Assembly (NCBI GenBank): GCA_049290495.1 | Contig: JBATNV010000318.1 | Location: forward strand, 4,709 to 68,708 | Origin: Gammaproteobacteria bacterium | Lineage (GTDB): Bacteria > Pseudomonadota > Gammaproteobacteria > Steroidobacterales > GCA-2729495 | Direction of reading: 5' to 3' | DNA: 64,000 bases | Part shown: positions 1-64,000 of the stretch, in pieces | Layout of the letters: each line of letters opens with the position of its first letter | Numbering within the stretch: the stretch's first letter is position 1 | Program-made: the position numbers and the translations under genes | Notes under the pieces: model-generated | Told to the model about the DNA's origin: nothing | Seen by the model: only the letters and a program-made list of their open reading frames with translations | Databases searched by the model: none

Positions 1-415
1 ATATATGCCCCTGGTAGCGCGCAAAGCGCACGCGCTCAAGGCCACGCGCCCAGGACTCGATATCTTGTCGGCTCTTGTCATCGAGGCCCAGATACGCGAT
101 CGGCCCGAACGGGATGGTGGCAAGGTCAGGAAACCTCGGATCCGAAGACCAGTCGAGCTCCGGACTATGGATAAGGATATCTACCGGAATCCGGTCGACG
201 ATCGCCTGGGCTCTGGCCGGATCGGGCGGCGTACCGATCGCTTTCAGAACCAGCTCGGCATGCAGCGAGATATGCGAGCCGACGATTTCACGCAGGTAAT
301 CGGTCTCACGCACCATGCGCACCGCATAAACGGAACCGAAGCCATAGACCAGTGAGGTAATAAAGAACACCCCGACCAGGCGAGCCGACAGCGACCGTGT
401 AATTTCCTTGATCAT
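1..415 (-). CDS. sensor histidine kinase, N-terminal part (gene runs off the window start)
   Basis: Minus-strand frame open from the ATG at 413-415 (MIKEITRSLSARLVGVFFITSLVYGFGSVYAV..., one TM helix) to position 1. ATGA start/stop overlap with the upstream OmpR-type regulator. Absent from the ORF track because no stop lies in the window. Kinase identity rests on operon context only. Confidence 0.5.
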   Translation of the reverse strand, partial: MIKEITRSLSARLVGVFFITSLVYGFGSVYAVRMVRETDYLREIVGSHISLHAELVLKAIGTPPDPARAQAIVDRIPVDILIHSPELDWSSDPRFPDLATIPFGPIAYLGLDDKSRQDIESWARGLERVRFARYQGHI

Positions 416-1110
416 CAGACCGCCGGATCGACGCCAACGAAAGCGTAGCCCGTTCCCCACACCGTCTTGATGAAGCGCGGCTGACGGCTGGTATCACCGA
501 GTTTCTGCCGCAGGCGGCTGACGAGGATGTCGACAGAGCGGGAAAACAGCTGTGCGTCGATACCGCGCAGCTCGTTGAGGATTTCATCGCGGTTGAACGT
601 GCGGCCAGGGTTTGAAGCAAACAGCACGAGGAGTTGATACTCCATCGTGGTCAGGTCCAGCACATTGCCGTCGAGCTCGGCGGTACGTCTTTCGGTATCC
701 ACGAGCAGTGTGCCGAAGCGCAATGTCGTGTCATTCTCCGCCTCCGCTGCCTTGCTCCGTCGCAGTACGCTCTGGATGCGCACCACCAGTTCGCGGGGTT
801 CGAAGGGCTTGGAGAGGTAGTCATCAGCACCGATCTCCAGACCCACGATCCGGTCGGTCACATCACCGCGCGCCGTGAGCATGACCACGGGTATCGAACT
901 GGTCTTGCGGATCGTACGGCAGACATCGAAACCGTCCTGCTCGGGAAGCATGCCATCAAGAATCACGAGATCGGGCTTGTCGCGCTGAATCTTCATCAGG
1001 CCCTCGGACGGGCGCACGGCGTTATCGAGCTGCATGTCGAAACGCTGAAAGTAGGCCTTCAGCAGTTCGCCCAGCTTTTCGTCGTCATCGATGAGCAGAA
1101 TTCGCGTCAT
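415..1110 (-). CDS. OmpR/PhoB-family response regulator
   Basis: 231 aa. Receiver domain (RILLIDDD..DLVILDGMLPEQDG..SKPF) plus winged-helix output (..RFIKTVWGTGYAF). Confidence 0.92.
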   Translation of the reverse strand: MTRILLIDDDEKLGELLKAYFQRFDMQLDNAVRPSEGLMKIQRDKPDLVILDGMLPEQDGFDVCRTIRKTSSIPVVMLTARGDVTDRIVGLEIGADDYLSKPFEPRELVVRIQSVLRRSKAAEAENDTTLRFGTLLVDTERRTAELDGNVLDLTTMEYQLLVLFASNPGRTFNRDEILNELRGIDAQLFSRSVDILVSRLRQKLGDTSRQPRFIKTVWGTGYAFVGVDPAV

Positions 1111-1217
1111 ACGTCACGTTTTTCACCGGCCTGATGCCGTCTAATGCCCGGCTGTCCGGAGCTGTGGGTCAACCTTCAGGACTGATCGTAACCCTTTGTT
1201 AAAAAAAGGGGTTGGGC

Positions 1218-1242
1218 GTTACAAATTGTTACAGCGTGTTAC
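1218..1242. promoter_or_regulatory. three phased GTTAC direct repeats, candidate response-regulator binding site
   Basis: GTTACaaattGTTACagcgtGTTAC with repeat starts at 1218, 1228 and 1238 (exact 10-bp phasing). Lies in the divergent region between the regulator gene and a small ORF. Confidence 0.4.
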
Positions 1243-1327
1243 CGCATTGAAAAGACCGCACAGCCAGCGGCACCTATTCTCTGCACCTCGAAACCGAAGT
1301 AACGATTCTGCACAAGGAGTGCTGACG

Positions 1328-1447
1328 ATGTTGAGGAATTTCATGAATCTGGGCGTAGACGAGTTCGAACTGCTGGGCGAGGTGTTGCTGGCAGCGGTGG
1401 CCGTGACCATCCCGCTCGTAACCCTGCTTCTCTTTCTGGCCAACTGA
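1328..1447 (+). CDS. small hydrophobic peptide (39 aa), hypothetical
   Basis: AAGGAG at 1314-1319, 8 nt before the ATG at 1328. MLRNFMNLGVDEFELLGEVLLAAVAVTIPLVTLLLFLAN has one C-terminal TM segment and is followed by a hairpin. Confidence 0.35.
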   Translation: MLRNFMNLGVDEFELLGEVLLAAVAVTIPLVTLLLFLAN

Positions 1448-1451
1448 TCAG

Positions 1452-1489
1452 GGCGAGTCGGACTGCCGTATATCCGGCTCCGACTCGCC
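1452..1489. terminator. hairpin between convergent genes
   Basis: 11-bp inverted repeat GGCGAGTCGGA (1452-1462) / TCCGACTCGCC (1479-1489). No clear U-tract. Confidence 0.35.
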
Positions 1490-1506
1490 TCTGGTAACCC
1501 TCCGGG

Positions 1507-2361
1507 TCAGCTCTTCCGCCAGCGGCCCCGCGACTCAGCCATCTGCTGCGTACCGATACGCATCTCCAGACGCCGATTAAACTCCTGCTCGCCGAGCACG
1601 CGCTGCGGCAGCACGTTCATCGGATCGGTACGGTAACCGAGTTCACGCACCTTGAAATCGTAGTCCTGCTGGGCAGCGCGCTCGTGCTCCGGCACAGTTT
1701 CCGCATCGTCCAGCCAGCGAAACCAGCGATCGACGAAGCCAACCAGATACTTTTCACAGGTACCGATGTTCTCGTCATTAAGTTCGGCATGCGAACTCGT
1801 GGCGACCGGTGACATCAGCGCACGCAGATAGGTACCGTGACTGACGAAGCGCGTCCAGGTCGGATCGCTGCGGAACTTCAGGAAGTCCTGATTGGCCGGC
1901 TCGTAATACTTGAGCAGATAGTCGTAGTTGGTGCGCAGATCCACCCGCGGCGTGTACTCGGCATAGAAGTAAAGCCTGGGGATGGTGCCGAAGATGATGC
2001 CCAGATGCGGTACTCGGGTCTGCTGACCGAGCATCGCCGTAGCATTCATGTCGAGTATGCTTGCCTTGCGGTTACCGAGCCAGGAGTGCACGAGCCAGTC
2101 CACATCCGGGCCGGTGTAGCCCTTGAAAGCGCCTTCGAGCTGCCCGTCCGGCGAACTCCAGTAGTCCTCCCCCTCGGTCTGTGCGTGACGCTGCACGTCA
2201 AAACGGGCCTGCACACGCTCGACGATCTTCGAGTGAATATTCCAGCAGCGCTCCCAGGCGCGCGAGACATCCACATTGGGATTCTCGGCGAGGAATTCCA
2301 TAATGGTCTTGGTTTCAGTACCTTTGCTCACGGCGGTCGCTACTCCTGTCCTATCGTGCAT
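1507..2361 (-). CDS. hypothetical protein, tentatively ferredoxin-dependent bilin reductase-like
   Basis: ORF 1507..2622 trimmed to the ATG at 2361 (ATG 2301 also possible) so it does not run into the divergent ferredoxin gene. ..RKASILDMNATAMLG..PHLGIIFG..AEYTP.. and C-terminal ..RTDPMNVLPQRVLGEQEF.. resemble the PcyA/PebA/RCCR layout by eye only. Confidence 0.6.
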   Translation of the reverse strand: MHDRTGVATAVSKGTETKTIMEFLAENPNVDVSRAWERCWNIHSKIVERVQARFDVQRHAQTEGEDYWSSPDGQLEGAFKGYTGPDVDWLVHSWLGNRKASILDMNATAMLGQQTRVPHLGIIFGTIPRLYFYAEYTPRVDLRTNYDYLLKYYEPANQDFLKFRSDPTWTRFVSHGTYLRALMSPVATSSHAELNDENIGTCEKYLVGFVDRWFRWLDDAETVPEHERAAQQDYDFKVRELGYRTDPMNVLPQRVLGEQEFNRRLEMRIGTQQMAESRGRWRKS

Positions 2362-2455
2362 AGTGATTTCGCATGGTGGCGCAGTGTAAGCGATACACCG
2401 GTGGCGCCCAACCACGGGGGTTGTGCAGGCGCCGGTCAACACCGACAGGCGAACA

Positions 2456-2842
2456 ATGACTGATACATCATCTCCAGAACGGCTGCTGCAGGCGCGACTT
2501 GAGAAGCTCGCCATCAGCAGTATCCATCGACACATCTTTCTGTGCTGCGACCAGGGCAAGCCGAATTGCTGCTCGCACGAGGAAGGCCTGGTCTCATGGG
2601 AATACCTGAAGAGGCGGCTCAAGGAACTGGGACTGAGCGGTTCGGGCGGCGTCTACCGCACCAAGGCCAACTGCCTGCAGGTCTGTATGCAGGGGCCAAT
2701 TGCGCTCGTCTATCCGGAAGGCATCTGGTATCGCCACTGCACAGCGGAGGTGCTTGAACGCATCATCCAGGAGCACCTGATCGGCGGAGTACCGGTTGCC
2801 GAATTCCAGATCGCCCGTCAGCCACTGTTGCCACCCGGCTGA
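2456..2842 (+). CDS. thioredoxin-like [2Fe-2S] ferredoxin domain protein
   Basis: Cys pattern [12 protein letters not shown] .. [11 protein letters not shown], typical of sucrase/ferredoxin-like 2Fe-2S proteins. ATG at 2456 preferred over the GTG at 2423. Confidence 0.7.
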
Positions 2843-2932
2843 TAGTCGGCAAAGCCGCCAGATATCGCGCTCGCCGGGCCGTGGGTGAGCGCTGCATCCT
2901 TCTTCAGTTTTCCAAACTGGAGGAGCGGCAAC

Positions 2933-3166
2933 ATGAATCGTTGTGGACTGAGCCTGGTACTGGCGGTGGTTCTGCTGTGCATCTGCCTGTCACCGGCAAT
3001 CGGTGCGGCACGCAACACTGAGGACAATGTCCGCTGTCTGAAGCTGGAAGCGCGCATCGACGAGATCCGTCTCCGGCAGCGCATGGGCTATACCGCCAAA
3101 CAGGGCCGTCTCTACAAGCAGAAGCTTTCGACGCTGGAAGCAGAGCACCGGGCGAGATGTCGCTGA
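2933..3166 (+). CDS. small secreted protein, hypothetical
   Basis: GGAGGAG at 2919-2925, 7 nt before the ATG at 2933. Signal peptide MNRCGLSLVLAVVLLCICLSPAIGA followed by a basic coiled-coil-like tail. Confidence 0.55.
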   Translation: MNRCGLSLVLAVVLLCICLSPAIGAARNTEDNVRCLKLEARIDEIRLRQRMGYTAKQGRLYKQKLSTLEAEHRARCR

Positions 3167-3634
3167 GTAGGGGCCCGACGATCCGAAGAAATCCAGTCAA
3201 ACCCCGACACGGGACTGGTGACCAGACTGCGACTCGGACCGCCGGGCCTGACCGGTGGTGTCAGCCCGGAGTGTGCGAAACCGGGCTAACAAGAATCTGG
3301 AAGGTGCTGCCTGGAGGCTGTTTTTTACCGTTTGCGACTTGTTGCTCTGGAGCAAAACAGGCGCTTCGTTCAGCAGACGACTCAGAGTATATACAACTGC
3401 CCCATGACTGCACCCCCGAATCACCCGGGCTTTAGACCTGGCGCACTTATGCCTGCCAGGCATGAGCTATCTATTTGTTTTTATTGACTTGTAGCCATGG
3501 ACAAGCCTGCTGCACTTCGGTCTGTTGCAACGCGTAACGAGGCACAAACCGCCTGAATTCCGGGCTTGACATTACCGGTTCGGGTGCAGGAAATCAGAAC
3601 CCGGCCTGGCCGGGCCAACCGCTATGCTGATCGC

Positions 3635-4342
3635 ATGTCCTACGCCCGGCACAAAGCCACGATATTGGTGATTTTCTGTCGCCGCCCCGCCATTGGTATT
3701 GGCAAACAACGGCTGGCCAGCCAGATCGGCGCAGTACCTGCGGCCGACATTGCCACGCTATTGCTCGCCACTACGCTGGAGGACGCTGTCAGCTGGCCAG
3801 GACCGGTGGTCCTTGCGCCGGCTGAGGCAGCAGACTCGGCCTGGGCCGCCACGCTGCTCAAGCGATCGCTGAGTGTCATTCCACAACCCGCCGGCAATCT
3901 CGGTGAACGTCTGCAGACCGTCGATCGCACCGTGCGCGCTGGGCAAGCAGAGGCCGTCATCTATATAGGCAGCGACGCACCGGTCCTGACTGAGAGCGAT
4001 TACAGTGCGGCACGCATGGCGCTGCTGCGCCACGATGTGGTGCTGGCCCCCGCACTGGATGGCGGCGTTACGTTGATGGGCGCGCGATGTCCCTGGCCAG
4101 AACTCGCCGATCTGCCCTGGAGCAGCGAGCGCCTGTATGCGTCACTCAATGAACGCTGCACGACGCACGGGCTCCGCGTCGCCAGCCTGACTGCGGGCTA
4201 CGACGTGGATGTTGCTGCCGACCTGCACCGGCTGTGCGCAGACCTCAAGACTGATCGGCGACCGGCACGACAGATGCTGTACCGGAGACTTTGCAGTCTG
4301 GGATACTCCGCAAATCGGGATTCAGCAGCACAGCGATCATGA
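3635..4342 (+). CDS. DUF2064-type transferase (rSAM/selenodomain-associated transferase 1-like)
   Basis: ILVIFCRRPAIGIGKQRL.. and ..IGSDAP..DGG..L resemble DUF2064/TIGR04282. ATGA overlap with the next gene. Confidence 0.7.
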   Translation: MSYARHKATILVIFCRRPAIGIGKQRLASQIGAVPAADIATLLLATTLEDAVSWPGPVVLAPAEAADSAWAATLLKRSLSVIPQPAGNLGERLQTVDRTVRAGQAEAVIYIGSDAPVLTESDYSAARMALLRHDVVLAPALDGGVTLMGARCPWPELADLPWSSERLYASLNERCTTHGLRVASLTAGYDVDVAADLHRLCADLKTDRRPARQMLYRRLCSLGYSANRDSAAQRS

Positions 4343-5136
4343 GCCTGGCGAACAATGTCTTTGAGATCACGCGGCCGTTGCGCTTGCGTCGCAGCGACGC
4401 CATTGGCCCGTCGGTCAGCGTGATCATTCCGGTGGTCGCTGACAACGAAGCCCTGACGCGTCTTCTCAACCGGCTGCACAGCCTGGAAGGTCCACCAGAC
4501 GAGATCGTGATCGTCGATGGCGGCGCCAGCAGCAGTTGTCGCAGCCTGGCGCGCCGCTTCAGCTGCATTTATGTCAGCGCGCGACGGGGCCGCGGACACC
4601 AGCTGCATGCCGGCGCATTGCGCGCCTCCGGCGATATCCTGTGGTTCGTGCACGCCGATGCCACACCGCCAGACAACGCCCTCGCGCTTATCCGTGCACA
4701 GCACACAGCTGGCTCCGCTGGCGGCTACTTCGGTTTTCGCTTCACCGGCGCCGATGCCTGGCACAAGTCTGCGCTGGCACAGCTCATCAATCTGCGTGCG
4801 CGTTTCGGTACACCGTATGGGGACCAGGGGCTGTTCACGACCAGAAGCGCCTACGATGCAGCTGGCGGTTTCGCCGATGTGCCGCTGTTCGAGGAAGTAT
4901 CGTTGGTACGCGCACTGCGCCGGCATGGCAGTTTCTCCTGCATGCCGGCCGCGATCGGTGTTTCGCCCCGACGCTGGGAACGCGATGGGTGGATCCGGCG
5001 TACGCTCGGCAACCGCCTGCTGGCACTCGGCTACGCCCTGGGAATTCCGCCACACCGCCTGGCCAGGCGCTATCAACCCCTCAGCGACGATAATGATGCA
5101 GTCAATCGCCCCGCTCCGCCGCGCGACGGTGATTGA
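4339..5136 (+). CDS. family-2 glycosyltransferase (rSAM/selenodomain-associated transferase 2-like)
   Basis: VSVIIPVVADNEAL..IVIVDGGSS..WFVHADA..GDQG match a GT2 fold. Translationally coupled on both sides. Confidence 0.8.
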   Translation: MSLANNVFEITRPLRLRRSDAIGPSVSVIIPVVADNEALTRLLNRLHSLEGPPDEIVIVDGGASSSCRSLARRFSCIYVSARRGRGHQLHAGALRASGDILWFVHADATPPDNALALIRAQHTAGSAGGYFGFRFTGADAWHKSALAQLINLRARFGTPYGDQGLFTTRSAYDAAGGFADVPLFEEVSLVRALRRHGSFSCMPAAIGVSPRRWERDGWIRRTLGNRLLALGYALGIPPHRLARRYQPLSDDNDAVNRPAPPRDGD

Positions 5137-5139
5137 GGC

Positions 5140-6057
5140 ATGCGGACGCGTACCGAAACGAGTTGGCTGCAGACCGAAGATGGCACACCGCGGGGCTGGA
5201 TTCAGCCTCATGCGCTCGATGAACTCTGGCTGCACACTGGCACAGCCTGCAATCTCAGCTGCCCGTTCTGCCTCGAAGGTTCGCGACCGGGTGACAATCG
5301 CCTGCAGCGCATCACGCTCAAGGACGCCCGGCCCTTCATCGAAGAGGCGCTGACGCTCGGTGTACGGCAGTTCTCCTTCACCGGCGGGGAGCCCTTCATC
5401 GTGCGCGACTTCGTGCGCATCCTGGACTACGCGAGCCAGTACCGGCCGTGCCTGGTGCTGAGCAACGGCAGCGATGCGCTGTTGAAACGACTGCACCAGG
5501 TCGCAAGACTTAAAAACGCTGCACAGCCGATATCATTTCGCATCAGCATCGACTATCCCGATGAAGCCAGGCACGACGCCGGTCGCGGTGCTGGCAGCTT
5601 CGCCGAGGCACTCGAGTCGCTGCGCGCATTGCAGGGCATGGGCTTTGGCATCTCGATCGCACGACAGATGCCGGCTGATGAAGACAGCGCCGCCGCAGAA
5701 GCAGCGTTTTGCAAGCTGCTGGCCGACAACCGTCTGCCAGCGACCACCCGCATCGTCGCCTTTCCGGATTTCGGCGTTCCTGGTGACGGGCGCAGCGTGC
5801 CGGCAATCACCAGCGACTGCATGACCCGCTACCAGACCGAAACAACGCGCCGGGCCTTCATGTGTGCCTTCAGCAAGATGGTGGTCAAGCAGGCCGGCGA
5901 GATGCGCGTGTATGCCTGCACGCTGGTCGACGACGACCCCGACTATGAGCTTGGCCGCACACTGGCCGCCGCCATGCCGGTCCGCGTCATGCTGCGTCAC
6001 CAGCGCTGCTACAGTTGCTTTCGCTACGGATCGAGCTGCAGCGAACTGGCTGGATAA
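5140..6057 (+). CDS. radical SAM protein with C-terminal Cys-rich domain
   Basis: CNLSCPFC (CX3CX2C) near the N-terminus. C-terminal ..CAFS..YACT..HQRCYSCFRYGSSCSE resembles the DUF3641/TIGR04167 Cys-rich tail. Starts 3 nt after the GT2 stop. Confidence 0.85.
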   Translation: MRTRTETSWLQTEDGTPRGWIQPHALDELWLHTGTACNLSCPFCLEGSRPGDNRLQRITLKDARPFIEEALTLGVRQFSFTGGEPFIVRDFVRILDYASQYRPCLVLSNGSDALLKRLHQVARLKNAAQPISFRISIDYPDEARHDAGRGAGSFAEALESLRALQGMGFGISIARQMPADEDSAAAEAAFCKLLADNRLPATTRIVAFPDFGVPGDGRSVPAITSDCMTRYQTETTRRAFMCAFSKMVVKQAGEMRVYACTLVDDDPDYELGRTLAAAMPVRVMLRHQRCYSCFRYGSSCSELAG

Positions 6058-6107
6058 CGGCCTCGCTGCCACTCACGCCTGTTAACCGGCAACAAGCGAG
6101 GCACCAC

Positions 6108-6581
6108 ATGATTGAAATTGATCCCGCCTGGGCAGGCAAGGTGCAGTTTTACGAACTGGTGTTCGGCATGTGGATGGCCTATGCCTTCCTGGTGCTGCTG
6201 TGGGAGAAGGTTCTCCGCGCGCCGCTGCCTGAATGGCGCTACATGCTGCTCAACTTCATGGGTGGCGGCGCGTTTTGGGTCAACCACTATTTCCAGAAAG
6301 CACCGTTCTGGAGCCTCATGCTCAATCTCTACACCGTGACTTTCCTGGCCGTCTGGTGCTGGCAGGGAATCGGCAGCCATGCGCGCTCATGGGGCTGGAA
6401 AATCGCAGCCTTCATCGGCGCATTCGCCTACACCGTCGTATTCATCGCCTTCGAGCAGATCGCCCGCTACGGCGTTGAGCAGCATGGCGTGAACGAATTC
6501 TGGTTCATGGCGGCAAGTTACCTCGGCTTCATCGCCGTCATCGTCTGGCGTGGCCGCGCCCGGACGGCAAGCCCGGCTTAA
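6108..6581 (+). CDS. integral membrane protein, hypothetical (about 5 TM)
   Basis: 157 aa from the ATG at 6108, Trp/Phe-rich hydrophobic segments, 50 nt downstream of the rSAM gene. Confidence 0.65.
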   Translation: MIEIDPAWAGKVQFYELVFGMWMAYAFLVLLWEKVLRAPLPEWRYMLLNFMGGGAFWVNHYFQKAPFWSLMLNLYTVTFLAVWCWQGIGSHARSWGWKIAAFIGAFAYTVVFIAFEQIARYGVEQHGVNEFWFMAASYLGFIAVIVWRGRARTASPA

Positions 6582-6634
6582 AACAGGCTGGACTGAGCAA
6601 GCCATGCCATGCGCACAGACCAGCCCGAGTGCAC

Positions 6635-7597
6635 TCAGGCCGGGAAGAAGTCGATGGGCTTGGTCGTTGTCACCGGCGGTACGTCCTTCTCGAGGAAGCG
6701 GAACATGCGGATGCGCTGCACGAGCTTGCGCTCCAGCTCCTGGTCCGCGAGTTCGCTCGAGATGATTTCAACCTGCGACACTTCACCTGAAGCTTCGATG
6801 GTGAGCTTCAGCACCAGCTTGCCCTGCAGCTCCGGGTTTTCGCGCAGCGCACGATTGTAGAGCGCATAGATCGCGCCCTTGTTCTGGTCAAACACGCGCT
6901 CGATTTCTTCACGGCTGCGCGAAGCGCGCTGGCCACCGGCCCCACCGTCCTCGCTTGCACCACCGGAACCACCGCCGCCCAGCGCCGCCAAGCCACTGCT
7001 GACCTGCGTAGTGGAGCGGCCGCCCAGGCCCGAACCGCCAGTGTTGCGACTCATGCCCGCGGTATTGATGCCGCCGCTACCGACACCGGCCTTCGAGGTG
7101 ATCAAGGCACGTTCCACCTGCGGTGAATCACCAACCGCGCCGGTATAACTCGTACCACCCGAGGTGATGCTGTTGAGCGCCTTGCTGTCGCGCAATTCGG
7201 CCAGCTGATCCACGAAGGGCAACAGGCCCGCCTTGCCGGCCTTCTCCCGCGCCGTGGTCTTGCGCTCAGCGGCCGGTCGGGTCTTGCTCTCGGTGGCACG
7301 CTCGGTCGGCGGCACCGGTTCCTGTCGTTGCTGCGGCTCTGGCTGCACCACTGGTGGCGGTGGCAGCGGGATTGGCGCGGGCTTTTCAATCAGGAGGCGC
7401 GCGAGACGCGGCGGCACCGACTGCTTCAGCTGTGGGTCACGCTCCGGTAGCGGGAGCAAGGACATGAGGATACACAGTACGAGTGCCGTAACACCGATCC
7501 GCTGGAGGATGGTACGGAAGCGCTGCTCCTGATCGCCCGCATCATCCCAGGGCAGCAGATAGCTGCGGTAGTAGAGGTTGATCTTTGCGGTGCTCAT
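6635..7597 (-). CDS. TonB-like energy transducer with AgmX/PglI-type C-terminal domain
   Basis: N-terminal TM (IGVTALVLCILMSLLPL), Pro-rich PIPLPPPPVVQPEPQQ, Gly/Ser-rich linker. C-terminus: IERVFDQNKGAIYALYNRALRENPELQGKLVLKLTIEASGEVSQVEII... ATGA overlap with the upstream ExbD gene. Confidence 0.85.
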   Translation of the reverse strand: MSTAKINLYYRSYLLPWDDAGDQEQRFRTILQRIGVTALVLCILMSLLPLPERDPQLKQSVPPRLARLLIEKPAPIPLPPPPVVQPEPQQRQEPVPPTERATESKTRPAAERKTTAREKAGKAGLLPFVDQLAELRDSKALNSITSGGTSYTGAVGDSPQVERALITSKAGVGSGGINTAGMSRNTGGSGLGGRSTTQVSSGLAALGGGGSGGASEDGGAGGQRASRSREEIERVFDQNKGAIYALYNRALRENPELQGKLVLKLTIEASGEVSQVEIISSELADQELERKLVQRIRMFRFLEKDVPPVTTTKPIDFFPA

Positions 7598-8124
7598 AAG
7601 GCCGCCACCTGCGGTGAGGCCGGCGCACCGTCCTTCTGCACGACCGCCAGCGAGATCTGGCCGAAATCAGCGGCAGTACAACTCGCCATCACGCGTTTCA
7701 GCAAACGATAAGGCAGTTCACGATCACCGAGGATCGTCACCTCGCGCAGCGCGATATCGGCCTTGGCCTGCTGGATCATCACGCGGTCGGTCTGCTGCCG
7801 AAGCGCAACTTCAAGTGCCGGAATCACTACGCCCTCGCCACTGAGTGCTTCAGCCACGCTCGCAACCGGGCGGCCCTGCACGAGGATGGTGTCGCCAGTC
7901 ACCATCACGACCACGGTCTCCCGTGCCCGTTCCAGTGCCGCAGACTCCGGCAGCTGGATATCCTTCGGATTCGGCAAGACCTCGGTCTCGCCGGAACTGA
8001 CCAGCAGGAAGAACACCAGGATGGTGAAGATATCCATCATGGACACGAGGTTTAGCCCCGTCCCGGAGCGCTTCATCCGCTTGTGGTGGCGCTCCATGCG
8101 GAGCGCCCGGCGTGACATCTGCAT
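7594..8124 (-). CDS. exbD: biopolymer transport protein ExbD/TolR family
   Basis: 176 aa; ..GLNLVSMMDIFTILVFFLLV.. single TM plus periplasmic domain. Confidence 0.9.
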   Translation of the reverse strand: MQMSRRALRMERHHKRMKRSGTGLNLVSMMDIFTILVFFLLVSSGETEVLPNPKDIQLPESAALERARETVVVMVTGDTILVQGRPVASVAEALSGEGVVIPALEVALRQQTDRVMIQQAKADIALREVTILGDRELPYRLLKRVMASCTAADFGQISLAVVQKDGAPASPQVAAL

Positions 8125-8127
8125 GAC

Positions 8128-8640
8128 TCAGCTTCCCTTTGACGCCGCAGCGCCCAGCAGCGGCGCATCGCCAATCGAAATATCCGGAAACAGCTCTGCC
8201 CGTACCAGCTGTCGGCCCTCACCCACCTCGTAGAAGCGCAGCACGTCCATCACCTGCACCAGCGTGTCGTAAGGCACATCCGGCTCCAGCAGGACCGTCA
8301 CGTTCGACATGTCCGGATAGTTCGACTTCACGCGCTGCAGGTAGGTGGCCAGTCCGTCGAGATCATAGTTCCCCTCCGTACGCGGCAGACGAGTCAGCAG
8401 ACCCTGGCTGCGTTCGCCCACCTCCAGGCCGTCTGCACGCACCGTCACCTCAAGCTGAAAAACCGGCTCCTCGACCGCAGCAGAAGACGCTGCGGGCAGG
8501 TCCAGCTCGATGATGGCCAACCGCGAGAACACCGCCGTGATGAGCAGGAACGGCACCAGCACCACCATCAGGTTCATGAAGGCGGTGATATCCATCTCTG
8601 GCGTTTCGGCCTGCCGTCGCTTTCGCCTGTTACTGCGCAT
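8128..8640 (-). CDS. exbD: biopolymer transport protein ExbD/TolR family
   Basis: 170 aa; ..EMDITAFMNLMVVLVPFLLI.. Confidence 0.9.
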   Translation of the reverse strand: MRSNRRKRRQAETPEMDITAFMNLMVVLVPFLLITAVFSRLAIIELDLPAASSAAVEEPVFQLEVTVRADGLEVGERSQGLLTRLPRTEGNYDLDGLATYLQRVKSNYPDMSNVTVLLEPDVPYDTLVQVMDVLRFYEVGEGRQLVRAELFPDISIGDAPLLGAAASKGS

Positions 8641-8659
8641 GGTGAATCCTCAGTGGTGC

Positions 8660-9310
8660 TCAGGCGGCCGTCTGCTGACGTCGGCGTTCATCGACTGCGT
8701 TGAGAAACTTCACCGAGACCATTTCCAGGCTGTCGATGATCCGCGTGGTCTTGCTCTGCAGGACGGTATGCACGAAGAGCAGCGGAATGGCGACGATCAG
8801 ACCGAAGGCCGTGGTGTTCATCGCCACCGAGATGCTGGCAGAGAGCAGATCGGCTTTCTCGGCCGGATTTGCATTGGCAACAGCGGTAAAGGCCTGGATC
8901 AGCCCGATGATCGTGCCGAGCAGACCGAGCAGCGTGGCGATATTGGCAAAGGTTGCCAGGTAGTGCGTGCGGCTTTCCAGACGCGGCATCACCTCCATCA
9001 GGCTTTCTTCCATCGCCTTCTCGATGTCATCGCGCCGCGTGGTGGTGCGGCTGCGATCCAGGCCGTAGGTGAGGATCGAACCGATCGCGGCATTCGACTT
9101 CGAGGTCAGGCTGGCAGCCTCAGAAAATTTTCCCGCCTGGATGAACGGCGTGATCTTCTTCCACAGCGCCTGATTGCTCACCGACGTCTTTGACAGATAC
9201 ACATAGCGCTCGATCGCTACGGCCAGACCCACCGCGAACACCAGTGCAATCGGGTACATAAAGAACCCGCCGCTCTGCATAAAGTGGACTATCGATGTAT
9301 ACGTTTCCAT
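8660..9310 (-). CDS. exbB: MotA/TolQ/ExbB proton-channel protein
   Basis: 216 aa, three TM segments; ..LATFANIATLLGLLGTIIGLI.. and ..AMNTTAFGLIVAIPLL.. are typical ExbB/TolQ. Confidence 0.92.
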   Translation of the reverse strand: METYTSIVHFMQSGGFFMYPIALVFAVGLAVAIERYVYLSKTSVSNQALWKKITPFIQAGKFSEAASLTSKSNAAIGSILTYGLDRSRTTTRRDDIEKAMEESLMEVMPRLESRTHYLATFANIATLLGLLGTIIGLIQAFTAVANANPAEKADLLSASISVAMNTTAFGLIVAIPLLFVHTVLQSKTTRIIDSLEMVSVKFLNAVDERRRQQTAA

Positions 9311-9373
9311 GGTCTCCGGATCTCCCTGTTAATTCAGTTCGCCAGGCTCACTGCCTGCAGTCATTTACCCGAC

Positions 9374-9709
9374 TCATCTGGCCGGGGGCGGCTCCGCGTC
9401 ATACAGTTGATGGAAATAGCGCGTCTGTCGTCGAAACACTTCACGGTCTACGGGGGCGAGGATTTCCTCGACCAGGCTGTTGACCGGCCGGCCGGCAAGC
9501 TCGGCCATGGCCGCGTCCTTCCAGGGCACGATGTACATGACCTTCGGCAGTTCCTGGTTGCCACGAATGGCCGTGGCGTCGAGGTTTAGCGCCGTAGCGG
9601 CTGGCGAAGCGACAGCAGCCGGTGCGGCTGAATCTTCGGCGCGGGCCATACCGCCGGTCAGCAGCGCACACAGCAGCAAGGCAGTTCTGCCTGGCGGTAT
9701 CGGCTTCAC
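9374..9709 (-). CDS. secreted protein, hypothetical
   Basis: 111 aa with signal peptide (..LLLCALLTGGMARA). ATGA overlap with the upstream TPR gene. Confidence 0.7.
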   Translation of the reverse strand: MKPIPPGRTALLLCALLTGGMARAEDSAAPAAVASPAATALNLDATAIRGNQELPKVMYIVPWKDAAMAELAGRPVNSLVEEILAPVDREVFRRQTRYFHQLYDAEPPPAR

Positions 9710-10338
9710 GTCGCGCCCTCTGCTCTTGCAGTGGTCGGCATCGCCGAGACGCGGCGCCGCAGGTCGGCGATCCAGCGCTCGACATCGGCATTGCTGTCGT
9801 CTGCCGCGAGGCTGAGGTATTGCTGATAGTTGACCAGCGCAAGCTCAGGTCGCTGGATGTAGAGGTCATAAAGGACGGCAAGGTTGTAGTAAGCGAGCGC
9901 ATAACCCGCATCGAGCTCGACGGCCTTCAGATAGGCCCGCTCGGATTCACTGAACTGCCCCTGCTGCCGGTACAGCACACCGAGACCGTTCCACACCGGC
10001 GCACAGCTAGTGCACACCGCGGAGGCCTTTTCGAAATAGTCGCGCGCCGCGGCCTCGTCGCCCTGCCGCATGCGCAGCAGCGCAAGGTTCAACAGCGGAC
10101 CGGCCAGCTCCGGATGCGCAACACTGAGAGCCTGCAGCGCACGCTCTGCAGCAGCGTCATCGCCGGCTTGTACGGCGGACAGCGCTGCCGAGTAGTCCGC
10201 CATCACCGCTGGCGACGGGCCTGTGTCTGCAACAGTCGGTGCGTTTTTCGCCGCACGCTCGCCGCCCGCCAGACTGCAGCTCACGCAGAACAGGGCGGCG
10301 AGAACTGCAGCAGCTCTAGTCAATCGTTGTAATGACAT
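9706..10338 (-). CDS. TPR-repeat lipoprotein
   Basis: Lipobox ..LFCVSC; TPR-like repeats (..AYLKAVELDAGYALAYYNLAVLY..). Confidence 0.8.
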   Translation of the reverse strand: MSLQRLTRAAAVLAALFCVSCSLAGGERAAKNAPTVADTGPSPAVMADYSAALSAVQAGDDAAAERALQALSVAHPELAGPLLNLALLRMRQGDEAAARDYFEKASAVCTSCAPVWNGLGVLYRQQGQFSESERAYLKAVELDAGYALAYYNLAVLYDLYIQRPELALVNYQQYLSLAADDSNADVERWIADLRRRVSAMPTTARAEGAT

Positions 10339-13141
10339 CTTCGCTCCTTTCAGTGCGCGACCAGCGCGCCGGAACCATCACGGCCAGACGCGCGTAGCTC
10401 GCGCGTACCCACTCGTCATAGACGCCATCGCCGGCGCGTTCAGCATTCACGCGATAGAGATCGATGGCCTTTTCTTCGAAGGGAAACGCCTGCTCTTCAA
10501 GCAGCACGTCGTATTGCTCGGACTCATCCGCATCCAGGTCCTTTGGCCGCTCCGAGGCGAGCAGGTCGCGACTCAGCTGGTAGTAGAGATCCGCTGTTTC
10601 AAAGGTTGCCGCGGTGGTGACCTGCGCGACGCCATAGTCAGCCGCCTGCCCATAGGCCTGCAGCGCCTGCTCCATGCGGGTTTTTTTCAGCTTGAGGCTC
10701 TTGTCCAGTGGCGCGGTGAGCACCACGGCGTTGAAGGCATCGCGCATGGGCCTGGCGAGTTCGATAGCGCTGCTGGCGGCCAGGAAGCGGCTGCGGTCGC
10801 TGCGCTCTGCCCCCATGTCACGATCCGTTTTCACGATGGCTTCAAGCCAGCCCTTGCGGGTTTGCCAGTCGTTGTCTGCACCGGCGAGATCAGCCAGCTT
10901 GAGTCGTGCCTCCAGCGCTTCGCTGGCCGGTACCGGAAAGCGCGTGACGAGCGCGGTGTAGACCCGCACCTCTCCATCGTGCTGGTCTGCAGCCACGTAC
11001 AACTCTGCGGCCTGCCACAGCGCCGAGCGCTGCACGTCCGCCGCTGCGTCAGCGCTGCCGGCAATGCGCTCGTACTCGGCCGCCGCCTCTGCGCCGCGTC
11101 CGCCTTCGCGCAGCGCCACAGCCAGCTTGGCCGTGACATCGCTATTGAACTGATGCTCGGGAAATTCGCGCCGGAAGCGCTGCAGGAGATCCACCGACTC
11201 GTTCCAGCGCTGGCTGGTCAGGAGCAGCGTAGCGGCATCGAAGAGCGCACTCGGCCGGATGTCAGCATCCGGGGCCGCCGCATCGATGCGCAGGAAATCA
11301 GCCACCGCCGCATCCACATCACCACCCGCCTGGGCGAGCTCCGCCTGTCTATAGATCGAGGCAGCGATGCGACCTTCCACTTCGCGTCCGGCGGCCGGAT
11401 CTGCTTCGAGGCCACGCAGACGGACATAGGCCGACTCTGCCTCGGCATAGTGCGCGAGATCAAACTGGGCGTGTCCCATGACAGTCCAGGCGACACGCTC
11501 GAGCTCTGGCGTCACTGGCGGCTGCATCGTGACAACGAGTCCGGCGACCTCAGCCGCCCGCTCAGGCTGCTGACTGGCGTAGAGCTGTTCGGCAACGTTG
11601 GTCAGTACCGCACCCGCCTGCGGGTGGGCGGGAAAATCCGCCGCAAAGCGCAGCGCCTGTTCGATGTGTCCGGTATGCCAGGCGAGTTGCGCTTCACCGG
11701 CAAGCCGCTTTTCGTGCTCGCCCGAAGCCAGCAGCGCGGCATAGCCGGCCTCGGCCGACTTTTCCTGCCGTCCATAGTTATAGGCGGCATTCAGATAGGC
11801 ATCGCGTGCCGTATCGAAATGCTGTGCCTCGAAGAGCAGATCGCCGAGCAGAAAGCTGCGCTCCGCCGATTGCGGATCATCGGGGAAGTACGCGAGCGAC
11901 AGCCGGTACCAGCCGGCAGCCCGTTCGTAGTCGGCCGGCAGCTTGCTGCGCTGGGCCAGCGCGTGGTCGTACTGCGCCAGATCGCCCAGATGCAATTTCA
12001 GCTGCGCGACAAGCTGCGGATAGTCATCGACGCTACGGTCTTGCCAGAACGGTGCATCGAGACCGTAGGTCGCAACGTATTTCTGCTTGGCCTCAAGCAC
12101 GAGGTCCGGGAACTTGCCTCGCGTATAGGCATCGATCGCAGCCTGCAACAGATTGGGGGCCTGCGCATTGACCGGATCCCGCGCCACGAATGCCGCATAA
12201 CTTTCAGCGGCGTCCTGAAAGCGCTCCTTGTCCAGATAGAGGTCACCGAGCGCCGTGTACACCAGATAGGTCCAGGCGGGATCACCATACGGCACCAGCG
12301 CAGGTGGAATGGAATCGGCACCATCAAGGTAGGAAAGACTGATGCTGACCACGCGCAGTGTGTCATCAAGCAATTCACGCTCGGGCCGGCTCATGGCCTG
12401 TATCTGCTGATCCGGCGCGCTGGCATCGCTGCTCAGGCGACGATCGATCAGACTGAGGAAGGCGCTAAGGCCCTCTTCGTAGCGGCTCTGCTTGAACAGC
12501 GCCCAGCCGTACTTGTAGAGCGACTGCTCGTAATAGGGCGAAGCGGGCCCGCTGGCGAGGACCGCTGCATAAGCTTGCTCGGCCCCGGCATAGTTCTGCC
12601 GTATCGACCAGGTTTCACCGCGACGGAACTGGGCTTCGTCGCCATGCACTGCAGAGGGCGATTCCGCAACCAGACGATCCAGCGTGGCCAGCGATTCATC
12701 GCCGCGACCAGCGCCTTCCAGCGCCCTGGCCAGCTGATAGATGACTTCACTTCGCGCTTCGCCCGTCAGCGCCGTGTCCGTATCAACCGATTCGAGAAGC
12801 TGGCCATACAGGCCGATGGCTTCCGCGTAATGACTGGCGCCGGCACCGGCTTGCTCCGCAGAGCTCTCAAGTTCAGTTGCCGCATCCAGGTTCAGGTCGG
12901 CAAGACGACGCATGGCCTCGGCACGCATGCTGGCCGGCCCGGTATCCAGCGCCAGAAAACGGCGGTACTCCTGCATGGCTTGCGCGCTGCTGTCGACAGA
13001 CGGCAGGCCGGTGTGAATTTCCAGCGGCTTCGCCTTCAGGCTGCCGATGGTCTGACGGTCCGCCTCCGGTGTTCTGGACGCAAACGGCCACAGGCCGCCC
13101 GCCAGCGTGACCCCGAGCATCAGTGCCGCGGTGGCGCTCAT
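10316..13141 (-). CDS. large periplasmic TPR-repeat protein (941 aa)
   Basis: Signal peptide followed by many TPR-like A/L/Y-rich repeats. Overlaps both neighbours, so it is operonic. Confidence 0.85.
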   Translation of the reverse strand: MSATAALMLGVTLAGGLWPFASRTPEADRQTIGSLKAKPLEIHTGLPSVDSSAQAMQEYRRFLALDTGPASMRAEAMRRLADLNLDAATELESSAEQAGAGASHYAEAIGLYGQLLESVDTDTALTGEARSEVIYQLARALEGAGRGDESLATLDRLVAESPSAVHGDEAQFRRGETWSIRQNYAGAEQAYAAVLASGPASPYYEQSLYKYGWALFKQSRYEEGLSAFLSLIDRRLSSDASAPDQQIQAMSRPERELLDDTLRVVSISLSYLDGADSIPPALVPYGDPAWTYLVYTALGDLYLDKERFQDAAESYAAFVARDPVNAQAPNLLQAAIDAYTRGKFPDLVLEAKQKYVATYGLDAPFWQDRSVDDYPQLVAQLKLHLGDLAQYDHALAQRSKLPADYERAAGWYRLSLAYFPDDPQSAERSFLLGDLLFEAQHFDTARDAYLNAAYNYGRQEKSAEAGYAALLASGEHEKRLAGEAQLAWHTGHIEQALRFAADFPAHPQAGAVLTNVAEQLYASQQPERAAEVAGLVVTMQPPVTPELERVAWTVMGHAQFDLAHYAEAESAYVRLRGLEADPAAGREVEGRIAASIYRQAELAQAGGDVDAAVADFLRIDAAAPDADIRPSALFDAATLLLTSQRWNESVDLLQRFRREFPEHQFNSDVTAKLAVALREGGRGAEAAAEYERIAGSADAAADVQRSALWQAAELYVAADQHDGEVRVYTALVTRFPVPASEALEARLKLADLAGADNDWQTRKGWLEAIVKTDRDMGAERSDRSRFLAASSAIELARPMRDAFNAVVLTAPLDKSLKLKKTRMEQALQAYGQAADYGVAQVTTAATFETADLYYQLSRDLLASERPKDLDADESEQYDVLLEEQAFPFEEKAIDLYRVNAERAGDGVYDEWVRASYARLAVMVPARWSRTERSEDVITTID

Positions 13142-15048
13142 GGTGCACTGCCTTTAGGCGCCACGGCGCGCACGGACGAGGCCGCACGGTCGTAAATCGT
13201 GGCCAGCGCAAAGCGGGCCTGCACGCGATAACTCAGCAGGCGATCGCGCTGCTCGCTGAGCGCATCGATGGCCATCGCCTGCAGGCGCTGCTCTTCAGTG
13301 CCGCGGTCACGCGCCAGGGCCGCCTGCATGTTATGGATGCGTGGCGTGAGTGCCGCGATATGTGCGGAGAATCGATCCAGCTCTGCTGGCGTATCGTGCC
13401 AGGCGGCCAGACCCGATGCATGCGCGGCCTGCGCCTTCATCAGCGCGGCATCGATCCGGGCGAGCTCACGCTGCTGCTGCCACAACCGGTATTGATAGTC
13501 GCGATCGAGATCCCAGCTCAGCACGCCCTTCAACAGGCGATAGCGCTCGCGGACATCGCTGGCCGCTGCGTCCGCCAACTGCGGACTGGCACCCAGTGCT
13601 TCGAGACGCTGCCAGCGATCGAGCTCTTCAGTAGTCGCAAGCCCGGCAATATCGCGTGACTCCGCAACCTGCTCCAGATGCGCCGCCAGCGCATCACGCC
13701 GCGCCTGCAGCGACTCGAGACTGGCCTCATCGAGACCGGCAGCAACGCGCTGCTCACGTTGCGCATAAGCCGTGCGACGCGTCTCCACCATCTGCTCAAA
13801 GGCGGAGAGCTTTGCCTGCCACTCATCGAGATTGACTGACAGCGCGGCAAGGTCACGCACATTGCGCAGGCCTTCCTGAAAGCCGTGCCGCGCAACCAGG
13901 TCGTACAGGTAACGCGTTTCAATGCTGTCAGGCACAGTATCGAGCTGCCAGTACCAGCGCCCGATCCGCGCATCATCGGCACTGAGCATCGCGGGGATCA
14001 ACTGGCCGGCGCGACTGCCGTCAATCGCAGCATCGAGTTTGCCGATCTCGGTATCGTAAGCATCCAGCGCAGCCTGGTAGCCGGCCGCCGCCTCGCTGTG
14101 TGCGTCGAGCCTGGCCCAGGCATAGGGAATCGCGAGCAGCGACTCCTGTACCGCACTGTCGAGCAGATCGCGGTCACGCAACTCCAGCCAGGGTGTCAGG
14201 GCAGCGCGGTAGTCCTGCGTCGCTGCATCCGCCCACCCGGCACCGAGCAGCGCCTTTGCGGAGAAGGGTCCGTTCAATCGCACCCGCGCAAGTACCGGAC
14301 GCGCTTCACCATCGCGGCCCTGCTGCAGATAGAGATAGCCGAGCGCGAGATTGGCCTTGTCACGCAGGTCGCGCAGTTCAGGCGTATCAGCCGTGCTTCG
14401 GCCCAGTTGATCGAGCTGGCGGATCGCATCCTCTGGCCGGTTGAGCCGCACCAGGGCAACGCCCAGGTTGTAGCGCGCGTAGGCCACCCAGCTTTCCGGG
14501 CCCTGCCAGCCATCGAGTACGGCAACCGCAGCGTCGAAACGACCGAGCGCGAGGTAAGCCTGTGCCTTGAGCATCGGCAGTTCAGCATCCAGGCTCTCGG
14601 GCAGCTTGCCGGAGACGCGGTCGAAGGCCTCCAGCGCCTCCGCATACAGGCTGCGCTGGTAGCGCACCTTGCCCAGGTAGAACCAGGCGCGGTTGCGCAC
14701 TTCAGGTTCAGATGAATCCTGCAACAGACGGCTGAAAATCTGCTCAGCGCGAATGTGCTGGCCATAATGCAGATACAGGCCACCGAGCAGCAGCTCGGAT
14801 TCAGCCTCGTGATTGGCGACACGACCCGCATCACGGTCAACCAGCAGATGTGTCAACGCATCAAAATGCTCGTCCTGGTAAAACTGGAACAGGACTTCGC
14901 CATAGTAAAGATCACGCACCACCGCGCCGCTCACCGGTTCAGCGGCAGCTGCTGAAGCGCTGCCAGCGAGGAACAGCAAGGCGATCAGGCCCCGCAGGCT
15001 GAATCGCCTGTGGCCTGGTGCCGGGATACTGTTGCGAGTCAGGAACAC
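13138..15048 (-). CDS. TPR plus coiled-coil protein (636 aa)
   Basis: Signal peptide (..LFLAGSASAAAA). N-terminal TPR half, C-terminal long Ala/Arg/Gln-rich helical half. Confidence 0.85.
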   Translation of the reverse strand: MFLTRNSIPAPGHRRFSLRGLIALLFLAGSASAAAAEPVSGAVVRDLYYGEVLFQFYQDEHFDALTHLLVDRDAGRVANHEAESELLLGGLYLHYGQHIRAEQIFSRLLQDSSEPEVRNRAWFYLGKVRYQRSLYAEALEAFDRVSGKLPESLDAELPMLKAQAYLALGRFDAAVAVLDGWQGPESWVAYARYNLGVALVRLNRPEDAIRQLDQLGRSTADTPELRDLRDKANLALGYLYLQQGRDGEARPVLARVRLNGPFSAKALLGAGWADAATQDYRAALTPWLELRDRDLLDSAVQESLLAIPYAWARLDAHSEAAAGYQAALDAYDTEIGKLDAAIDGSRAGQLIPAMLSADDARIGRWYWQLDTVPDSIETRYLYDLVARHGFQEGLRNVRDLAALSVNLDEWQAKLSAFEQMVETRRTAYAQREQRVAAGLDEASLESLQARRDALAAHLEQVAESRDIAGLATTEELDRWQRLEALGASPQLADAAASDVRERYRLLKGVLSWDLDRDYQYRLWQQQRELARIDAALMKAQAAHASGLAAWHDTPAELDRFSAHIAALTPRIHNMQAALARDRGTEEQRLQAMAIDALSEQRDRLLSYRVQARFALATIYDRAASSVRAVAPKGSAP

Positions 15049-15057
15049 AGCAGCTCC

Positions 15058-15621
15058 CTACTCCCACTCGCGCACAACGAACTCGGGTTGCTGGGCACTC
15101 TGCCGGTCGGAAATTCGCAACTCGACAAACTTGGCACCCACGCCCTTCTCGACTTTCAGCGTCGCGCCGCGCCGGTAGTCGCGCTCATGCGGCCCCTGAC
15201 CGGTAAACACTGCGGTCAGTTCATGCTCGCCCGTCTTGAGGTTACCGAGATACAGGCGATGGACACCACCGCGCAGCAGGGCCTTTAACTCACGCTCGGT
15301 ATACAGGTAGTTGCTGATCGGCTTGTCATCGATCTTCAGCTGCACGGAATCCAGTGCAAAAAATTCGCCGACATCCATCGACACAAAAACGGCGACCTGC
15401 GTGTTGGCAGGGAACAGCAGTTCCTCTTCCAGCATGAACAGCTCGCGATTGAGATCCAGCACATCGTCCTTCAGCGTCTGCATCTGCGTATCAACGCCGG
15501 AAGCGGCAACGACCGGCACAGCGACGGGCGCCACGGTCTCACTGCTGCTGGCCGCTCGGGTAGCCAGCGCGCCACCCAGCAGCAGTGCAGTCAGGCAGAT
15601 GTTCATGGTTAAACGGTTCAT
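15058..15621 (-). CDS. secreted protein, hypothetical
   Basis: ATG at 15621 preferred (GGAG 7 nt upstream). Signal peptide MNRLTMNICLTALLLGGALATRA. Confidence 0.75.
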   Translation of the reverse strand: MNRLTMNICLTALLLGGALATRAASSSETVAPVAVPVVAASGVDTQMQTLKDDVLDLNRELFMLEEELLFPANTQVAVFVSMDVGEFFALDSVQLKIDDKPISNYLYTERELKALLRGGVHRLYLGNLKTGEHELTAVFTGQGPHERDYRRGATLKVEKGVGAKFVELRISDRQSAQQPEFVVREWE

Positions 15622-15649
15622 CGCATTACTCCGCATCAGTCAGCAACGT

Positions 15650-16141
15650 TCATTCCGAAATCAGGGCAGACAGTTCATCGGTATAGGTCGTGGCGTCTTC
15701 AGCGCGGTATCCGGCATACACCTGGCGGACAGTGCCGTGCGGGTCGACGAGTACGGCAAAAGGAAGAACAGAAGGGTCGTACTCACGGACCACCGACTGA
15801 TCGGCGTCGTGCAGGATGGTGATACCCAGACGTTTTGCAGCATCCCGGGCAGGTTGATCATCTGTATCGATGTTCACGGCAAGGATGCGCAGATTCGCAT
15901 CGCCAAAACGGTGCTGCAGATCGCGGAGCATGGCCAACTGCTCACTGCAGCGGTTGCACCACTGCGCCCAGAAGCTGACAAGTACAACCTGGCCGCGATA
16001 CTCCGACAAACGCAAATTGGTGCCTGCGCTGCTCTTGAGTGCGAAATCGGGCGCCGGCTGACCGGCAAGCCCGGAGCTGGCCGGAACGGCGACGGGTAGG
16101 AGCAGCACAGCGAGTGCCAGGGAAATGCCACTCCGGCGCAT
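15650..16141 (-). CDS. TlpA/redoxin-family thiol:disulfide oxidoreductase
   Basis: ..VVLVSFWAQWCNRCSEQL.. thioredoxin motif after a signal/anchor (MRRSGISLALAVLLLPV). ORF-track start 16300 rejected because it lies inside the leader hairpin. Confidence 0.85.
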   Translation of the reverse strand: MRRSGISLALAVLLLPVAVPASSGLAGQPAPDFALKSSAGTNLRLSEYRGQVVLVSFWAQWCNRCSEQLAMLRDLQHRFGDANLRILAVNIDTDDQPARDAAKRLGITILHDADQSVVREYDPSVLPFAVLVDPHGTVRQVYAGYRAEDATTYTDELSALISE

Positions 16142-16287
16142 GAACGCGCGAAGCAGCACAGCGCCTGTACTGCGCCTCTGTCCGTGCTGCTGACCGATGA
16201 TCTTCAAAGCCTGTCTCCGCGGAACCAGCACAGCGCTGGTGCTCACACACAGACAAGGAAAACAGCTAGAAGATAGAGGGGACGCAT

Positions 16288-16311
16288 GACGCAGGCCCAC
16301 AGGCCTGCGTC
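16288..16311 (-). terminator. GC-rich hairpin directly after the riboswitch aptamer (possible expression platform)
   Basis: Perfect 10-bp stem GACGCAGGCC/GGCCTGCGTC with a 4-nt loop. Its 5' arm abuts the AAUCCUG segment that can pair back into the aptamer. The downstream tract is pyrimidine-rich but not a clean U-run. Confidence 0.4.
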
Positions 16312-16452
16312 AGGATTCGGCAGCTCCGCTGTCCTGGGTGCAGCTCGCAGCAAGCGAGGCGCCGTTAGACCGGTGGCTTTGCGTCCCCGCCTTTCAGCGG
16401 GTTTGCCTTTGTCGCCCGGAATGGTGACGATTTGACGGCAGGAATCCTGCGA
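16312..16452 (-). ncRNA. c-di-GMP-I (GEMM-I) riboswitch, candidate; boundaries approximate
   Basis: Reverse complement of 16362-16416 is GGCGACAAAGGCAAACCCGCUGAAAGGCGGGGACGCAAAGCCACCGGUCUAACGG. It matches the remembered GEMM-I core (GGCAAACC, GAAA-capped hairpin, GGGACGCAAAGCC, CCGGnCUAA) almost position for position. CAGGAUU (16443-16449) and AAUCCUG (16311-16317) can close the element. Confidence 0.7.
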
Positions 16453-16513
16453 CTTCGCTCACGTTAGACAGATTGCCGGTTAAAACCCGCGTGCTTATGT
16501 CAAAGCCGCGGTG

Positions 16514-17212
16514 TCAGGGTGTGCCGGCAAGGCGAAACATCCGGTAGTACTCGGTACTTTCAGTACCCCAGCGTACCGCACCGCTATCGTCGACGAACTG
16601 CCCCCAGAACTGGTATTCGTCAGGCCGGATAACCACGGCATCGCGCGCATAGAGCGTGGTTTTCAGCCCCTCGCTGTACAGCGTACAGGCCCGCTCCTGC
16701 ATGACGCCGGAAACCTCGGTGCCCTCGGCATTGGCGGTCAGCACAAAGTCACAGCCCGGCTTTACGTCGACGTCAGCCATCGTGAGCTGCTGCAACAGTT
16801 CCGGCTTCTGGTATGCATTCTTCCACCGCTCAGCGTCACGGAAATTAAGTTCGCGCTGCACCAGCTTGCCGGTCTGCGGGTCGATGAAATACTGCAGCAA
16901 TCCGATACGGATCAGCGACGGCGGACTGAAGCTGCCATCCACCGACGCGTGCTGATAAACCAGAAAGCCGTCGATACCAGGAATCCCCGCCGTCAGCGGC
17001 GCAAAGAACTGGTATAGCTGGCGGTGAATCTGTTCCGGCGGCAACTTCCGCGTCAGGTCGCTCTCAAACTGCGCCGTGTTGCTGTACCGGCCATGTACCC
17101 AGGCGCGCACCAGGCTGAGCGTCCCCGCAGCAGCATCCGGTTTGGGTGCCGCACTGAGAGGTGCGATGGCACCAAGCAACAAAGCCAGGCAAAGAATAGT
17201 GCAGTTGCGCAT
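16514..17212 (-). CDS. CpcT/CpeT-like (bilin-lyase fold) protein with signal peptide
   Basis: ..WVHGRYSNTAQF.., ..KPGCDFVL.., ..CTLYSEG..WG.. follow the CpcT/CpeT (DUF1001) pattern. N-terminal signal peptide MRNCTILCLALLLGAIAPLSA. Confidence 0.7.
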   Translation of the reverse strand: MRNCTILCLALLLGAIAPLSAAPKPDAAAGTLSLVRAWVHGRYSNTAQFESDLTRKLPPEQIHRQLYQFFAPLTAGIPGIDGFLVYQHASVDGSFSPPSLIRIGLLQYFIDPQTGKLVQRELNFRDAERWKNAYQKPELLQQLTMADVDVKPGCDFVLTANAEGTEVSGVMQERACTLYSEGLKTTLYARDAVVIRPDEYQFWGQFVDDSGAVRWGTESTEYYRMFRLAGTP

Positions 17213-17292
17213 GTTCGTACTCCCCCAATAGACTGATGTGCGAATCGATTATAGATAAGACACGGTACTAACCGGTATCAGGAAGAGCCGAC

Positions 17293-18036
17293 ATGCACAC
17301 AGGTCTCAGTCGAATTCTGAAAACACTCGCACTTCTGCTGCTGTCCGCCGCCAGCAGCCAGGCTGGCAACAGTCCGGCCGCCAGCGAGAGCAAGGTGCTG
17401 GTTTTCGGCGGCACCGGGCAGCTGGGTTCTGCGATCGTCCGCGAGCTGCTGACCGCCGGCTACCCGGTTGTAGTATTCGTACGTCCTTCCTCCGATCGCA
17501 GTCGCCTGGCCGGACTGAAAGTCAGCTATGTCACCGGCGACATCCTCAATGCCGGCCAGGTCATGGCCGCCTTTGACGGCAAGGACATTCGTACTGTGGT
17601 CGATGCGACAGCGCGCGGCAGCGCCGACGATGAGTTCTACCCGACTGCAATGACGCACATCATCGCCGGTGCAAAAGCTGGCGGCGTACAACAGATCATC
17701 CTGGAGGGCTCGGTCGGTGCCGGGGATAACGTCAACCAGTTTCCGCAGGCTAATTTTGGCCGGATGCGTTCGACGCTGGCTGCCAAGGGACGTGCGGAGC
17801 AGCTGCTGATCGACAGCGGCATCGGCTACACGATCATTCGTAACGGCATCCTGCTTTCGGCCGATCTGCCGCCAACGCGTGCCGCCCGTCTCAGTACGGA
17901 CCAGAGCCTGATGAGAAAGATCACGCGTACTGACCTGGGACTATTGACCGTACTGTGTATAGGCAACCCAGCCTATATGAATGGTGTCTGGCATGCTGTC
18001 GATGACAGCCAGGACGTGCCACCGCAATATCGCTAG
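17293..18036 (+). CDS. NAD(P)-binding (NmrA/atypical SDR-like) protein with N-terminal signal sequence
   Basis: VLVFGGTGQLGSAIVRELL Rossmann motif after ..LLLLSAASSQA. Confidence 0.8.
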   Translation: MHTGLSRILKTLALLLLSAASSQAGNSPAASESKVLVFGGTGQLGSAIVRELLTAGYPVVVFVRPSSDRSRLAGLKVSYVTGDILNAGQVMAAFDGKDIRTVVDATARGSADDEFYPTAMTHIIAGAKAGGVQQIILEGSVGAGDNVNQFPQANFGRMRSTLAAKGRAEQLLIDSGIGYTIIRNGILLSADLPPTRAARLSTDQSLMRKITRTDLGLLTVLCIGNPAYMNGVWHAVDDSQDVPPQYR

Positions 18037-18044
18037 ATAAAAGT

Positions 18045-18063
18045 GTTATGAATGTTTCATAAC
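18045..18063. terminator. AT-rich hairpin between convergent genes
   Basis: GTTATGAA-tgt-TTCATAAC inside a conspicuously AT-rich 50-bp gap (18037-18081). Confidence 0.35.
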
Positions 18064-18081
18064 TTACTGTTCAGTATTAAT

Positions 18082-19863
18082 TTAATTACTGACTGCCTGG
18101 CCGACATTTGCAACTGTCACATGCTCTGCGAGGCGCTCTGCGCAGTTCTCGACCAGCTTCCGTAGCGGCGCCGGGAACCCGGTCCCTGCACTGACCAGCG
18201 CCAGGCTGCAGCGGTCGAGTGGAAAGCCCTGCGCCTCGATCTCGGCCGGCGTTACGCCAATCAGCAGCGCATCACAGTTCGAATCCAGCAACAGGCCGCG
18301 CACCCGATCCGCGAGCACAGCGGATGGCGCAAAGCGCGCCTGCCCGGCGAGCAGGGTCTGTCGGCTGTCGGTCACGCCCAGGCATGCGCTGTTCGCTCGC
18401 AATGCATCGCCTGTCGCCCTGAGAAGATCTTCGTCTCCACCGATGAGCACGACCGTGCGGATGCGACCATCGCAGCCATCCGGAAACCTCGCTTCCAGGA
18501 TCTGCACCGCACGTTCATCGGAAGAAAATCCGGGCGTGGCGTTGATCTCTATGACTGCACAATCGGTTTCGCGCCAGGAACGGCCGATGTCGGGGGTCAT
18601 GAAATCGATACCGGCCGCATCCAGATGAAAACAGCGCGCCAGCGATTCAGCCATGTCACGGTTGTCCGGATGTACCGCGGCTGTGCAATCCACCAGCGTC
18701 CCGCCGCGGGAAACATTTGCAGTGCTGCGCAAGCTGATCACACGGCCGGCCGCGGGCCGGTCGTCAGGACCTGAACCCTGCTTCAACAGCAGCGCCAGCA
18801 TGTCAGCATCCAGTGTCAGCTGCACACTGGCGCCCTCGGGCACGCTTTGCCGGCGCCGCTGGTTCTCCACATCGATCAGCTCAGAAACCGAACGGTTGCC
18901 ATCACCGACGATCCGCGGTGGTGACAGGCACGAGGCCCATATCAGCTTCCCGCCGATCACCGTCAGACGATGATCGTCGCCCGACACATGCCGCTCGATC
19001 AGCAGACTGCCCGGTGCAACCCGGTTGGCGGTCTCGAAAGCAGTCACCAGCTCCTGATCAGTGGTGATGTGCGCGCTGACGCCCTCGCCTTGCCGGCCGG
19101 CGTTAGGCTTGATGACCACCGGAAAGCCGATTTCCTGTGTACGTATCCGCGCCTCCGCGAGGGTACTGATCGGCGCAGCGCCGGCATCCGGAAAACCCAG
19201 CTGCGCGATTAGCTGACTGGCCAGCAACTTGTTGCGCGCCAGATTGAGCCCGGTCAGCGAATCCTGATGACTGGCGGCTACGAAACCGTGGAGGCCGGCC
19301 CGCCCCTGGCCATAGAGCCAGATGCGCGACCCAGGCGATACCGGGTAGACCGGGATACCGCGCGCCCGTGCGACACGCATCAGTGCCTGGGTCGTCTGGT
19401 CCGGCTGGCGCAACAGCAACACTGAAGCGAGTGTCTGCATCCGCGCCTCGATCGGCTGCAGATCGACACGACGCCCACCCGCTTCGTTGAAAAATGCAGT
19501 CGCGAGTTCCAGCCCAATCTCAAGCGCCATGGTGGTCGCCTGGATATCGTAATAGCCGAGCAGGATCCGGCAGTCGCCGCCGTTCAGACGCTGGATCTGC
19601 AGATCAAGACCGAGTCGGCCGTGCAGGTTCTGCAGTGCGCTCGCCAGTGCCGCCGCGAGCTGCCCGAAACTCACCTTCCCTGGTGGCAGCACCACATGGC
19701 GCATCAGCGCCGGCGGAATAAAGCTGGCGAGCTTTGCGGCCAGCGGCGCGGCCGGCACCATAACTTCGGCAGGCTCCGGAAATTCAGCAGCTACGGCAGC
19801 GAATGGCGCGGCGAGGTTTGGACCATGAAATACCGTGTACTTGACCGGCAATACCTCTGTCAT
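18082..19863 (-). CDS. cyanophycin-synthetase-like ATP-grasp protein without a Mur-ligase domain
   Basis: 593 aa. CphA-like N-terminal region, ATP-grasp core (..GFPVVIKPNAGRQGEGV.., ..HRLTVIGGKL.., ..AVIEINATPG..), then about 120 aa of unknown C-terminus. ATGA overlap with the upstream gene. Confidence 0.8.
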   Translation of the reverse strand: MTEVLPVKYTVFHGPNLAAPFAAVAAEFPEPAEVMVPAAPLAAKLASFIPPALMRHVVLPPGKVSFGQLAAALASALQNLHGRLGLDLQIQRLNGGDCRILLGYYDIQATTMALEIGLELATAFFNEAGGRRVDLQPIEARMQTLASVLLLRQPDQTTQALMRVARARGIPVYPVSPGSRIWLYGQGRAGLHGFVAASHQDSLTGLNLARNKLLASQLIAQLGFPDAGAAPISTLAEARIRTQEIGFPVVIKPNAGRQGEGVSAHITTDQELVTAFETANRVAPGSLLIERHVSGDDHRLTVIGGKLIWASCLSPPRIVGDGNRSVSELIDVENQRRRQSVPEGASVQLTLDADMLALLLKQGSGPDDRPAAGRVISLRSTANVSRGGTLVDCTAAVHPDNRDMAESLARCFHLDAAGIDFMTPDIGRSWRETDCAVIEINATPGFSSDERAVQILEARFPDGCDGRIRTVVLIGGDEDLLRATGDALRANSACLGVTDSRQTLLAGQARFAPSAVLADRVRGLLLDSNCDALLIGVTPAEIEAQGFPLDRCSLALVSAGTGFPAPLRKLVENCAERLAEHVTVANVGQAVSN

Positions 19864-21233
19864 GCGGCCGCCCGCTGCAGGCGGAGACCCAGCATTGCGC
19901 GTACCTGTGCACAGGTCGCCAGCGGCCGTTCAAACTCCTGACTGATCCGCACCAGGCGCTGCACCAGTTCGACATTGGTGGCCAGGCGGCTGCGCCCGGC
20001 GTCATAGTGGATGTTGTCCTCGAGACCGACACGCACATTTCCGCCGGCAAGAATCGCCGCAACGTTCATCGGCAACTGGAAAGAACCGAGACCCGCAGCA
20101 GACCAGACTGAATCCTCAGGCAGTGCAGCGACCAGGTGCGATAGATCACCGATCGTCGCCGCCGCGGTATTGAGATTGCCGAGCAGCAGGTTGAAATACT
20201 TCGTGCCGCTGAGTATGCCGTGCCGCTCGAGATACTTGGCCAGATTGATCATGCCGGTATCGAAGATCTCAAGCTCAGGCTTGATGTCGTTTTCGCGCAT
20301 GCACATCGCCAGCCGCTCGATGGTGTGGATGGCATTGCTGCTCGGCCCGGTGAGGAAATTGAGCGAACCGAGCGTCAGGCTTGCCATGTCCGGCTGTGCC
20401 GCTCCCTTGAGCAGCAGGACTTCACTACGCCGCTCGAACTCAGGCCAGTTGCGACCGCTGGTGGTCACACAACAGATGAGTTCCGGGCGCTCGCGGCGGA
20501 TGCCGGTGAGGATACGCTCAAAGTACCGGGTGTCGGAGGTGGGCTGGCCGGTCGTCTCGTCACGCGCGTGCAGATGAACCATCTGCGCGCCGGCATCGGC
20601 AACTGCAATCGCATCGCGGATGATCTCGTCTACGCTCAGTGGCACATAGGGCGTGCTGGCGCGGGTCGGGATCATGCCGGTCGGACAGACATTGATGATC
20701 AGCGGCGGCCAGGGTGACAAGGGATGCGGCGAATAGCGCTGCAGGTAACTTTCGCGGCGCGCCTCCCAGCCGTCCCGCTCGCGCATGTAGCGCCGCAGAT
20801 CCATGCGGATCGTGGTCCAGTAATCCACATTCTCGAGACCGAAGGAATGGATCTTCTTCAGCCGGCCGATTTCCAGATACCCGAAGTGCTTCTTGTACCA
20901 GGCAATGGTGTCGGGAATGTCCGCGTTGGTCAGTACCGTCTGAGCACCCAGAGCGTACATCGCCTCGAGGCGGGCAACCTGCAGTGCCTTGCCAATACCG
21001 AGGCCTGAAAGCTCCGGATTGACGCCGAGCAGCGTCGTCTTGCCCTCGGTCGGCGACAGCATCGTGTAGCCACCCGCGCCGACAATCTTCCCGTCGAGTC
21101 TCGCGACAAAGAAATTATCGAGCTCCAGCGTCGGCATTTCTGCCGAAGGCACCTGGTGCATGTTGAAAAAACGCATGACTTCCAGGATGGCTGGAAGGTC
21201 AGCGGGACGGGCCTTTTCGATGGTGTACTGCAT
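19860..21233 (-). CDS. GNAT acetyltransferase fused to a BKACE (3-keto-5-aminohexanoate cleavage enzyme, DUF849) domain
   Basis: N-terminus ..GVNPELSGLGIGKAL.. (GNAT). From about residue 170: ..INVCPTGMIPT..PLSVDEII..AGAQMVHLHARDETTGQPTSD.. (BKACE TIM barrel). Confidence 0.8.
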   Translation of the reverse strand: MQYTIEKARPADLPAILEVMRFFNMHQVPSAEMPTLELDNFFVARLDGKIVGAGGYTMLSPTEGKTTLLGVNPELSGLGIGKALQVARLEAMYALGAQTVLTNADIPDTIAWYKKHFGYLEIGRLKKIHSFGLENVDYWTTIRMDLRRYMRERDGWEARRESYLQRYSPHPLSPWPPLIINVCPTGMIPTRASTPYVPLSVDEIIRDAIAVADAGAQMVHLHARDETTGQPTSDTRYFERILTGIRRERPELICCVTTSGRNWPEFERRSEVLLLKGAAQPDMASLTLGSLNFLTGPSSNAIHTIERLAMCMRENDIKPELEIFDTGMINLAKYLERHGILSGTKYFNLLLGNLNTAAATIGDLSHLVAALPEDSVWSAAGLGSFQLPMNVAAILAGGNVRVGLEDNIHYDAGRSRLATNVELVQRLVRISQEFERPLATCAQVRAMLGLRLQRAAA

Positions 21234-21297
21234 GCCGGGATTCTTGCAGACTCCACCGGTTAAACACCAGCCTGCCGCTTACCGGCCCGTCTGGAAC

Positions 21298-22311
21298 TCA
21301 GTCGGCAGCCAGCGCCTTGGAGAACCGCACTTTGCGACCGGCATCGATGATCACGGCCGCGTAACCAGGGGTCGCTTCGATCAGGGCCAGGCCGCGTTCA
21401 GGTCCGAGCACGAACACACTCGTTGAAAGGCCGTCGGTGAGTGTCGCGTCAGGACCGATGATGGTCACACTGCGGACGCCCGCCACCGGCTTGCCACTCT
21501 TTGGATCGAGGATATGGTGATAGCGCACGCCGTCTTCGTCAAAGAAGCGCTCGTAGTCGCCGGAGGTTGAGATCGCCTCGTCATCGAGTGCCAGGCGCGT
21601 CACCCACTTTGACTCGTCATCCGGATCACGAATGCCAACTACCCAGGGCTTGCCGCGCCGGTCACCCAGGAGACGCGTATCGCCGCCCGCATTGACTAGC
21701 GCATTGGTGACGCCGGCCTTGCGCAGTAACGCCACCACCTGCTCGCAGGACCAGCCCTTGGCGATGCCACCCAGGTTGATCCGCGTACCCGGCCGCGTGA
21801 AGCGTATGGTCGACTTGCCGGCATCGAGCAGGACGTGACGGTAGTTGATGGCATCGAGATTGTTCGCAATTTTCGCTTCGCTAGGCCGCTCATGAGCACG
21901 GAAGTCATAGAGGTAGCCCACGCTGTCGTAGGTGATGTCGAAGGCCCCACCGGTCTGCACAGACAGTGCCAGCGAACGGCGCACCAGCGCGAAGAGTTCG
22001 GCCGACACAACCACCGGCACAGTAGCGGCATCCCGGTTAACCACGGAGATCTCGGAACTCGCACGGTAGGTGCTCATCTCGACTTCGATGCGATCGAACT
22101 CGGCCATGCCGGCGGCGATCAGCTGCCTGGCCTGCGACTCATCATCCATCCAGAGCTGGATTTCGACGCGCGTACCCATCTTGTCCTGCTGCTCTCCGAA
22201 CCAGGCAGCACTGGCGGACAGCGGGAGAAAGACAGCAAGCAGGCTGGCGACCCAGCGAATGCGGAGCGCGTCAGAACCAGAGTGAAACGAAGAACTGCAG
22301 CACGTTGGCAT
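21298..22311 (-). CDS. apbE: FAD:protein FMN transferase ApbE
   Basis: ..MGTRVEIQLW.., ..GGAFDIT.., ..NLGGIAKGW.., ..AISTSGDYERFF..HILDPKSG.. Start uncertain; the ATG at 22311 gives a signal peptide and overlaps the upstream gene. Confidence 0.88.
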   Translation of the reverse strand: MPTCCSSSFHSGSDALRIRWVASLLAVFLPLSASAAWFGEQQDKMGTRVEIQLWMDDESQARQLIAAGMAEFDRIEVEMSTYRASSEISVVNRDAATVPVVVSAELFALVRRSLALSVQTGGAFDITYDSVGYLYDFRAHERPSEAKIANNLDAINYRHVLLDAGKSTIRFTRPGTRINLGGIAKGWSCEQVVALLRKAGVTNALVNAGGDTRLLGDRRGKPWVVGIRDPDDESKWVTRLALDDEAISTSGDYERFFDEDGVRYHHILDPKSGKPVAGVRSVTIIGPDATLTDGLSTSVFVLGPERGLALIEATPGYAAVIIDAGRKVRFSKALAAD

Positions 22312-23395
22312 CGAATTCATAAAGGGGCTCCGCACCAACGGCGCCACCGCCGTTAACATCGCGGAAATCATCATAGCTGTAGGTGTAGTGATCGAGAACC
22401 AGATTCACCGTACTGCGCAGGGGGCGGTCACCTGCCCTGTCGAGCCAGGTATAGCTCACCGCGACATGCGGGCCGTAGCTCTGGAACTTGCTCAGCTCCT
22501 TGTCACGGCCCATGTAGTTCTGCGCGTCGGCATAAGGGAACAGGTCGGAATAGAAGTCCGCAGCGTTCTGACTGTAGTAGCGATAGCGAACATCCACCAT
22601 CCACCGGTCACGCCAGGGCTGCACATAACCGATGTCAAACGTCTGCGCGTCTACACCCCAGTCATCAGTGAAGAAGCGGTATCCGCCCGAAACTGCTGCC
22701 CGATATGGCAAGTGATAGCGGATGCTGATTGCAGCGGCATTGCTGGCGCGGGTATCTGGATAAACCTCGCCCTGCCAGCCATATCCGGCGGCCTGGCCTG
22801 CATCCACATACCGCACCTGGCGATAGGGATTGTTCAGATAGCCCTCATCGGCGATCGCCTCATAGTTGAAGCTTGCCAACAGGTTCCTGGTCAGAATCTG
22901 CGTGATGCCCAGGCGGTAGGCATGCCGCTTGATCTGGCCAGAGAATGCTGAATCGCCGCGCTTGCTGACATCATCGGAGCCACTGCCATAACCGAGGGTA
23001 ATGGTGGTCAGGCCGTTGAAGATGTCCTGGCTGATGCCGAAATTCACGGTCTCTGCGTTGTAGTCGTTCTCATCGCTGCTACTGAAGCCAAAGCTCAGCG
23101 TGGTGTCCTCATGCAGGTAATCGGCGCCGACACCCCACTGTTTGCGCTCTTCAGAGTATTTGCTGGCCGTGGTGATGACGTCAATCGACGCACTGCTGAT
23201 GCTGTCCACGTAATAGCTGGCGGAGAGTGAAACTTTCTCGTTGACCGACTTGCGTACCAGCAATGACGGCCCGTCAATCTGCACGCCGCCGCCATCGTAA
23301 TAATGATAGAGGGCATCGGCACGCTCCTCGGGCAGCACACCGGCAATCGCCGCACTCACAGACAGGATCAGCAGTGTGCCGGTGCGCCACATCAT
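22271..23395 (-). CDS. DUF3570-like outer-membrane beta-barrel protein
   Basis: 374 aa, signal peptide, alternating Tyr/Gly-rich beta-strand pattern, C-terminal ..FFVSLWF. Confidence 0.8.
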   Translation of the reverse strand: MMWRTGTLLILSVSAAIAGVLPEERADALYHYYDGGGVQIDGPSLLVRKSVNEKVSLSASYYVDSISSASIDVITTASKYSEERKQWGVGADYLHEDTTLSFGFSSSDENDYNAETVNFGISQDIFNGLTTITLGYGSGSDDVSKRGDSAFSGQIKRHAYRLGITQILTRNLLASFNYEAIADEGYLNNPYRQVRYVDAGQAAGYGWQGEVYPDTRASNAAAISIRYHLPYRAAVSGGYRFFTDDWGVDAQTFDIGYVQPWRDRWMVDVRYRYYSQNAADFYSDLFPYADAQNYMGRDKELSKFQSYGPHVAVSYTWLDRAGDRPLRSTVNLVLDHYTYSYDDFRDVNGGGAVGAEPLYEFDANVLQFFVSLWF

Positions 23396-23620
23396 CTAGT
23401 TACACCCGCAGCCGCCGCCGGCACTGCCGGTGGCGCCACGCGATGCCTCGCGCGCTTCATGGACGTGATCGAGATAGGTACTGGAGACAGGATTGCGGTC
23501 AAAACTCATGATCGGGTCGGCCAGCCGGTCGCGCTCATAGGGCTTTACCCACGGCTCGACATTGCTGCACCCGGCCAGCAGCATGACGGCACCGAGGAAT
23601 ACAGCCAGCGCCGCTTTCAT
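23396..23620 (-). CDS. DUF4266-like small lipoprotein
   Basis: 74 aa; lipobox LLAGC; C-terminus ..EAREASRGATGSAGGGCGCN. Directly abuts the DUF3570 gene. Confidence 0.8.
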   Translation of the reverse strand: MKAALAVFLGAVMLLAGCSNVEPWVKPYERDRLADPIMSFDRNPVSSTYLDHVHEAREASRGATGSAGGGCGCN

Positions 23621-24132
23621 GTGCGCTCCCGTATCAGCTGGCGGATGACGTCCTGGTAAACGCTTTCGTCACCCGCCTGGTAACCCTGGTGGATGAAGCG
23701 GATATTGCCCTTGCGATCGACGATCACCGTACTCGGCATCGCGGCCACATCGTAGAGCTTGCTGACCCGGTTGGCCGGATCCAGGAGCACCGGGAAGGTC
23801 ACCGGCACATCGCCAAGAAAGGCTTCCATCTGCGTGGTGTCCTCTTCGACATTGACACCGAGCATGGTGAAGCCGAGCGGTGCATACTTTTTCTGGATCT
23901 GCTCGAGCAATGGCATTTCCTTGCGGCACGGACCGCACCAGGTCGCCCAGAAATTGATCAGCACAACCTGCCCACGCAACGAAGTGAGGGATACGGCCTG
24001 GCCGTTGCGGGATGGCAGACTGAAGTCAGCTGCTGGACCTGTTGCCTCACCCGCCGCGACCGGCAAGGACATCAGCAGACCCGACAGGCACGCAACCCGC
24101 ACAAACCGGAGCAGTTTTCTGCGCATATTCAC
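23617..24132 (-). CDS. TlpA-family thiol:disulfide oxidoreductase
   Basis: ..VVLINFWATWCGPCRKEMP.. after a signal peptide. Confidence 0.9.
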   Translation of the reverse strand: MNMRRKLLRFVRVACLSGLLMSLPVAAGEATGPAADFSLPSRNGQAVSLTSLRGQVVLINFWATWCGPCRKEMPLLEQIQKKYAPLGFTMLGVNVEEDTTQMEAFLGDVPVTFPVLLDPANRVSKLYDVAAMPSTVIVDRKGNIRFIHQGYQAGDESVYQDVIRQLIRERT

Positions 24133-24133
24133 C

Positions 24134-24811
24134 TCAGAAGAACCAGCTCAGGCCGAGCGTGAACTCGATGTTGTTGGTGGTCTTGTCTTCACCACTGATG
24201 TCGTCATCGAACAGGTGGTCGCGCACATCGAAGTGCAGGCCGATGGCATCTGTGAGCAGCAGCCGGTAGCCGCCGCCAAAGCTCAGGGTGAACATGTCTT
24301 CGTCGTGGAAGGTGGTGTTGCCGGCGCCGGCCACCACATAGAACGCCGAATTGAAGGCGTGGTTCTTGCCGATGAACACTTCGCCGGGCAGCAGGTTGTA
24401 GCCCAGCGAGAGGTCGTAATACTTGTATTTTCGGTCACTGCCGAAGGACAGGTCATAGTTACCGAGGATCTCGGCACTCGACTTGTCGACCTCGCCGGTC
24501 TGCGCATAAGTCGCTTCGGCGAACAGGCCTTCCGTTACATGGTAGGCAAGACGCGCGCCGACCACTGAGTTGGTACCGAAGTCCTCAACGCTCATCATGC
24601 CGTAGTAGCCGGTGACCTCGAAGTCCTCGCTGTCGATCTTCGGCGGCGCCACGTCGCGACGTTCGATGCGCGGATCGATGACCGGCGAGGATGCGTTTGC
24701 ATCTTCCGCAGGCTCGCGCGACCGGCCCAGCAGTGAGCAGCCAGCCGTAGCAGCCAGCAGCAGGGCCATGGCCGCTGCCCTCAGAAGAAGAAAGTGAATC
24801 CGGCTTTCCAT
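24134..24811 (-). CDS. outer-membrane beta-barrel lipoprotein (OMP_myx_plus-like)
   Basis: Lipobox ..LAATAGC; C-terminal ..IEFTLGLSWFF. Begins 1 nt upstream of the next gene. Confidence 0.8.
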   Translation of the reverse strand: MESRIHFLLLRAAAMALLLAATAGCSLLGRSREPAEDANASSPVIDPRIERRDVAPPKIDSEDFEVTGYYGMMSVEDFGTNSVVGARLAYHVTEGLFAEATYAQTGEVDKSSAEILGNYDLSFGSDRKYKYYDLSLGYNLLPGEVFIGKNHAFNSAFYVVAGAGNTTFHDEDMFTLSFGGGYRLLLTDAIGLHFDVRDHLFDDDISGEDKTTNNIEFTLGLSWFF

Positions 24812-25521
24812 TCGTCCAGTTCCTCGTTGTCGTCATTACTGGTGAAGACCAGGTAGCTTGAATACTCGGCACGGAACATGAAGCGCTTCGTCACGTAGAT
24901 ACGCGCACCGAGCCCTACGTGTCCCACCTGGTCGCTCCGGTCTTCGGTACTCACCAGGGTTGCTTTTGGATTGATCTGGATAATCCCCGTGCCCAGCAGG
25001 GCGAAGGGTGAAATGCGCCAGGCCGGAAACGGCTGATGCACGATATCCACGGTCGCCAGCAAGCCATCGGAATAGTCCCCGCTCACATCACCCACCCTGG
25101 CCTCCACCGACAGGTTGCGGGTCAGGTGGTAGCCCGCGTACACGGATATCACGCTCGCACCATCCAGATCGCCGAGTCCGACGCCGGCTTCCCAGCGGCG
25201 GGCCTTGTAGTCATCGACATCCGGGTCCTTGATCTTCGTTGCGGAGCCACTGACGTCGAGCGTGGCGCTCATCTCCTCGAGCTTCACCCAGCCCTTGGTA
25301 CCGCGGTCGGTCCGCACCTGGAACCAGTCCGTACGTCGCTTCAGGACTTCAATGTGCTGACCACGATCTACGACATGAAACACCGGAAAGCCCCGCCCTG
25401 GACCGGTGTGGAGCTCGAGAAAGGGCTCGGCAACCACCGCTTCATAGTGGGCGGTTTTTGCATAAGCGGGTGTGACGAGGGCCAAGGAAACCAGCATCAG
25501 CATGACGACGACTGTACGCAT
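24781..25521 (-). CDS. SH3-domain plus outer-membrane beta-barrel protein
   Basis: ATG at 25521 with AGGA upstream; signal peptide MRTVVVMLMLVSLALVTPAYA. SH3-like ..GQHIEVLKRRTDWFQVRTDRGTKGWV..; C-terminal ..WKAGFTFFF. Confidence 0.8.
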   Translation of the reverse strand: MRTVVVMLMLVSLALVTPAYAKTAHYEAVVAEPFLELHTGPGRGFPVFHVVDRGQHIEVLKRRTDWFQVRTDRGTKGWVKLEEMSATLDVSGSATKIKDPDVDDYKARRWEAGVGLGDLDGASVISVYAGYHLTRNLSVEARVGDVSGDYSDGLLATVDIVHQPFPAWRISPFALLGTGIIQINPKATLVSTEDRSDQVGHVGLGARIYVTKRFMFRAEYSSYLVFTSNDDNEELDEWKAGFTFFF

Positions 25522-25538
25522 CGGTGTTTCCTGCAGAC

Positions 25539-28178
25539 CTAGTTCAGGGGCGCCTGAAACGGATCGTTGTAGTACTGCGCACCGATATCCACCCACTCGG
25601 AAATCAGGCGCAGTTCTGCCGGCGACAGGCGGCCTGCGTGCGTACCCCCGGCTGCAAAGCGGCTGAAAAAGCGCGTCGAGTTACGCGCTCCGGCAGTCGA
25701 CAGCGACGCACTGACCGATACAGGACTGAAGACCGGATCGCCGGTTACCGGATCGACGCCGGTCTGCACCAGGCGGTCGGCAAGCGCGCCTTCGACGAGT
25801 TCCTGCTCATTATCCGTGGAGAGCAACTCGCGGTAGGCCTTGAAATGATCGCCGTTGATATCAGAGGCACCGTCTGACAGATCGAGCTGGCCGGCCGGCA
25901 GCTGCACGGTACCCAGCACGCTGACAGGCGCATGGCAGCTCGTACAGGTGTCATCGCTGAGTACCGTAACGCCGTCACCGGCCAGCGTCTGGCGGGGTTT
26001 GCTCCACAGCGGGTGTATGTGTGCCTCGTAGTTGATCGTGATCCGGCAGTGCGGCGCCCAGCTGTCGAGGCAGTCAGCGCTGGTCGGTATCGGCGTGCTG
26101 AGATCTGTATAACGCCAGGCAAAGCTCGAATCTGCAGGCCGGCCAGCCGCAACGGGATCGGTCCAGATATCGTCGTAGACGACATCCTCGTCCAGAGCGA
26201 TCAGCTGACAGTCGGTTGCGCAGCTGATGCGCTTCTTGACCTGCGCCATGGTCTCGCCGAAATCCGCAAAGAACGCAGTGTTGGTGTTCGGGAACGGCTG
26301 ACCGTCAGCCGTAGCACCGCTCCATGCGCTCGTGAAAGCAGCCTGCCGCCCGTGCGACACCTGGTTCTGTGTCGAGTGGCAGCCGTTGCAGGCCAGCACC
26401 TCACCGGGACGCAGCTGCAGCCAGTTCTGATGGCGCGCAGTGATGCGTCGCCCGTCTGCATCCAGTACCGACAGCGCGATCGGCACGTTGGCAGGCACCC
26501 GCACCACGACCGAACCATCCGGCTCGACTGGCGCATAACCGAGAATCTCGCGCATGCCCTGCCCCGCGCTGACACCAAACGCGCTGTTGTCGAAGTCACG
26601 CACATCCCGGTCTGGCAAGGCCACAGCTTTTTCGATGCGCAGAAAGCGCGCCTGACGCTGGGCGGCTGTGGTCTGCGCCGGATCGGCCACTGCGCTGATG
26701 TTTAGCGAAGCCCTGCCATCAAAGTCATAGACACTGCGGATATCGATCAGGCCCTGCTCATTCATCACGAGTTCCGGATCGAGCTGACCGGTCGAGGCCT
26801 GGTCAAAGATTACCGGCGGCAGCGTTCGCGGCTGTGCCGCCACGAGGTCGCTGACCAGTACATTCTCGGTAGGCGAGAACACCGGCAACTGCGTTCCGGC
26901 CACCGGATCGAAGATCCACACGCCATAGAGCGGAAAAGCCGGCCGCGCGTCGGGCGCTGCCAGTGCTGCCGCCGTGCAAGGCACGATCTTGTCATCGACG
27001 TCCAGCAAGCGGCAGGGGCTCCAGACCGTGAACATCCGGCCGGTACCATCCCAGAGCGGGAACGCAGCGCCGAATGTGCCACCGGGTGAGATGCCATCAT
27101 CGGTGCGCACATCATTGACCACAGTGCGAACCTGCGCCGGTCCGACCAGACCGGCATTGGCGGCGGTCGGCTGCAGGTTTTCTACAAAGTGCTCGGCATC
27201 GATGCTGACCAGGTCGCCACCACCGTCATCCACCTCAAAGGGCCGGATCACGCTAAGGATGCGTCCGTCCGGCAGCTCGCGTGGTTGCGAGAACTGGATG
27301 GTTGCACCATCGGTACCGGTATCGTGACTGCGCGAGCCGTAGTAGAGCTCAAGACCCGTTCCATCCGGGTTCATCCGGTAAAGGTTCATCTCGCTGTTGC
27401 CGGCCGCGTTGTCCCAGCGACTGAACAGAATCTGTCCGTTGGCCAGCACCGAGGCATCAAGGTCGTGGCTCTGGTTGAAAGAAATCTGGTGTATGTCGCT
27501 GCCATCGGCATTCATGACATGCAGCACAAATGCCGGCTCATTGCGGTCCTCATCCTGCGCATCGAACTGTTGCTTGCCTTCGTCGATCAGCACGGCCTTT
27601 GATTGCCGCTGCCGGGTCGAAGAAAAGACGATGCGGCCATCCGGCAGATACGCCGGCGCGATGTCCTGCCCGGTTTCGGCATTCAGATCGGAGCTGATCA
27701 CCCGGCGCAAGGTGTCACCCGCGAAGTTGTACTCCCAGATGTTCCAGGTGGGCTGGTCTTCTTCGTCGGCACCGGCCACGAATGGACCGCGCATCGCGAA
27801 AATGAGCGTGGCACCGTCCCAGGACACTTCCGGATCGCGGATATCGTAGAGACCGCTGGCCTGCGTTATGCGTTCAGTAATGTTGCGCTCAACGGCGGTA
27901 ACTGCCGCGCGCTCGCGCACATAGAGATCGGCGCCGATATCGAAGCGGCGCAGTTCGCGCAGATCAGAAGCCTGCAATGCGCCCTGCGCATCAACCGGCA
28001 GCGGCCGCTTGACGTACGCGATCGGCACATCGACCACGACCGGATCCGGGTTCTGCTCGCCACCGACGCCACCGCCGCCGCAGGCAGAGAGCCCGAAGGC
28101 GACTGCAGTCCACAGCAATAGACTGCAGACGGAAATTCTCCGCCCGCGTAATTGAATATTTCGCGTCACTAAAACCAT
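25539..28178 (-). CDS. beta-propeller (TolB/PD40-like) dihaem c-type cytochrome lipoprotein, hydrazine-synthase-alpha-like architecture
   Basis: Lipobox ..AFGLSAC. PD40-like repeats (..DGRIVFSS.., ..NGQILFSRW.., ..MNPDGTG..). Two CXXCH motifs in the C-terminal third (LACNGCHS, CTSCHAP). Start 28178 or 28184. Confidence 0.8.
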   Translation of the reverse strand: MVLVTRNIQLRGRRISVCSLLLWTAVAFGLSACGGGGVGGEQNPDPVVVDVPIAYVKRPLPVDAQGALQASDLRELRRFDIGADLYVRERAAVTAVERNITERITQASGLYDIRDPEVSWDGATLIFAMRGPFVAGADEEDQPTWNIWEYNFAGDTLRRVISSDLNAETGQDIAPAYLPDGRIVFSSTRQRQSKAVLIDEGKQQFDAQDEDRNEPAFVLHVMNADGSDIHQISFNQSHDLDASVLANGQILFSRWDNAAGNSEMNLYRMNPDGTGLELYYGSRSHDTGTDGATIQFSQPRELPDGRILSVIRPFEVDDGGGDLVSIDAEHFVENLQPTAANAGLVGPAQVRTVVNDVRTDDGISPGGTFGAAFPLWDGTGRMFTVWSPCRLLDVDDKIVPCTAAALAAPDARPAFPLYGVWIFDPVAGTQLPVFSPTENVLVSDLVAAQPRTLPPVIFDQASTGQLDPELVMNEQGLIDIRSVYDFDGRASLNISAVADPAQTTAAQRQARFLRIEKAVALPDRDVRDFDNSAFGVSAGQGMREILGYAPVEPDGSVVVRVPANVPIALSVLDADGRRITARHQNWLQLRPGEVLACNGCHSTQNQVSHGRQAAFTSAWSGATADGQPFPNTNTAFFADFGETMAQVKKRISCATDCQLIALDEDVVYDDIWTDPVAAGRPADSSFAWRYTDLSTPIPTSADCLDSWAPHCRITINYEAHIHPLWSKPRQTLAGDGVTVLSDDTCTSCHAPVSVLGTVQLPAGQLDLSDGASDINGDHFKAYRELLSTDNEQELVEGALADRLVQTGVDPVTGDPVFSPVSVSASLSTAGARNSTRFFSRFAAGGTHAGRLSPAELRLISEWVDIGAQYYNDPFQAPLN

Positions 28179-28370
28179 CACCATCCCTGTCACAGCCTGC
28201 CCAAGACTGTGTGTGCATCTGACCTGATGCGCGGCGCCCAATCGCCTGCCAGCTAACCTAATGCATAGCGATTTGAACGAACTGTTAAGGCGGTCACAGA
28301 ACCCCGGGCCGCTGATAACGATAAATGCTCAACGGCGTGCAATGCGCCGCGTTACCGGGATGGGCACAAG

Positions 28371-29573
28371 GTGATTGTTACGCAACGAGGACGGCACAGA
28401 GCCGTCACTTCGAAGCTTGGGTCTGTGCGGCTGTTAAGGCAGTTGACTGCAATTGCGGCACTGACACTACTCAGCCAGACGGGCATCGCGGGGCCACGCG
28501 AGCAGGCCTGGCGCATGCACGAAAGACTCACGGGCATACCGCCTGATTCCATCGTACTTGAAAACATGCGCGCTGATATCGCCGGTGGCAATGCGGTCGC
28601 GGCCGCACAGATCGCCATGGAAAACAGTGCCTTTTACAACGTAACGCTGAAGAACTTTGTTGCGCCGTGGACCAATGAGGAGCAGAGCGTTTTCGTACCG
28701 CTGAACGACTACACCGCCACCGTGATCGGCATGGTGCGCGACGATGTGCCCTTCAACACGCTGCTCTCGGCAAATCTCGTTTACATCGGCTCAGGGTCGG
28801 GCATTCCTGCCTATTCGCCATCGAATAATGACCATTACCAGGCACTTGAAGACCAGAACGTTGATCTGAAACAGCGCCTGGTCGCCAGTACGCAGACGGC
28901 CGTGAGCGGCATGCCATCAAGCGCCACTGCCGGCGTCCTGACCACGCGCGCCGCTGCCGCCGCCTTCTTTGAAGCCGGCACCAACCGCGCCATGTTCCGC
29001 TTCACGATGATCAATCACATGTGCCGCGACATGGAGCAGGTACTCGACACCAGCGGCATCCCCGACCGGATCCGCCAGGACGTGTCACGCAGCCCCGGCG
29101 GCGACAGCCGGATCTTTCTTAACAACTGCATCGGCTGCCACATTGGCATGGATCCGATGACCCAGGCCTTCGCTTACTACAACTTCGACGCAGCACAGGG
29201 CCGGCTGGTCTATACGGACGGACAGGTGCAGGCGAAGTACTTCAACAACGACACGACCTTCCAGTACGGCTACCGGACGCCGAACGACAATTGGACGAAC
29301 TACTGGCGCCATGGCCAGAACCGGATACTCGGCTGGGACCCCAGCCGCAGCGGCAGCGGTGCAGGCGCGAAGACCATGGGCGAGGAACTCGCCAACAGCA
29401 CCGCCTTTGCGCAGTGTCAGGTGGAGAAGGTCTTCCGCAACGTCTGCCTCCGATCGCCGGTGGATGGTGCTGACCGCGCACAGATCGATTCGATGGTCGG
29501 CGATTTCCGCACGGGTGGCTATCACCTGAAGCAGGTGTTCGCCGAATCCGCCAGCTACTGCATGGGCAATTGA
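28371..29573 (+). CDS. CXXCH protein, DUF1588/PSCyt-like
   Basis: ..NNCIGCHIGMDPMTQAFAYYNFD.. resembles the C..CH..DP..F motif of planctomycete-type DUF1588 proteins. Signal-like N-terminus. Start uncertain (GTG 28371 or GTG 28425). Confidence 0.75.
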   Translation: MIVTQRGRHRAVTSKLGSVRLLRQLTAIAALTLLSQTGIAGPREQAWRMHERLTGIPPDSIVLENMRADIAGGNAVAAAQIAMENSAFYNVTLKNFVAPWTNEEQSVFVPLNDYTATVIGMVRDDVPFNTLLSANLVYIGSGSGIPAYSPSNNDHYQALEDQNVDLKQRLVASTQTAVSGMPSSATAGVLTTRAAAAAFFEAGTNRAMFRFTMINHMCRDMEQVLDTSGIPDRIRQDVSRSPGGDSRIFLNNCIGCHIGMDPMTQAFAYYNFDAAQGRLVYTDGQVQAKYFNNDTTFQYGYRTPNDNWTNYWRHGQNRILGWDPSRSGSGAGAKTMGEELANSTAFAQCQVEKVFRNVCLRSPVDGADRAQIDSMVGDFRTGGYHLKQVFAESASYCMGN

Positions 29574-29593
29574 GCGGGGATAACCGGGTGAAC

Positions 29594-32047
29594 ATGAAAC
29601 TGATTCTCGCTGCCCTCCTCGCTGCACTGCTGGCCGGTTGCGGCGGCGGTTCGAGCACAACGGCGAAGGCACCGAGTAGCCTGCCGCCACCGGCCACCTA
29701 CTCCGGGCCGCCAGCACAGAACGAGGAAATCCTGCATTTCCAGAACTCGCTGTGGGTAAACGTCCGCAATGGCGGCGTGGCCCGCTGCGCCGGCTGCCAC
29801 GGCGCCACGCAAGACCCGACCTTTGCCCGCGATGACGACGTCAATCTCGCCTGGCAAGCCGCTGATCCGCTCATCAACCGCAACGATCCGGCCAACTCGC
29901 CGATCGTGCAGAAGATGGCCGGCGGCCATAACTGCTGGCTGGGAACCAATCAGGCTGCGGTGCAGGCCTGCGCCACGACCATGCAGGCCTGGGTAGAAGC
30001 CTGGCTGGATGGCAGCGGCACCGGTGGCACGCGACAGATACAACTGGTCGCGCCGCCCGATCATGAGGTCGGCCAGAGCCGCAATTTTCCGGTCGACTCG
30101 GCTGGCTACGCCGCCAATGTCTGGCCACTGGTGCGCCAGTACTGCGCTGGCTGCCATAACTCTTCGGCAGCCACCCGCCAGTCACCCTACTTCGCTGATG
30201 ACGACGTGCAGAGCGCCTATCTCGCCGTAAAGACCAAGATCGATCTCGATGATCCGGACCAGTCGCGGCTGGTACTGCGTCTGCGCGACGAGTTTCACAA
30301 CTGCTGGAGCGACTGTGCCGCGAATGCAACGACCATGGAGAACGCGATCCGCGCCTGGGCGCAGCAGATTCCGCTAACCGCAGTTGATCCGCAACTGGTG
30401 ATCAGCAAGGCGCTGACCATGTACCAGGGGACCGTCGCCAGCGGCGGCAGCCGCAATGAAGCCAGCCAGATCGCGCTGTGGGAATTCAAGGAAGCCAGCG
30501 GCAGTACGGCATACGACACCAGTGGCGTACAGCCGGCGATCAATCTCAGTTTGTCCGGCGACATCCAGTGGGTCGGCGGCTGGGGCATCGATATCCGCAG
30601 CGGCAAGGCACAGGGTTCGACGACCGCCAGCCGCAAGCTCCGCGACATGATCACCGCGACCGGGCAATACAGCGTTGAAGCCTGGGTAGCACCTGCCAAC
30701 GTCAACCAGGAAGACACGCGGATCATCAGCTACTCCGCAGGTCCGACGCTGCGCAACTTCACGCTCGGGCAGACGCTCTACAGTTACGACTTCTACCATC
30801 GCAGCAGCAGCACCGATGCAAACGGTGGACCGGCACTGAATACCGCAGCTGCGGATGAAGATGCGCAGGCGACCCTGCAGCACGTGGTACTGACCTTCGA
30901 TCCGGTCAACGGGCGACACGTGTATGTGAACGGCGTGGATACGCAGGACGCAGACCCGGTTGCCGGCGGCACGCTCGGCGACTGGGACAACACCTTCGCC
31001 CTGGTACTCGGTAATGAGCCTTCGGGTGACAGGCAGTGGCGCGGCGTGCTGCGTCTCGCAGCGATTCACAACCGTGCGCTCACCGCCACGCAAGTGCAGG
31101 AGAACTTCGATGCCGGCGTGGGCGAGCGTTTTTACCTGCTCTTCAATGTCAGCGCACAGGTCGGCGCGCCCGACAGCTACATCATGTTCGAAGTCAGCCA
31201 GTTCGACAGCTACAGCTACCTTTTCTACCGGCCCACCTTTATCAACCTCAATCCGGACTGGCAGCCATCCGGCAACATTCCCGTTCGCGGTCTGCTCATC
31301 GGCGCCAACGGTACCGAAGTGCCAGTCAGCCAGGCGTGGGGAAACCTGAACGAGGTCGTCAGCACCGACAAGGGCTACTCACCTGAAACCGGCCAGGTCC
31401 TGTCCAGCCTCGGTACGGTAGTGCCGCTGGAGAAAGGGCCGGATGCGGATGAGTTCTTCCTGAGCTTTGCCGTACTCGGCGGCAGCACCAATGTGCGTGT
31501 CGAACCGGCCCCGCTCACGCCACCACCACCGGCAGATGGTGAGCCGCAACCCGACATCGGCGTAAAAACCTTTGACGAGATCAACGCCACCATGGCGACG
31601 ATCACCGGCGTCGCAGCGACCACGCCGGCCGTCAAGGCGACCTTTGCGCTCGTTCGCCAGCAATTGCCGTCGATCGACGACGTGTCGGCAGTGCTCGCCT
31701 CGCACCAGGTGGGCATCGCCCAGCTGGCTATCGAGTACTGCAACGCGCTGGTCAATGACACAGGTCTGCGCAGCTCGGTATTCCCCGGCTTCAACTTCAG
31801 TGCGCCGGCCAACCAGGCTTTCGACACATCCGGCGAACGCGATCTGATCTTCGGCCCGCTGTTGCGCCGCTCGATGGGCACCGGGCTACTCAGCCAGCCG
31901 GACGAAGCGAACGTGCGCCTGGAACTCGACAACCTGGCCACCACACTCACCAGTTGCGGCGGCAGCTGCGCTGCCGACCGTACCGCTACCGTGGTCAAGT
32001 CAGCCTGTGCTGCAACCATCGGCAGTGCCGCAACCCTGGTGCAGTAG
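29594..32047 (+). CDS. lipoprotein with two CAGCH modules and a LamG-like domain
   Basis: MKLILAALLAALLAGC lipobox. CAGCH codons begin at 29786 and 30143, each followed by an HNCW motif. Central LamG/concanavalin-like region (..QYSVEAWV..TLQHVVLTFD..RWRGVLRLAAIHNRALT..). Confidence 0.85.
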   Translation: MKLILAALLAALLAGCGGGSSTTAKAPSSLPPPATYSGPPAQNEEILHFQNSLWVNVRNGGVARCAGCHGATQDPTFARDDDVNLAWQAADPLINRNDPANSPIVQKMAGGHNCWLGTNQAAVQACATTMQAWVEAWLDGSGTGGTRQIQLVAPPDHEVGQSRNFPVDSAGYAANVWPLVRQYCAGCHNSSAATRQSPYFADDDVQSAYLAVKTKIDLDDPDQSRLVLRLRDEFHNCWSDCAANATTMENAIRAWAQQIPLTAVDPQLVISKALTMYQGTVASGGSRNEASQIALWEFKEASGSTAYDTSGVQPAINLSLSGDIQWVGGWGIDIRSGKAQGSTTASRKLRDMITATGQYSVEAWVAPANVNQEDTRIISYSAGPTLRNFTLGQTLYSYDFYHRSSSTDANGGPALNTAAADEDAQATLQHVVLTFDPVNGRHVYVNGVDTQDADPVAGGTLGDWDNTFALVLGNEPSGDRQWRGVLRLAAIHNRALTATQVQENFDAGVGERFYLLFNVSAQVGAPDSYIMFEVSQFDSYSYLFYRPTFINLNPDWQPSGNIPVRGLLIGANGTEVPVSQAWGNLNEVVSTDKGYSPETGQVLSSLGTVVPLEKGPDADEFFLSFAVLGGSTNVRVEPAPLTPPPPADGEPQPDIGVKTFDEINATMATITGVAATTPAVKATFALVRQQLPSIDDVSAVLASHQVGIAQLAIEYCNALVNDTGLRSSVFPGFNFSAPANQAFDTSGERDLIFGPLLRRSMGTGLLSQPDEANVRLELDNLATTLTSCGGSCAADRTATVVKSACAATIGSAATLVQ

Positions 32048-32082
32048 TCGCACCGAAGCAGAGCCGACCGAGGCAAAGAAAT

Positions 32083-33699
32083 ATGTCACGCAGAAGCAGG
32101 AATTACTTCGAACCCCAGCGCCATCCGGAGCACCCGCGGCCCATCACGCGGCGCCAGCTGATATCGCAGGGCTTCATGGCGGGCACGGCGACGGTACTTG
32201 GCGGCGGCATACTGAGCCTGTTTGCCAATCCACGCGCTGCCTATGCAGCCCTGGCACCGGACCTGGAAGCACTCAAGGCCTCCTGCGGTATAGCAGTGCA
32301 GGGTGCCGGAAAGATTCCTTTCATCTGCTTCGACCTGGCCGGCGGCGCTAGTATGGCTGGCTCGAATGTGCTGGTCGGTGGTGCGGGCGGACAGCTCGAC
32401 TTTCTCTCCAGCGCCGGCTACAGCAAGCTCGGCCTGCCCGGCGACATGATTCCGCCGGTGATCAGCGCAGTCACGCAGCAGGACCATGTTGACGACAGCA
32501 TGGGCCTCGCCTTCCACAGCGACAGTGCCTTTCTGCGTGGCATGCAGGGCAGCATGAGCGCCGGCACTGCGGCAAACATCAACGGTGCAGTGATTCCCGC
32601 GCGTTCTGAAAACGACACCGGCAACAATCCACATAACCCGCTGTACGGCATCGCGCGCGCCGGTGCGGACGGTTCGCTGCTGAAGCTGGTCGGTTCACGC
32701 AACAGTGATTCCGGCGGCAACTCGGTATCGCCCATGGCCATGGTCAACGCCGCCGATCGCCCGACCAAGATCGACCGGCCCAGCGACGTCACCGGTCTCG
32801 TCGATACCGGACAGCTCGTCGGTCTGCTCGGCCAGGCCGATGCGGTAGCGGTACTCGAGTCGATCCAGCGCATCAGTGCGATGAAACTGCAGCGGGTCAG
32901 TACCGGACTCAGCATGCCTGATCCACTTAACCCGGCAGTCACGCGCGATGAAGTCATCAAGGACCTGGTGAGTTGCGGCTATGTGAAATCAGCCGATATC
33001 GCCGACCGCTTCGGTAATCCTGCCAGCCTCAATCCCTCCATCGATCCCTTTATCGTCGGCGGCAGCGGCATCTTCACGCAGAGCGAATACGACAGCGACG
33101 ATGAATTCAGAAAGACGGCCGCGGTGATGAAGCTGGTGGTCAATGGCTTTGCCGGTGCCGGCTGCGTCACGATGGGCGGCTATGACTATCACGGCGGCCG
33201 CCGTGCCGAAGGCGAAGTGAAGGACTTTCGCGCCGGTCGCTGCATGGGTGCCTGCCTGGAATACGCAGCACGCATCGGTATGCCACTGATGCTCTACGTG
33301 TACAGCGATGGTTCACTCTCAAGCAACGGCAGCATCGACAATACAGTGAATGGCCGCGGCAAGGGCGAGTGGACCAGCGACAACCAGACTACGGCCGCAT
33401 CATTCTTCCTGGTCTACAACCCCGGTGGCCGCGCGACGCTACTCGGCAGCACGCCGGAGCAGCAGGCGAGACACCAGCAAATCGGCTACTTCCGCAGCGA
33501 CGCTTCGGTGGAAACCGCAGCGACGCCGGCCGCGAACAACGTCAATCTGCTGGTCGAAACCGTGCTGCTCAATTACATGGCGCTGCACGGACAGCAGGGT
33601 AACTTCGCAGGCCTGTTTCCCGGTCACGGTCTCGGCAACAGCAGTCTGCGCGATTCGCTGACCGCCTTTGCGCCAATCGTGAACGGTTCAATCCTTTAA
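32083..33699 (+). CDS. Tat-exported DUF1501/DUF1552-like protein
   Basis: GAGG 9 nt before the ATG at 32083. Twin-arginine signal ..ITRRQLISQGFMAGTATVLGGG..AYA; ..MGGYDYHGG.. sulfatase-fold-like motif. Confidence 0.8.
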   Translation: MSRRSRNYFEPQRHPEHPRPITRRQLISQGFMAGTATVLGGGILSLFANPRAAYAALAPDLEALKASCGIAVQGAGKIPFICFDLAGGASMAGSNVLVGGAGGQLDFLSSAGYSKLGLPGDMIPPVISAVTQQDHVDDSMGLAFHSDSAFLRGMQGSMSAGTAANINGAVIPARSENDTGNNPHNPLYGIARAGADGSLLKLVGSRNSDSGGNSVSPMAMVNAADRPTKIDRPSDVTGLVDTGQLVGLLGQADAVAVLESIQRISAMKLQRVSTGLSMPDPLNPAVTRDEVIKDLVSCGYVKSADIADRFGNPASLNPSIDPFIVGGSGIFTQSEYDSDDEFRKTAAVMKLVVNGFAGAGCVTMGGYDYHGGRRAEGEVKDFRAGRCMGACLEYAARIGMPLMLYVYSDGSLSSNGSIDNTVNGRGKGEWTSDNQTTAASFFLVYNPGGRATLLGSTPEQQARHQQIGYFRSDASVETAATPAANNVNLLVETVLLNYMALHGQQGNFAGLFPGHGLGNSSLRDSLTAFAPIVNGSIL

Positions 33700-33726
33700 G
33701 GGCGTTTCCGATGCCATAATCGCTGC

Positions 33727-35100
33727 ATGTCAGCTCCCGCACTCGCAGCTCATCTCGCCTGTCCCCGCTGCGAGCAGTCACTCCGGCAATACCCGGACCG
33801 CAGCTGGGGCTGCGGTGCCTGTGGCCTCAACTTTCCCTCGCTGCTCGATGTGCCCTGCCTGTTTGCCGAGCCTGCGGCCACCTTGGCCGAATGGCGCGGG
33901 CGACTGCAGTTCACCCTCGAAAAGCTGGGCCATGAGGCCGTTGAGCTGCAGACCGAACTGCAAAACCCTCGACTGCGTCCACTGACCCGTGATCGCTTGA
34001 GCCTGCTCAACCGCGCAACTCTCGATCAGCTGAAACGGCTGCGCGAGCTGCTTTCACCGCTGGCGATCCACCAGGCACAGGCGGCACTCGCGACACATCT
34101 CGCCTTGCAGACGCGGCTGCCAGGCGACCAGGGGCTGACCACCTACTACCCGAATATTCATCGCGACTGGGCCTGGGGCGAGGCCGAGAACGAGGCGACG
34201 CTTCGGCTGGTTGGCGGCGCACTGCCGGGCCGGGAAACCATCGACAGCCTGCTGGTGCTGGGTTCTGGTGCGGGACGTCTCGCCTACGACCTGCATCAGG
34301 AATACGCGATCGGTGTCACGCTGGCGCTCGATTTTAATCCACTGCTCACACTGCTGGCACGGCGCGCCACCGCTGGTGAAGCCACCGAACTCTGGGAATT
34401 TCCGCTGGCGCCACGCACGCTGGCAGAACACGCCATCCTGCGCGAGCTGGTTGCACCGGAACCGGTACGTGCAGGTTTTCAGCTGCTGCTTGGCGATGCG
34501 CTGCGACCGCCGCTGACTGCCGCGAGCTTCGACGTGATCGTCACGCCATGGGTGGTCGACATCCTGCCGGAAGACTTCCGTGTGCTCGCCGCGCGAATCA
34601 ACAGCCTGCTGAAAACCGGCGGTCGCTGGATCTGTTTTGGCTCACTCAGCTTTGGCCAACCGCTGGCCAGCCAGCGCTACAGCCTCGAAGAAGCACTCGC
34701 CATCGTGATGGACAGCGGCTTTGCCGAACCGGATGTGCGCGAGGACGACATTCCTTATATGTGCTCTCCGGCCAGCCGGCATGGTCGACTGGAGACTGTC
34801 GTGACCATCGTCGCCGACAAGGAACGCAGCGTGGCGCTGCCACCCCGTCACCGCGCCCTGCCCGACTGGCTGGTCAACGGCACGCAACCGGTACCACTGC
34901 TGCCCGCTTTCGAACTGCAGGCCATGACCACCCGCATCTACTCATTCATCATGGGCATGATCGACGGCCGCCGTTCGATCCGTGACATGGCAAAGCTGCT
35001 CGTCGATCAGCGCCTGATGAGCCGCGAAGAAGCCGAGCCCGCGGTACGCAACTTCCTGATCAAGATGCACGAGGATAGCCAGCGCCCGCCCGGGCTTTGA
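33727..35100 (+). CDS. zinc-ribbon / SAM-dependent methyltransferase / PqqD-like (RRE) fusion protein
   Basis: N-terminus CPRC..CGAC (Trm112-like ribbon). LLVLGSGAGRLAYDL (SAM motif I). C-terminus ..IYSFIMGMIDGRRSIRDMAKLLVDQRLMSREEAEPAVRNFLIKMHE (PqqD pattern). Confidence 0.8.
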   Translation: MSAPALAAHLACPRCEQSLRQYPDRSWGCGACGLNFPSLLDVPCLFAEPAATLAEWRGRLQFTLEKLGHEAVELQTELQNPRLRPLTRDRLSLLNRATLDQLKRLRELLSPLAIHQAQAALATHLALQTRLPGDQGLTTYYPNIHRDWAWGEAENEATLRLVGGALPGRETIDSLLVLGSGAGRLAYDLHQEYAIGVTLALDFNPLLTLLARRATAGEATELWEFPLAPRTLAEHAILRELVAPEPVRAGFQLLLGDALRPPLTAASFDVIVTPWVVDILPEDFRVLAARINSLLKTGGRWICFGSLSFGQPLASQRYSLEEALAIVMDSGFAEPDVREDDIPYMCSPASRHGRLETVVTIVADKERSVALPPRHRALPDWLVNGTQPVPLLPAFELQAMTTRIYSFIMGMIDGRRSIRDMAKLLVDQRLMSREEAEPAVRNFLIKMHEDSQRPPGL

Positions 35101-35112
35101 CTTCACCCGACG

Positions 35113-36486
35113 TTAATCCGCTGCGCTGGCCATCAACGGCAAACGCAGTTGCACTTCGGCACCGCCGAGTCCCGAGCGCCTGATCTCGACGCTGCCGTGA
35201 TAGAGGCCGACGATTTCGCGTACCACGGCGAGGCCGATGCCCTGGCCGGGGACATCGCCACGCTGATCAGCGCGGATACCGCGGCCGAGAACCGAGCTGG
35301 CCTGATCATCGGGAATGCCCGGCCCGTCGTCGGCCACGGTGATCAGCAATGCGTCGCTTCCACCCATGCCAACCGTCACCACGACGCGGCCGGCACACCA
35401 CTTCCAGGCGTTGTCGAGCAGGTTACCGAAGATCTCGTAGAGATCGCCCGACTCAGCGGGATAGCTCACCCCATCCGGAAGCTGCAGTTCGCAATCAACG
35501 GTTTTGTCACGATGGATCTTGCGCAGACTGCTGACGATCTCGTCGAGCAGCGGCGCGAGTAGCACGGCGCGGGCGGCGAGGCTGCGTGGGCCGGACGCGG
35601 CAGCGCGCCGCAGCTGGTAATCGACCACGCCCTGCATGCGATCGATCTGTGCACGCAGTGTGTTGGCATCGGGCTGGCGGCCGGCGAGTTCCGTACGCAC
35701 GACGGCCAGCGGCGTTTTCAGGCTGTGAGCCAGGTCGTCCATGGTGGTGCGATAGCGATCCATGCGCTGTCGTTCGGAACCGAGCAGCGTGTTGAGCCGG
35801 CGCGTCACGCCTTCCAGCTCCCGTGGATAGTCGGCGCCGAAGGCTTCCTGCCGACCCGCTTCGATTGCGGATATTTCCTCCGACATGCGCCGCAGCGGCC
35901 GAAGTGCAAAGCGGATGGTCAGCCACAGCGCTGCGAGCAATACAAACATGACGCCGGAGAACCAGGCGAGCAGCTGTTGCCTGAAACGATCGAGCTGCGC
36001 TTCGTAGCCAGCCAGATCGGCAGCCGCAAACACCTGGAACGCCGGTGTCGCATCGGGTCCGAGTTCCCAGTTGATGCCGAGCCCGAACAGCAGCACCTCA
36101 CTGCCATCCGGCAACTGGCGTCGCTTGACTGCACGCTGGCCGGCTTTCAGCGTCGCGCCCGGCGCAAGCTCCAGGCCAACGGCTGATGGCGAACGCCACA
36201 GCGGCAGACCGGAGGCGTCGAGAATCTCGGCATAGAGCCCGGAACCCGGATTGCGCAGCCGCGGCTCGAGCAGACGCCTCGGCACAGTCAAGTCGCCAGT
36301 ATCGTCAGCTTCGGCCGCACCGATCAGTGCCAGCACCTGTAGCTCAAGCTGTTCAGTCAGCGCGGCTTCGGCGCTGCGTCTGAAGACTACGTCGAGCACG
36401 ACAATGGTGATAGCGAATGCTGCGATGAGCATCACCGCGGTAATCAACAGCAGCTTGCGACTCAGCGAAGCACGGCGGCGCGACAC
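35113..36486 (-). CDS. sensor histidine kinase (two TM, HAMP, HisKA, HATPase)
   Basis: ..DDLAHSLKTPLAVV.. H-box; ..GNLLDNAWKW.., ..DDGPGIP.., ..GQGIGLAVV.. Confidence 0.92.
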   Translation of the reverse strand: MSRRRASLSRKLLLITAVMLIAAFAITIVVLDVVFRRSAEAALTEQLELQVLALIGAAEADDTGDLTVPRRLLEPRLRNPGSGLYAEILDASGLPLWRSPSAVGLELAPGATLKAGQRAVKRRQLPDGSEVLLFGLGINWELGPDATPAFQVFAAADLAGYEAQLDRFRQQLLAWFSGVMFVLLAALWLTIRFALRPLRRMSEEISAIEAGRQEAFGADYPRELEGVTRRLNTLLGSERQRMDRYRTTMDDLAHSLKTPLAVVRTELAGRQPDANTLRAQIDRMQGVVDYQLRRAAASGPRSLAARAVLLAPLLDEIVSSLRKIHRDKTVDCELQLPDGVSYPAESGDLYEIFGNLLDNAWKWCAGRVVVTVGMGGSDALLITVADDGPGIPDDQASSVLGRGIRADQRGDVPGQGIGLAVVREIVGLYHGSVEIRRSGLGGAEVQLRLPLMASAAD

Positions 36487-36498
36487 GCGTGACCTGCC

Positions 36499-37182
36499 TC
36501 AGCCCGCTTCCGGCGCGCGCGGCATCCGGTAGCCCTGCCCGCGGATGGTTTCGATCAGGCCAAGCTTGCGCTCCGGATCGAGCTTGTTGCGCAGGCGGGT
36601 CAGCAGCACTTCGACCACATTGCTGTCGCGCCCCTCATCGTGGTCATAGAGTTGATCAGCCAGCTGCGCCTTGCTTACCACCTGGCCGGCACGCATGACC
36701 ATGATTTCAAGCAGCCGGTATTCGAAAGCCGTGAGCGTTACCACCTGCTCATCGACGCGCACTTCGCGGGCCTGCGTGTTCATGGCAATCGGACCGGCGC
36801 GCAGCACCGGTTGCGCGTGACCGGCGGCCCGGCGCAGCAAGGCATTGATGCGCGCCTTGAGCTCATCGATGTTGAAGGGCTTGACGACGTAATCGTCAGC
36901 ACCGGCATTCAGGCCATTGACCTTGTCCTGCCAGTGCTCGCGTGCGGTAAGGATCACAACCGGAAAGGAATGCTGCGCGGCACGCAGGCGCTTGATCAGT
37001 TCCACGCCGGAACGATCCGGCAAACCCAGATCGATGATGGCAAGCTGGACGGCAAATTCAGCCGCGAAGTACTCGGCTTCGCTCGCCGTTCCGGCCTCAT
37101 CAACAGTGAAATCAGCCGCGCGCAGCATCGCTGCCAGTGACTGGCGCAGCGCCGCATCATCTTCAACGATCAGCAGGCGCAT
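36499..37182 (-). CDS. OmpR/PhoP-family response regulator
   Basis: MRLLIVEDD..IIDLGLPDRSG..VKPF..; winged helix ..IETIRGQGYRM. Confidence 0.92.
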   Translation of the reverse strand: MRLLIVEDDAALRQSLAAMLRAADFTVDEAGTASEAEYFAAEFAVQLAIIDLGLPDRSGVELIKRLRAAQHSFPVVILTAREHWQDKVNGLNAGADDYVVKPFNIDELKARINALLRRAAGHAQPVLRAGPIAMNTQAREVRVDEQVVTLTAFEYRLLEIMVMRAGQVVSKAQLADQLYDHDEGRDSNVVEVLLTRLRNKLDPERKLGLIETIRGQGYRMPRAPEAG

Positions 37183-37192
37183 CTTTAAGCCC

Positions 37193-37516
37193 TCAGTACA
37201 TTTCACCGGTTATCGCATCAACCCGGTATTCGCGTACCCGGCCGTCGGCAGTCACTACGCGGATCCGGTACGTTACTTGTCCGTCCTTTTCACGACGGTC
37301 AGCGCGCACCACCTTGCCGCCAGTTCGTTCCCTGACCATCGCCACGGCAGCGTCCTTGCTGATCGCTACCTGCGGTGCAGCCGGCGCCTTTTCAGCGACC
37401 GCATGACCAGCGTCGGAAGACTTCGGCTTCCCGGCCACGGCCGGGCTGGCAGCCAGCAAGCCAGTCACCAGGATGACCAGCAGATTTTTCCGGACCAGAA
37501 ATAGCATATCGGGCAT
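37193..37516 (-). CDS. PepSY-domain secreted protein
   Basis: Signal peptide, then ..ISKDAAVAMVRERTGGKVVRADRREKDGQVTYRIRVVTADGRVREYRVDAITGEMY. ORF-track N-terminal extension rejected. Confidence 0.8.
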   Translation of the reverse strand: MPDMLFLVRKNLLVILVTGLLAASPAVAGKPKSSDAGHAVAEKAPAAPQVAISKDAAVAMVRERTGGKVVRADRREKDGQVTYRIRVVTADGRVREYRVDAITGEMY

Positions 37517-37538
37517 TGTCGAGGCTGATCCGGATACT

Positions 37539-37580
37539 GGCAATGGCAATGGCAATGGCAATGGCAATGGCAATGGCAAC
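37539..37580. repeat. hexanucleotide microsatellite (GGCAAT)6 plus GGCAAC
   Basis: Six perfect GGCAAT units (37539-37574) and one GGCAAC unit, in the divergent intergenic region between the PepSY operon and can. Confidence 0.95.
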
Positions 37581-37682
37581 AGAATGGACTGTTGCGCTGA
37601 ACCCGCACTGAACTTCCGCAGGCTGGCAATGGATCGATCGATCAGGCAACCTTGCCACGGGATCTCAATCTGCAGACCAGCC

Positions 37683-38318
37683 ATGCGCACTCTCGACAAG
37701 CTGTTTAAACAGAACCGCGACTGGGTCGCGGCAGTCCGCCGGGAAGATCCGCAGTTTTTTGCCCAGCTGGCCGAACAGCAGAACCCCGAATACCTGTGGA
37801 TCGGCTGTTCAGACAGCCGCGTCCCTGCCAACCAGGTCACCGGCCTGATGCCCGGCGAGGTCTTCGTCCACCGCAACGTTGCCAATGTGGTCGCACATGC
37901 CGACCTCAACTGCCTGTCGGTGATCCAGTTTGCCGTGGAAATACTCAAGATCAGGCACATCATCGTCTGCGGGCACTATGGCTGTGGTGGCATACGCGCC
38001 GCTTACGACGATCAGCGTCTCGGCCTCATCGACAACTGGCTGCGGCACGTGCAGGACGTGGCCATCAAGCATCGTGCTGCGCTTGACGAGTTCAGCGATG
38101 ATGAAGCGCGCCTCGACCGCCTGAGCGAACTCAACGTCATCGAGCAGGTCGCCAATGTGTGCCGCACCAATGTGCTGCGCGACGCCTGGGCCAGCGGCCA
38201 GCAAGTCACCGTACACGGCTGGATCTACAACATCACCGACGGACTGCTCATCGATCTCGACCTGTCGGCGTCCAGCAGCAAGGAAGTCCAGGAGATGCAG
38301 CGCCGCGCCACCGGCTGA
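37683..38318 (+). CDS. can: beta-class carbonic anhydrase
   Basis: Strong resemblance to E. coli Can: ..YLWIGCSDSRVPAN..GEVFVHRNVANVV..LNCLSVIQFAV..IIVCGHYGCGG.. Confidence 0.93.
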   Translation: MRTLDKLFKQNRDWVAAVRREDPQFFAQLAEQQNPEYLWIGCSDSRVPANQVTGLMPGEVFVHRNVANVVAHADLNCLSVIQFAVEILKIRHIIVCGHYGCGGIRAAYDDQRLGLIDNWLRHVQDVAIKHRAALDEFSDDEARLDRLSELNVIEQVANVCRTNVLRDAWASGQQVTVHGWIYNITDGLLIDLDLSASSSKEVQEMQRRATG

Positions 38319-38326
38319 AGAGCGCC

Positions 38327-39598
38327 ATGAGGAAGCAATCGCCGGTACGTTACGGCCCGCTCGGCGCGGTCAGTTTTGTACATCTCCTCAACGACATGAT
38401 GCAGTCGATAATCGTGGCTATCTATCCACTGCTCAAGGGCGAGTTTGATCTGAGCTTTTTCCAGATCGGCATAATCACCCTGACCTTCCAGCTGACCGCC
38501 TCGCTGTTGCAACCGGTGGTCGGGATGGTCACGGACAAGCATCCGCTACCGTACTCCCTGCCGATCGGCATGTGCTTCACGCTGATGGGCGTGCTGCTGT
38601 TGTCGGTGGCTGCGACCTATTCAGGCCTGTTGCTGGCTGTCGCGCTGATCGGTTGTGGCTCCTCGGTGTTTCATCCGGAATCCTCGCGTGTCGCGCGGAT
38701 GGCTTCGGGCGGAAGATACGGGCTGGCGCAGTCCGTGTTCCAGATCGGTGGCAACCTCGGCCAGGCCATGGGCCCGCTGCTTGCCGCCGGAATCGTGCTG
38801 AGCTTCGGGCGTGCGCATGTCGGCTGGTTCAGCCTGGCAGCACTGCTGGGAATCGTCATCCTGCTGCAGGTCAGCCGCTGGTACCGTCAGCACCTCAACG
38901 AACGCATCCGGAAAAACCTGCCAGCAGAGCGGCCGCAATATCCGGCACCCGTGGTGCGTCGCACGGTCGGCGTATTGATGGTATTGATGTTCTCGAAGTT
39001 TTTTTATCTGGCCAGCATCAGCAGTTACTACGAGTTCTACCTGATACATCATTTCGGCGTGTCGATGACGACCGCCACGCATTTGCTGGCTGTATTCCTG
39101 CTCGCCGTCGCCGTCGGCACCCTGATCGGCGGTCCAATCGGTGATCGTATCGGCCGCAAGCGGGTGATCTGGCTGTCAATTCTCGGCATCGCACCATTCA
39201 CCCTGCTGCTGCCACATGTCGATCTTGCGTGGACCGTTGGCCTAAGCGTGGTAATCGGCGTGGTGCTGGCATCGGCATTTCCGGCGATCATCGTTTATGC
39301 GCAAGACATGATGCCGCATCGTATCGGCATGGTGTCGGGCATGTTCTACGGTGTTTCGTTTGGTCTCGCCGGTTTGGGCGCGGCGGTACTCGGCGTCGTG
39401 GCAGATCACTTCGGTATCGTGTTTGTATACCAGTTGTGCGCCTTTCTGCCGCTGCTCGGCCTGCTTGCAGTATTGCTACCCGATATACGTCCGCCCGCGT
39501 CTGCCATCAGTCACCCGACAGGCAGTTCCGCAAGCGCTGCGACAGCTCAATCTCCGGCAGGCCCGCAGACTCCCAGGTACCACGAGCGCGCGCCATAA
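38327..39598 (+). CDS. fsr: MFS transporter, fosmidomycin-resistance (Fsr) family
   Basis: Near-colinear with remembered E. coli Fsr (..HLLNDMMQSIIVAIYPLL.., ..GSSVFHPESSRVARMASGGR.., ..FSKFFYLASISSYY..). Has a low-complexity tail of about 37 aa beyond the Fsr end. Confidence 0.88.
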   Translation: MRKQSPVRYGPLGAVSFVHLLNDMMQSIIVAIYPLLKGEFDLSFFQIGIITLTFQLTASLLQPVVGMVTDKHPLPYSLPIGMCFTLMGVLLLSVAATYSGLLLAVALIGCGSSVFHPESSRVARMASGGRYGLAQSVFQIGGNLGQAMGPLLAAGIVLSFGRAHVGWFSLAALLGIVILLQVSRWYRQHLNERIRKNLPAERPQYPAPVVRRTVGVLMVLMFSKFFYLASISSYYEFYLIHHFGVSMTTATHLLAVFLLAVAVGTLIGGPIGDRIGRKRVIWLSILGIAPFTLLLPHVDLAWTVGLSVVIGVVLASAFPAIIVYAQDMMPHRIGMVSGMFYGVSFGLAGLGAAVLGVVADHFGIVFVYQLCAFLPLLGLLAVLLPDIRPPASAISHPTGSSASAATAQSPAGPQTPRYHERAP

Positions 39599-40946
39599 GC
39601 GCGGCTGAAGGCAGTGAGATCGGCCCGGTGGCCAGGCTCCGCGTCGCATCGATGACCAGCTTGCTGCCGAGCTTGCGGCCCTGTGCATCGGGCGTGACGG
39701 CATGGTCCATCGCGGCAGGGAAGCCACCGAGAATCTGCACATCGCGCGCCGGGTCGACATGCGAGCTCATCACCCAGTCCAGCTCGGTCTGGTTACGGAT
39801 ATCGATGTCTTCATCAACGATAGTGATGCGCTTGAGCGACGTCGTCTGCGCCAGTAGCCGGCCAACGTCCTGCGCGTGGCCCGACCGGATTGGCCGCATG
39901 GCTACCACCAGATGTGCTGCCCCACCCCCGAACATCAGGTCTATCCAGCAGTCGCGCACCGTGCTCTCGCCGTGATCATGGCGTAGTGTCTTGAGGATAA
40001 GTCCGGCATTGGACAGGCTCTGCAGGGTGGTGCTTTCCGACGGAGGCATTTGACTGGCCAGACCATAGAATATGGCGTCGCGCCGATGGGTTATCGCCGT
40101 GATCCGCGCGACAGGCTTCGGCGCCACGTCGCTCATGTAGCCCGCTGATTCTCCAAACGGGCCCTCATCGGCCATTTCGCCCGGAAGCACCTCGCCCTCG
40201 ATGATGATCTCGGCATTGGCCGGCACCAGCAGGTCCGAGGTGCGGGCCCGCACGAGTTCCACGGGCGCGCCCTTGAGGCCGCCCGCCACCGAGACTTCGT
40301 CGACGCCCGGTGCCAGATTAGCGACAGCGGCGAAGTACACCGCCGGCTCTGCACCGATCACCCAGGCGATCGGTGCCGGGCGCCCCACATCCAGATCCGT
40401 ACTTGCCAGCATGTGACCCTGCCGGCCAGGGCTGAGATTTACCACGACGCTGTGAGGATCACGCACCATGGTTCGGTAGACGCCCATGTTCTGCACCCCG
40501 GTAACCGCGTGCCGGTTCACCACGCAGGTAGTGATATAGGGCGCGCGGTCACGGCCTGGCGTCCATACCGGTATCGGCAATATATCGAGCGCTGCACGTG
40601 CGTCAGTCAGGATCACTTCCTGGCAGCGAGCAGTCGCCACCCGGACGGGTGCGCGCGGCGCCAGCAGGGCGCGGACCCAGTGCTCGTTGATGTCTTCGGG
40701 TGCAACGCCGAGGGCGAGCGCGTAGCTGTCCACCGAGGCTCCGAGTGCTGCGGTGACCAGCGGAAAGTCTGATCCGCTGACCTGATCGAAGCGCAAGCCA
40801 AAGCGCTCTGCCATCGGCAGACCGTGATACATCCACTTCACCATGCAGCCGGGCTCCCAGCTGCAATCCACCGATCGCGCCACGCGCTTCAACAGGCCAC
40901 GCGCTTCAGCCAGCGCGAGGAATTCCCGCAAGTCATGTGCTGCCAT
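39507..40946 (-). CDS. UbiD-family (prFMN-dependent) decarboxylase/carboxylase
   Basis: 479 aa from the ATG at 40946; ..VWTPGRDRAPYIT.., ..NMGVYR.., ..EGEV..EGPFGE..GY.. Confidence 0.88.
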   Translation of the reverse strand: MAAHDLREFLALAEARGLLKRVARSVDCSWEPGCMVKWMYHGLPMAERFGLRFDQVSGSDFPLVTAALGASVDSYALALGVAPEDINEHWVRALLAPRAPVRVATARCQEVILTDARAALDILPIPVWTPGRDRAPYITTCVVNRHAVTGVQNMGVYRTMVRDPHSVVVNLSPGRQGHMLASTDLDVGRPAPIAWVIGAEPAVYFAAVANLAPGVDEVSVAGGLKGAPVELVRARTSDLLVPANAEIIIEGEVLPGEMADEGPFGESAGYMSDVAPKPVARITAITHRRDAIFYGLASQMPPSESTTLQSLSNAGLILKTLRHDHGESTVRDCWIDLMFGGGAAHLVVAMRPIRSGHAQDVGRLLAQTTSLKRITIVDEDIDIRNQTELDWVMSSHVDPARDVQILGGFPAAMDHAVTPDAQGRKLGSKLVIDATRSLATGPISLPSAALMARARGTWESAGLPEIELSQRLRNCLSGD

Positions 40947-40983
40947 CGATCGCCCTTTATGCTTGCAGTGCCGCCTTCGCGAC

Positions 40984-43239
40984 TCAGGCTTTCGCTTTCG
41001 TCCGTCGACCAAGTATCTGCAGGATCTTCCAAGGCGTGATCGGCATTTCGTTGACCGGTTCTCCGAGCGCATTGGCCACCGCATTGGCCACCGCCGGCAG
41101 GGTGCAGACGATCGGGCCCTCGCCCACCTCCTTCGCCCCAAACGGACCGAAGGGATCGATGCTCTCCACAATGATGTGCTCGACCTTGGGCATCTCGTAT
41201 GAGCGTGGCAGGCGGTAGTCGAGCCGCGAGGGGTTCATGACCTGCCCGTTTTCCAGCAGGGTTTCCTCATACAACACCTGCGACATGCCACTGAAGATCT
41301 GGCCGTCGATCTGGCCTTCGACGATGCGCGGATTGATCGCCCGGCCCACGTCGTGCGAGGCGACGATTCGATCCACGGTGACAAAACCGGTATCCGGGTC
41401 GATGGTCACCTCGGCGATCTGCGCACCGAATGAATAGGCCATCGTGCCGCTTTCTTTTGGCGAGTTGTAAAAGCCACGGCCCATCACGGCGCGGCCTTCG
41501 CGACTATGCAGGGTGTCGTAGACAATCTTCTTCAGCGGAATCGCTTTCTCCGGCTCGCCCTTCGGATAGACCTGCCGGTCACGGAACACCAGTTGCGAGG
41601 CCTTCACGCCCAGGCGCGCGGCGGCCAGCACTTCGAGCTGCTTGCGCGCATCGAGCGCGGCAGCTTTCACCGCATTACCGGTATTGAAAGTTCCGCGCTG
41701 TATGAAGGCACCCACATCCAGCGGCACGATATCGGTGTCGCCGGAAATCACGGTGATGTCGGTGGTCTGCGCGCCGAGCACTTCGGCCGCAATCATCGCC
41801 ATCGCAGTGTGCGAACTCTGGCCCATGTCCGGCAGACCAACGAACAGCGACATCGTGCCATCGTCGACGATCTTGATGAAGGCCGCCGAGGTGTCGTGCT
41901 TGAACACGCCCTTGGCGCCGGAAGCCATCGCGCCGACGCCGATACCGATGCCTTTCAGCGGTGGCAGCTTGCCGTACTTGCGCTTCCAGCCAGCCTGCTT
42001 CGCGGTCTTCGTGATGCACTCAGCGAGACCACAGCTGCCGAAGAAGGTGCCGGTCATGCTGGTGTGACCCTTGGTCACGCCATTCAGCAGATGGAAATCG
42101 ATCGGATCCATGCCCAGCTCGCGTGCCAGCGCATCCATGTGCTGGCCGAGACCAAAGGCCATCTGTGCCAGACCACCACCATGATGGAAGTAGTAAGGGA
42201 TATTGTTGGTATGCACCAGTCGACCGCTGTAGCGGGACGCTTCGATCTTGTACAACGAGTGCATGTATGAACTGGTCAGCGTCAGCACGATCATCTGCGA
42301 TTCGACGTAGGCGCCGGTATCGAAACTGATATCGACTTCAAAGGCCTTGATCTGCCCGGTCTCTGCTACGCCCGTGCGAAAGGTGTATTTCACTTCGCCG
42401 CCGGCACGACAGGCGATGAACTCCTCGTCAGCCGTGGCGCGCACCTTCACCGGCCTGCCAGTCTTTCGCGACAGCACCGCAGCGACATAGTGATGCGGGC
42501 GCACCGAGGTACGGCCGGTAAAGCCGCCGCCAGTGTTGAGACTCATGATGCGCACCTGGCCATCGCTCAGGCGCAGTGCACCGGCCAGGCTCTTCTGGAA
42601 CAGGATCGCGGTCTGGGTCGGCGTGTACATCGACAGCTTGTCGGGCAGCGACCAGTCGGCGATCGCCACATGGAACTCGGCATAGCAGTTGTGCGAAGCG
42701 TGGGTCGTGTAATGGTCGGTGCGCACATGCGCAGATTTTGCAAAGCCCTGTTCGACATCGCCGAGATCCTGCGCCTGCTGCCAGGCGATATTGCCCTGCG
42801 CCTTCGCGTGGATCAGGAAGGCCTCGGGTTTGAGTGCAGCCTGGATCGTGAACAGCGCCGGCAGCGGTTCATATTCCACCTTGATGAGCGCAGCGGCCTC
42901 GGCGGCTGTCGCTTCATCCAGGGCGGCGACCGCCGCCACTTCGTCACCGATATAGTTGACGATCTCCTGGCGAAACAGCGGCTGCTCGATACCCACATAG
43001 AGTTTCGGCGCGTCGGCGTGGGTGATCACCGCCTTGACGCCCGGCAGTGCCAGGGCCGCGGAGGTATCGATGCTCAGGATCCGCGCCCGGGGGAATGGGC
43101 TGCGCACGATCTTTCCGTGCAGCATCCCCGGCAGCACCACGTCATCGGTAAACAGCGAGCGGCCGGTGAGCTTGTGCGCGCCATCCAGCCGGGGCTGATC
43201 GTGCCCGACGACAGCAAAGTTCGCTTTTTTAGAGGCCAT
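40984..43239 (-). CDS. xanthine-dehydrogenase-family molybdopterin subunit (4-hydroxybenzoyl-CoA reductase alpha-like)
   Basis: 751 aa; ..GHDQPRLDGAHKLTG.., ..GGGFTGR.., ..GMGQS.. typical aldehyde oxidase/XDH large subunit. Confidence 0.9.
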   Translation of the reverse strand: MASKKANFAVVGHDQPRLDGAHKLTGRSLFTDDVVLPGMLHGKIVRSPFPRARILSIDTSAALALPGVKAVITHADAPKLYVGIEQPLFRQEIVNYIGDEVAAVAALDEATAAEAAALIKVEYEPLPALFTIQAALKPEAFLIHAKAQGNIAWQQAQDLGDVEQGFAKSAHVRTDHYTTHASHNCYAEFHVAIADWSLPDKLSMYTPTQTAILFQKSLAGALRLSDGQVRIMSLNTGGGFTGRTSVRPHHYVAAVLSRKTGRPVKVRATADEEFIACRAGGEVKYTFRTGVAETGQIKAFEVDISFDTGAYVESQMIVLTLTSSYMHSLYKIEASRYSGRLVHTNNIPYYFHHGGGLAQMAFGLGQHMDALARELGMDPIDFHLLNGVTKGHTSMTGTFFGSCGLAECITKTAKQAGWKRKYGKLPPLKGIGIGVGAMASGAKGVFKHDTSAAFIKIVDDGTMSLFVGLPDMGQSSHTAMAMIAAEVLGAQTTDITVISGDTDIVPLDVGAFIQRGTFNTGNAVKAAALDARKQLEVLAAARLGVKASQLVFRDRQVYPKGEPEKAIPLKKIVYDTLHSREGRAVMGRGFYNSPKESGTMAYSFGAQIAEVTIDPDTGFVTVDRIVASHDVGRAINPRIVEGQIDGQIFSGMSQVLYEETLLENGQVMNPSRLDYRLPRSYEMPKVEHIIVESIDPFGPFGAKEVGEGPIVCTLPAVANAVANALGEPVNEMPITPWKILQILGRRTKAKA

Positions 43240-43735
43240 GACCGCCCTCCGCTGCCGCATCGGCCGCCATGGCCTTGATGGCCTCACGCACTGCGATCTT
43301 CACCTTGATGTGTCCGGTACAGCGGCAAATCGCACCAGCGAGCGCCTCGTTGATCGCCTCCTCGTCCGGAGCAGGATTCTCGTCAAGCAGTGCCTTCGCC
43401 GTCATGATCAGGCCCGGCGTGCAGGCACCGCACTGCACGGCGCCGTATTCCAGGAACGCCTTCTGCACCGGATGCAACTCATCACCACCGGCGACGCCCT
43501 CGATGGTCGTCACCGGTCGGTTATCCCACTCGATGGCCAGTGCGAGACAGGACAGCACGGCCCGGCCATCGTCGCCCTGCACGGTGCAGACACCGCAGGC
43601 ACCGCTGGTGCAGCCACGCTTGGTGCCAGTCAGTGCAACCCGGTCGCGAATCACATCGAGCAGCGTTTCGTGTGGCGCCACGAAAATGTCGTAACGGTCG
43701 CCATTGACGACGAGGGTGATCAGTTGTCTGCTCAT
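43229..43735 (-). CDS. [2Fe-2S]-binding small subunit of the XDH-family enzyme
   Basis: ..GCTSGACGVCTV.. and ..QCGACTPG..CRCTGH.. Confidence 0.92.
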   Translation of the reverse strand: MSRQLITLVVNGDRYDIFVAPHETLLDVIRDRVALTGTKRGCTSGACGVCTVQGDDGRAVLSCLALAIEWDNRPVTTIEGVAGGDELHPVQKAFLEYGAVQCGACTPGLIMTAKALLDENPAPDEEAINEALAGAICRCTGHIKVKIAVREAIKAMAADAAAEGGHGL

Positions 43736-43740
43736 CGGCT

Positions 43741-44736
43741 TTAGCCCTCAACCGGCAGCTTCTGCCGGCGCAGTTCATTAAGTACACGCCGCACCAGCCC
43801 GCGCACCAGGCGCTTCTTGTAGCCCGGCGGCGTATAGAGGTTGGTGACTTCACCCAGATCGTCGCGGGCCGCATCTGCCGCCGCCTCGATGCTCGCTTCG
43901 GTGAGTCCTTCAGCCAGGATGATCGCCACTGATTTACGCAGCACCAGCGGCACGGTGCCAACCGAACCGGCTACCAGCAGCAGCGACTTCGGCGCCCGGT
44001 TACTGCCGCCGAGCGTACCGGCCAGCGTCGCGTAGCCATAGTCCAGCCCGGTACGCGCCGCTGCCTTGACGAACACAGAACGCAGATCGGCCGGCGGTAC
44101 GAGCACGGCGGTAATCAGCTCACCGGCAGCCAGAGCGTTGTTGTCGATGCCGTCGTCGCGATAGAAATCAGCGAGCGGCAGTTCGCGCTCACCCTGGGTA
44201 CTGCGCAGCAATACGCGAGCACTGAGCGCGATCAGCGCCGGCACCGAGTCAGCGCTGTGTATCGCACGACAGTTCGGCGCGGTCTTGATCACATGGCAGA
44301 CGGCGCCGTCGGTCTTCCAGCAGGGCTGCTGTGAACCGCGCCAGTTTTCACTCTGGTTGGTGTACCAGCAGCGCGTCGGCAGGCACAGGTTGCCGCCGAG
44401 CGTGGCCATATTGCGCACATGCTGCGAACCTACGGCGCGGATCGCCTGTGCGAGGCCCGGATAGCGCGCGACAATCAGCGAATTTGTGGCGAGATCTGTC
44501 AGCCGCTCACCGGCGCCGATGCGCAGCGTGCCGGAACTATCCACGCTCACACCCGCGAGCTCCGGCAGATCGCGCACACTGACGAGGGCAGCCGGCGTTT
44601 CCAGGCGCAGCTTCAGGTTGATGAGCAGATCAGTGCCGCCGCCCAGCACCGCCGCACTCTCACCGGCATTACTCAGTGTAAGCAGCGCCTCATCGAGGCT
44701 GTTTGGCCGGTGATATTCAAATGGTGGTAACTGCAC
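43741..44736 (-). CDS. FAD-binding medium subunit with Cys-rich insertion (HcrB-like)
   Basis: ..AAVLGGGTDLL.. FAD_binding_5. A 40-aa insertion with 5 Cys sits between ..ATLGGNL and SADSVPALIAL. Confidence 0.88.
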   Translation of the reverse strand: MQLPPFEYHRPNSLDEALLTLSNAGESAAVLGGGTDLLINLKLRLETPAALVSVRDLPELAGVSVDSSGTLRIGAGERLTDLATNSLIVARYPGLAQAIRAVGSQHVRNMATLGGNLCLPTRCWYTNQSENWRGSQQPCWKTDGAVCHVIKTAPNCRAIHSADSVPALIALSARVLLRSTQGERELPLADFYRDDGIDNNALAAGELITAVLVPPADLRSVFVKAAARTGLDYGYATLAGTLGGSNRAPKSLLLVAGSVGTVPLVLRKSVAIILAEGLTEASIEAAADAARDDLGEVTNLYTPPGYKKRLVRGLVRRVLNELRRQKLPVEG

Positions 44737-44840
44737 CCGGACACTCCTTCACGCCAATCGTTCGGCCTGCGTTCAGCAAAAGAGTGTACTTGATGCAGCT
44801 ATCGGCGTTAGATTAGCCATAACCACCTGCAGGACGAACC

Positions 44841-45653
44841 ATGATCAAGTCAGCCAGAATTATCGCCACCTTATTGCTCAGCACACTCGTTGCCGGTACG
44901 GCGCTCGCCGATATCGCTGATATCGATCACCGTGTGCAAGCTGCCACCGATATCCTGACCGACCTGCAGCGCATTCCCGAACAGGCGATTCCACCAAATC
45001 TGCTCAATAGCGCCTACGCCGTTGCGGTGATTCCCAACCTCGTCAAGGGCGCGTTCTTTATCAGCGGCAGTTACGGCCGCGGCGTGCTGATGGTCAGGCA
45101 CGAGGACGGCAGCTGGAGCAATCCGGCGCTGATCAAAATGGGCGATATCGGCATCGGCTTTCAGTGGGGGGCACAGGGCGCCGACCTGGTACTGGTTTTC
45201 AAAAACCGCCGCGGTGTGGATAACATCGCGAGCGGCAAGTTCACGCTCGGCGGCAGCAGTTCGGCCTCGGCCGGCCCGGTCGGGCGCACGGCAAGTGCCA
45301 TGACCGACGGCGAGTTCAAGGCAGAAATTTACAGTTACGCCCGCAGTCGCGGCCTGTTCCTCGGTGTCGCGATCGACGGCGGCGCGATCACCATCGACCG
45401 GAAAGACAATGCCGAGTGGTACGGCAGCGAAGCCAACGGTGCCAGCAGCCGGATTTTCAGCGATACCAGCCTGCCCACTCCCGAAGCCGCGAAGCCGCTG
45501 CTGGCCATACTGACGACCATGGCACCACAGCTGAAGTGGCGCGACGCGTCGGATGACGCATCTGCAGCGCCAGCCGCCGAACCTGCAGCGGATCCGGCGA
45601 CTGGCAGCAAGACTTTTCCGGTCGAAGACGCCGCACCTGAAACGAAGTTCTGA
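44841..45653 (+). CDS. SYLF (Ysc84/DUF500) lipid-binding domain protein, secreted
   Basis: Signal peptide; ..AYAVAVIPNLVKGAFFISGSYGRGVL..GIGFQWGAQ..FTLGG.. Confidence 0.8.
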   Translation: MIKSARIIATLLLSTLVAGTALADIADIDHRVQAATDILTDLQRIPEQAIPPNLLNSAYAVAVIPNLVKGAFFISGSYGRGVLMVRHEDGSWSNPALIKMGDIGIGFQWGAQGADLVLVFKNRRGVDNIASGKFTLGGSSSASAGPVGRTASAMTDGEFKAEIYSYARSRGLFLGVAIDGGAITIDRKDNAEWYGSEANGASSRIFSDTSLPTPEAAKPLLAILTTMAPQLKWRDASDDASAAPAAEPAADPATGSKTFPVEDAAPETKF

Positions 45654-45695
45654 TTACGACTTCTGCCCAGGAGCGCCCCTGCGACACAAGGCTTC

Positions 45696-46100
45696 CTAGT
45701 CGCGATCTGCCTTCGCGACGGTGATGGTTGTGCTGTATTTCTTTGCGTCGCTGCGATTGCCAGTGAAGTGGCCGATCATCGTCATGCCCAGGGGCATGTT
45801 GCCGACCGCTGCCATCTTGATCTTGCTGGTTTCGATCAACTGGCATTCGCCCGGCTCCACGATGGTCTCCCCTTCGCTGTGGCTCACCCGGAGCGGCACC
45901 GAGCCAGGCTTGTCCTCAACACAGACCCGGTAGGCCTTGGTCTTCTGGCTGCGGATCACGGTCTGCACGTCATTGTTTTCAAGCTGGAACATACGGTAGT
46001 TTGCAAGCAGTCCGTCGTTGCTGTCTGCCTGGGCCGCCGGTAAACCCGTAAGCAGTCCGGCGCCAATCACGGCAATGAGCTTGATGCTGTTCTTGTGCAT
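45696..46100 (-). CDS. secreted protein, hypothetical
   Basis: 134 aa, signal peptide ..LLTGLPAAQA, two Cys. Confidence 0.6.
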   Translation of the reverse strand: MHKNSIKLIAVIGAGLLTGLPAAQADSNDGLLANYRMFQLENNDVQTVIRSQKTKAYRVCVEDKPGSVPLRVSHSEGETIVEPGECQLIETSKIKMAAVGNMPLGMTMIGHFTGNRSDAKKYSTTITVAKADRD

Positions 46101-46309
46101 GGCTTTAACTCCCTGAGGTTTTCTGAGCGTCTGTCACCGCCGGCCCTCCACCCCGACTTGAGCGCAGAGGTTGCGCCAGCATCACAAGGCTGTGTGTCGC
46201 GACGTGGACAAAACAGCCAAAGAGAGTCGGCGAGAGCCCATGCACAGGATCTTTTTCACGCCGAACGTCAGCGCGCCGACACACGCAGGGAGGCCGCTTG
46301 TCAGAATTA

Positions 46310-46325
46310 TGTCAAGCGGGTGACA
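46310..46325. promoter_or_regulatory. Crp/Fnr-type palindrome TGTCA-N6-TGACA
   Basis: TGTCAAGCGGGTGACA, perfect 5-6-5 inverted repeat, 75-90 nt upstream of the Crp-family gene. An extra TGTCA half-site lies at 46299-46303. Confidence 0.4.
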
Positions 46326-46399
46326 GACCAGGTGACTGGCCCGAACAACACTGCTGTACGGGCGGACGTGGGGATTCACACGACGCGAGGGCAAGGCCA

Positions 46400-47101
46400 A
46401 TGAACACGGCACGGGCAATTTTTCAGAACAACGAACTGCTGCGATATCTGGACAGCAGCGGCCTGGAGCGGGTAGCACAGGTGGCTACACGACGGAGCTA
46501 TTGCGGGAACACAACGATCTACGCACACGGCGATCCGCCCGATGCGATCTACGGCGTTATCGCCGGCCAGGTGCAGATCAGCTCAAGAACCTCGGGCCTC
46601 GATGAAGTCTTTCTGGGCAACTACAGCTCTGGCCGGATTTTTGGCCTGGTTTCTGTCATCGACGGCCTGCCTCGATGCGTAACCGCACGAGCTGCACCCA
46701 AAGCCGAAGTATTTACCATCTGTCGCGACAAGTTCCTGCGCCTGCTGGCGAGCGATTCCCTGCTGGCCCTGAGCCTGCTCAATGTGTTCTGCCGGCATGA
46801 ACGGATCGCCACCCGGATGATCACCGATGAATACGCCCTGAGAAGTGTGCCAGCGCGCCTCGCGCACCGCGTTCTGGAACTGGCCGGGCCGTACAACAGC
46901 GATCAGGGTTCTGCCGACCACGCCGTAGAGATCACCCAGGCCGGCCTCGCCAAGTACGTCTTCGTCTCACGCCAGGTCGTCAACCAGTATCTCGGCGAAT
47001 GGCAAAGCCGGGGCTGGGTATCCACCTCGCGCTGCCGCGTGATCGTGACGAATCGCAAGGCGCTGGCAACCGTCGCGACCAACGGCGGCGGGCATGCATG
47101 A
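46400..47101 (+). CDS. Crp/Fnr-family transcriptional regulator
   Basis: GAGG upstream of the ATG at 46400. cNMP-binding beta-roll (..GDPPDAIYGVIAGQVQIS..GRIFGLVSVIDG..) and C-terminal HTH (..ITQAGLAKYVFVSRQVVNQYLGEW..). Confidence 0.88.
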   Translation: MNTARAIFQNNELLRYLDSSGLERVAQVATRRSYCGNTTIYAHGDPPDAIYGVIAGQVQISSRTSGLDEVFLGNYSSGRIFGLVSVIDGLPRCVTARAAPKAEVFTICRDKFLRLLASDSLLALSLLNVFCRHERIATRMITDEYALRSVPARLAHRVLELAGPYNSDQGSADHAVEITQAGLAKYVFVSRQVVNQYLGEWQSRGWVSTSRCRVIVTNRKALATVATNGGGHA

Positions 47102-47109
47102 GCATGCCC
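47090..47109. terminator. perfect 8-bp hairpin shared by convergent genes
   Basis: GGGCATGC-atga-GCATGCCC. The loop contains the Crp stop codon, and the convergent metzincin gene stops 4 nt beyond the stem. Confidence 0.4.
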
Positions 47110-47112
47110 GAA

Positions 47113-48417
47113 TTACTGATCTCGCATCCAGCAGCTAAAACTTGCGACTCTTGCAGCCGTCTCATTCAGAGTGCGCGCATTATCTGCCCGATCTTGCCTC
47201 CCCATCGGCCGACCACAGACCCGAAGCTCCTTCGCGGTATTTGACCAGTAAAGCAGCCGTGCGTAGGCAGAACTCAGCGCATCACCGTCCATGATGGTTG
47301 TCCATGGCCCACACGGGCCTTCTGGCTCTGATTGCCGGTATGCCACGCTGTAGCCTGAGGTCTGAGGATCATCTGTGTGCCCAGCGCCCATGAGATGACC
47401 AAGTTCGTGTACAAAAGCGTAGGAACTTGTCAGCGACTGTATGGGGACAACGGCAAATGCGATCTCGGCGAAGGGCCTTATGTTTTCCAGGTTGGCACTG
47501 TTGAGCGCTTCCGCATGACCGCCACGTTCGACATTCGACGTGACAAGGATCACCAGGTCCACATCAACTTCTTTCCGCCATCGACGAATGTCTTGCGCCC
47601 ACTTCGCCTCCCCCAGCCTCAATCTGGCGAGATCCTTTTCATTATTCCCGCTTTCCTCATATGAAACCTGGCGGGCAGGGGCCACGCGAATCCGCTGCTG
47701 CACGCCACTCCCGGCAAATGATTGATTAGCAAGACGCTGTGCAACCGTCATCCATGCCGCGATCTGCGCCTCACCTTGCGCCCATTCCTTCGCCTTACCG
47801 GTATATACGGGCAGCACGTCAATCTCGACTGGCTGCGGAACGGCACAGCCGGCTTTCAGCGACATCGGGGTAGCCGAGGCTACAAACTGATTTTCATGCG
47901 TGTCGTCAACAAACTCCGCTCTGCTCACCAGCTCCACTATCGTTTTGCCTGCCAAAATCTGCCGAATGCGATAGACAGGTCCGGCCGAAGTGCTGATCAG
48001 ACCGACAACCCCGGTCGGAGTTGGCGCCAGGGTCACATTGCTGAAGCTGTCACCGTCCACTTTGCCAATCCAGACAGCCTCATCATTCGTTGAGGCTGTC
48101 TGGCGCAAATACAGGGTACGCAGGACTGGCAGGGTTCTGGTCGCGACGCGATCTCGAAGCGGAAGCGGTACCGCAAGTCTGTCCAGACCGCCTGACCGAA
48201 GGACGTCTCCATTCACCTGCAGCAGCCGACACGCATCCGTCTCCGGGGACATAGCGTCGGCAGGACAACTCACATCCAGAGCAGTCCACAGCGTTGGCGG
48301 GCCTGCCCAGCACCGAAGAACAAACAAGGCAAGCGCCGCCGTGGCCAAAACACGCACAATTTCTGACTCAGGGGATGCATTGAACGCAGGACGTTGAGCT
48401 TCTGCTGCACCCGCCAT
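47113..48417 (-). CDS. secreted zinc metalloprotease (metzincin, HExxHxxGxxH)
   Basis: ..YAFVHELGHLMGAGHTDD.. Start uncertain (ORF start 48417 overlaps the upstream gene; GTG 48357 gives signal peptide VRVLATAALALFVL). Confidence 0.8.
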   Translation of the reverse strand: MAGAAEAQRPAFNASPESEIVRVLATAALALFVLRCWAGPPTLWTALDVSCPADAMSPETDACRLLQVNGDVLRSGGLDRLAVPLPLRDRVATRTLPVLRTLYLRQTASTNDEAVWIGKVDGDSFSNVTLAPTPTGVVGLISTSAGPVYRIRQILAGKTIVELVSRAEFVDDTHENQFVASATPMSLKAGCAVPQPVEIDVLPVYTGKAKEWAQGEAQIAAWMTVAQRLANQSFAGSGVQQRIRVAPARQVSYEESGNNEKDLARLRLGEAKWAQDIRRWRKEVDVDLVILVTSNVERGGHAEALNSANLENIRPFAEIAFAVVPIQSLTSSYAFVHELGHLMGAGHTDDPQTSGYSVAYRQSEPEGPCGPWTTIMDGDALSSAYARLLYWSNTAKELRVCGRPMGRQDRADNARTLNETAARVASFSCWMRDQ

Positions 48418-48922
48418 ACATGGTGCAGACCGGTCGTCTTACGCAGGGTGGTTGATAGTCACTGCACAGTGGTGCCGATGCTTTAGCGCCCATAACCGTC
48501 ATCCGGAATGAAGTGGACTGCAAGTCCTTGTCGCTTTGGACGGCGTTGTAGGCTTCTGCAAAAACAGGCGCAATCCTGTCCCGATCCTTACCAAAGAATA
48601 CATAGGTCACCGTACCTGGTGGATTTCCGGGCGCAAGCAATACATCCTGCCCTTGCTTCTGTGCCTTGACCGGTTCGAAATCGCCGCAAAGTACACAACC
48701 GACATCCGCGAGCTGCAGATCTGCACCCTCTGGCACACCCAACAACTCCCGCAGCCGGGTCTGGAAGGCCAGCAGTCGCTGCCAACCCTCTACCCCAGCT
48801 GTCTTTTCACCACCCGCGACCTCAAAGTTGTAAAGGAGCTCGTCGGCATGAACGGCGGACGCACTAACGGCCAACATCAGTGCAAGCAGAACGGCGGAAC
48901 GCGACTTCAATATCAATGACAT
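48368..48922 (-). CDS. secreted Cys-rich protein, hypothetical
   Basis: GAGGG 8 nt upstream of the ATG at 48922. Signal peptide MSLILKSRSAVLLALMLAVSASAVHA. C-terminal ..LCSDYQPPCVRRPVCTMYGGCSRSSTSCVQC. Confidence 0.7.
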   Translation of the reverse strand: MSLILKSRSAVLLALMLAVSASAVHADELLYNFEVAGGEKTAGVEGWQRLLAFQTRLRELLGVPEGADLQLADVGCVLCGDFEPVKAQKQGQDVLLAPGNPPGTVTYVFFGKDRDRIAPVFAEAYNAVQSDKDLQSTSFRMTVMGAKASAPLCSDYQPPCVRRPVCTMYGGCSRSSTSCVQCIP

Positions 48923-48972
48923 CACCATACCCTCACGTTTGTGAACCACATGCTGGACGATCAATCAGACGG

Positions 48973-51900
48973 CTAGAACTCGATACTTATGCTCCCGGAA
49001 ACCAGACGCCGCGTCGCCACGCGGGGACTGAGCGGGTCGATCTCGATGACATCAACCTCTTCGTCAAATACATTCCGCGCACCGAAGCTGATGGAGCCAA
49101 ACCGCCTGGGCAGCCGATATTCCAGCAGCACATCCGTAATCCAGCCGTCGTCTGTCTTCGGTACAACGGGAAAAACCGAGTCGATTGCGAAGTCGCCTTC
49201 CTGCCTTACGTAACTCGTCACCAGGCGCAGCGAGAGTCCGCGCGATCCAAACAGGGACACACCAAACGGCACCCGGATCGTTTCGAGCATATTGATTCCT
49301 TCAGGCCCGTTGTGCACCTGAGGCCGGTTCAGGTGTTCGTATTCGCCAGCCACAGAGAGCGCTGTATTCAGGCCAGCGCCAAAGCCGCTGCTGCGCCCGG
49401 ACACGAAGGTCTTGTACAAATAGATCCGGGCCGACTTTTCCCGCCAGGTGGTATCCGCATCGAGAATTGCCGATGGGACCTCAAGCTTCCGCAAGGCAGC
49501 TTCGAGACCGGCAAAAGCAGACGGGGACAGGGTCTGGTCGATTGCCATCCCCACCCGCCTGGAAACCGTACCTTCAGGATCGCCATAGAACTGTTCAAGA
49601 CCGGTAAAAAACTGATTGAAGCTCGCCACTTGCGTGGGCTCCAGGGTCTGTCCACCGATGAACGGGCGCCGCAGGGATGTGAAAGCCGCAGCACGCACTG
49701 TGGTGCCATCAGTCGGCGACCAGACCATGCCAAGCTTTGGACTGAGTTGCTTTCGATCGATAGCCGGCAAGCCAAAGCTGTACCTCAGCTTGAACAGATC
49801 CAGGGCCAGACCACCGGTCAAGCTCAGATCCAGATCCGCTACCTGCCACTGGCCATAGACGTAGGCATTCGCATCGTAGGTCTCGATAGTGCCCTGTTCG
49901 AGCGGAAAGTCTTCATTGACCTTGATATAGGCCACGCCAGAGACCAGCTGGGTATTGGCAACGTGGTCGAATCGTTGCAGCTCACCGGCATAGGTATCCG
50001 CATCAGTCCGGGTAACCAGTGAACCGTCCACCGGATAGATGACATCCCTTCGACGATCCTCATAAGCGAAGGTCCATATCCAGTCCCCACCCGGACTCGT
50101 CGCATGCCGTCCGTTGAACCTGAAAGCATCAGCTTTCTCATCGATCGTGACCGGAAAAGAATTCAATTCATCGAAAGCAAAGAAAGTGTAGCCAAGCTCA
50201 AACTCGGAGTGATTGACATCAAGCTGCAGTGAGGTTGCGGGAGATACCTCAAACTGCAGGAACCCGTCATAGACATCTTTTTTCGCCGCATTGTTGTCGT
50301 TGAAGCCATCCGTTTCATAGTGCAACTGACTGACTGCAAATCCGACATTCTTCTCCAATCCACTGACGATGAATTGATCTCCGGCTGTTCCACGTGATCC
50401 AGTCATCCCATCGGCCCGGATACGCAGCTGGTTCCGGTTAAACAGGGAATTGAACTCGTTGAGACCGATCCGGCTCGGCCCCGCTCCCTGGAGGACGCCG
50501 AGATTGTCAGTACTCGTCAGCAAATTGAGCGGGGGTGTCGAGAGAGGCTGTCTGACCTGCGCCTGAAACGCTTCGCTGACGCGGGAGATATCGTACCTCG
50601 GCAACGCGGCGTATGCGTTGGCGAGGAGTCGGTGCGCCGAGGAATTGCCGAAATTCTCAGCCAGGGCCTCGGTACCCTCGCGGACTGCCAAACCCTCGAA
50701 GCCCAGCTCGTTGTAGACAGCGGAGACTCCCGCGTTTCGTGCAGCGGCATCGTCATCGAGCAGGAGCTGTGAACGGTAGACCGCGCGGTTGTCGTTCAGC
50801 GCGACAGACTCGCGCAGTTCATTCAGCGCCTCGACTGGTTGGTTGGCCACCTGCTTACTGAACGCTTCATAGAACCACGGCGTTGGATCATTGGGATCAA
50901 GCCCTTTCGCCATCTCGAACTGCGAAGCCGCAAGCTTGTCGCGCTTCTCGTCGAAGTAAGCCTTGCCCATGTAGCTCCTGACCAGCGAGTTGTTCGGATC
51001 GAGAATCACGGCAATTTCAATGTCCTTCCGCCCTGCCTCCATCTCGCCTTCACGAATTTTCGCAAGTCCCAGTCCAAGACGCGGCAGCGGTGCATTGGGC
51101 TCCAGGCGAATTGCCTCGACAAACGAGTCCTTTGCGGCACTCAGCTGGATGCGACTTAGTTCTACAAAGCCAAGCACCGAATGGGCCAGCGAGAGCTGCG
51201 GATCAGCCGCCAGTGCCGCCTTCGCTTCCGCTTCGCTGCGCCCGAATTCACCGGAGGCCAGCCAGAGCTCGGCGAGTCGTGCGCGCAGCAGCGCGTTATC
51301 GGGTTGCGCCGCTGCCCCTGCCTCGAGGTCGCTGATGGCGCCCGGCAGGTCGAAGCGCGCTTGCCGCGCATAGGACCGCGCGAGTCGGGCAGCGGCGGAA
51401 TCCGGCGCAGCGGTTACGGCCTGATCGGCAGTTTTCAGGGCGGTTTCGGTGTCATCGCGCGTGAGCGCAATCACCGACTGCCTGGCCAGCACCTCGGCAC
51501 TGCCGGGAGCGAGACTCAGCCCACGGGCGAGATCAGTCTCGGCTTCAGACACCTGGCCAACGCGGAGGCGCTGCTCAGCGCGGCCGAGGAAAAGCGCCGC
51601 CGTCTGTTGCGCAGCCGTCACTTCGGCATCGGCGGCCGGCAACGGACCCGCAGTGATCGGCGGGTAATACAGCGTCCACACCACGGCATCGCGGGGCCGC
51701 ACAATCTGCTGCAGTACCGGCGCGCTGCCGGCGCGAGCCAGTACGCTCTCGCCGGAAGCGGCCGTTGCCGCACCTGCGCTGTTCTCGACCTTCACGCTGC
51801 CCTCGTAAACGATCACGGTGGTGGCATCGCTGCTCACGCCGACGAAGAACTCCGTGCCTTCGATACCGGCATTGGCGAAAGGCGTGATGACGCGCAGCGC

Positions 51901-52284
51901 ACGCGGGTCGCGGCTGATGACGTGGATCGCGCCCTTCAGGATATCGAGCCAGGTGCGCTTGTCGTCAGTGGGTGCGGCAAAAGTGATGACGGTGCCCTGA
52001 TCGATGCGGACCACGGTCTGATCCGGCAGCTCGAGAGCTACGCGACTGAAGGCGCCAACTTCAAGCACGTCGCCTACGCAGAAGTTCTGTTGCAGACCCG
52101 GCTGTGACACGCGCGCAATACCCGCGCGGCGCAGACTGACAGTGCCCTGACTGGAGAGCAGCCGGGCGACCCAGGCCTCACATTGCTGCGTGCCGGACGG
52201 CGCAATTTGTGCGTAGAGCGGGGTGCAGAGAACGATTGCACTCACAACGAGTACAACCAGGAGCGACGAGCGGATACGTACCAT
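48973..52284 (-). CDS. FecR-domain / TPR / TonB-dependent-receptor-like beta-barrel protein (about 1100 aa)
   Basis: Signal peptide. FecR-like ..VALELPDQTVVRIDQGTVITF..GIEGTEFFV... About 8 TPRs in the middle. C-terminal half is beta-strand-rich and ends ..LVSGSISIEF. Confidence 0.85.
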   Translation of the reverse strand: MVRIRSSLLVVLVVSAIVLCTPLYAQIAPSGTQQCEAWVARLLSSQGTVSLRRAGIARVSQPGLQQNFCVGDVLEVGAFSRVALELPDQTVVRIDQGTVITFAAPTDDKRTWLDILKGAIHVISRDPRALRVITPFANAGIEGTEFFVGVSSDATTVIVYEGSVKVENSAGAATAASGESVLARAGSAPVLQQIVRPRDAVVWTLYYPPITAGPLPAADAEVTAAQQTAALFLGRAEQRLRVGQVSEAETDLARGLSLAPGSAEVLARQSVIALTRDDTETALKTADQAVTAAPDSAAARLARSYARQARFDLPGAISDLEAGAAAQPDNALLRARLAELWLASGEFGRSEAEAKAALAADPQLSLAHSVLGFVELSRIQLSAAKDSFVEAIRLEPNAPLPRLGLGLAKIREGEMEAGRKDIEIAVILDPNNSLVRSYMGKAYFDEKRDKLAASQFEMAKGLDPNDPTPWFYEAFSKQVANQPVEALNELRESVALNDNRAVYRSQLLLDDDAAARNAGVSAVYNELGFEGLAVREGTEALAENFGNSSAHRLLANAYAALPRYDISRVSEAFQAQVRQPLSTPPLNLLTSTDNLGVLQGAGPSRIGLNEFNSLFNRNQLRIRADGMTGSRGTAGDQFIVSGLEKNVGFAVSQLHYETDGFNDNNAAKKDVYDGFLQFEVSPATSLQLDVNHSEFELGYTFFAFDELNSFPVTIDEKADAFRFNGRHATSPGGDWIWTFAYEDRRRDVIYPVDGSLVTRTDADTYAGELQRFDHVANTQLVSGVAYIKVNEDFPLEQGTIETYDANAYVYGQWQVADLDLSLTGGLALDLFKLRYSFGLPAIDRKQLSPKLGMVWSPTDGTTVRAAAFTSLRRPFIGGQTLEPTQVASFNQFFTGLEQFYGDPEGTVSRRVGMAIDQTLSPSAFAGLEAALRKLEVPSAILDADTTWREKSARIYLYKTFVSGRSSGFGAGLNTALSVAGEYEHLNRPQVHNGPEGINMLETIRVPFGVSLFGSRGLSLRLVTSYVRQEGDFAIDSVFPVVPKTDDGWITDVLLEYRLPRRFGSISFGARNVFDEEVDVIEIDPLSPRVATRRLVSGSISIEF

Positions 52285-52458
52285 CACAAAGCCCCCCCCA
52301 CGGCAGGCATGAGCAAAACTGGTACGGCGCAGGCCCCACGAACGACGCCGATTTTTATTGTTTAACACCGGACCCTGTCGGGTTCCGGCGTCGTTCAGTC
52401 TATGGACTTCTGCGGCAGCGCGCAACGGAAGCAGCGATGCTTTCTTAAGCCGGTCGCC

Positions 52459-54672
52459 TCACTTTCCGGACATACGGATGGCACCGTTCTCAAAGCTGTC
52501 GGGCCCGCTCGCGAGGTAACGGGCGCAGAGTTCCACGTAGAAACACACCGGCCCGTCATCGGCTTGCTCGCGGTGCAGACTGCCGAAAACATCCGCCGCC
52601 GTCTGCCAGCGCATCGCCCTGAACGCCGCTAACGCCGCTGCAAAACGCGCGTGCCGTTCGCCGACGATTGCATCGCGATCCGCATCCAGCAGTTCGTGGA
52701 TCACCAGCGGCCTCGACTTGCCGGCCAGCAGGAAGGTGCCAACGTCACGACTCGACAGGCCCCCGGTTTCTGCGAGCGTTTCGCCCGAGACAAGAATCCG
52801 CGTGCCGAGCTGCTTGTTGAGGCCTTCGATGCGCGAGGCGGTGTTGACGATGTCGCCGACCGCGCGAAATTCCATGTGACCGGCGCCGCCGATATTGCCC
52901 AGACGGATGGGCCCGGTATGCAGCCCGATGCGCGTGGGCAGTTGCGGCCGGCCCGGCAAGGCATTGAAGCGATCCACCGCTGCAGCCACGGCCAGTGCGC
53001 CGGCGCAGGCACACTCGCGGATCCTGTGGTCGGGTTTCGACACCGCCCATATGGCCATCATGGAATCGCCGACGACGTCGGTAACGACCCCCTCGCACGC
53101 TTCGACCTCGGCGAACATCACCGCGTAGTAGGCGTTCATCAGTGCCGCCAGTTCTTCCAGCGCCAGGGTCTCGGCGAGATGCGTGTACTGCTCGGCATCA
53201 GTCGCCATGCAGGTGCCGTGCAGAAGTTCGGCATTGGGCTGCAGATCGCCGAGATTCTGCATCAACTGGTCGAGCGCCCGTTTCGGCAGATAGGTGCCCA
53301 GCGCCTGCATGACGCGCTCGCGCTGCTTGCGCGTCTGCAAGTACTGCGCGAGCAGGCCGAGCAGCAGCGCGACCGGCAGCTGCACGAACAGCGGCACGAA
53401 CAGCGGCAGCCAGATGTTCATGGCATCGAAAACCCACCAGGCCCAGGCGCCATACAGCGGCACTGCGAACAGGCTGAAGGCGATCGTTGCCGGTGGCGTC
53501 AGCACGCGGCAAAAGCCACCCACGAGCAGCCCCCAGAAACCGATCACGAACAGTTCGGCCGGAAAGGACAAGGGCTTTATCGCGGTGCCGTCCAGCATGT
53601 TGGCAATTGCAGTCGCCGCGACTTCCACGCCGCTGATGTCGAGACCGGTGTGGTCCGAGAACACGGAGTAGAAGCCGTCCTTCTGCTCAGGTTGGAACTC
53701 GTCCGAAAACCCGACCAGCACGATCTTGCCGGCCAGTTCATCGCTGTCTCCGCGCAAGGCCTGCACATAAGGTAGCGTCCGCACGGTGCGCGCCGGCCCG
53801 TAATAGTTGAGGTAGCGGGTATCGGCGCCCGCGTAGAGTTCGAGCAGCGAGCGCAGTGCAGCTGGCTGCTGCTGCAACTGTTGCCACTCGGCATCCAGGG
53901 TAGCCAGCGCTGCCCCGTCAGTCGTCAGGCAGCTGCGCGCCTGTTGCAAAAGGCTGTCGATCTGACGTGCGGCGACCACCTCGGCGGTCGTGGCATGCAG
54001 CAATTGCGCCAACTCCGGACAGACCCGGCGCAGATCGGCAAACCACTCACCAGGCTGACGCAGCATCCAAGCCTGGAAGACAGTGGTCGGAAATGTCGCG
54101 AGGTTGCCGGCACTGGCCTTGAAGGTCCAGAACTGACTGACTCGTACCGGTACGACCGGCAAGGTGAATGGCGCGACCGCCAACGCACCGGCAGCGATCG
54201 ACGGCACCGGCGGAATGAGCTTCTCGGCGGTGAGCACGATCTGTCGATCCTGGCTCGCACCCACAGCGGTCTTTTTCAGGAAGACAGCCAGCACCACGTT
54301 GCCCGCTTGGTTCAGCGCTGCGCCCAGGCGCTCATCGCCGGAAGGCTCAGCTGGATCATCAAACAACACATCGAAGCCGACTACTGCCGCGCCTTCTGCA
54401 GCCAGGTGTTCGACGAGTTCTGCATGCAGGGTACGCGGCCATTTAGCGGGTATATTCGGCAGGCCGAAAGCATCGCTCGAGAATTTGTCGAGACCGATCA
54501 CCACCACTTCGGCGGGCGCCTCGCGCGGGCCGCGCAGGAGGAACAGGGTGCCGAGGCCGAAGTCTTCTTCGACTCGCAGCACTGCGGGTACGGCACCGGC
54601 GAGCATCCCAAACAGCGTTGCCAGCAGGCCAAACAGGGCAAACTGCGGCGCCCTGAGGATCATCGCGTCCAC
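52459..54672 (-). CDS. CHASE2-sensor class III adenylate/guanylate cyclase
   Basis: N-terminal CHASE2 (..VVVIGLDKFS..WPR..), TM cluster, cyclase domain (..CMATDAEQYTHLAE..VGDSMMAIW..RIGLHTG..VGDIVNTASRIEG..). Confidence 0.9.
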   Translation of the reverse strand: MDAMILRAPQFALFGLLATLFGMLAGAVPAVLRVEEDFGLGTLFLLRGPREAPAEVVVIGLDKFSSDAFGLPNIPAKWPRTLHAELVEHLAAEGAAVVGFDVLFDDPAEPSGDERLGAALNQAGNVVLAVFLKKTAVGASQDRQIVLTAEKLIPPVPSIAAGALAVAPFTLPVVPVRVSQFWTFKASAGNLATFPTTVFQAWMLRQPGEWFADLRRVCPELAQLLHATTAEVVAARQIDSLLQQARSCLTTDGAALATLDAEWQQLQQQPAALRSLLELYAGADTRYLNYYGPARTVRTLPYVQALRGDSDELAGKIVLVGFSDEFQPEQKDGFYSVFSDHTGLDISGVEVAATAIANMLDGTAIKPLSFPAELFVIGFWGLLVGGFCRVLTPPATIAFSLFAVPLYGAWAWWVFDAMNIWLPLFVPLFVQLPVALLLGLLAQYLQTRKQRERVMQALGTYLPKRALDQLMQNLGDLQPNAELLHGTCMATDAEQYTHLAETLALEELAALMNAYYAVMFAEVEACEGVVTDVVGDSMMAIWAVSKPDHRIRECACAGALAVAAAVDRFNALPGRPQLPTRIGLHTGPIRLGNIGGAGHMEFRAVGDIVNTASRIEGLNKQLGTRILVSGETLAETGGLSSRDVGTFLLAGKSRPLVIHELLDADRDAIVGERHARFAAALAAFRAMRWQTAADVFGSLHREQADDGPVCFYVELCARYLASGPDSFENGAIRMSGK

Positions 54673-54681
54673 CGCCTGGCT

Positions 54682-55371
54682 TCAGTCGCGCTCATCGCGG
54701 ACGCGACGCAGGCTGTCTGGATCGCGGATCACCACCCGGCCGCGGGCCAGGTCGATCCATCCCCGCTTGCGCCACTGTTGCAAGTGCTGATTGACGATCT
54801 GGCGCGAGACACTCATGAAGCCGGCCAAGTCCGCCTGCGAGATCTGCAGCACCATGAGGCCATCGACCGTGCTGCCGTGTTCCTCTGCCAGCTTCATCAG
54901 CCGTCGCGCCAGCCGCGCCGGAACAGACAGGAACGCTGCCTCCTCGATCAGATCGCTGGTCCAGCGCAGGCGCTTGCACAGTAGTTGCAGGAGGTGCGTG
55001 GCGAGGCAGGGCTCTTTCTCGATCAGGGCCAGAAAGTCAGCGCGGCGAATGACGAAAAGTTCCGTGTCGCTCAGTGCATCGGCCGTGGCGGTGCGCGGAT
55101 GGCCGTCGAGTGCAGCGATCTCGCCAAAGCTGTCGCCGGACTCGAGGATATTGAGGAACACCTCCTGTCCGCCGGGTGTGCTGGCGCTGATCCGCACCTG
55201 CCCGGAGATCAGGCCCAGCAGCGCATCACCGGGCTCACCCTGGGCAAAGATGCGGCTGCCGCGGCCGTATGAACGGCGGATCGCGAGCGCGGCCAGCTTG
55301 TCGATGGCCGACTCCGGCAGACTGCCGAGGAGCAGATTGGCTTTCAACACGCTGCGAGCGGTCAGGGTCAT
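54682..55371 (-). CDS. Crp/Fnr-family cNMP-binding transcriptional regulator
   Basis: ..GEPGDALLGLISGQVRIS..GDSFGEIAALDG.. and HTH ..ISQADLAGFMSVSRQIVNQHLQQW.. Lies 9 nt upstream of the cyclase gene. Confidence 0.9.
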   Translation of the reverse strand: MTLTARSVLKANLLLGSLPESAIDKLAALAIRRSYGRGSRIFAQGEPGDALLGLISGQVRISASTPGGQEVFLNILESGDSFGEIAALDGHPRTATADALSDTELFVIRRADFLALIEKEPCLATHLLQLLCKRLRWTSDLIEEAAFLSVPARLARRLMKLAEEHGSTVDGLMVLQISQADLAGFMSVSRQIVNQHLQQWRKRGWIDLARGRVVIRDPDSLRRVRDERD

Positions 55372-55401
55372 GACACCCTTTTCCGACTATTTGCGGCGAT
55401 G

Positions 55402-55417
55402 TGTCAAGTGCCGGACA
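55402..55417. promoter_or_regulatory. Crp/Fnr-type near-palindrome TGTCA-N6-GGACA
   Basis: TGTCAAGTGCCGGACA, 31-46 nt upstream of the Crp gene start at 55371. Shares TGTCAAG with the site at 46310. Confidence 0.35.
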
Positions 55418-55656
55418 GACCAAAAGCGCCCGCCGGGGCATCGTTAGACCGCAGCCAGGAAATTATGCAAGCCTGATCGGGCTGGATTTTGGAATGTGCC
55501 CCACGCATTTCAGCGCTCCGCCAGAGCAGACCATGTATTTCCAGAATTGCCTGGCCGGTCGGGGTGCGCTGCCGCCCGAACCCGTCCTCCAGCGGGGGAC
55601 AAGCGACCGGCCGGGTGTCTCTGCCCGATCGCCAGATAAAAGGACCCGGAGTGCAT

Positions 55657-55815
55657 ATGACTCTCAAACAGCAACGCCTCGTGACCGCCGGTCTGCGCGG
55701 ATTCTGTTGCGCGGGCCTCGCAACGCTGATCACCGCCTGCTTCTCGTGGACCTTTGTCACTTCGGTTGCCACACCGCAAATCGGCACCGTTTCTGGACAA
55801 AGCAACACGCTTTAG
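55657..55815 (+). CDS. small membrane peptide (52 aa), hypothetical
   Basis: GGAG 5 nt before the ATG at 55657. MTLKQQRLVTAGLRGFCCAGLATLITACFSWTFV.. has one TM-like segment. Confidence 0.3.
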   Translation: MTLKQQRLVTAGLRGFCCAGLATLITACFSWTFVTSVATPQIGTVSGQSNTL

Positions 55816-55905
55816 CGACCATGCGCCCGGCACCCGGACCGGACCCCCAGCATGGACATCAGCAATCAGCACAATCTGCTCGTACCCCTCCTGCCGGAGA
55901 GCGCA

Positions 55906-56100
55906 ATGAAGTTCGGCGTCCGCGTCGGTCTGCCCGCTGCTGACCCCTTGAGCGACGTGCTCGGTGCAGACTGGCAGCGCGAGCACTGGTTTGCGACCGC
56001 TGCTGCGCGCGATGCAGCCTTGCGCGAAATGGCACGGCGTCATCCTTTCAGCCGGATTGGCGACACGCCGAGCATCCGCCTGGAAGCTATCCAGCGTTAA
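55906..56100 (+). CDS. small protein (64 aa), hypothetical
   Basis: GC3-rich codons. Ends 12 nt before the TonB-dependent receptor start. Confidence 0.3.
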   Translation: MKFGVRVGLPAADPLSDVLGADWQREHWFATAAARDAALREMARRHPFSRIGDTPSIRLEAIQR

Positions 56101-56112
56101 CCCGACGCGACG

Positions 56113-58167
56113 GTGATTCGTCTGCGACAAGGACTGGCCAGCGGCCTCGCAGCGTTTTTCATCGCTGCTACGGCAACTGCCGCTGACCGCACCCTACCCG
56201 AAGAAATCGTCGTCACCGCCACCCGCTATCCGGTGGCAGCACTCGATCTGGCCGGTAACACCGCCCGCCTTGATACAGAGCGCATTGAACTGCTGAATGC
56301 CAGTCATATCCATGAAATCACGGCAGAGATTCCCGGCACCTGGATCACGCGCGGCAGCGGCCAGGAAAGCATCACTGCAATCCGCTCACCGGCCCTAACG
56401 GGACCAGGTTCCTGCGGCAGCTTCCTGTTTCTGGAAGACGGCGTCGCCATCCGGCCGACCGGCTTCTGCAATGTGAACGAAACCTTCGAGATGGTGTCGG
56501 AACTCGCCAGCGCCATCGAGGTGATCCGCGGGCCGGCTTCAGCGCTGTATGGCTCGAATGCCCTGCACGGCACGCTGAACGTACTGTTGCCCGAGCCGGG
56601 GCCGGACACGCTTTATGTCAGCGGCGAGGCTGGACCGGACAGTTTCATGCGCGGCAAGCTGATCTGGGGCAACGGTACCGGGAGCGGCGATGGCCTGATC
56701 GGCGGCCTGGTCTACGATCACAGCGATGACTTTCGCGACTCGGCCGGTTACAGCCAGGCCAAGGGTTTTCTGAAGTACGGGACTGATCTGCGCGGCGGTC
56801 AGCTCGAACTTGCTTTCAGCGGCACCCTGCTTGATCAGGACACGGCCGGATTCATATACGGCGAGAACGCCTACCGGGACGAATCGCGACGCCACACCAA
56901 CAGCAACCCGGATGCCTATCGCCGGGCAAACAGCCAGCGTTTCAACGCCAGCTGGCAGCCGGATGGCAACCGGGCCGATGACGGCTGGAAACTGATCGGC
57001 TTCCTGCGCCGTTCCGAAATGGATTTCCTGCAACATTTTCTGCCCGGCCAACCGGTGGAAAAAAACGGACAGTGGAGCGGCGGCGCCACCCTGCTGCGCT
57101 ATACGACACTCGGTCCGGCACGGATCACTGCCGGCTTCGATACCGAAATCGCCGACGGCTACCTGAAAGAAACCCAGGAAAGCGCGGACACCGGCAACCG
57201 GCCGCAGGGCCGGCACTACGATTACGATGTCTGGCAGTATCTCGCCTCGCCTTATGCACAGGCTGAGCTGCCGCTGAATGCACGGTGGGCGCTGACCGGC
57301 GGCCTGCGCTTTGAATGGCTGCGCTATGACTACGACAACCGGATGCTGGATGGAAATACGCGCGAGGATGGCACTGCATGTACACCGCCCTGCCTTTACA
57401 GCCGCCCGGCTGACAGCAGCGAGAACTATACAAATCTGGCACCGAATCTTGGCCTGCTGTTCCGGCTGGATGCGGAAAATTCGGCCTACCTCACGCTGAC
57501 GCGCGGTTTTCGCGCACCGCAGGCAGCGGAACTCTATCGCCTGCAGGCCGGACAGAATGTCGCTGACCTCCATTCCGAAACCATCGACAGCCTCGAACTT
57601 GGCTGGCATCACCAGTCAGCGCATCTGGATCTGTCCGTTGCAACATTTGCCATGCACAAGGACCACTACATCCTGCAGGACTCCAACCGCTATAACGTCA
57701 GTGATGGCGAAAGCCGGCATGTCGGCGCTGAACTCGACGCCGAAGCGCGGCGCGACAACGGACTCTATGCCGGAATTGCCGCGACCTGGATAAAACAGAC
57801 CTACGCCTTCAGTCAGCAGATCGCCGGCGGTGAAACCATCACCTCGGGCAATGACATCGATACAGCACCGCGCACGCTGGGCAGCCTGCATATCGGCTGG
57901 TCAGTCAACCCGTGGCTGGCGGAAATCGAATGGATACACCAGGGCAGCTATTACCTGACCGCGCAGGAAAACCAGCGCTACGGCGGTCACGATCTCTTCA
58001 ACCTGCGCGCCGCCTGGTCGGTCAACCGGGAATGGCGCGTCACGGCGCGCATCAACAATCTCAACGACACCCTCTACGCCGATCGCGCCGACTACGCCTT
58101 CGGCGAATATCGCTACTTCCCCGGCCACGACCGGGAGCTGTTTCTTGAACTCAGCTACCAGCGCTGA
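56113..58167 (+). CDS. TonB-dependent receptor
   Basis: Signal peptide; TonB box-like ..EEIVVTATR..; plug (..IEVIRGPASALYGSNALHGTLNV..); long barrel. Confidence 0.9.
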   Translation: MIRLRQGLASGLAAFFIAATATAADRTLPEEIVVTATRYPVAALDLAGNTARLDTERIELLNASHIHEITAEIPGTWITRGSGQESITAIRSPALTGPGSCGSFLFLEDGVAIRPTGFCNVNETFEMVSELASAIEVIRGPASALYGSNALHGTLNVLLPEPGPDTLYVSGEAGPDSFMRGKLIWGNGTGSGDGLIGGLVYDHSDDFRDSAGYSQAKGFLKYGTDLRGGQLELAFSGTLLDQDTAGFIYGENAYRDESRRHTNSNPDAYRRANSQRFNASWQPDGNRADDGWKLIGFLRRSEMDFLQHFLPGQPVEKNGQWSGGATLLRYTTLGPARITAGFDTEIADGYLKETQESADTGNRPQGRHYDYDVWQYLASPYAQAELPLNARWALTGGLRFEWLRYDYDNRMLDGNTREDGTACTPPCLYSRPADSSENYTNLAPNLGLLFRLDAENSAYLTLTRGFRAPQAAELYRLQAGQNVADLHSETIDSLELGWHHQSAHLDLSVATFAMHKDHYILQDSNRYNVSDGESRHVGAELDAEARRDNGLYAGIAATWIKQTYAFSQQIAGGETITSGNDIDTAPRTLGSLHIGWSVNPWLAEIEWIHQGSYYLTAQENQRYGGHDLFNLRAAWSVNREWRVTARINNLNDTLYADRADYAFGEYRYFPGHDRELFLELSYQR

Positions 58168-58228
58168 AGGTACTCAAGGATCTGAATCTGCACGCAGCTT
58201 GTACTCGCACTGCGTATAAAGCCGGCGT

Positions 58229-60319
58229 TCAGGCCCAGCCTGACCAGTCACCGCGGTTCTCAACGACGTGAAACAGCGCCGCGATGACGCGGCGGTCGAA
58301 CTGCGTACCGGCACCGCGCAAGAGTTCTGCCAGCGCATCGTCCATCGACATGCCCTGCCGGTACGCACGCGCACTGACCAGCGCAACGAAGGCGTTGGCG
58401 ACTGAAAGTATCCGCCCGGACAGGCTCATCTGTTCTTCAGTCAGGCCGCGCGGATAGCCGCTGCCGTCCAGACGTTCCTGCTTCTGCGCAATCACATCCA
58501 GCACCGGGCCATCAAAATCCAGGCCCTTGAGAAGCTCCAGGCTGTAGGCGACATGCTTTTGCAGCAGCTCGCGGTCGGCTGATGTGAGCGGCTCTGTCTT
58601 CAACAGCAAATCGCCGGGCAGCATGATCTTGCCGATGTTGGCCAAGGTCGCCGCCAGGCCCAGCGTCGCCTGCTCGTCCGCCGGCAGCTCAAGTTCGCGC
58701 GCCACAGCCTGCGCCACCTCGGCCATGCGGTTTGCGTGATGCGCCGAGTATGGATCGTGGAGGTCTACGGCATCTGAAAGCGCGCCGACCAGGCTGCGCA
58801 GCATGTCGGCGTGATGCTGCTCGGCCAGACGCAGGTCGGTGACATCGTTCAACACCAAGAGGACCAGTTGTCTTCGCTCGCCGATCCGCTCGACAGGTAT
58901 GAAGCTGGCCTGGTAACTGCCCAGCGTGGAATCGATCTGCAACTGCATCACGCGCTGTACCGGGACACGCTGCCGGCGCGCTTCGTCGCTGAGCGCAGCG
59001 ATCTCGGCCGCCATATTTGTGCCGAATATCGCGCTGATCCGGCTGCCGACCATGCCGGCTATCGTGTTCTTTACCGCGTTCGCCGTGGCCTGGTTGGTAA
59101 ACACCACTTCCTGATCGCGGTTCATGAGCACGGTCAGCACATCGATATTGTCGGTAATCGTATGCAGGAGATCGGTCTGTTTCTGCAGCTTGGCTGCCTT
59201 GCTGCGCAGTTCTTCCGCCTGATGCCGCGCGCGCACGCTGCTGCCGTGGCGCCACGCCGCTACTGCAAGCGTCGCGATACTGAACAGCAGCAGGGACAGC
59301 GTCGCGAGCAGGAAGCGCCGGCGCTCATCGGCTGTGCTCAAGGCATCCTTCGCGTTGACGCCCTGTATCAGCACCCACGGCTCGCCGGCGGATACCAGAC
59401 CACGGATCCGCCGGCTGACCTGCAACATCGGTACACCGCGATAGTTGTCGAGGCTCACGAATTCGCCCGGCGACAGCACAGCGGCAACTTCAGCAAGATC
59501 GGAGCGCTCGATCGGCAGGCTGCGGCGCAAAGGCGCACCGCCGTCCGGTGTCGGCGAGAGAAAGACGATGGTGTCGTCGTGGCGCGCCACCAGCAGGGTT
59601 TCACTGTCTTCGGCAAAGGCCGGCCCGCGACTGAGCAGCGGATAGAGCTCCTGCTCGGCACTGCGCACACCGATCAGCACGCCATTGGGTGGGCCGCCAC
59701 CGGTCAGGGAGCCGGACACCGCAGCCACCGATACCGCGATCACCACGACGGCGCGGTCCTGGGGATCGAGCCGCAGATCGACCAGCGTCGTGCCCGGACT
59801 CGCGAGTGCGTGGCGCATCACGTCACCATAGCTGTCTGCAAGCTCGCCGAGACCCGGCGTGACCACCACCGGCCGAAGTTCGGCATCGAGCAGCGCCAGA
59901 CCGTAGCTGAGCGAACGCGGCAGGTTGGCCGGCACACGGGTTGCGGGATCGGGCATATAGCCGCCGCGCTCAGCCGCTGCGAGCATCAGGTTGCGCAGAT
60001 AGGCCTGCTGTGCCGACTCGACCTGTACGCCATCCGGCGTCTGCTGCTGGCGCGCACGCACCAGCTGCCACAGGTAGAGCTGCAGCGATGCATTGTTGGC
60101 CAGTTCGCGGAGATCGCGCTGATCGGCAGCCAGCGACCGGGCCAGCGCATCGGCCTTGCTGTCGGCCACCAGGCCGAGGCGTGTCTCCCATTGCAGGAGA
60201 TCGCGCTGTCGTTCGTTCTCTATATATATGTTGATCAGCAGTCCGCCGATACCGATCAGCACCACCAGGGCGAGAATAGCGGCCATCACAGACCGCCGGA
60301 TATTCAGCTGCTCGGTCAT
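58229..60319 (-). CDS. membrane sensor with periplasmic domain, PAS and degenerate HD-GYP domain
   Basis: Two TM segments flank a periplasmic region of about 310 aa. PAS-like segment. HD-GYP-like ..HDPYSAHHANRM..LANIGK..KQERLDGSGYPRGL..ANAFVAL.. ATGA overlap with the upstream BTLCP gene. Confidence 0.85.
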   Translation of the reverse strand: MTEQLNIRRSVMAAILALVVLIGIGGLLINIYIENERQRDLLQWETRLGLVADSKADALARSLAADQRDLRELANNASLQLYLWQLVRARQQQTPDGVQVESAQQAYLRNLMLAAAERGGYMPDPATRVPANLPRSLSYGLALLDAELRPVVVTPGLGELADSYGDVMRHALASPGTTLVDLRLDPQDRAVVVIAVSVAAVSGSLTGGGPPNGVLIGVRSAEQELYPLLSRGPAFAEDSETLLVARHDDTIVFLSPTPDGGAPLRRSLPIERSDLAEVAAVLSPGEFVSLDNYRGVPMLQVSRRIRGLVSAGEPWVLIQGVNAKDALSTADERRRFLLATLSLLLFSIATLAVAAWRHGSSVRARHQAEELRSKAAKLQKQTDLLHTITDNIDVLTVLMNRDQEVVFTNQATANAVKNTIAGMVGSRISAIFGTNMAAEIAALSDEARRQRVPVQRVMQLQIDSTLGSYQASFIPVERIGERRQLVLLVLNDVTDLRLAEQHHADMLRSLVGALSDAVDLHDPYSAHHANRMAEVAQAVARELELPADEQATLGLAATLANIGKIMLPGDLLLKTEPLTSADRELLQKHVAYSLELLKGLDFDGPVLDVIAQKQERLDGSGYPRGLTEEQMSLSGRILSVANAFVALVSARAYRQGMSMDDALAELLRGAGTQFDRRVIAALFHVVENRGDWSGWA

Positions 60320-60966
60320 GGCGCGCGCGGAACGTGAATCCACCAATGGGCTTCATTGATGGAAAATACCGGTGCGTAGTGGACGACATCACGCTGCGAC
60401 AGTACCGCCTGTACCTGGTTGTCGAGAATAAAAACGTCCATGCCGCGCGCGACTGCCAGCACCGCATGCGGGACGCGCAGATTGGTGTCCTGCACGATCA
60501 CCAGGCGCAGGTCGTCGTCCGCAAGGCCAAGCCAGCGCAGCGAGAAAAACTTGGTGATGGCGTAGTCCTCACAGTCGCCGCCGTTGCTCAAAAACTCTCT
60601 GGGAATGGCCCAGTAATCCTCAACGCCGTAGTTCTGCAGATCGAGCACGTAATTGCGGCTGTTGGCGTAGAGGTTTACGGCCTTCAATTGCTCGCGTACC
60701 GGCAGCGTGCGGGTCTGGTCGATAAAGCGCCGCCACTCCGCCATATGACAACGATTGATCATCCGCGCGCTGCAGTCACCGTCCTGCAGATTATCGGTCA
60801 GCTGTCTTTCGAGGACCCGCAGCCATTGGGGAAAGTCGGCCAGCCGCTGCTGCGGCTCCTCGGCATAGCCGAACAGGTCCGCAGGAAAGGCCTGGGCTAC
60901 ATTCTGGCCAGCACCGTACAGACCGATCGCAAGCGTCAGTAGAGTTGCTTTAACAGAAGCCGACAT
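60316..60966 (-). CDS. transglutaminase-like cysteine peptidase (BTLCP / peptidase C93, LapG-like)
   Basis: Signal peptide; ..NGGDCEDYAITKFFSLRWLG.. (Cys), ..PHAVLAV.. (His), ..FILDN.. (Asp). Confidence 0.85.
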   Translation of the reverse strand: MSASVKATLLTLAIGLYGAGQNVAQAFPADLFGYAEEPQQRLADFPQWLRVLERQLTDNLQDGDCSARMINRCHMAEWRRFIDQTRTLPVREQLKAVNLYANSRNYVLDLQNYGVEDYWAIPREFLSNGGDCEDYAITKFFSLRWLGLADDDLRLVIVQDTNLRVPHAVLAVARGMDVFILDNQVQAVLSQRDVVHYAPVFSINEAHWWIHVPRAP

Positions 60967-61035
60967 GCTTGATTTGAGCTATGGATCGTCATCAAGTAAG
61001 GTGCACAAGTGTTTGCGACTAGAACAAAAAGGATT

Positions 61036-62316
61036 ATGGAAAGCAAGCTCTTACGCCGATTATCACCGGCCCCCTTCCTGGCCCTGCTGCTCGTTTGCAC
61101 GCCGCTGCTCGCAGATCAGCTGCAGGACGACTTTGACCAGGCCATGCAGGCTGTCGACCAGAACAAGCTGCGCACTGCGAGGGAACGTTTGACCAGCCTG
61201 CTGGCTACAAACCCGAGCCTGAGCCGGGCGCGGCTCGAACTTGCCCGGGTGTACTACCTTGCCGAGGACTATCCCAAGGCGCGCGAGGAAGCACAGCGTG
61301 TCGCCGATGACCCGAACACACCGCCATCGGTACGCGCCACCGTGCTCGCATTTCTCGCGCAGATAGATGCCGACCAGAAGAATGGCACGGGGCGACATCA
61401 CTGGACACCTTCAATCTATGCCGGACTGATGTATGACTCCAACGTCAACGTCGGCCCGTCACGCGACATCATCGACATCAACGGCACCCCCGCCACCGTA
61501 CTTCCCGAATCGCAGGAGAAGGACGACTGGGCGATGGTGATCAGCCCCGGTATCGCGCACACCTGGAATCCTGGCAAGCGCTTCGACGCCGGCGAACAGC
61601 AGGGATATTTCCTGTGGCAGAGCCAGGCCAACGCCTACTACCGCGCCTATGCCGATGAAACCGATTACAACCTCGGTATCCTGACCTTGCGCACCGGTCC
61701 CGCCTGGATCGTGCCGGGACACTGGCGCGCCGGCATCGGCCTGCAGGGCGACCAGATTTTTCTTGGCGGCGACAACCTGGCCTGGTTCACGACGCTGAAC
61801 CCGAACATCACCTGGGAACTCGGCAACAATACCGAACTGTCGCTGGATGGCATCGCCACCGATCGCCGCTATCACGACAACGATGAGGACGGGCGGGAAG
61901 GCGTGTACCTGAGCGCGAACGCAATCCTTAGCCATTACTACAGGAACCGGACTATCGGCATACAGGCCGGTATCGGCTATGCCAACTTCAATGCGGACGA
62001 TGATCGTTTTGGGTATGACGCACCCGATCTGATGCTTGGCGTGATCGTCGAGGCCTGGCAGGGCGGCTCGGTCTACGCGCGGGTCAACTATCGGCATTAC
62101 GAGTTCGACGGGCCCGAGCCTGCACCCTTTGCGCCGGCAGTGCGCGACGAGGACGAAATCCGTATCGCCGTCGGCTTTCAGCATCAGTTCCGCAGCGATG
62201 CGTTGCAGAACTGGGTGCTGCTCGGCAGCTGGGTGCACACCAACAACAACTCGAACGTCGCAATCTATGAGTATGACCGCGACGTCGTAAATCTCGGTAT
62301 GGCGCGCAATTTCTGA
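61036..62316 (+). CDS. Slam-like (DUF560) outer-membrane protein: N-terminal TPR plus beta-barrel
   Basis: Signal peptide MESKLLRRLSPAPFLALLLVCTPLLA. TPR region (..RARLELARVYYLAEDYPKAREE..). Barrel ends ..YEYDRDVVNLGMARNF. Confidence 0.8.
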   Translation: MESKLLRRLSPAPFLALLLVCTPLLADQLQDDFDQAMQAVDQNKLRTARERLTSLLATNPSLSRARLELARVYYLAEDYPKAREEAQRVADDPNTPPSVRATVLAFLAQIDADQKNGTGRHHWTPSIYAGLMYDSNVNVGPSRDIIDINGTPATVLPESQEKDDWAMVISPGIAHTWNPGKRFDAGEQQGYFLWQSQANAYYRAYADETDYNLGILTLRTGPAWIVPGHWRAGIGLQGDQIFLGGDNLAWFTTLNPNITWELGNNTELSLDGIATDRRYHDNDEDGREGVYLSANAILSHYYRNRTIGIQAGIGYANFNADDDRFGYDAPDLMLGVIVEAWQGGSVYARVNYRHYEFDGPEPAPFAPAVRDEDEIRIAVGFQHQFRSDALQNWVLLGSWVHTNNNSNVAIYEYDRDVVNLGMARNF

Positions 62317-62348
62317 GACGAAAAACCGAAGCAACAGCTTATGGAAAA

Positions 62349-62364
62349 TGTGACGCAGATCACA
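62349..62364. promoter_or_regulatory. consensus CRP-binding site TGTGA-N6-TCACA
   Basis: aaaTGTGAcgcagaTCACAtga, both half-sites perfect. Lies 33 nt after the Slam stop and 129 nt before the next start codon. Confidence 0.55.
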
Positions 62365-62419
62365 TGAATGACAACCGATCGGTGACCTGCGACACAATCT
62401 GGTGTAGAAAGAATATCAA

Positions 62420-62437
62420 CCGTCCATGGATGGACGG
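62420..62437. promoter_or_regulatory. perfect palindrome/hairpin in the leader of the cargo gene
   Basis: CCGTCCAT-gg-ATGGACGG inside an AT-rich patch. Confidence 0.3.
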
Positions 62438-62492
62438 ACGATAAATATAAACAGGGCAAGCCGCGCTACAGCGGCGCCCGGGGAAGATCAGC

Positions 62493-63641
62493 ATGAAAAC
62501 TCTCAGCCTGTTAGCCGTTCTGTTTTTGTTCGCATCTCCGCTGGCAGCGACTGCTGCCGGCGCACCGCAATCTGATGCCGACTGCGCCGCCCTGATCGAG
62601 CGCTGGGCGACCGATCCCAAGGCTGCACCGAAACAGGTTATCAACGACTGCAAGGACCAGCTGGCTCGCGCTTCGGCGCTGCCAGTCGCGGCAGCATCCG
62701 TGCAGATGGCTGCCGTCGATCCCTGCGCGGGACCCGGTGCGGCAGACTCGGTGCTCTGCTGGGGACCGTGGGCCAGCGTTGCGCCAGCAGCCGCCGGTTT
62801 CACCCCCGACATCTCACAGGCATCCGTACCGGATCGCGATATCTGCAATGCACGTACCGAGCAATGCCAGCCTCTGGTCGCCGAAGCGCCACCCGAGCTG
62901 CCACTCGGGAGCTGCACACCTGGGACGCCGTGTGGATTTGCTACGGTCGTCAGCGGCACCGCTTTCACGGATGACGCAGAGGACACGGCGTTCGGACGCT
63001 TTGACATGGCGCCCGACAGCAGCCGCTTCAGCATCGCACCGGAAAGCGGCGGCGAAAACATCGAGTCGGTAGGGATGACCACCTATCCCGACGGTCCGGG
63101 TTATATCCGCGCCAACGGCAGCGAGGGAGATCTCCTTTCCTATCTGAATGCCAGCATAGAACAGGATGGCGAGGGACAGGCACTGATCGCCTCTGATCTG
63201 TGGGCCCACGGCACGCTCGAAAATGCCCGGTCAGGTCGTTTTGCATGGGGCATTGCCACCAGCCAGCCCGGGCTCGACACGCTCAACGCGGGCAATGTCA
63301 GCCTGAACTTTGCAGGGGCGATGGGGGTGGATCCCACCACGGTCGGCTCCATGACCATCGCCTTCGGCACCAACCCGACTTGGACCGGTACCTGGACCAA
63401 CCCCGCTTACAGCTTCGGTGCCGGTGGCACGGTGAGTGGTGCAGATCTGATTTCACAACCAGGGCAGTTCACGAGTAATGTCAACGCGGCCCAGAGCTTC
63501 GTGCAGGGCGCACTGGTTGGCGAACAGGGTGCCCCACGCGGCATAACTCACATCATTGACGTCACACTCGAAGGACAGGGCCGCATCAAGGATATAGGCC
63601 TGCTCCGCGAAGTGATCGCCACACCTGTCATCAGCCCATAA
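62493..63641 (+). CDS. secreted protein with Cys-rich N-terminal half and TbpB-like C-terminal beta-barrel (candidate Slam cargo)
   Basis: Signal peptide MKTLSLLAVLFLFASPLAATAAG with no lipobox Cys. C-terminus ..VSLNFAGAMG..SMTIAFG..WTGTW..YSFGAGGTVSGADL..VQGALVGEQGAPRGITHIIDV.. resembles the 8-strand barrel of Slam-dependent surface proteins. Confidence 0.7.
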   Translation: MKTLSLLAVLFLFASPLAATAAGAPQSDADCAALIERWATDPKAAPKQVINDCKDQLARASALPVAAASVQMAAVDPCAGPGAADSVLCWGPWASVAPAAAGFTPDISQASVPDRDICNARTEQCQPLVAEAPPELPLGSCTPGTPCGFATVVSGTAFTDDAEDTAFGRFDMAPDSSRFSIAPESGGENIESVGMTTYPDGPGYIRANGSEGDLLSYLNASIEQDGEGQALIASDLWAHGTLENARSGRFAWGIATSQPGLDTLNAGNVSLNFAGAMGVDPTTVGSMTIAFGTNPTWTGTWTNPAYSFGAGGTVSGADLISQPGQFTSNVNAAQSFVQGALVGEQGAPRGITHIIDVTLEGQGRIKDIGLLREVIATPVISP

Positions 63642-63666
63642 CCGGCTTGTTTACGCGAGAAACGCC

Positions 63667-64000
63667 ATGCAAAAAATCCAACGCCTGACTGCCACGCTGC
63701 TGCTGATCGTTACCGGTACTGCCGCGCAGGCTGCCAGTCTCGCTCTCATGCCCTCTGCCGATACGGTGCAGCAGTTCGGCGCCTTTACCGTGAACCTGGT
63801 GCTCAATGCTGCGGGCGCGGAAGTAAAAGGCACGCACCCGGGACAGCACGGTGGCGAAATCAAGGTGAGCTTCGACCAGACCTTGTTGCGCTACGATGGC
63901 TTCAGCCTGGCGAGTGGTCTCGGCTTTATCTACTCACCGGCGGTCACCACGAGTGGCAATACCCAGACAGTACGGCTCGGTTTCAACAAGGCTGCTGATA
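63667..64000 (+). CDS. secreted protein, possibly cohesin-domain-like (partial, runs off the window end)
   Basis: ATG at 63667; signal peptide ..LLLIVTGTAAQA; ..FTVNLVLNAAG..IKVSFDQTLLRYDGF.. No stop before 64000. Confidence 0.5.
   Translation, partial: MQKIQRLTATLLLIVTGTAAQAASLALMPSADTVQQFGAFTVNLVLNAAGAEVKGTHPGQHGGEIKVSFDQTLLRYDGFSLASGLGFIYSPAVTTSGNTQTVRLGFNKAAD

Follow-up and report, generated by a model that had tools for sequence, protein, structure and literature searches.

What do the haem, flavin and thiol genes that diverge from a common intergenic region in this gammaproteobacterial DNA encode, and do they form one unit? In the window, the whole stretch of 64,000 nucleotides that was analysed, these redox genes were found as a divergent pair of two arms at 21298-35100 (~14 kb).

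The divergent redox genes

Open reading frames and domain matches agreed with the seven packed minus-strand genes (28178 to 21298) described by the sequence-only reading, and its wording of overlaps or gaps of at most 17 nt fits all six junctions. From the HZS-like gene to ApbE these were a 17-nt gap, a 31-nt overlap or 11-nt gap, a 1-7-nt gap and, from TlpA onward, a 4-nt overlap, 0 nt and a 41-50-nt overlap. The intergenic region, put at about 190 bp, occupies 28179-28370. Five plus-strand genes had been claimed and four were found; therefore, the total is 11 genes, and export signals are present on 10 of the 11 products compared to the eleven of twelve claimed. The one product without such a signal is a methyltransferase, cytoplasmic and with a PqqD-like tail. 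The features, with each arm in its own gene order, are:

28179..28370, no strand: divergent intergenic region, sequence read directly
25539..28178, minus: HZS-alpha-like lipoprotein with beta-propeller, haem middle domain (CNGCH) and C-terminal haem domain (CTSCH); Pfam HZS_alpha 61.9 bits
24781..25521, minus: SH3_3 domain plus outer-membrane beta-barrel, ends FFF; Pfam SH3_3 38.6 bits, OMP_b-brl 41.1 bits
24134..24811, minus: lipoprotein with outer-membrane beta-barrel, ends WFF; NCBIfam TIGR04565 155.7 bits, cut-off 60
23617..24126, minus: TlpA/ResA-like periplasmic thioredoxin (WCGPC); Pfam Redoxin 104.7 bits, NCBIfam ResA 112 bits (under its cut-off)
23396..23620, minus: DUF4266 lipoprotein, C-terminal CXC; Pfam PF14086 80 bits
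22271..23395, minus: DUF3570 outer-membrane barrel, ends LWF; Pfam PF12094 154.6 bits
21298..22320, minus: ApbE FAD:protein FMN transferase, Sec signal; Pfam ApbE 282 bits
28371..29573, plus: monohaem (CIGCH) secreted protein, weakly PSCyt3/PSD2-like; PSD2 19.8 bits, cut-off 25.8
29594..32047, plus: dihaem (2x CAGCH) LamG lipoprotein; Pfam Laminin_G_3 69.6 bits
32083..33699, plus: Tat-exported protein (TatX), conserved leader ahead of the RR motif
33727..35100, plus: cytoplasmic SAM methyltransferase, N-terminal Cys4 ribbon, PqqD-like C-terminus; Pfam Methyltransf_11 27 bits, CARME, PqqD E = 0.0095

Exactly five CXXCH motifs were present, as had been listed (CNGCH and CTSCH, CIGCH, and two CAGCH), together with the TlpA protein with WCGPC, ApbE, the DUF4266 lipoprotein with a GGGCGCN end and three barrels ending in Phe (C-termini SLWF, SWFF and TFFF). 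The description of the products as extracytoplasmic haem, flavin-target and thiol proteins holds. At the level of sequence, the ten exported products include three predicted outer-membrane barrels, four lipoproteins and five c-type haem sites, and we infer a redox function for the products of the divergon.

The GGGCGCN terminus was invariant in the 24 DUF4266 orthologues aligned. The DUF3570 barrel carries tandem flavinylation-type motifs, DSISSAS and DVITTAS, and the motif was kept in 59/71 orthologues. Both sites have Ser or Thr in place of the Gly of the canonical motif, and the best-scoring models for TlpA were of the ResA/CcmG type; both findings count against the explanation favoured below, and the role of TlpA could be just maturation of the five CXXCH sites. 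Flavinylation of a DUF3570 protein has been demonstrated by experiment, and the Trx/DUF4266 association is already published (PMC8238504). The divergon combines DUF4266, with its C-terminal CXC, with ApbE, DUF3570 and a thioredoxin-like protein, a set that also occurs in the DsbD-type DUF3570 flavinylation-associated clusters (Meheust et al. 2021, PMC8238504). In contrast to those clusters, the divergon module sits between two extra barrels and the HZS-like cytochrome, PSCyt-like cytochromes, a Tat protein and a Glt-like motor are added, and the flavinylation-motif Gly is replaced. The likeness to MtrCAB-type porin-cytochrome conduits is a functional analogy alone, namely an outer-membrane barrel with redox lipoproteins; unlike MtrCAB, the divergon has no multihaem cytochromes, its barrel-tied redox group would be a covalent flavin, and there is no homology.

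Orthologues of the PSD2-like cytochrome (n=24) matched PSD2 in 24/24 cases and PSCyt3 in 17/24. The C-terminal 300 aa of the LamG lipoprotein lie outside assigned domains. For the twin-arginine protein, the Tat motif was found (TRRQLI) and the proposed DUF1501/1552 label was without sequence support: the protein with 68 diverse relatives gave no match in Pfam, and there was no match to PDB sequences. The methyltransferase gene lay downstream of the Tat gene in 31/57 loci. As in the PSCyt/PSD plus DUF1501 or DUF1552 pairs of Planctomycetota and Verrucomicrobiota (PMC5615132), a PSD2/PSCyt3-like haem protein and a LamG protein are encoded beside a Tat-exported protein. Unlike in those pairs, the PSCyt/PSD domain matches here were all under Pfam cut-offs, and the Tat protein gave no match to DUF1501 or DUF1552.

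The Glt/Agl-type block and its linkage to the redox genes

The divergon gene pair was found in hundreds of Gammaproteobacteria. In the loci of 53 species-level genomes with enough flank, the order and orientation of an eight-gene core, TatX-LamGcyt-PSD2cyt diverging from HZS-SH3OMP-OMPlipo-DUF4266-DUF3570, were kept in 52/53; identity of the anchor protein was 49-62%. The HZS-like gene thus retained its seven partners in these loci, and the synteny check bears out the proposal of one unit and not a chance neighbourhood. ApbE was in one of three places, on one arm or the other, depending on the locus. Many loci lacked TlpA, ApbE or the methyltransferase, which counts against the favoured explanation.

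A second block lies outside the region first flagged, at 6635-16300, with all genes on the minus strand and a riboswitch upstream:

16315..16416, minus: c-di-GMP-I-GGC (GEMM-I variant) riboswitch aptamer, then a GC-rich hairpin; Rfam RF03167 71.3 bits, gathering score 59, E = 3.5e-15
15650..16300, minus: TlpA2, second periplasmic thioredoxin-like protein; Pfam AhpC-TSA 85.6 bits, Redoxin 73 bits
15058..15636, minus: f14, secreted 192-aa protein, first gene of the Glt-like block
13138..15048, minus: secreted TPR protein, 636 aa; Pfam TPR
10316..13141, minus: large secreted TPR protein, 941 aa (GltD-like position); Pfam TPR
9706..10338, minus: small TPR protein (GltC/GltE-like position); Pfam TPR families, weak NCBIfam GltE match
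8660..9310, minus: ExbB/TolQ/MotA-type proton channel (AglR-like); Pfam MotA_ExbB 106 bits
8128..8640, minus: ExbD/TolR-like protein 1; Pfam ExbD 61.8 bits
7594..8124, minus: ExbD/TolR-like protein 2 (AglQ/S-like); Pfam ExbD 50 bits, syntenic in f14-anchored loci
6635..7597, minus: TonB-like transducer (GltG/AgmX type), N-terminal TM helix, C-terminal AgmX/PglI domain; NCBIfam NF033768 69.5 bits, cut-off 40

TlpA2 likely starts near 16141. No family was found for f14 in Pfam and NCBIfam, and its orthologues were 52-87% identical. The 636-aa TPR gene was present in 24/80 genome loci and nearly all f14-anchored loci; the large TPR protein was 33-47% identical to members of family f11 that adjoin the redox cluster, and the small one is a homologue of family f38, located after the large TPR genes in loci L013, L052 and L057. 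Identity of ExbB to its relatives was 51-91%. The TonB-like protein also had weaker matches to GltJ, GltG and TonB_C, and its gene was kept at the operon end in L083, L091, L108 and others. The gene content of the block agrees with that of the function-orphan gammaproteobacterial Agl-Glt 'core complex' (Luciano et al. 2011, PMC3169522), with which it has in common one TolQ/ExbB-like, two TolR/ExbD-like, one TonB-like protein with an AgmX-type C-terminus, three TPR proteins and one extra gene in a single cluster.

The earlier statement that there is no TonB transporter is correct inside 21298-35100. It is misleading for the system, because this includes the Glt/Agl-type ExbB/ExbD/TonB-like/TPR machine, which lies 5 kb off in the window and directly adjoins the redox genes in relatives. 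In 25/80 genome loci, f14 and the 636-aa TPR gene were directly beside either arm. Among f14-anchored metagenome loci, a set of the best 80 matches to a profile made from cluster-linked f14 genes and therefore biased to linked examples, a Trx-like gene was directly upstream of f14 in 54/55, redox genes were directly upstream on the same strand in 26/27 with enough flank, and the genes continued into TPR-TPR-ExbB-ExbD in 16/16. In L083, everything from HZS through the TonB-like gene is on one strand, with a ~1.1-kb unannotated stretch from ApbE to the riboswitch as the sole break. In the window, four unrelated genes (16514-21233) are inserted between ApbE and TlpA2 and part the halves, and an 86%-identical relative has other genes inserted on both arms. 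Woeseiaceae-type genome loci had no Glt-like block within 10 kb, which counts against the favoured explanation.

The riboswitch is upstream of TlpA2 and the Glt-like block in the window. With a model built in the analysis, the same class was found in 10/83 and 22/80 related loci ahead of one or other operon, including upstream of PSD2cyt in L007, L014, L019 and L024 and upstream of the HZS-like gene in L156. The GGC variant is not known to have an established cognate ligand, a point against the favoured explanation. Moreover, related loci have a common promoter/operator motif in the divergent intergenic region, a single motif that belongs to the HZS arm in some lineages and to the PSD2 arm in others. 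The larger system suspected earlier extends beyond 14 kb, to a Glt/Agl-type block and a riboswitch; its TlpA-DUF4266-DUF3570-ApbE part is not undescribed.

Proposed function and alternative explanations

The best explanation, to which we give about even chances, is one pmf-coupled envelope machine with an outer-membrane haem/flavin/thiol module, in which the divergon would be the redox and outer-membrane half of a conserved ~20-gene envelope-spanning system and the Glt/Agl-type motor the other half. ExbB/ExbD turn proton-motive force into TonB-like protein movement, and Tat substrates are exported folded. The 6635-16300 half would provide an ExbB/2xExbD proton channel, a TonB-like transducer, three secreted TPR scaffolds and f14. 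From established knowledge, the DUF3570 barrel would receive FMN from ApbE at two Ser sites in tandem. A dithiol relay may run from TlpA to the CGC tail of DUF4266 and on to the FMN of DUF3570, where the flavin could switch from two-electron thiol chemistry to one-electron steps for the HZS-like, LamG and PSD2-like haems; at the outer membrane, the cytochromes and the Tat enzyme would then act on a substrate. Assembly, gating or movement of this outer-membrane complex might fall to the Glt-like motor and TPR scaffold, a proposed role that parallels Myxococcus, where GltA/B/H, GltK and the propeller lipoprotein CglB are driven by Agl-Glt. DsbD/CcdA keep TlpA-type thioredoxins reduced; DsbD/CcdA, a quinol dehydrogenase and an obvious terminal enzyme were not found in the scanned window ORFs or related loci, which counts against this explanation. 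DsbD is unlinked in many published DUF3570 clusters too (PMC8238504).

It is unlikely that the locus encodes an Agl-Glt/Nfs-type surface machine for adhesion, surface movement or polymer handling, with the propeller and LamG lipoproteins as surface cargo or adhesins and with haem, flavin and thiol serving maturation, sensing or structure, not an electron chain. Such a machine would fit the fusion of a Glt-like core to the redox cluster, a riboswitch of the c-di-GMP class in control, LamG as a typical binding domain and the similarity of TlpA to ResA/CcmG maturation factors. The three barrels, small lipoprotein and propeller lipoprotein also recall GltA/B/H, GltK and CglB of the Myxococcus Agl-Glt/Nfs outer-membrane complex (PMC3169522; PMC11761067), a parallel in composition that speaks for the favoured explanation as well; the barrels and TPR proteins are putative counterparts of Glt proteins. 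Unlike in Agl-Glt, haem, flavin and thiol proteins form the cargo here, cytoplasmic AglZ/MglA-type parts are absent, and a riboswitch exerts control. For a purely mechanical device, five haem sites, two flavinylation-type sites and a CXC tail, all (near-)invariant in orthologues, would be a large redox complement, and gliding was deemed unlikely for the core complex alone (PMC3169522).

Energised acquisition appears quite improbable: here the TonB-like motor and barrels would import a nutrient (iron, haem or other metal), the thiol/flavin/haem proteins would reduce or release it, and the Tat enzyme would process it. ExbB/ExbD/TonB-like genes are present, and CXC tails are able to bind metals. 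Some DUF3570 clusters have iron-transporter links (PMC8238504). In contrast, Fur-boxes were not enriched: over 76 intergenic regions, the best match averaged 10.9 of 19 compared to 10.7 in shuffles. The conserved set lacks ABC transporters, periplasmic binding proteins and TonB-dependent receptors with a plug domain, and the TonB-like protein belongs to the AgmX type and not to classical TonB.

Little credence is given to oxidative glycan/ester processing, a role suggested for the PSCyt genes of PVC bacteria, in which LamG would bind carbohydrate, the Tat protein would be a sulfatase-/phosphatase-like hydrolase and the cytochromes would give redox chemistry. The LamG domain, the weak PSCyt3/PSD2 signals and the known PSCyt-CBM-sulfatase context (PMC5615132) are consistent with it. 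The AF2 model of the Tat protein (pLDDT 87.7) matched folds of the alkaline-phosphatase superfamily alone, but these matches were weak and not significant (best E = 0.012, TM at most 0.28). Moreover, glycoside hydrolases, SusCD and sulfatase-maturing genes were all absent from the conserved neighbourhood, and the DUF3570 module and Glt-like motor are left unexplained.

A nitrogen-oxide, hydroxylamine or hydrazine enzyme akin to anammox hydrazine synthase is disfavoured as very improbable. The HZS-like profile aligned collinearly in four segments with PDB 5C2V chain A, over the full length of HZS-alpha and with both haem motifs; propeller, haem middle domain and C-terminal haem domain follow in identical order, and H847 was tentatively aligned with alpha-His772. 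The similarity is nevertheless remote (50 bits compared to the 800-bit equivalog cut-off), and, unlike HZS-alpha, the protein is a lipoprotein without the Tyr-ligated, Zn-associated haem site, the Tyr591 equivalent being absent after the first CXXCH when the sequence is set against the published description. Hydrazine synthase has beta/gamma partners, and the cluster has no homologue of either subunit. Other non-anammox HZS homologues likewise lack key residues (PMC12758564). Fortuitous juxtaposition of independent modules, for which the inserted genes in the window and in the 86%-identical relative could speak, has the slightest probability of all, as it is contradicted by the synteny data (52/53 for the core, 26/27 for reciprocal linkage) and by the common riboswitch class and operator.

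The pmf-coupled envelope machine is thus the reading that we prefer. The TlpA-DUF4266-DUF3570-ApbE module was known already; the main new result is that a Glt-like block and a riboswitch are tied to the redox genes.

Gene content and conservation of the redox divergon

ORF listing and translation gave a minus-strand arm of seven densely packed genes, running from 28178 down to 21298, as the sequence-only reading had described, and a plus-strand arm of four genes (28371 to 35100) where five had been proposed. The predominance of exported products held, with Sec, lipoprotein or Tat signals, read from the sequences, on 10 of 11 products instead of 11 of 12. All five CXXCH motifs, the GGGCGCN tail and the barrels ending in Phe were found as described.

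Genes of the redox divergon (strand, product and family evidence)
Minus strand: HZS-like 879-aa lipoprotein with PD40 repeats and an HZS_alpha middle domain (HZS_alpha, 61.9 bits)
Minus strand: SH3OMP, an SH3_3 domain with an outer-membrane barrel (Pfam/NCBIfam)
Minus strand: OMPlipo, a TIGR04565-family lipoprotein barrel (155.7 bits)
Minus strand: TlpA/ResA-like redoxin with WCGPC (Redoxin, 104.7 bits)
Minus strand: DUF4266 protein (PF14086, 80 bits)
Minus strand: DUF3570 protein (PF12094, 154.6 bits)
Minus strand: ApbE with a Sec signal, extracytosolic and within the cluster (Pfam ApbE, 282 bits)
Plus strand: PSD2cyt, the CIGCH protein (PSD2 match below threshold)
Plus strand: LamGcyt, a LamG lipoprotein with two CAGCH motifs (Pfam/NCBIfam)
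Plus strand: TatX, a twin-arginine protein (no family matched)
Plus strand: cytoplasmic methyltransferase with a PqqD-like tail (Pfam/NCBIfam)

Pfam and NCBIfam searches found no family for TatX or for f14, a secreted protein encoded at 15058-15636 on the minus strand. Among these searches, those with the methyltransferase were also without yield. Profile searches of the PDB with TatX, PSD2cyt, LamGcyt and DUF3570 gave no significant match.

The HZS-like family is large, with more than 6,300 matches, all unnamed. When GTDB was scanned with a single genome for each species, at least 560 HZS-like relatives emerged, and 80 loci anchored on this protein were fetched. In 52 of the 53 loci with sufficient sequence to either side, the genes for TatX, LamGcyt and PSD2cyt diverged from those for the HZS-like protein, SH3OMP, OMPlipo, DUF4266 and DUF3570 with order and orientation kept, and the identity of the anchor protein across the conserved loci was only 49-62%. 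The neighbourhood is therefore clearly not unique to this genome, and the refuting condition named by the sequence-only reading, an arrangement found in one genome only and hence fortuitous, falls away. The hosts are Woeseiaceae, Steroidobacteraceae, Chromatiales, Thiodiazotropha symbionts, Kangiellaceae, Aliiglaciecola and Marinobacter, and there are cultured hosts, Lentisalinibacter sediminis C23 and Aliiglaciecola lipolytica. Accessory members were TlpA (36/66 loci), the methyltransferase (31/57) and ApbE (18/80). The apbE gene occupied three positions: on the same strand after DUF3570, convergent to DUF3570, or as the last gene of the opposite arm. Its placement on either arm ties the two arms together.

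The sole fully flanked locus without TatX, OMPlipo, DUF4266 and DUF3570 was L055 (CP070821.1), which retains LamGcyt, PSD2cyt, the HZS-like protein and SH3OMP; this cluster may have decayed or been rearranged.

Protein families of the two arms

The profile of the HZS-like protein was collinear with hydrazine synthase alpha (5C2V_A) over four segments covering the propeller, the haem middle domain and the C-terminus. The two proteins are alike in domain order, with a three-domain architecture, and in their two haem c sites (CNGCH and CTSCH in the HZS-like protein), and H847 tentatively matches the distal His772. In contrast, the Tyr591 site and the beta/gamma partners belong to hydrazine synthase only. 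No equivalent of the Tyr591 proximal ligand or the His587-Zn site was found (CNGCH-STQN, with no Tyr at +4), there were no beta or gamma subunits among the conserved neighbours, and similarity was not at equivalog level (NF052339, 50 bits compared to a cut-off of 800). A hydrazine-synthase function was rejected because these active-site residues and partners are missing. Judged from sequence, the protein is a predicted HZS-alpha-like fold and not a hydrazine synthase. Non-anammox HZS-alpha homologues are known, without an assigned function (PMC12758564), and literature searches on HZS-alpha homologues and on PSCyt/DUF1501 returned no functional data.

The TlpA-DUF4266-DUF3570-ApbE set has already been described, with flavinylation of DUF3570 at two sites shown experimentally and the CXC of DUF4266 noted (PMC8238504). 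The DUF3570 protein of the window has tandem putative flavinylation sites, DSISSAS and DVITTAS (reference motif [S/T]GA[S/T]). The Asp, the Ala and the terminal Ser of this pattern were kept in 59 of 71 orthologues, and the motif Gly was mostly Ser or Thr, with Gly at the first site in only 2 orthologues. A thioredoxin-like protein and a DUF4266 protein with a C-terminal CXC are both in the cluster, and GGGCGC is invariant. Extracytosolic ApbE, the thioredoxin-like protein and the DUF4266 CXC are common to this cluster and the DUF3570/DsbD-type flavinylation system, but a linked DsbD is absent here, none being found among the window ORFs scanned or the recurrent neighbour families. There are 316 described clusters that likewise lack DsbD (PMC8238504).

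The DUF3570 gene (22271-23395) also gave a weak match to SlipAM, the Slam barrel (E = 0.008), a small TPR protein (9706-10338) gave a weak TPR_Slam match, and 61009-62316 encodes a TPR and SlipAM protein (29 bits compared to a cut-off of 22). These matches may hint at surface-lipoprotein translocation.

PSD2cyt scored 19.8 bits against PSD2 (Pfam cut-off 25.8), and its orthologues weakly matched PSD2 in 24 of 24 cases (best E = 6e-6) and PSCyt3 in 17 of 24. These similarities tie PSD2cyt loosely to the planctomycete-type PSCyt cytochromes, themselves without an assigned function (PMC5615132). The DUF1501/1552 type proposed earlier for the Tat protein was not borne out, since Pfam gave no match to TatX, nor to any of 68 diverse relatives, with E values up to 10 allowed. 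All that it has in common with the PSCyt3/PSD2 plus DUF1552 (or PSCyt2 plus DUF1501) pair is a Tat signal and weak fold matches to the alkaline-phosphatase superfamily. The family is broad, with 1,497 clusters at 50% identity, and a 100%-identical protein is known from a wastewater metagenome. Five relatives (P0148, P0205, P0222, P0234 and P0237) bear the public name 'general secretion pathway protein GspF', which appears to be a misannotation because no Pfam domain is present.

The first AF2 model of TatX, from a shallow alignment, was poor (pLDDT 46.6), and the model from a diverse alignment was confident (pLDDT 87.7). Foldseek with the latter found no PDB match at E <= 0.001. The top 50 weak matches were all alkaline-phosphatase-superfamily enzymes, as they were with the poor model, and this modelled likeness is a lead and not an assignment. 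The leader before the RR motif (residues 1-26; 32083-32160) was strongly conserved (P11, R13, H14, H17, P20, T22-R23-R24). A maturation factor such as the PqqD-like methyltransferase may recognise it, and we speculate that the PqqD-like domain of this neighbour binds it.

The Glt-like block and its regulation

In ORF clustering of the 80 loci, f14 (approximately 190 aa) and large TPR proteins recurred beside ApbE, DUF3570 or TatX. In the window, the minus strand of 6635-16300 holds genes for TlpA2 (a second thioredoxin-like protein), f14, TPR proteins of 636, 941 and 210 aa, ExbB, two ExbD and a TonB-like protein. The ExbB/TolQ-like product scored 106 bits against MotA_ExbB, and the two ExbD/TolR-like products 61.8 and 50.2 bits against ExbD. 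The C-terminus of the TonB-like protein was above the AgmX/PglI cut-off (NF033768, 69.5 bits compared to 40), and the GltG and GltJ models scored this protein far below their cut-offs. The three TPR proteins are at the positions expected for GltD/GltE/GltC, with a weak GltE match (34 bits compared to 225). The gammaproteobacterial Agl-Glt 'core complex' consists of gltD/E/C, gltG, aglR/Q/S and one extra gene, and was described as a conserved cluster without known function (Luciano et al., PMC3169522). Its gene content is matched by 6635-16300, and GltA/B/H, GltK and CglB are mirrored here by the three barrels, the small lipoprotein and the propeller lipoprotein, respectively.

Genes for f14 and the 636-aa TPR protein adjoined the redox cluster, on either arm, in 25 of the 80 genome loci. 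In a reciprocal test, metagenome contigs were anchored on f14, as the 80 best matches to a profile of cluster-linked f14 genes. A thioredoxin-like gene lay immediately 5' of f14 in 54 of 55 loci, and TPR-TPR-ExbB-ExbD lay downstream in all 16 loci with enough downstream sequence. Where 3 kb or more of upstream sequence was available, 26 of 27 loci had TatX, the methyltransferase, ApbE or DUF3570 upstream on the same strand, the profile having been derived from linked f14. In L083, a microbial mat locus with an HZS-like protein 73% identical, the genes from HZS to TonB-like are all on one strand, and the sole break is an unannotated stretch of approximately 1.1 kb from ApbE to the riboswitch. 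The Glt-like block was not found within 10 kb of the redox cluster in Woeseiaceae-type genomes. It is very likely that all this is one conserved system, the Glt-like block included.

The window is set apart from the contiguous L083 by a four-gene insertion between ApbE and TlpA2.

Genes of the insertion (16514-21233)
Secreted CpeT/DUF1001-like protein
NAD(P)-binding protein, plus strand
ATP-grasp protein
GNAT-BKACE fusion

The adjacency of ApbE and GNAT-BKACE was also seen in L082, an 86%-identical relative. In another locus, L109, the module is duplicated in tandem: directly after a first, complete Glt-like block comes a further riboswitch, again with f14 and TPR genes (12726-14117).

Rfam identified a c-di-GMP-I-GGC riboswitch (RF03167) at 16315-16416 on the minus strand (71.3 bits; gathering score 59), in the 5' leader, 15-170 nt ahead of TlpA2. 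A GC-rich hairpin, GACGCAGGCC-tgtg-GGCCTGCGTC, comes after it, together with a pyrimidine-rich tract. Members of this family also lie 5' of TlpA2 in loci L002, L005 and L006 and 5' of PSD2cyt in L007, and a c-di-GMP-I match precedes PSD2cyt in L024. A covariance model built from these matches and run on both locus sets found the element in 10 of 83 loci of the first set, with L014 and L019 as further cases 5' of PSD2cyt, and in 22 of 80 f14-anchored loci, among them L156, where it lies before the HZS-like gene. Its occurrence before the TlpA2, PSD2cyt and HZS-like genes places each of the three transcription units, in at least some lineages, under one riboswitch class.

In the intergenic region between PSD2cyt and the HZS-like gene, a conserved promoter/operator motif, TGTC-N10-GAGACATTACA, was followed after approximately 17 nt by TATAAT or TATACT (-10 box). 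It is directed at the HZS arm where loci are of Woeseiaceae type and at the PSD2 arm where they are of Steroidobacteraceae type (L011, L012, L014, L016-L019, L021, L027, L028, L032, L041, L043, L044, L062, L069, L070, L074-L076 and L078). No exact copy was found in the window's own intergenic region. A Fur-box search of 76 divergent intergenic regions showed no enrichment.

A second motif, TGGCACA-N4-TTGCTTTA, resembles a sigma-54 -24/-12 promoter and is directed at PSD2cyt in long intergenic regions (L014, L015, L019, L037, L044, L050, L053, L062, L074 and L075); in L014 and L019 it is upstream of the riboswitch-like element. Genes for a histidine kinase, an OmpR-type regulator and a PepSY protein adjoin the cluster (35113-37963, minus strand). 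They were dropped as candidate regulators, with no counterpart beside the cluster in any of 80 related loci, and are probably not regulators of it. Elsewhere on the minus strand, 48973-52425 encodes a 1150-aa protein of unusual architecture (FecR, TPR and a TonB-dependent-receptor-like barrel), adjoined by a CHASE2 adenylate/guanylate cyclase gene (52459-54672); this pair is unrelated to the redox/Glt system.

Proposed working and implications

The sequence data show the gene content, the export signals, the cofactor motifs, the synteny and the riboswitch. It is established that ApbE flavinylates DUF3570, that TlpA-type proteins rely on DsbD/CcdA, and that ExbB/ExbD/TonB-like proteins pass proton-motive force to the outer membrane. 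In the proposed working, a dithiol relay would run from TlpA through the CGC tail of DUF4266 to the DUF3570 flavin, which would couple the two-electron chemistry of thiols to the haems of the three cytochromes, which take one electron at a time. Together with the Tat enzyme, these cytochromes would act on a substrate, and the Glt-like motor and TPR scaffold would put the outer-membrane complex together or drive it. More conservatively, TlpA and TlpA2 may do no more than mature the CXXCH sites, a role favoured by ResA being the best NCBIfam match of TlpA. As for the dithiol relay, the electron direction from thiol to flavin to haem is offered only tentatively. It is less likely still that the redox genes supply the output module long missing from the ancestral Agl-Glt core complex. 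The whole system, driven by proton-motive force and controlled by cyclic-dinucleotide riboswitches, would then position or gate the flavinylated barrel and cytochrome lipoproteins, and electrons of the thiol pool would pass to the surface through thiol, flavin and haem, along a path unrelated to Mtr-type conduits.

A full-text literature search returned only four papers mentioning DUF3570 or DUF4266, none describing this combination. The parts are known families, mostly without known function, and they appear not to have been described in combination with a Glt-type motor and a GEMM-I-variant riboswitch. Three 'known unknowns', namely the flavinylated DUF3570 module, the non-anammox HZS-alpha homologues and the gammaproteobacterial Glt core complex, the ancestor of gliding and sporulation machines, are brought together as one system, which gives each a concrete setting and partners that can be tested. 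For the c-di-GMP-I-GGC riboswitch variant, which looks like an orphan, it supplies a defined regulon. The carriers include lineages dominant in marine sediment and soil, such as Woeseiaceae and Steroidobacteraceae, and an undescribed envelope redox machine in such lineages could bear on element cycling.

Follow-up and report, generated by a model that had tools for sequence, protein, structure and literature searches.

Organization of the locus

The window analysed here, a stretch of 64 000 nucleotides, contains a run of five minus-strand genes encoding a Crp-family regulator (Crp1), a CHASE2 cyclase, a giant NsrA-like protein, a small secreted protein (SM184) and a secreted metzincin; a second Crp paralogue, Crp2, converges on the end of the run (Table 1), with 11 nt between its stop codon and that of the protease. 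The five genes and the convergent paralogue were all present as described in the initial annotation, with minor corrections only, and the domains that it proposed (CHASE2, Guanylate_cyc, FecR, TPR, TonB_dep_Rec and Reprolysin-type) were all matched in Pfam. Several of the corrections concern start codons and spacing. The giant ORF spans 48973-52425(-), with the real start at M48 (protein P0001). The 9-nt gap reported between crp1 and the cyclase gene holds for a GTG start, but is 18 nt from the ATG at 54663 favoured by the gene caller (734 aa), and the 8-nt spacing reported between the giant and small genes requires an unlikely TTG start, being 50 nt from the ATG, which was picked by Shine–Dalgarno spacing and by P0121. 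For the metzincin, an alternative GTG start at 48357 yields a canonical signal peptide. The cyclase and giant genes are separated by 174 nt. Loci whose giant proteins are 81% and 67% identical to that of the window show the same five genes in the same order, in the less similar case in a different genomic context, and the arrangement is therefore not due to chance.

Table 1. Coordinates of genes, protein domains and DNA elements in the window.
Feature	Position	Strand	Description
Crp1	54682-55371	-	229 aa; cNMP_binding 1.4e-24, HTH_Crp_2 7e-16 (Pfam)
CHASE2 cyclase	52459-54672	-	737 aa from GTG; CHASE2 5e-29, Guanylate_cyc 4e-11 (Pfam)
Giant NsrA-like gene	48973-52284	-	1103 aa; FecR 2e-17, TPRs, TonB_dep_Rec_b-barrel 8e-9
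Giant: signal peptide	aa 1-26	-	
Giant: FecR beta-sandwich	aa 40-193; nt 51706-52167	-	Pfam, AF2 model
Giant: TPR solenoid	aa 229-578; nt 50551-51600	-	Pfam, AF2 model
Giant: neck	aa 561-618	-	AF2 model
Giant: TBDT-like 22-stranded barrel without Plug domain	aa 619-1103; nt 48973-50430	-	Pfam, AF2, Foldseek
SM184 gene	48368-48922	-	184 aa from ATG with good Shine–Dalgarno
Metzincin gene	47113-48417	-	Reprolysin_5 3e-12; motif HELGHLMGAGH
Crp2	46400-47101	+	Convergent Crp paralogue (Pfam)
Low-GC cassette	47105..50731		3' half of giant gene (last TPRs, neck, barrel), small Cys-rich gene, metzincin gene
Crp-type operator-like palindrome	55402..55417		TGTCCGGCACTTGACA as read on the gene strand; of the TGTCA-N6-TGACA type; lies 46-31 nt ahead of the crp1 ATG
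Giant-gene promoter-like element	52397..52425	-	-35 TTGCGC (52420-52425), 17-nt spacer, -10 TAGACT (52397-52402)
Two TGTC-N8-GACA boxes	46195-46210, 46310-46325		Between crp2 and the divergent gene for a 134-aa secreted protein

The giant protein is NsrA-like

The description of the giant as an exported FecR–TPR–plug-less barrel protein of about 1100 residues, ending in SISIEF, was borne out, except that the AF2 model (pLDDT 86.7, pTM 0.86) shows some 24 TPR-like helices, or about 11–12 pairs, rather than the eight or so TPRs first counted. Foldseek matched the model to TonB-dependent transporters at E 1e-14 and to the TPRs of OGT. Neither a Plug domain nor a TonB box was found in the giant, and TonB dependence of the barrel is therefore unlikely.

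The protein has more than 1298 full-length homologues, and at least 544 species genomes contain a relative, as a pairing of giant and CHASE2 cyclase. A CHASE2 gene adjoins the giant gene in 56 of the 60 loci with informative flanks, and is the next gene upstream, in the same orientation, in 47 of the 60. The nearest neighbours across phyla are readers of cyclic nucleotides (cNMP_binding 20, HTH_Crp_2 16, GAF 9, sigma54 activators 6) and phosphodiesterases. The co-occurrence of giant and CHASE2 genes suggests that the FecR and CHASE2 domains may make contact.

In published genetic work on Sinorhizobium meliloti, NsrA is an outer-membrane beta-barrel protein needed by the CHASE2 cyclases CyaK, CyaD1 and CyaD2 to answer a protein signal, uL2, and Clr acts as reader (PMC13001267, PMC7529298, PMC10463352). 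The trans-envelope relay proposed in the initial annotation, from an outer-membrane FecR/TPR/barrel protein through the CHASE2 cyclase to Crp, is thus sound and already published for that system; the tethering of FecR to a barrel, put forward as new, is the architecture of NsrA, and the view that the signal of FecR/CHASE2 pairs is unknown does not hold for S. meliloti. As a stand-in for NsrA we used an ORF of about 1200 aa on an S. sojae chromid, with FecR, TPR and C-terminal regions, directly beside a CHASE2 cyclase; we took it as a putative orthologue on the grounds of genus, size, architecture and its place next to a CyaK-like cyclase. The window giant matched it over its full length in hhalign (prob 99.95, E 6e-38, 982 columns). 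Both systems have an outer-membrane protein with FecR at its N-terminus, then TPRs, and a barrel of about 500–600 aa at its C-terminus. They also have in common a class III cyclase with CHASE2 in the inner membrane, encoded beside the giant (in S. sojae), a Clr-type reader and a palindromic TGT-N10-ACA operator, and the cyaD1-clr locus of S. meliloti also has a small periplasmic protein (SMc02178) and a FecR-domain protein (SMc02177). On the other hand, identity is only about 24–25%, the giant precedes the cyclase in Sinorhizobium but follows it here, and components found at several loci in S. meliloti are gathered at one in the window.

Related pairings have been described elsewhere. In Campylobacterota, a CHASE2 adenylate cyclase shares a gene cluster with an outer-membrane protein bearing a FecR domain, with a TPR protein and with a cAMP phosphodiesterase, from which one pathway and its horizontal spread were inferred (PMC9239204); there, FecR and TPR were reported on separate proteins, neither a Crp nor a protease nor a small Cys-rich gene was reported, and specificity residues were not part of the study. 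The Burkholderia 'BiofilmReg' operon encodes a response regulator, a secreted LysM-FecR protein, a CHASE2 histidine kinase and a DUF4136 protein (PMC5192318). Its output is a histidine kinase rather than a cyclic nucleotide, and its FecR domain is carried on LysM rather than an outer-membrane barrel, but the adjacency supports a general FecR–CHASE2 partnership.

The cyclase and Crp1

The cyclase is laid out as a first TM helix, a periplasmic CHASE2 domain, three TM helices and a cytoplasmic cyclase domain. Its residues were read from an alignment to CyaB (3r5g) and OaPAC (5x4t). The catalytic set, said earlier to be intact, is indeed there, and the two metal Asp, phosphate Arg, Asn and transition-state Arg are invariant in all 69 paired cyclases. 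The substrate-specifying residues can also be read, as Asp/Arg, but do not permit the canonical assignment to cAMP or cGMP that had been envisaged: across the 69 enzymes the usual Lys is replaced by D, N or E and the usual Asp/Thr by R, a pair that matches neither K/D (adenylate) nor E/small (guanylate). Because these residues are non-canonical, cAMP cannot be assumed; the product is uncertain, the base being unpredictable from the pair, which could also impair or alter activity unpredictably. The Sinorhizobium cyclase, by contrast, keeps the adenylate-type Lys (K/S). No characterised cyclase with an Asp/Arg pair was found in the literature. A parallel is Synechocystis Cya2, a CHASE2-regulated guanylate cyclase that a single E488K change converts to an adenylate cyclase (PMC5995499); it shares the CHASE2–TM–class III architecture and an acidic residue at the Lys position, but its pair is Glu/Gly, a type carried by four of the paired cyclases.

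Crp1 scores as highly against S. meliloti Clr (7pza, 7.7e-33, 117 bits) as against Mycobacterium tuberculosis CRP (5e-33), its best PDB matches, compared with about 61 bits against Escherichia coli CRP and Vfr. Its pocket residues, FGE...RT...TS, are kept in orthologues, and we regard it as a putative Clr/Mtb-CRP-like cyclic-nucleotide-dependent transcription factor.

Two probable transcription units

The palindrome upstream of crp1 is one of only seven TGT-N10-ACA sites in the 64 kb, and is kept at about -46 in the window and in L002, L004, L006, L007, L008 and L013 while the surrounding sequence has diverged; in L011 it lies at -31, counted from the start adopted for that ORF. A scan of the 64 kb combined with conservation gave no Crp box upstream of the giant, small-protein and protease genes, and cyclic-nucleotide control of these three genes is therefore only putative. 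The giant gene has a promoter-like element of its own, with a leader of about 105 nt behind it (which gave no Rfam match and no covariation), conserved in the window and nine other loci (L002, L004, L006, L007, L008, L010, L012, L013 and L015). In L011, the cyclase and giant genes lie apart, with about 1.1 kb of genes on the opposite strand between them, and the element stays beside the giant gene. The locus is thus probably two predicted transcription units, crp1–cyclase and a giant-led unit.

The initial annotation had taken the locus as one operon, with the metzincin as its Crp-controlled output and SM184 as a possible pro-domain or inhibitor of the protease. The co-orientation and tight spacing of the five genes, with no convincing internal terminator within the run, fit such a scheme, and there is a precedent in Pseudomonas aeruginosa bamI-mep72 (PA2782-PA2783), co-transcribed and regulated by Vfr (cAMP), in which BamI binds and neutralises Mep72 (PMC4334185, PMC4222646). 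As in that pair, which is linked to the cAMP regulator Vfr, a small gene lies immediately upstream of a secreted metzincin; Mep72 is also the best NCBIfam match of the window protease. The conserved promoter, the L011 insertion and the confinement of the conserved Crp box to crp1 all argue against a single operon, and the properties of the two secreted proteins, considered below, make this scheme the least probable of those we weighed.

SM184 and the metzincin

SM184 carries a Sec signal peptide ahead of a ferredoxin-like alpha/beta core of about 120 aa (pLDDT 70–93 in AF2), and its Cys-rich tail, CTMYGGCSRSSTSCVQC, is disordered. The length of 184 aa and the secretion signal reported earlier were upheld; in place of a seven-Cys C-terminus, the family alignment shows eight invariant Cys, two in a CxxC and six within the last 32 residues. 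SM184 matched nothing in Pfam or NCBIfam and nothing significant in a fold search, and its family numbers only 24 representatives among 1.84 billion proteins, each of them standalone and none fused to a protease.

The HELGHLMGAGH protein is, as proposed, a secreted metalloprotease. It is adamalysin/M72-like, with a weak match to the catalytic domain of ADAMTS-5, and HExGHxxGxxH and the Met-turn Met376 are invariant in its family. Its match to Mep72 (1.9e-18) scores 66 bits against a cut-off of 645, it has no carbohydrate-binding modules, and it has a conserved N-terminal region of its own. SM184 and the metzincin occur together in five of the six SM184 loci, in keeping with the inhibitor scheme, but SM184 is found without a protease at L012, the metzincin without SM184 at L011, and unrelated small proteins hold the slot without any protease. 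The proposal of a pro-domain or inhibitor is thereby weakened. BamI was reported to be largely unfolded, whereas SM184, comparing by description, has a folded core, and it is the barrel, not the protease, that SM184 follows.

The barrel, small protein and protease as an exchangeable cassette

The end of the giant gene and the two genes beyond it differ from their surroundings. DNA homology to L006 and L013, which share the flanks, ends at 50732 and restarts at 47104, with Crp2 as the left boundary; homology to L007 ends at 50851. The intervening cassette has a GC content of 56.8% (compared with 61.8 ± 1.5%), the lowest of any 3.6-kb window in the 64 kb, and a GC3 of 58–65% compared with 71–81%. 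Among loci sharing the flanks, the FecR domain is 85–86% identical but the barrel only 28–31%; Crp, cyclase and FecR follow the genome, unlike the barrel. The barrel type matches the downstream small-protein family in 13 of 13 cases, group A going with SM184 or metzincin (7/7), group B with SM100 (4/4) and group C with SM98 (2/2). The barrel half, small Cys-rich protein and metzincin thus form a recombining cassette swapped as a unit between related genomes, and the equivalent segment of L013 and L006, 98.5–100% identical on a background of 78–90%, points to recent exchange between diverged genomes.

A protease of one of two non-homologous classes, metzincin or S8, fills the same slot at seven of about 14 gammaproteobacterial loci and is absent at L006, L007, L012, L013, L040 and L081; being missing from so many related loci, it is dispensable for the core pathway. 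Because it is co-inherited with the barrel, and not with Crp or the cyclase, it belongs with the sensor side, and a proteolytic output under Crp control, as first proposed, is not supported.

The sensor part of a receptor, a small secreted protein and a protease vary together here while transducer and regulator are conserved, a layout known from ComQXP and Agr pherotype loci, and SM184 might accordingly be a pre-signal, matured by the metzincin or S8 protease (for example by release of the Cys-rich tail) and recognised by the matched barrel, for quorum or kin sensing through cNMP and Crp. Three unrelated small secreted Cys-containing families, each with an invariant C-terminal motif, in one slot, the two protease classes, the recent exchange and the proteinaceous nature of the NsrA signal in S. 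meliloti are all in keeping with a self-signal. We nevertheless consider it unlikely: many cassettes have no protease, crossing of the outer membrane and cleavage of SM184 are assumed, a folded core of this size is unusual for a pre-peptide, and no Crp box precedes the cassette genes to close an auto-induction loop.

Surface barrels also commonly serve as phage and colicin receptors, and pressure from phages, bacteriocins or predators could drive the polymorphism, with the small protein as a structural partner of the barrel and the protease hitch-hiking with no signalling role. A 22-stranded barrel without a Plug must have something to occlude its lumen, the small proteins, once mature, do not exceed a plug in size, so that one might plug it in trans, and the protease is dispensable. 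This explanation seems to us no better placed than a self-signal, since SM100 and SM98 (about 70–100 mature residues) are small for a plug, the giant's own neck and long loop 872-906 could fill the lumen in the AF2 model, and the recurrence of two protease classes in one slot speaks against pure hitch-hiking.

Proposed signalling mechanism

The reading that we favour, with a probability of roughly 0.6, is an NsrA-type trans-envelope cyclic-nucleotide signalling system with a vertically inherited transduction part (Crp1, cyclase and the periplasmic FecR/TPR arm of the giant) and an exchangeable input part (the plug-less barrel, its matched SM184 and the metzincin). An extracellular cue, probably macromolecular or peptidic, would be recognised at the barrel together with the cognate small protein, which may be a hemophore-like co-receptor or barrel partner, and the metzincin would act on the cue or on this partner. 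A conformational change relayed by the TPR/FecR arm would reach the CHASE2 domain in the periplasm, upon which the cyclase would make a 3',5'-cNMP, and Crp1 would bind both this nucleotide and the box upstream of its own operon.

The Fec/Has systems, in which a TonB-dependent transporter signals through a FecR-family regulator to an ECF sigma factor, likewise have a 22-stranded outer-membrane barrel as sensor, a periplasmic FecR-fold domain as transducer and periplasmic proteolysis as part of signalling. In Has, a small secreted protein from the receptor locus, the hemophore HasA, must sit on its cognate receptor, HasR, for signalling (PMC9249621). SM184 is unrelated to HasA, however, the window FecR domain is fused to the barrel and not to an anti-sigma factor of the inner membrane, Plug, N-terminal signalling domain and ECF sigma factor are all missing, and the output is a nucleotide cyclase. 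The literature consulted describes for S. meliloti neither an exchangeable barrel cassette nor a small Cys-rich protein that varies with it, nor a protease; such a cassette, the non-canonical specificity pair of the cyclase and the probable division into two transcription units are what the locus adds to that literature.

Crp2 has the same recognition helix as Crp1 (VSRQxVNQ) with a degenerate pocket, in which FGE becomes FG[L/I/M], RT becomes RC and the C-helix TS becomes AT or AI, and it probably competes with Crp1 at the same boxes. The two boxes on the crp2 side are kept at -90 and about -133 in L002, L006 and L007.

Gene content and transcription units

All five minus-strand open reading frames of the module, and the convergent second Crp gene, were confirmed on the sequence where the initial annotation had placed them (see table), and its domain calls are borne out by Pfam: cNMP_binding and HTH_Crp_2 in the regulator Crp1, CHASE2 and Guanylate_cyc in the cyclase, FecR, TPRs and TonB_dep_Rec_b-barrel in the giant FecR-TPR-barrel protein and Reprolysin_5, above the Pfam cut-off, in the protease. 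With its start as listed, the giant has 1103 residues and is identical to a database protein (P0001), and its gene is separated from that of the cyclase by 174 nt; the start of the small secreted protein (SM184, 184 residues) is preceded by a well-placed Shine-Dalgarno sequence. The public gene call for the window's contig missed the SM184 gene and gives a 127-residue antisense ORF instead (L001:9929-10312).

Features of the locus, by position in the window (nt, strand in parentheses) or in the giant protein (aa)
Feature	Position	Remarks
134-residue conserved protein gene	45696-46100 (-)	divergent from crp2
Crp2 boxes	46195-46210 and 46310-46325	about -133 and -90; conserved
crp2	46400-47101 (+)	convergent paralogue of crp1
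Cassette	47105-50731	barrel half of giant gene, SM184 and metzincin genes
Metzincin gene	47113-48417 (-)	secreted protease
SM184 gene	48368-48922 (-)	start at ATG, 48922
Giant gene	48973-52284 (-)	start at M48 of the ORF, nt 52284
Giant, signal peptide	aa 1-26	AF2 model
Giant, FecR beta-sandwich	aa 40-193	AF2 model
Giant, TPR region	aa 229-578	about 24 TPR-like helices; AF2 model
Giant, barrel	aa 619-1102	22 beta-strands, after a short neck; AF2 model
Giant leader	52285-52390 (-)	about 105 nt
Giant promoter	52397-52425	TTGCGC-N17-TAGACT; from cross-locus alignment of the cyclase-giant gap
Cyclase gene	52459-54672 (-)	CHASE2, class III
crp1	54682-55371 (-)
crp1 palindrome	55402-55417	near-perfect, TGTCA-N6-TGACA type; 46-31 nt upstream of crp1 start codon
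Three conserved neighbours	55852-60346	82-residue ORF and the two genes below
TonB-dependent receptor gene	56113-58167	with Plug domain; conserved beside module
PAS/HD_5 protein gene	58229-60346	HD-GYP-type (...GSGYP...); conserved beside module

The module was initially taken for a single transcript, but the locus is best read, from its sequence, as two co-oriented transcription units, because the giant gene has a conserved promoter of its own, because in the related locus L011 about 1.1 kb of opposite-strand genes stand between the cyclase and this promoter, which stays with the giant gene, and because no Crp box with two or fewer mismatches is found in the cyclase-giant gap, before the giant/small protein/protease unit. 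The L011 insertion (L011:8747-9900) comprises two ORFs and lies between the cyclase stop codon and the giant promoter. A scan for consensus promoters and terminators gave nothing above chance, the giant promoter being seen only by alignment across loci. The giant leader contains an A-rich block and an invariant CGTGGGG, a similar motif recurring where the ribosome binds; a riboswitch reading was rejected, as the leader matched no Rfam family and showed neither covariation nor compensatory changes.

The giant as an NsrA-type receptor

The giant unites in one chain a signal peptide, a FecR domain near the N-terminus, TPRs and, at the C-terminus, a barrel. This is the architecture that defines NsrA-type receptors (about 1100-1200 residues, of which about 500-600 make up the barrel), as seen both by Pfam and in an AF2 model built on a 115-member family alignment (pLDDT 86.7, pTM 0.86). 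In Foldseek searches the barrel resembled the TonB-dependent transporters PqqU, FrpB, FpvA, BtuB and FecA (E about 1e-14), and the helical part the TPRs of OGT. Although the barrel fold and the 22 strands match such transporters, Pfam found no Plug domain (PF07715) in the giant, whose N-terminus is taken up by the FecR and TPR parts, and we rejected its assignment as a TonB-dependent transporter: the barrel is a relative of these proteins, the giant itself not a member. For NsrA, the barrel is placed at about residues 600-1200 in the literature.

Homology was tested on an S. sojae chromid ORF (1217 residues, FecR and TPR) as a proxy for S. meliloti NsrA. The 2-Mb chromid was found by a tblastn search of the giant against plasmids, which returned no S. 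meliloti pSymB record and, besides S. sojae, only a Phyllobacterium TPR protein. The ORF directly abuts a 661-residue CHASE2 cyclase, the layout expected for nsrA-cyaK because CyaK (SMb20776) sits on pSymB; nsrA we take to be the gene adjoining cyaK in S. meliloti. In BLASTP, 514 residues of the giant aligned to the S. sojae ORF with 25% identity (E 2e-20), and a segment of the barrel aligned as well; hhalign matched a profile of 115 giant-family members to the same ORF with a probability of 99.95% and E 6e-38, the 982 aligned columns running from FecR through the TPRs into the barrel. These alignments argue that the giant belongs with the NsrA-type FecR-TPR-beta-barrel receptors, with homology over its full length by way of the S. 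sojae proxy.

The trans-envelope relay put forward in the initial annotation is not a new idea but already the published model for such systems: in S. meliloti, the Crp-family protein Clr activates its regulon downstream of an NsrA/CHASE2 cyclase relay (PMC13001267, PMC7529298, PMC10463352). The kind of system is thus already known, with genetics for the Sinorhizobium system only, and bears on the old question of which signals CHASE2 domains and their FecR partners detect. The S. meliloti cyaD1 locus comprises clr (SMc02175), cyaD1 (SMc02176), a FecR-domain gene (SMc02177), smc02178, which is a Clr target encoding a periplasmic protein of unknown function, and a phosphodiesterase gene. Among Campylobacterota, a survey found CHASE2 cyclases clustered with a phosphodiesterase, a TPR protein and an outer-membrane protein bearing a FecR domain (PMC9239204), and a CHASE2 histidine kinase of Burkholderia has a LysM-FecR protein as its companion (PMC5192318). 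Fec-type cell-surface signalling was rejected, there being no ECF sigma factor or membrane-anchored FecR anti-sigma partner; neither sigma70_r2/r4 nor anti-sigma genes were found at this or the related loci.

Distribution and linkage to CHASE2 cyclases

The giant/cyclase family is large, with more than 1298 full-length giant matches in the protein database; at least 544 species genomes hold a relative, and these come from many phyla and include Gammaproteobacteria, Desulfobacterota, Nitrospirota, Rokubacteria/Methylomirabilota and Chloroflexota. Synteny holds elsewhere: of 60 non-redundant loci in which the giant gene has 2.5 kb or more of sequence to either side, 56 have a CHASE2 gene in the flank (54 with a cyclase domain), placed in 47 directly before the giant gene and on its strand. 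When neighbouring ORFs were clustered without bias, the result was dominated by high-GC shadow ORFs, and cyclase and Crp-like genes were the only real genes to recur widely. Among the 134 nearest neighbours, Pfam recognized cNMP_binding (20), HTH_Crp_2 (16), GAF (9), sigma-54 activators (6), MBL-fold hydrolases (4) and class II cAMP phosphodiesterases (3), with proteases rare. From the linkage and these scans, the giant and its CHASE2 cyclase are the conserved core, surrounded by cyclic-nucleotide genes among which the readers vary. Proteases were rejected as general neighbours of the pair, since beyond the gammaproteobacterial clade it is cNMP readers and phosphodiesterases that recur.

At a distant locus (L009:6593-15319) the gene order differs, namely an Apyc1-like/MBL-fold hydrolase (a possible cNMP phosphodiesterase), the giant, a Peptidase_S8 and the CHASE2 cyclase, so that a second protease class stands beside the receptor. 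The three conserved neighbours upstream of crp1 are present in L002, L006 and L007 and missing from the L004/L008 context.

A recombining input cassette

The main new result is the mosaic structure of the locus. In three related loci, L006, L007 and L013, the flanking genes encode proteins 74-96% identical to those of the window, as do those for Crp1 (83-91%), the cyclase (78-92%) and the FecR part of the giant (85-86%), whereas the barrel is only 28-31% identical. Domain-wise matrices for 16 loci showed that FecR tracks the genomic background, and that the neck and barrel group by the gene downstream: SM184 and/or the metzincin in group A (seven loci), SM100, an unrelated secreted protein with four Cys, in group B (four loci), and SM98, a third family, with or without an S8 protease, in group C (two loci). 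Between groups, the identity is 27-44%. The FecR of L013 is 98% identical to that of L007 and 84% to that of L006, with barrel identities of 40% and 100%, respectively.

In DNA comparisons, the homology of the window to L006 and to L013 ends at 50732 and restarts at 47104, and that to L007 ends at 50851. The intervening segment has the lowest GC content among the 3.6-kb stretches of the window (56.8%, against 61.8 ± 1.5%), and its GC3 of 58-65% compares with 71-81% in neighbouring genes. The equivalent segments of L013 and L006 are 98.5-100% identical against a background of 78-90%, which indicates recent exchange. Because of the group matching, the breakpoints and the base composition, we regard the barrel half, the small protein and, where present, the protease as a recombining input cassette, with Crp, cyclase and FecR arm, to judge from these alignments, as the stable transduction part. 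Barrel and small protein are swapped as a unit while FecR, cyclase and Crp stay with the genome, and this joint exchange makes specificity (barrel and small protein) separable from coupling (FecR/TPR to CHASE2), with L006, L007 and L013 serving, against the window, as natural chimeras. We found no description in the literature of such an exchangeable barrel/small-protein/protease cassette, nor of the family-wide non-canonical specificity pair and the two-Crp arrangement described below.

The small secreted protein and the metzincin

SM184 has a Sec signal peptide, a ferredoxin-like core (residues 28-150, in a moderately confident AF2 model) and a disordered Cys-rich tail. In place of the seven-Cys C-terminus first described, there are eight invariant Cys, a CxxC and six in the last 32 residues, the tail motif CT(M/L/F)Y(G/A/S/N)GCS(R/K)S...SC..C being invariant. 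SM184 matched no Pfam or NCBIfam family, and the fold search gave only generic ferredoxin-like matches, none significant (E >= 0.01, TM about 0.3). The family is rare: an exhaustive profile search of 1.84 billion proteins gave 24 representatives, all standalone and none fused to a protease, so that a pro-domain gained no support from this Rosetta-stone test. A distant protein of 469 residues (P0153) has seven repeats matching only SM184 profile positions 122-176, which overlap the Cys-rich tail, and suggests that this stretch can also occur by itself, as a repeated module.

The protease carries HELGHLMGAGH, within the family-invariant HExGHxxGxxH (H337, E338, H341, G344, H347), and an invariant Met-turn (M376), by which it is classed as a metzincin metalloprotease. 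About 150 residues at its N-terminus form a conserved region of its own, and it weakly resembles adamalysin/M72-type enzymes; its assignment as Mep72 (NCBIfam equivalog NF052434, which takes in C-terminal carbohydrate-binding modules) was rejected at 66.4 bits against a cut-off of 645, with only model positions 2-232 of 573 covered. The protease slot of the gammaproteobacterial clade (about 14 loci) holds a metzincin in five loci and an S8 subtilase in two.

In its gene position, though only in that, the pair is analogous to BamI-Mep72 of P. aeruginosa, in which the gene of a small inhibitor precedes that of a metzincin under Vfr control (PMC4334185, PMC4222646). A single operon with the protease as its Crp-controlled output, as the initial annotation had it, nevertheless seems very improbable to us, because SM184 goes with the barrel and not with the protease: L012 has SM184 without the metzincin, L011 has the metzincin without SM184, and other small-protein families fill the SM184 slot without any protease. 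The metzincin of L011 is preceded, in place of SM184, by a putative lipoprotein of 193 residues.

We favour, with a probability of about 0.6 and by analogy with characterized systems, an NsrA-type relay with its ligand specificity in the barrel and the matched small secreted protein. The cue would be recognized by these two together, in the manner of the Has system, an analogue for barrel and SM184, where a hemophore docks on HasR and signals through a FecR-type domain (PMC9249621), and the signal would pass by way of the TPR/FecR arm to CHASE2, cNMP and Crp1. The exchange of barrel with small protein might also be read as the mark of phages or bacteriocins driving a surface barrel to diversify, the small protein being a structural plug, but we think this unlikely. 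Similarly doubtful is a pherotype-like self-signal loop, in which a lineage's own protein signal, matured by the protease, would act on a matched barrel and, through the FecR/TPR arm, on the CHASE2 cyclase, with a non-canonical or non-cAMP nucleotide as the product; were it true, this would be a Gram-negative, outer-membrane-gated, protein-based form of kin- or quorum-sensing read through cNMP and Crp.

The cyclase and its product

The CHASE2 sensor of the cyclase is recognized by Pfam over residues 27-384 (PF05226, 5e-29), and hydrophobic segments can be read off the sequence at about 9-31 and 375-450, as for a periplasmic CHASE2 domain flanked by an N-terminal TM helix and a TM bundle. Alignment to P. 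aeruginosa CyaB (3r5g) and OaPAC (5x4t) upholds the earlier statement that the catalytic residues are intact: the two metal Asp, the phosphate Arg and the transition-state Asn and Arg are present, and they are invariant in all 69 giant-paired cyclases. By these residues, the enzyme should be a catalytically competent class III cyclase.

The initial annotation proposed to tell cAMP from cGMP by the substrate-defining residues, which could indeed be read, although they allow no assignment. Adenylate cyclases have K/D and guanylate cyclases Glu plus C/S/T/H/A/G (PMC4215837); the window cyclase, with Asp at the Lys position and Arg at the Asp/Thr position, shows neither the Lys with Asp (IIIa) or Thr/Ser (IIIb) of adenylate cyclases nor the Glu with Cys/Ser/Thr/His/Ala/Gly of guanylate cyclases, its Asp being acidic but shorter. 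Across the 69 paired cyclases, the first position is D in 41, N in 18, E in six, G in three and K in one, and the second R in 52, T in five, S and G in four each, A in two, and Q and D in one each. Only L059, L069, L072 and L073 have the E/G pair, which predicts that they are guanylate cyclases; it is the pair of Cya2, a CHASE2-regulated guanylate cyclase that E488K alone converts into an adenylate cyclase (PMC5995499). Lys/Asp occurs solely in L080, and the S. sojae CyaK-like cyclase keeps K/S.

Some mycobacterial adenylate cyclases (Rv1900c/Rv0386) lack the Lys, so that cAMP is still a candidate product of the window cyclase, and we would roughly divide the probability into 45% for cAMP, 35% for cGMP and 20% for dual or other products. 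Crp1 favours neither nucleotide, because its pocket is standard and Clr-like, and Clr takes both. In most cyclases of the family the ATP-specifying Lys is gone, with a conserved Asp/Asn and Arg pair instead, and hundreds of annotated adenylate cyclase genes may therefore make another product or use a new mode of recognition.

The two Crp proteins

The nucleotide pocket of Crp1 conserves FGE, RT and TS, comparable to the Clr contacts G85/E86, R95/S96 and T140/T141, and is followed by a C-terminal HTH, as in cNMP-dependent regulators of the Crp/Clr type. The palindrome before crp1 is kept at about the same position in eight loci, some with diverged flanks, and Crp1 would autoregulate.

In Crp2 the pocket is degenerate, with FG(L/I/M) for FGE, RC for RT and AT/AI for TS in the C-helix, while the recognition helix is almost the same as in Crp1. 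The orthologues (L002:15232-15930, L006:11763-12464 and L007:11678-12376) have likewise lost the Glu that binds ribose and the Thr-Ser of the C-helix and retain the recognition helix of Crp1. Crp2 probably binds the same boxes as Crp1 without canonical nucleotide control, and may be a ligand-independent competitor at the operators of Crp1. The conserved 134-residue protein encoded divergently from crp2 has a signal peptide and no family match; its gene is a candidate regulon member because the shared intergenic region (46101-46399) carries two conserved Crp-type boxes.

Follow-up and report, generated by a model that had tools for sequence, protein, structure and literature searches.

The locus described here probably encodes an inside-out switch of the DvhD/DvhG type, in which a secreted BTLCP protease cleaves a neighbouring 382-aa cargo of type 11 secretion. 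Both partners of the switch and the proposed substrate lie in the window, a term used here for the whole stretch of DNA that was analysed, 64 kb in length. The analysis itself establishes the anatomy of the genes, their homology and co-occurrence, the folds and the conservation of the motif. A first-pass annotation of the same DNA had proposed a LapD/LapG-style switch with a degenerate HD-GYP domain; homology to DvhD/DvhG supports this functional reading, whereas no giant adhesin, the target that the Lap analogy implies, is encoded in the window or within 10 kb in the related loci examined. That annotation knew of no earlier characterisation of the arrangement, but there is one. Since DvhD/DvhG has already been characterised (PMC10990149, PMC13090378), an HD-GYP receptor paired with a BTLCP is not new as a kind.

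The protease gene (60316..60966, minus strand) encodes a LapG/DvhG-like BTLCP (Peptidase C93) of 216 aa with a signal peptide. It was recognised by Pfam (Peptidase_C93, 3.5e-17, 63.1 bits versus a cutoff of 27) and matched the LapG structures 4fgo and 4u65 at 1e-19; it scored below the NCBIfam LapG equivalog NF045674 (87.1 bits versus a cutoff of 320). The motifs reported earlier were located at residues 129 (GGDCEDYA), 167 (HAVLAV) and 180 (ILDN), and the catalytic triad consists of C132, H167 and D182. Triad and D-C-E are invariant in six orthologues, and D131 and E133 in GGDCEDY flank the cysteine just as the calcium ligands D316 and E318 do in DvhG. The overlap with the gene for a 696-aa receptor was also confirmed: the stop TGA of the protease gene overlaps the receptor start ATG in an ATGA at 60316..60319 on the minus strand (TCAT on the plus strand), and an identical 4-nt overlap was found in L002, L003 and L015. 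The order of BTLCP followed by receptor is kept in every examined genome with a receptor orthologue, at 53–96% identity. Because the pair recurs in all examined receptor-bearing genomes, and because the ligand replacements described below are fixed, this pairing is not a matter of chance.

The candidate substrate is a secreted protein of 382 aa (62493..63641, plus strand), which would at the same time be the type 11 secretion cargo. Its signal peptide is followed by a helical hairpin (residues 28–61) and, past a disordered linker, by a beta domain (residues 140–375). Neither Pfam nor NCBIfam gave a match, and its family is small, with 73 representatives among 1.84 billion. In the AF2 model (pLDDT 85), the last eight strands at residues 270–373 reach a pLDDT of 97–98, and Foldseek matched the model to TbpB (E 4e-5), fHbp (probability 0.98–0.99), NHBA and hemophilin HphA (0.91), with TM-scores to these Slam cargoes that are low (0.2–0.57).

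The search for a di-alanine cleavage motif proposed in the first-pass annotation found one next door, as WGxWxxLAPAA(G/A) in this very protein. The candidate site spans S86 to G102 (62748..62798, plus strand; SVLCWGPWASVAPAAAG) and has the family consensus S-V-x-x-W-G-x-W-x-x-L-A-P-A-A-G. Across 34 representatives, down to 22% identity, W90, G91, W93 and P98 are invariant, and conservation of S86, L96, A99 and A100 is 90% or higher. WGxWxxLAPAAG is the best-conserved element of the family, with 8 of the 26 top columns inside 15 residues, in a region modelled as disordered. LapG and DvhG recognise the consensus [T/A/P]AAG and cut between the two alanines, with hydrophobic residues preceding the site in DvhA (PMC13090378). 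The cargo motif contains this consensus, likewise with hydrophobic residues ahead of it; [T/A/P]AAG was matched by 27 of the 34 representatives, the fourth position often being Ala and not Gly. Through the 382-aa protein, 34 non-redundant loci were collected, here called cargo-found loci. The motif is carried by all 29 of their cargo sequences in which the motif region was recovered. Short-form members of the family have only about 10–15 residues before the motif, so that a folded retention plug as in LapA cannot be general.

The gene for this protein belongs to a conserved operon, divergent from the BTLCP/receptor pair, with genes also for a Slam-like protein, for a protein of the VPLPA-CTERM type and for an L,D-transpeptidase. 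The first of these, an outer-membrane protein like those of Slam/type 11 secretion (61036..62316, plus strand), combines an N-terminal TPR region with a DUF560/SlipAM barrel, and its gene is separated from the divergent BTLCP gene by about 69 bp. Pfam assigned SlipAM (29.1 bits versus a cutoff of 22), TPR_16 (34.1 versus 32.7) and, weakly, TPR_Slam, and orthologues gave the same matches. Behind the cargo gene starts the gene for a VPLPA-CTERM (PEP-CTERM-type) protein (63667..64000, plus strand; about 196 aa by translation, cut by the window end), whose full-length orthologue in L003 matches TIGR03370 with 35.8 bits versus a cutoff of 25.35. The cargo-like beta domain, resembling TbpB, fHbp and HphA, together with a SlipAM match above cutoff, favours a Slam-like export route. 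We infer that the 382-aa protein is the substrate of the protease, that it takes this route, and that it is released or relocalised upon cleavage, since the cut would part the surface domain from a periplasmic N-terminal piece.

The last member of the operon raises a different possibility for what cleavage achieves. In 13 of 16 cargo-found loci, the gene after that of the cargo encodes a YcbB/LdtD-like L,D-transpeptidase (NF007891, 1.7e-69; PG_binding_1 and YkuD), and work on Brucella and Agrobacterium reportedly found that L,D-transpeptidases can join protein N-termini to peptidoglycan. Cleavage might then serve maturation or anchoring and not release, with a PAA|G cut creating a new N-terminus for the transpeptidase to link to peptidoglycan; conversely, the transpeptidase might first tether the mature N-terminus and the protease later free the protein. 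The short-form cargoes, with no folded N-terminal module to serve as a plug, would suit such a role. However, no conserved N-terminal residue or motif follows the predicted signal-peptide cut in the cargo family, the adjacent transpeptidase gene is missing in L017, L019 and L047, and enzymes of the LdtD type are associated more with 3-3 cross-links than with the attachment of proteins. Anchoring is considered an unlikely purpose of the cut.

The co-occurrence of the genes bears on whether the protease acts on this neighbour at all. A divergent BTLCP gene accompanies the cargo gene in 20 of 20 cargo-found loci with enough flank, at cargo identities of about 31–74% and with otherwise varying flanking genes. 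In 24 of 26 loci the Slam gene precedes that of the 382-aa protein, and the receptor is present in 14 of 18, being missing from L045, L046, L049 and L054. The complete genome CP128988.1 (L017) holds a minimal trio of receptor, BTLCP and 382-aa protein, without Slam. On the other side of the pair, and convergent with the receptor gene, lies a gene for a TonB-dependent receptor (56113..58167, plus strand; Pfam Plug and TonB_dep_Rec_b-barrel), preceded by an 82-aa ORF (55852-56100). The TonB-dependent receptor is present in L002, L003, L006-L010, L012, L019, L023, L024, L026, L030 and L044 and absent from L001, L014, L015 and L017, and is thus part of the module in one subclade only.

BTLCP and receptor might instead have as their target a LapA-like adhesin that is exported by type 1 secretion and encoded at a distant site, the Slam operon being an incidental neighbour. 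The characterised LapG/DvhG substrates in the cited literature are large adhesins, and the view of the genome taken here extends over 64 kb. Against this stand the constant company of the BTLCP gene amid changing flanks and the invariance of a PAAG-type motif in the neighbouring family. Furthermore, the tested ORFs of the window include no type 1 secretion genes (ABC, MFP, TolC-like) and no giant repeat adhesin with an N-terminal retention module, and none turned up inside 10 kb of the related loci L001, L002, L003, L014, L015, L017 and L019. From this 64-kb view and these related loci, a distant adhesin as the true target is judged improbable, and cleavage of the adjacent cargo is preferred.

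The receptor gene (58229..60319, minus strand) encodes 696 aa from its ATG; an alternative TTG start at 60346 would give 705 aa. Hydropathy and Pfam give two TM segments around a periplasmic domain of about 300 aa, then PAS and HD-GYP, in agreement with the layout read from the sequence earlier. TM1 (60224..60292, minus strand; residues ~10–32) has a hydropathy peak of 2.93 and TM2 (59249..59317, minus strand; residues ~335–357) one of 2.37, and the C-terminal half that follows them is cytoplasmic. The periplasmic dCache domain (59318..60223, minus strand; residues ~33–334) was modelled by AF2 with a pLDDT of 84, a pTM of 0.80 and, as is characteristic of DvhD-type receptors, a broken first helix (helices 2–42 and 45–60). 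Its best-conserved stretch, NASLQLYLWQ (residues 76–85), opens the second segment of this helix. Foldseek against the PDB placed the periplasmic domain of DvhD (9rc2, 'DvhD, periplasmic domain') on top, with E 6e-9 and TM 0.75, ahead of the dCache domains of DctB, PctA and CtaA. A profile search of the PDB with this domain gave no sequence match, and its likeness to DvhD, as judged from the model, is at the level of fold only.

The cytoplasmic half is closer to DvhD, for which the structures 9rbz, 9rc0 and 9rc2 are available in the PDB. The PAS domain (58829..59152, minus strand; residues 390–497) was matched by Pfam PAS_4 at 3e-4, its 21.4 bits lying just below the cutoff of 23.1, and aligns to the PAS region of DvhD in 9rc0; residues 404–686 align to 9rc0 without a break through PAS, stalk and HD-GYP. 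LapD_MoxY_N, HAMP, GGDEF and EAL are absent from the receptor, for which Pfam gives only HD_5, HD and PAS_4. Among solved structures, DvhD 9rc0 is the best sequence match (1.3e-36), followed by DvhD 9rbz (5e-34), and the active HD-GYPs V-cGAP3 (1.8e-26) and PmGH (2.3e-22) match less well. Compared directly, receptor and DvhD share 32% identity over 281 aa (E 6e-40), in PAS/HD-GYP only, while the published full-length criterion for DvhD homology is a BLASTp E <1e-50 with 85% or more of DvhD covered.

The HD-GYP domain itself (58286..58780, minus strand; residues 514–678; Pfam HD_5 1.2e-42) is degenerate, as had been noticed from the motifs LANIGK (residue 559), KQERLDGSGYP (613) and ANAFVAL (641). 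A560-N561 stand in place of HD, K613-Q614 in place of HH, and N642 and V645 in place of the two Asp, with H528 (the first His), H589, E615, D618 and GYP retained. These replacements are no peculiarity of one genome: 115–118 of the 118 receptor family members have A, N, K, Q, N and V at these positions. DvhD has lost the same positions, with SQ for HD, MN for HH and, according to the alignment, N and C for the pair of Asp. The nucleotide contacts present a mixed picture. Equivalents of DvhD Y523, L577, Y621, R650, Y652 and P567 are kept in the receptor, and L578, Y622, R651 and P568 among them are invariant across the family; K582 (to R/Q) and M646 (to L) are changed conservatively. The DvhD PAS/HD-GYP fragment binds c-di-GMP at 99–322 nM without hydrolysis, and c-di-GMP-responsive DvhD restrains DvhG-dependent adhesin cleavage (PMC10990149, PMC13090378). 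By homology to these experiments, the receptor HD-GYP is predicted to be a non-hydrolysing nucleotide binder, and restraint of the protease by the receptor is predicted on the same grounds.

Which signal the receptor answers is a separate matter. Glu668 of DvhD, a guanine-specific contact that reads the guanine amino group, is equivalent to Ala in 116 of 118 family members, and at the bridging site the family has H for K520 and E/D for R569, so that ligand affinity, specificity and stoichiometry may differ from those of DvhD. The receptor might respond to another nucleotide such as 3'3'-cGAMP, which DvhD itself binds with a Kd of ~0.5 uM, or might act mainly outside-in through a ligand of its periplasmic dCache domain, a kind of domain that typically senses small molecules. 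However, the remaining canonical-site contacts are conserved, no ligand was found for the dCache domain of DvhD, and such an input would leave the switch architecture unchanged; this variant, too, is given little credence. That the HD-GYP is an active phosphodiesterase and the receptor an ordinary sensor enzyme is very improbable, because, despite the strong HD_5 match and the retained residues, six metal-ligand positions are replaced family-wide and DvhD, with the same positions lost, hydrolysed nothing with any metal tested.

In the switch proposed here, the inner-membrane receptor would bind a cyclic dinucleotide, most likely c-di-GMP, through its catalytically dead HD-GYP, and the signal would travel via PAS and stalk to the TM helices and on to dCache in the periplasm. 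With nucleotide bound, dCache would restrain the secreted BTLCP, the product of the same transcript, and a drop in nucleotide would set the protease free. Its substrate would be the neighbouring TbpB/fHbp-like beta protein, handled by the Slam-like outer-membrane protein, and the cut at LAPAA(G/A) in the disordered linker would part the N-terminal module from the beta domain. A more far-reaching version takes all six genes as one module for c-di-GMP-gated, protease-releasable surface display built on type 11 and not type 1 secretion. The TbpB/hemophilin-like protein would be threaded through or delivered by the Slam-like protein, held by its N-terminal part, possibly with a covalent peptidoglycan tether made by the co-encoded L,D-transpeptidase, and cut at LAPAAG by the LapG-type protease once nucleotide has left the DvhD-like receptor. 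We regard this extension as speculative and rather doubtful.

So far, the Lap paradigm of c-di-GMP receptor, BTLCP and adhesin release has been tied to giant adhesins, namely type 1 substrates and CdrA, a substrate of two-partner secretion. With DvhD, the receptor module proved to be exchangeable, and the present locus family suggests the same of the target module, which would here be a small protein of the Slam/type 11 secretion type. If so, a third secretion route would come within reach of LapG-type proteolysis, a regulatory partner would for the first time be known for type 11 secretion, and the 'orphan' BTLCP genes of environmental Gammaproteobacteria would be partly explained. Should the six-gene version hold, a type 11 secretion cargo would have its first post-translational regulator, and a nutrient-capture protein would toggle between a cell-bound, TbpB-like and a free, hemophore-like mode.

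Several known systems resemble parts of the locus. Bd1817 of Bdellovibrio (PDB 3tm8) likewise has an HD-GYP fold without catalytic residues, but it is soluble, differs in architecture and is a far weaker match to the receptor (1e-5 versus 1e-36 for DvhD). Slam/type 11 secretion systems export TbpB, fHbp and hemophilin HphA (PMC12282271; 10.1101/2020.01.20.912956), and BTLCP, HD-GYP, c-di-GMP, PEP-CTERM or transpeptidase partners are unmentioned in these two papers. Shared with the present locus are a TPR and DUF560 outer-membrane protein beside a secreted protein whose C-terminal domain is, here by modelling, of the beta-barrel type, in many loci a nearby gene for a TonB-dependent receptor and, as in the soluble hemophilin class, a signal peptidase I-type signal on the cargo. 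In contrast to these cargoes, the 382-aa protein goes unrecognised by the TbpB-type Pfam models and has an N-terminal helical hairpin and a linker with a candidate protease site.

LapD/LapG/LapA of Pseudomonas fluorescens and relatives has in common a degenerate c-di-GMP enzyme domain as receptor, inside-out signalling, control of a periplasmic BTLCP and cleavage at a di-alanine site close to the N-terminal end of the substrate; the proposed substrate in the window differs in its size of about 380 aa and in not being type 1-secreted. LapG-type release of a surface protein other than a classical LapA-type substrate is known for CdrA of Pseudomonas aeruginosa (PMC4694147), a large adhesin under LapD, whereas the window has a small TbpB-like cargo, a Slam-like partner and a DvhD-like receptor.

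The closest relative is DvhD/DvhG (DVU1020/DVU1019) of Desulfovibrio (Nitratidesulfovibrio) vulgaris Hildenborough (PNAS 2024, PMC10990149; Nat Commun 2026, PMC13090378). Both loci have a BTLCP gene directly before a receptor of about 700 aa (TM, dCache, TM, PAS, degenerate HD-GYP), the same lost metal-ligand positions, most c-di-GMP contact residues at an HD-GYP numbering offset of one residue, the protease C-H-D triad with D-C-E at the Cys, and a [T/A/P]AAG-type site in the presumed substrate. However, the hosts here are Gammaproteobacteria (Chromatiaceae-like metagenome-assembled genomes) and not Desulfovibrionales or Alphaproteobacteria, and DvhG of Hildenborough has a TM anchor where the window BTLCP has a signal peptide. 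The Dvh genes serve type 1 secretion and a giant adhesin, whereas the loci described here have a Slam-like operon and a small beta protein, so that the difference lies in the context, that is in target and operon, and not in the pairing of receptor and protease.

The two genes in question lie on the minus strand: an ORF of 216 aa (60316..60966) encodes a LapG-like protease (BTLCP), and an adjoining ORF of 696 aa, counted from its ATG (58229..60319), encodes a membrane receptor. Nucleotides 60316-60319 read TCAT on the plus strand and ATGA on the minus strand, whereby the BTLCP stop overlaps the receptor start. The protease matches Pfam Peptidase_C93 (63 bits, cutoff 27). Receptor residues 514-678 correspond to Pfam HD_5/HD-GYP (1.2e-42), a PAS_4 match falls slightly below cutoff, and hydropathy places TM segments at residues ~10-32 and ~335-357, enclosing a periplasmic stretch of ~300 aa. 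The first-pass annotation had described this pair, and its coordinates, overlap, domains and TM layout were borne out by ORF, Pfam and hydropathy analyses, with every motif quoted for the two proteins found in its place. The protease has a signal peptide and lacks a TM anchor. C132, H167 and D182 are invariant among orthologues, as is D131-C-E133, which matches the calcium ligands of DvhG. Its closest solved relatives are LapG of Legionella and P. fluorescens (~1e-19), and its 87 bits stay far below the NCBI LapG equivalog cutoff of 320. A scan of 58000-61300 gave no promoter-like sites, and terminator-like sites were no commoner than in shuffled sequence. Alignment of the divergent intergenic region revealed conservation among near-identical genomes only and no shared operator.

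The arrangement had been thought uncharacterised, which did not hold, as it is already known from Desulfovibrio vulgaris. There, the BTLCP protease DvhG (DVU1019) is encoded beside DvhD (DVU1020). The latter, a membrane protein of 701 aa, combines a dCache domain in the periplasm with PAS and HD-GYP domains; its HD-GYP domain has no metal ligands, HD being changed to SQ and HH to MN (PMC10990149, PNAS 2024; PMC13090378, Nat Commun 2026). The cytoplasmic fragment of DvhD binds c-di-GMP at 99-322 nM without hydrolysing it, and in a reconstituted system DvhD, depending on c-di-GMP, counteracts DvhG so that biofilm and surface adhesin are restored (PMC10990149; PMC13090378). The best-supported reading of the present locus, and one we consider probable, is a DvhDG-type switch that gates cleavage of a 382-aa secreted protein (the cargo) encoded nearby. 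A cyclic dinucleotide on the dead HD-GYP domain would restrain the periplasmic protease via the dCache domain; loss of the nucleotide would free the protease, and the cargo would be cut at LAPAA(G/A), parting its beta domain, handled by a Slam-like (type 11 secretion-like) outer-membrane protein with TPR and DUF560 regions, from its N-terminal portion. Nucleotide binding, absence of hydrolysis and restraint of the protease are carried over from DvhD by homology and would apply here by analogy; from the present analysis we infer that the cargo is the substrate, how it is exported and what its cleavage leads to.

Uncultured Gammaproteobacteria and Chromatiaceae-like metagenome-assembled genomes carry a large family of receptor orthologues, and a search of genome contigs with the receptor returned relatives at 89-96% identity only, all from metagenome-assembled genomes. 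Five genomes with receptors at 53-96% identity have a six-gene module in common, and their other neighbours differ. Its order is L,D-transpeptidase, VPLPA-CTERM protein (~190 aa), cargo (~380 aa), Slam-like protein, divergent BTLCP and receptor. In the window, the Slam-like gene occupies 61036-62316, the cargo gene 62493-63641, and the VPLPA-CTERM gene extends from 63667 past the window end at 64000. The last is full-length in related loci from other genomes or contigs, which were found by receptor or cargo searches (L003:6066-6656, L002:6006-6584, L001:6050-6652); its product is secreted, carries a PEP-CTERM-type exosortase-dependent sorting signal (TIGR03370, 35.8 bits, cutoff 25.35), shows a weak likeness to the flocculation protein PepA and follows the cargo gene in most loci. 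The transpeptidase gene lies beyond the window end and was located in four related loci (L003:4878-6053, L001:4735-6027, L002:4803-5987, L014:4359-5531). It encodes a YcbB/LdtD-like protein with PG_binding_1 and YkuD domains (NF007891, 1.7e-69).

Other genes lie beside the module. An 82-aa ORF without family match (55852-56100) precedes a TonB-dependent receptor (56113-58167), and a called gene of equal length (82 aa) stands at the corresponding place beside the receptor in L002, L003 and L004. Further along, the minus strand encodes a Crp-family cNMP-binding regulator (54682-55371), a CHASE2-class III nucleotide cyclase (52459-54672) and an 1150-aa protein with FecR, TPR and TonB-receptor-like barrel regions (48973-52425). 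This cluster (48973-55371) adjoins the module in the window and is absent at the L003 counterpart, though the L003 receptor is 96% identical. Two more proteins are unrelated to the finding, one of 900 aa with a hydrazine synthase alpha middle domain (25539-28241, minus strand, 8.8e-17) and one of 825 aa with a Laminin_G_3 domain (29570-32047, plus strand).

The cargo family is small, with 73 representatives among 1.84 billion. In 34 of these, aligned at identities as low as 22%, no part of the protein is better conserved than S-V-x-x-W-G-x-W-x-x-L-A-P-A-A-G (residues 86-102 of the window protein), which takes up four of the nine invariant columns and four of the 17 nearly invariant ones. The LapG/DvhG consensus [T/A/P]AAG is present in 27 of the 34 and PAA in 29. 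Where the N-terminal cysteine-containing module is missing, the motif still lies ~10-15 residues past the signal peptide. Hydrophobic residues 3-8 before PAAG may be counterparts of the docking residues F95/F99 of DvhA, the adhesin of the Desulfovibrio system. Another candidate LapG site, TAAG in LAATAAGAPQ (cargo residues 17-26), was rejected, being absent from the L001 and L002 orthologues and placed at the predicted signal-peptidase cut. The AF2 model of the cargo (pLDDT 85) contains a confident helical hairpin (28-61) and a very confident beta domain (140-375), with the conserved motif in a low-confidence linker. Its Foldseek matches were enriched in Slam cargoes (TbpB, E 4e-5; fHbp, probability 0.98-0.99; NHBA; hemophilin HphA), all with low TM-scores, and no PDB sequence was matched by the Slam-like protein or by a profile of the cargo.

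A metagenome scan with a six-sequence cargo alignment added 36 further loci. Co-occurrence was scored with one HMM per module protein on six-frame ORFs, in 34 non-redundant loci retrieved with the cargo, each gene being judged where the flank sufficed; the counts are therefore not biased towards the receptor. The divergent BTLCP was present in 20 of 20 loci, the Slam-like gene in 24 of 26, the DvhD-like receptor in 14 of 18, the L,D-transpeptidase in 13 of 16 and the VPLPA-CTERM protein in about 16-18 of 22. The tightest link in the module is thus that of protease to cargo, as expected of a protease-substrate pair. The transpeptidase closes the operon in those 13 loci, a hint that the system includes attachment to, or remodelling of, peptidoglycan. 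An alternative built on this gene, that cleavage serves anchoring or maturation and is coupled to the transpeptidase, appears unlikely beside the switch. Less likely still is that the true substrate is a type 1 secretion adhesin encoded at a distance; neither type 1 secretion genes nor a giant adhesin were found in the module of the five genomes or among the tested window ORFs.

A receptor-less subclade keeps BTLCP, Slam, cargo and transpeptidase, and downstream of its BTLCP gene lie glutamate synthase genes or a gene for a 555-aa polytopic membrane protein. In four such variants (L045, 6010-6783; L046; L049, 7647-8399; L054) BTLCP stands beside gltB or the polytopic protein, so the protease-cargo pair can exist without a DvhD-like c-di-GMP module. 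A complete 2.96-Mb genome (L017; CP128988.1, 707846-728850) has receptor, BTLCP and cargo only, with Slam absent, and its receptor carries the same AN, KQ, N, V pattern as that of the window. L019 shares this chromosomal position, flanked by pssA-like and leuA genes, and has the triad plus Slam and a TonB-dependent receptor; the cargo at this site misses the N-terminal cysteine-containing hairpin. Bin MFD09964.bin.1.363 holds two whole-module copies on different contigs. In one (L012) all module genes are split across several frames, and in the other (L009) the cargo is broken, reflecting either frameshift errors in the assembly or a duplicate in decay.

Among all PDB chains, the receptor matched best the PAS/HD-GYP structure of DvhD (9rc0, 1.3e-36) and its HD-GYP construct (9rbz, 5e-34); active enzymes were weaker (V-cGAP3, 1.8e-26; PmGH, 2.3e-22; PA4781, 3.7e-14), and Bd1817 (1e-5) came behind DvhD and these active HD-GYPs. 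By BLASTP, receptor and DvhD share 32% identity over 281 aa. A 283-aa stretch of DvhD, reconstructed from the PDB alignment, retrieved proteins no longer than 493 aa, the best at 59% identity, apparently owing to a length filter. Most contact residues of DvhD (Y523, L577, Y621, R650, Y652) and the bridging-site P567 have kept equivalents, which makes nucleotide binding by the receptor likely. K582 is replaced by R/Q and M646 by L in the receptor family, His and Asp/Glu stand in for the bridging-site residues K520 and R569, and 116 of 118 members have Ala (receptor residue 670, nt ~58310-58312) in place of the guanine-specific Glu668, which contacts the guanine amino group. Compared with DvhD, the receptor may have another ligand specificity (c-di-GMP or 3'3'-cGAMP) and another stoichiometry. 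That a different nucleotide, or a periplasmic ligand, is the input altogether seems improbable. The degenerate residues coincide with those of DvhD (A560-N561 with S-Q, K613-Q614 with M-N, N642/V645 with N/C) and are fixed in 115-118 of 118 full-length family members, which suggests that a non-catalytic role has been selected for and makes an active phosphodiesterase very hard to credit.

A profile of the periplasmic domain gave nothing meaningful against PDB sequences (best E 0.16, a glutamate receptor), so a fold comparison was needed to link it to DvhD. The AF2 model (pLDDT 84, pTM 0.80) had the DvhD periplasmic domain as its top Foldseek match in the PDB (9rc2, E 6e-9, TM 0.75), followed by ordinary dCache sensors. 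Its most conserved stretch, NASLQLYLWQ, begins the second segment of a broken first helix, the segment proposed as the DvhG-binding surface from an AF3 model in the DvhD paper, and is a possible protease-binding surface.

In the part of the supplementary table of the DvhD/DvhG work that the analysis covered, DvhG homologues belong to Desulfovibrionales and Alphaproteobacteria. The literature searched showed no coupling of a Slam/type 11 secretion cargo to such a switch; among the papers listed, DUF560 or type 11 secretion never came together with LapG/BTLCP terms, and no paper searched paired "surface lipoprotein assembly" with c-di-GMP. Two surveys of type 11 secretion cargoes do not mention HD-GYP, PEP-CTERM or transpeptidases; BTLCP, looked for as "transglutaminase" in one survey, and c-di-GMP, looked for in one survey, are likewise absent. 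The receptor-protease pair appears to be a gammaproteobacterial addition to the DvhDG systems already described, and its predicted link with a cargo of the Slam/type 11 secretion type would be new.
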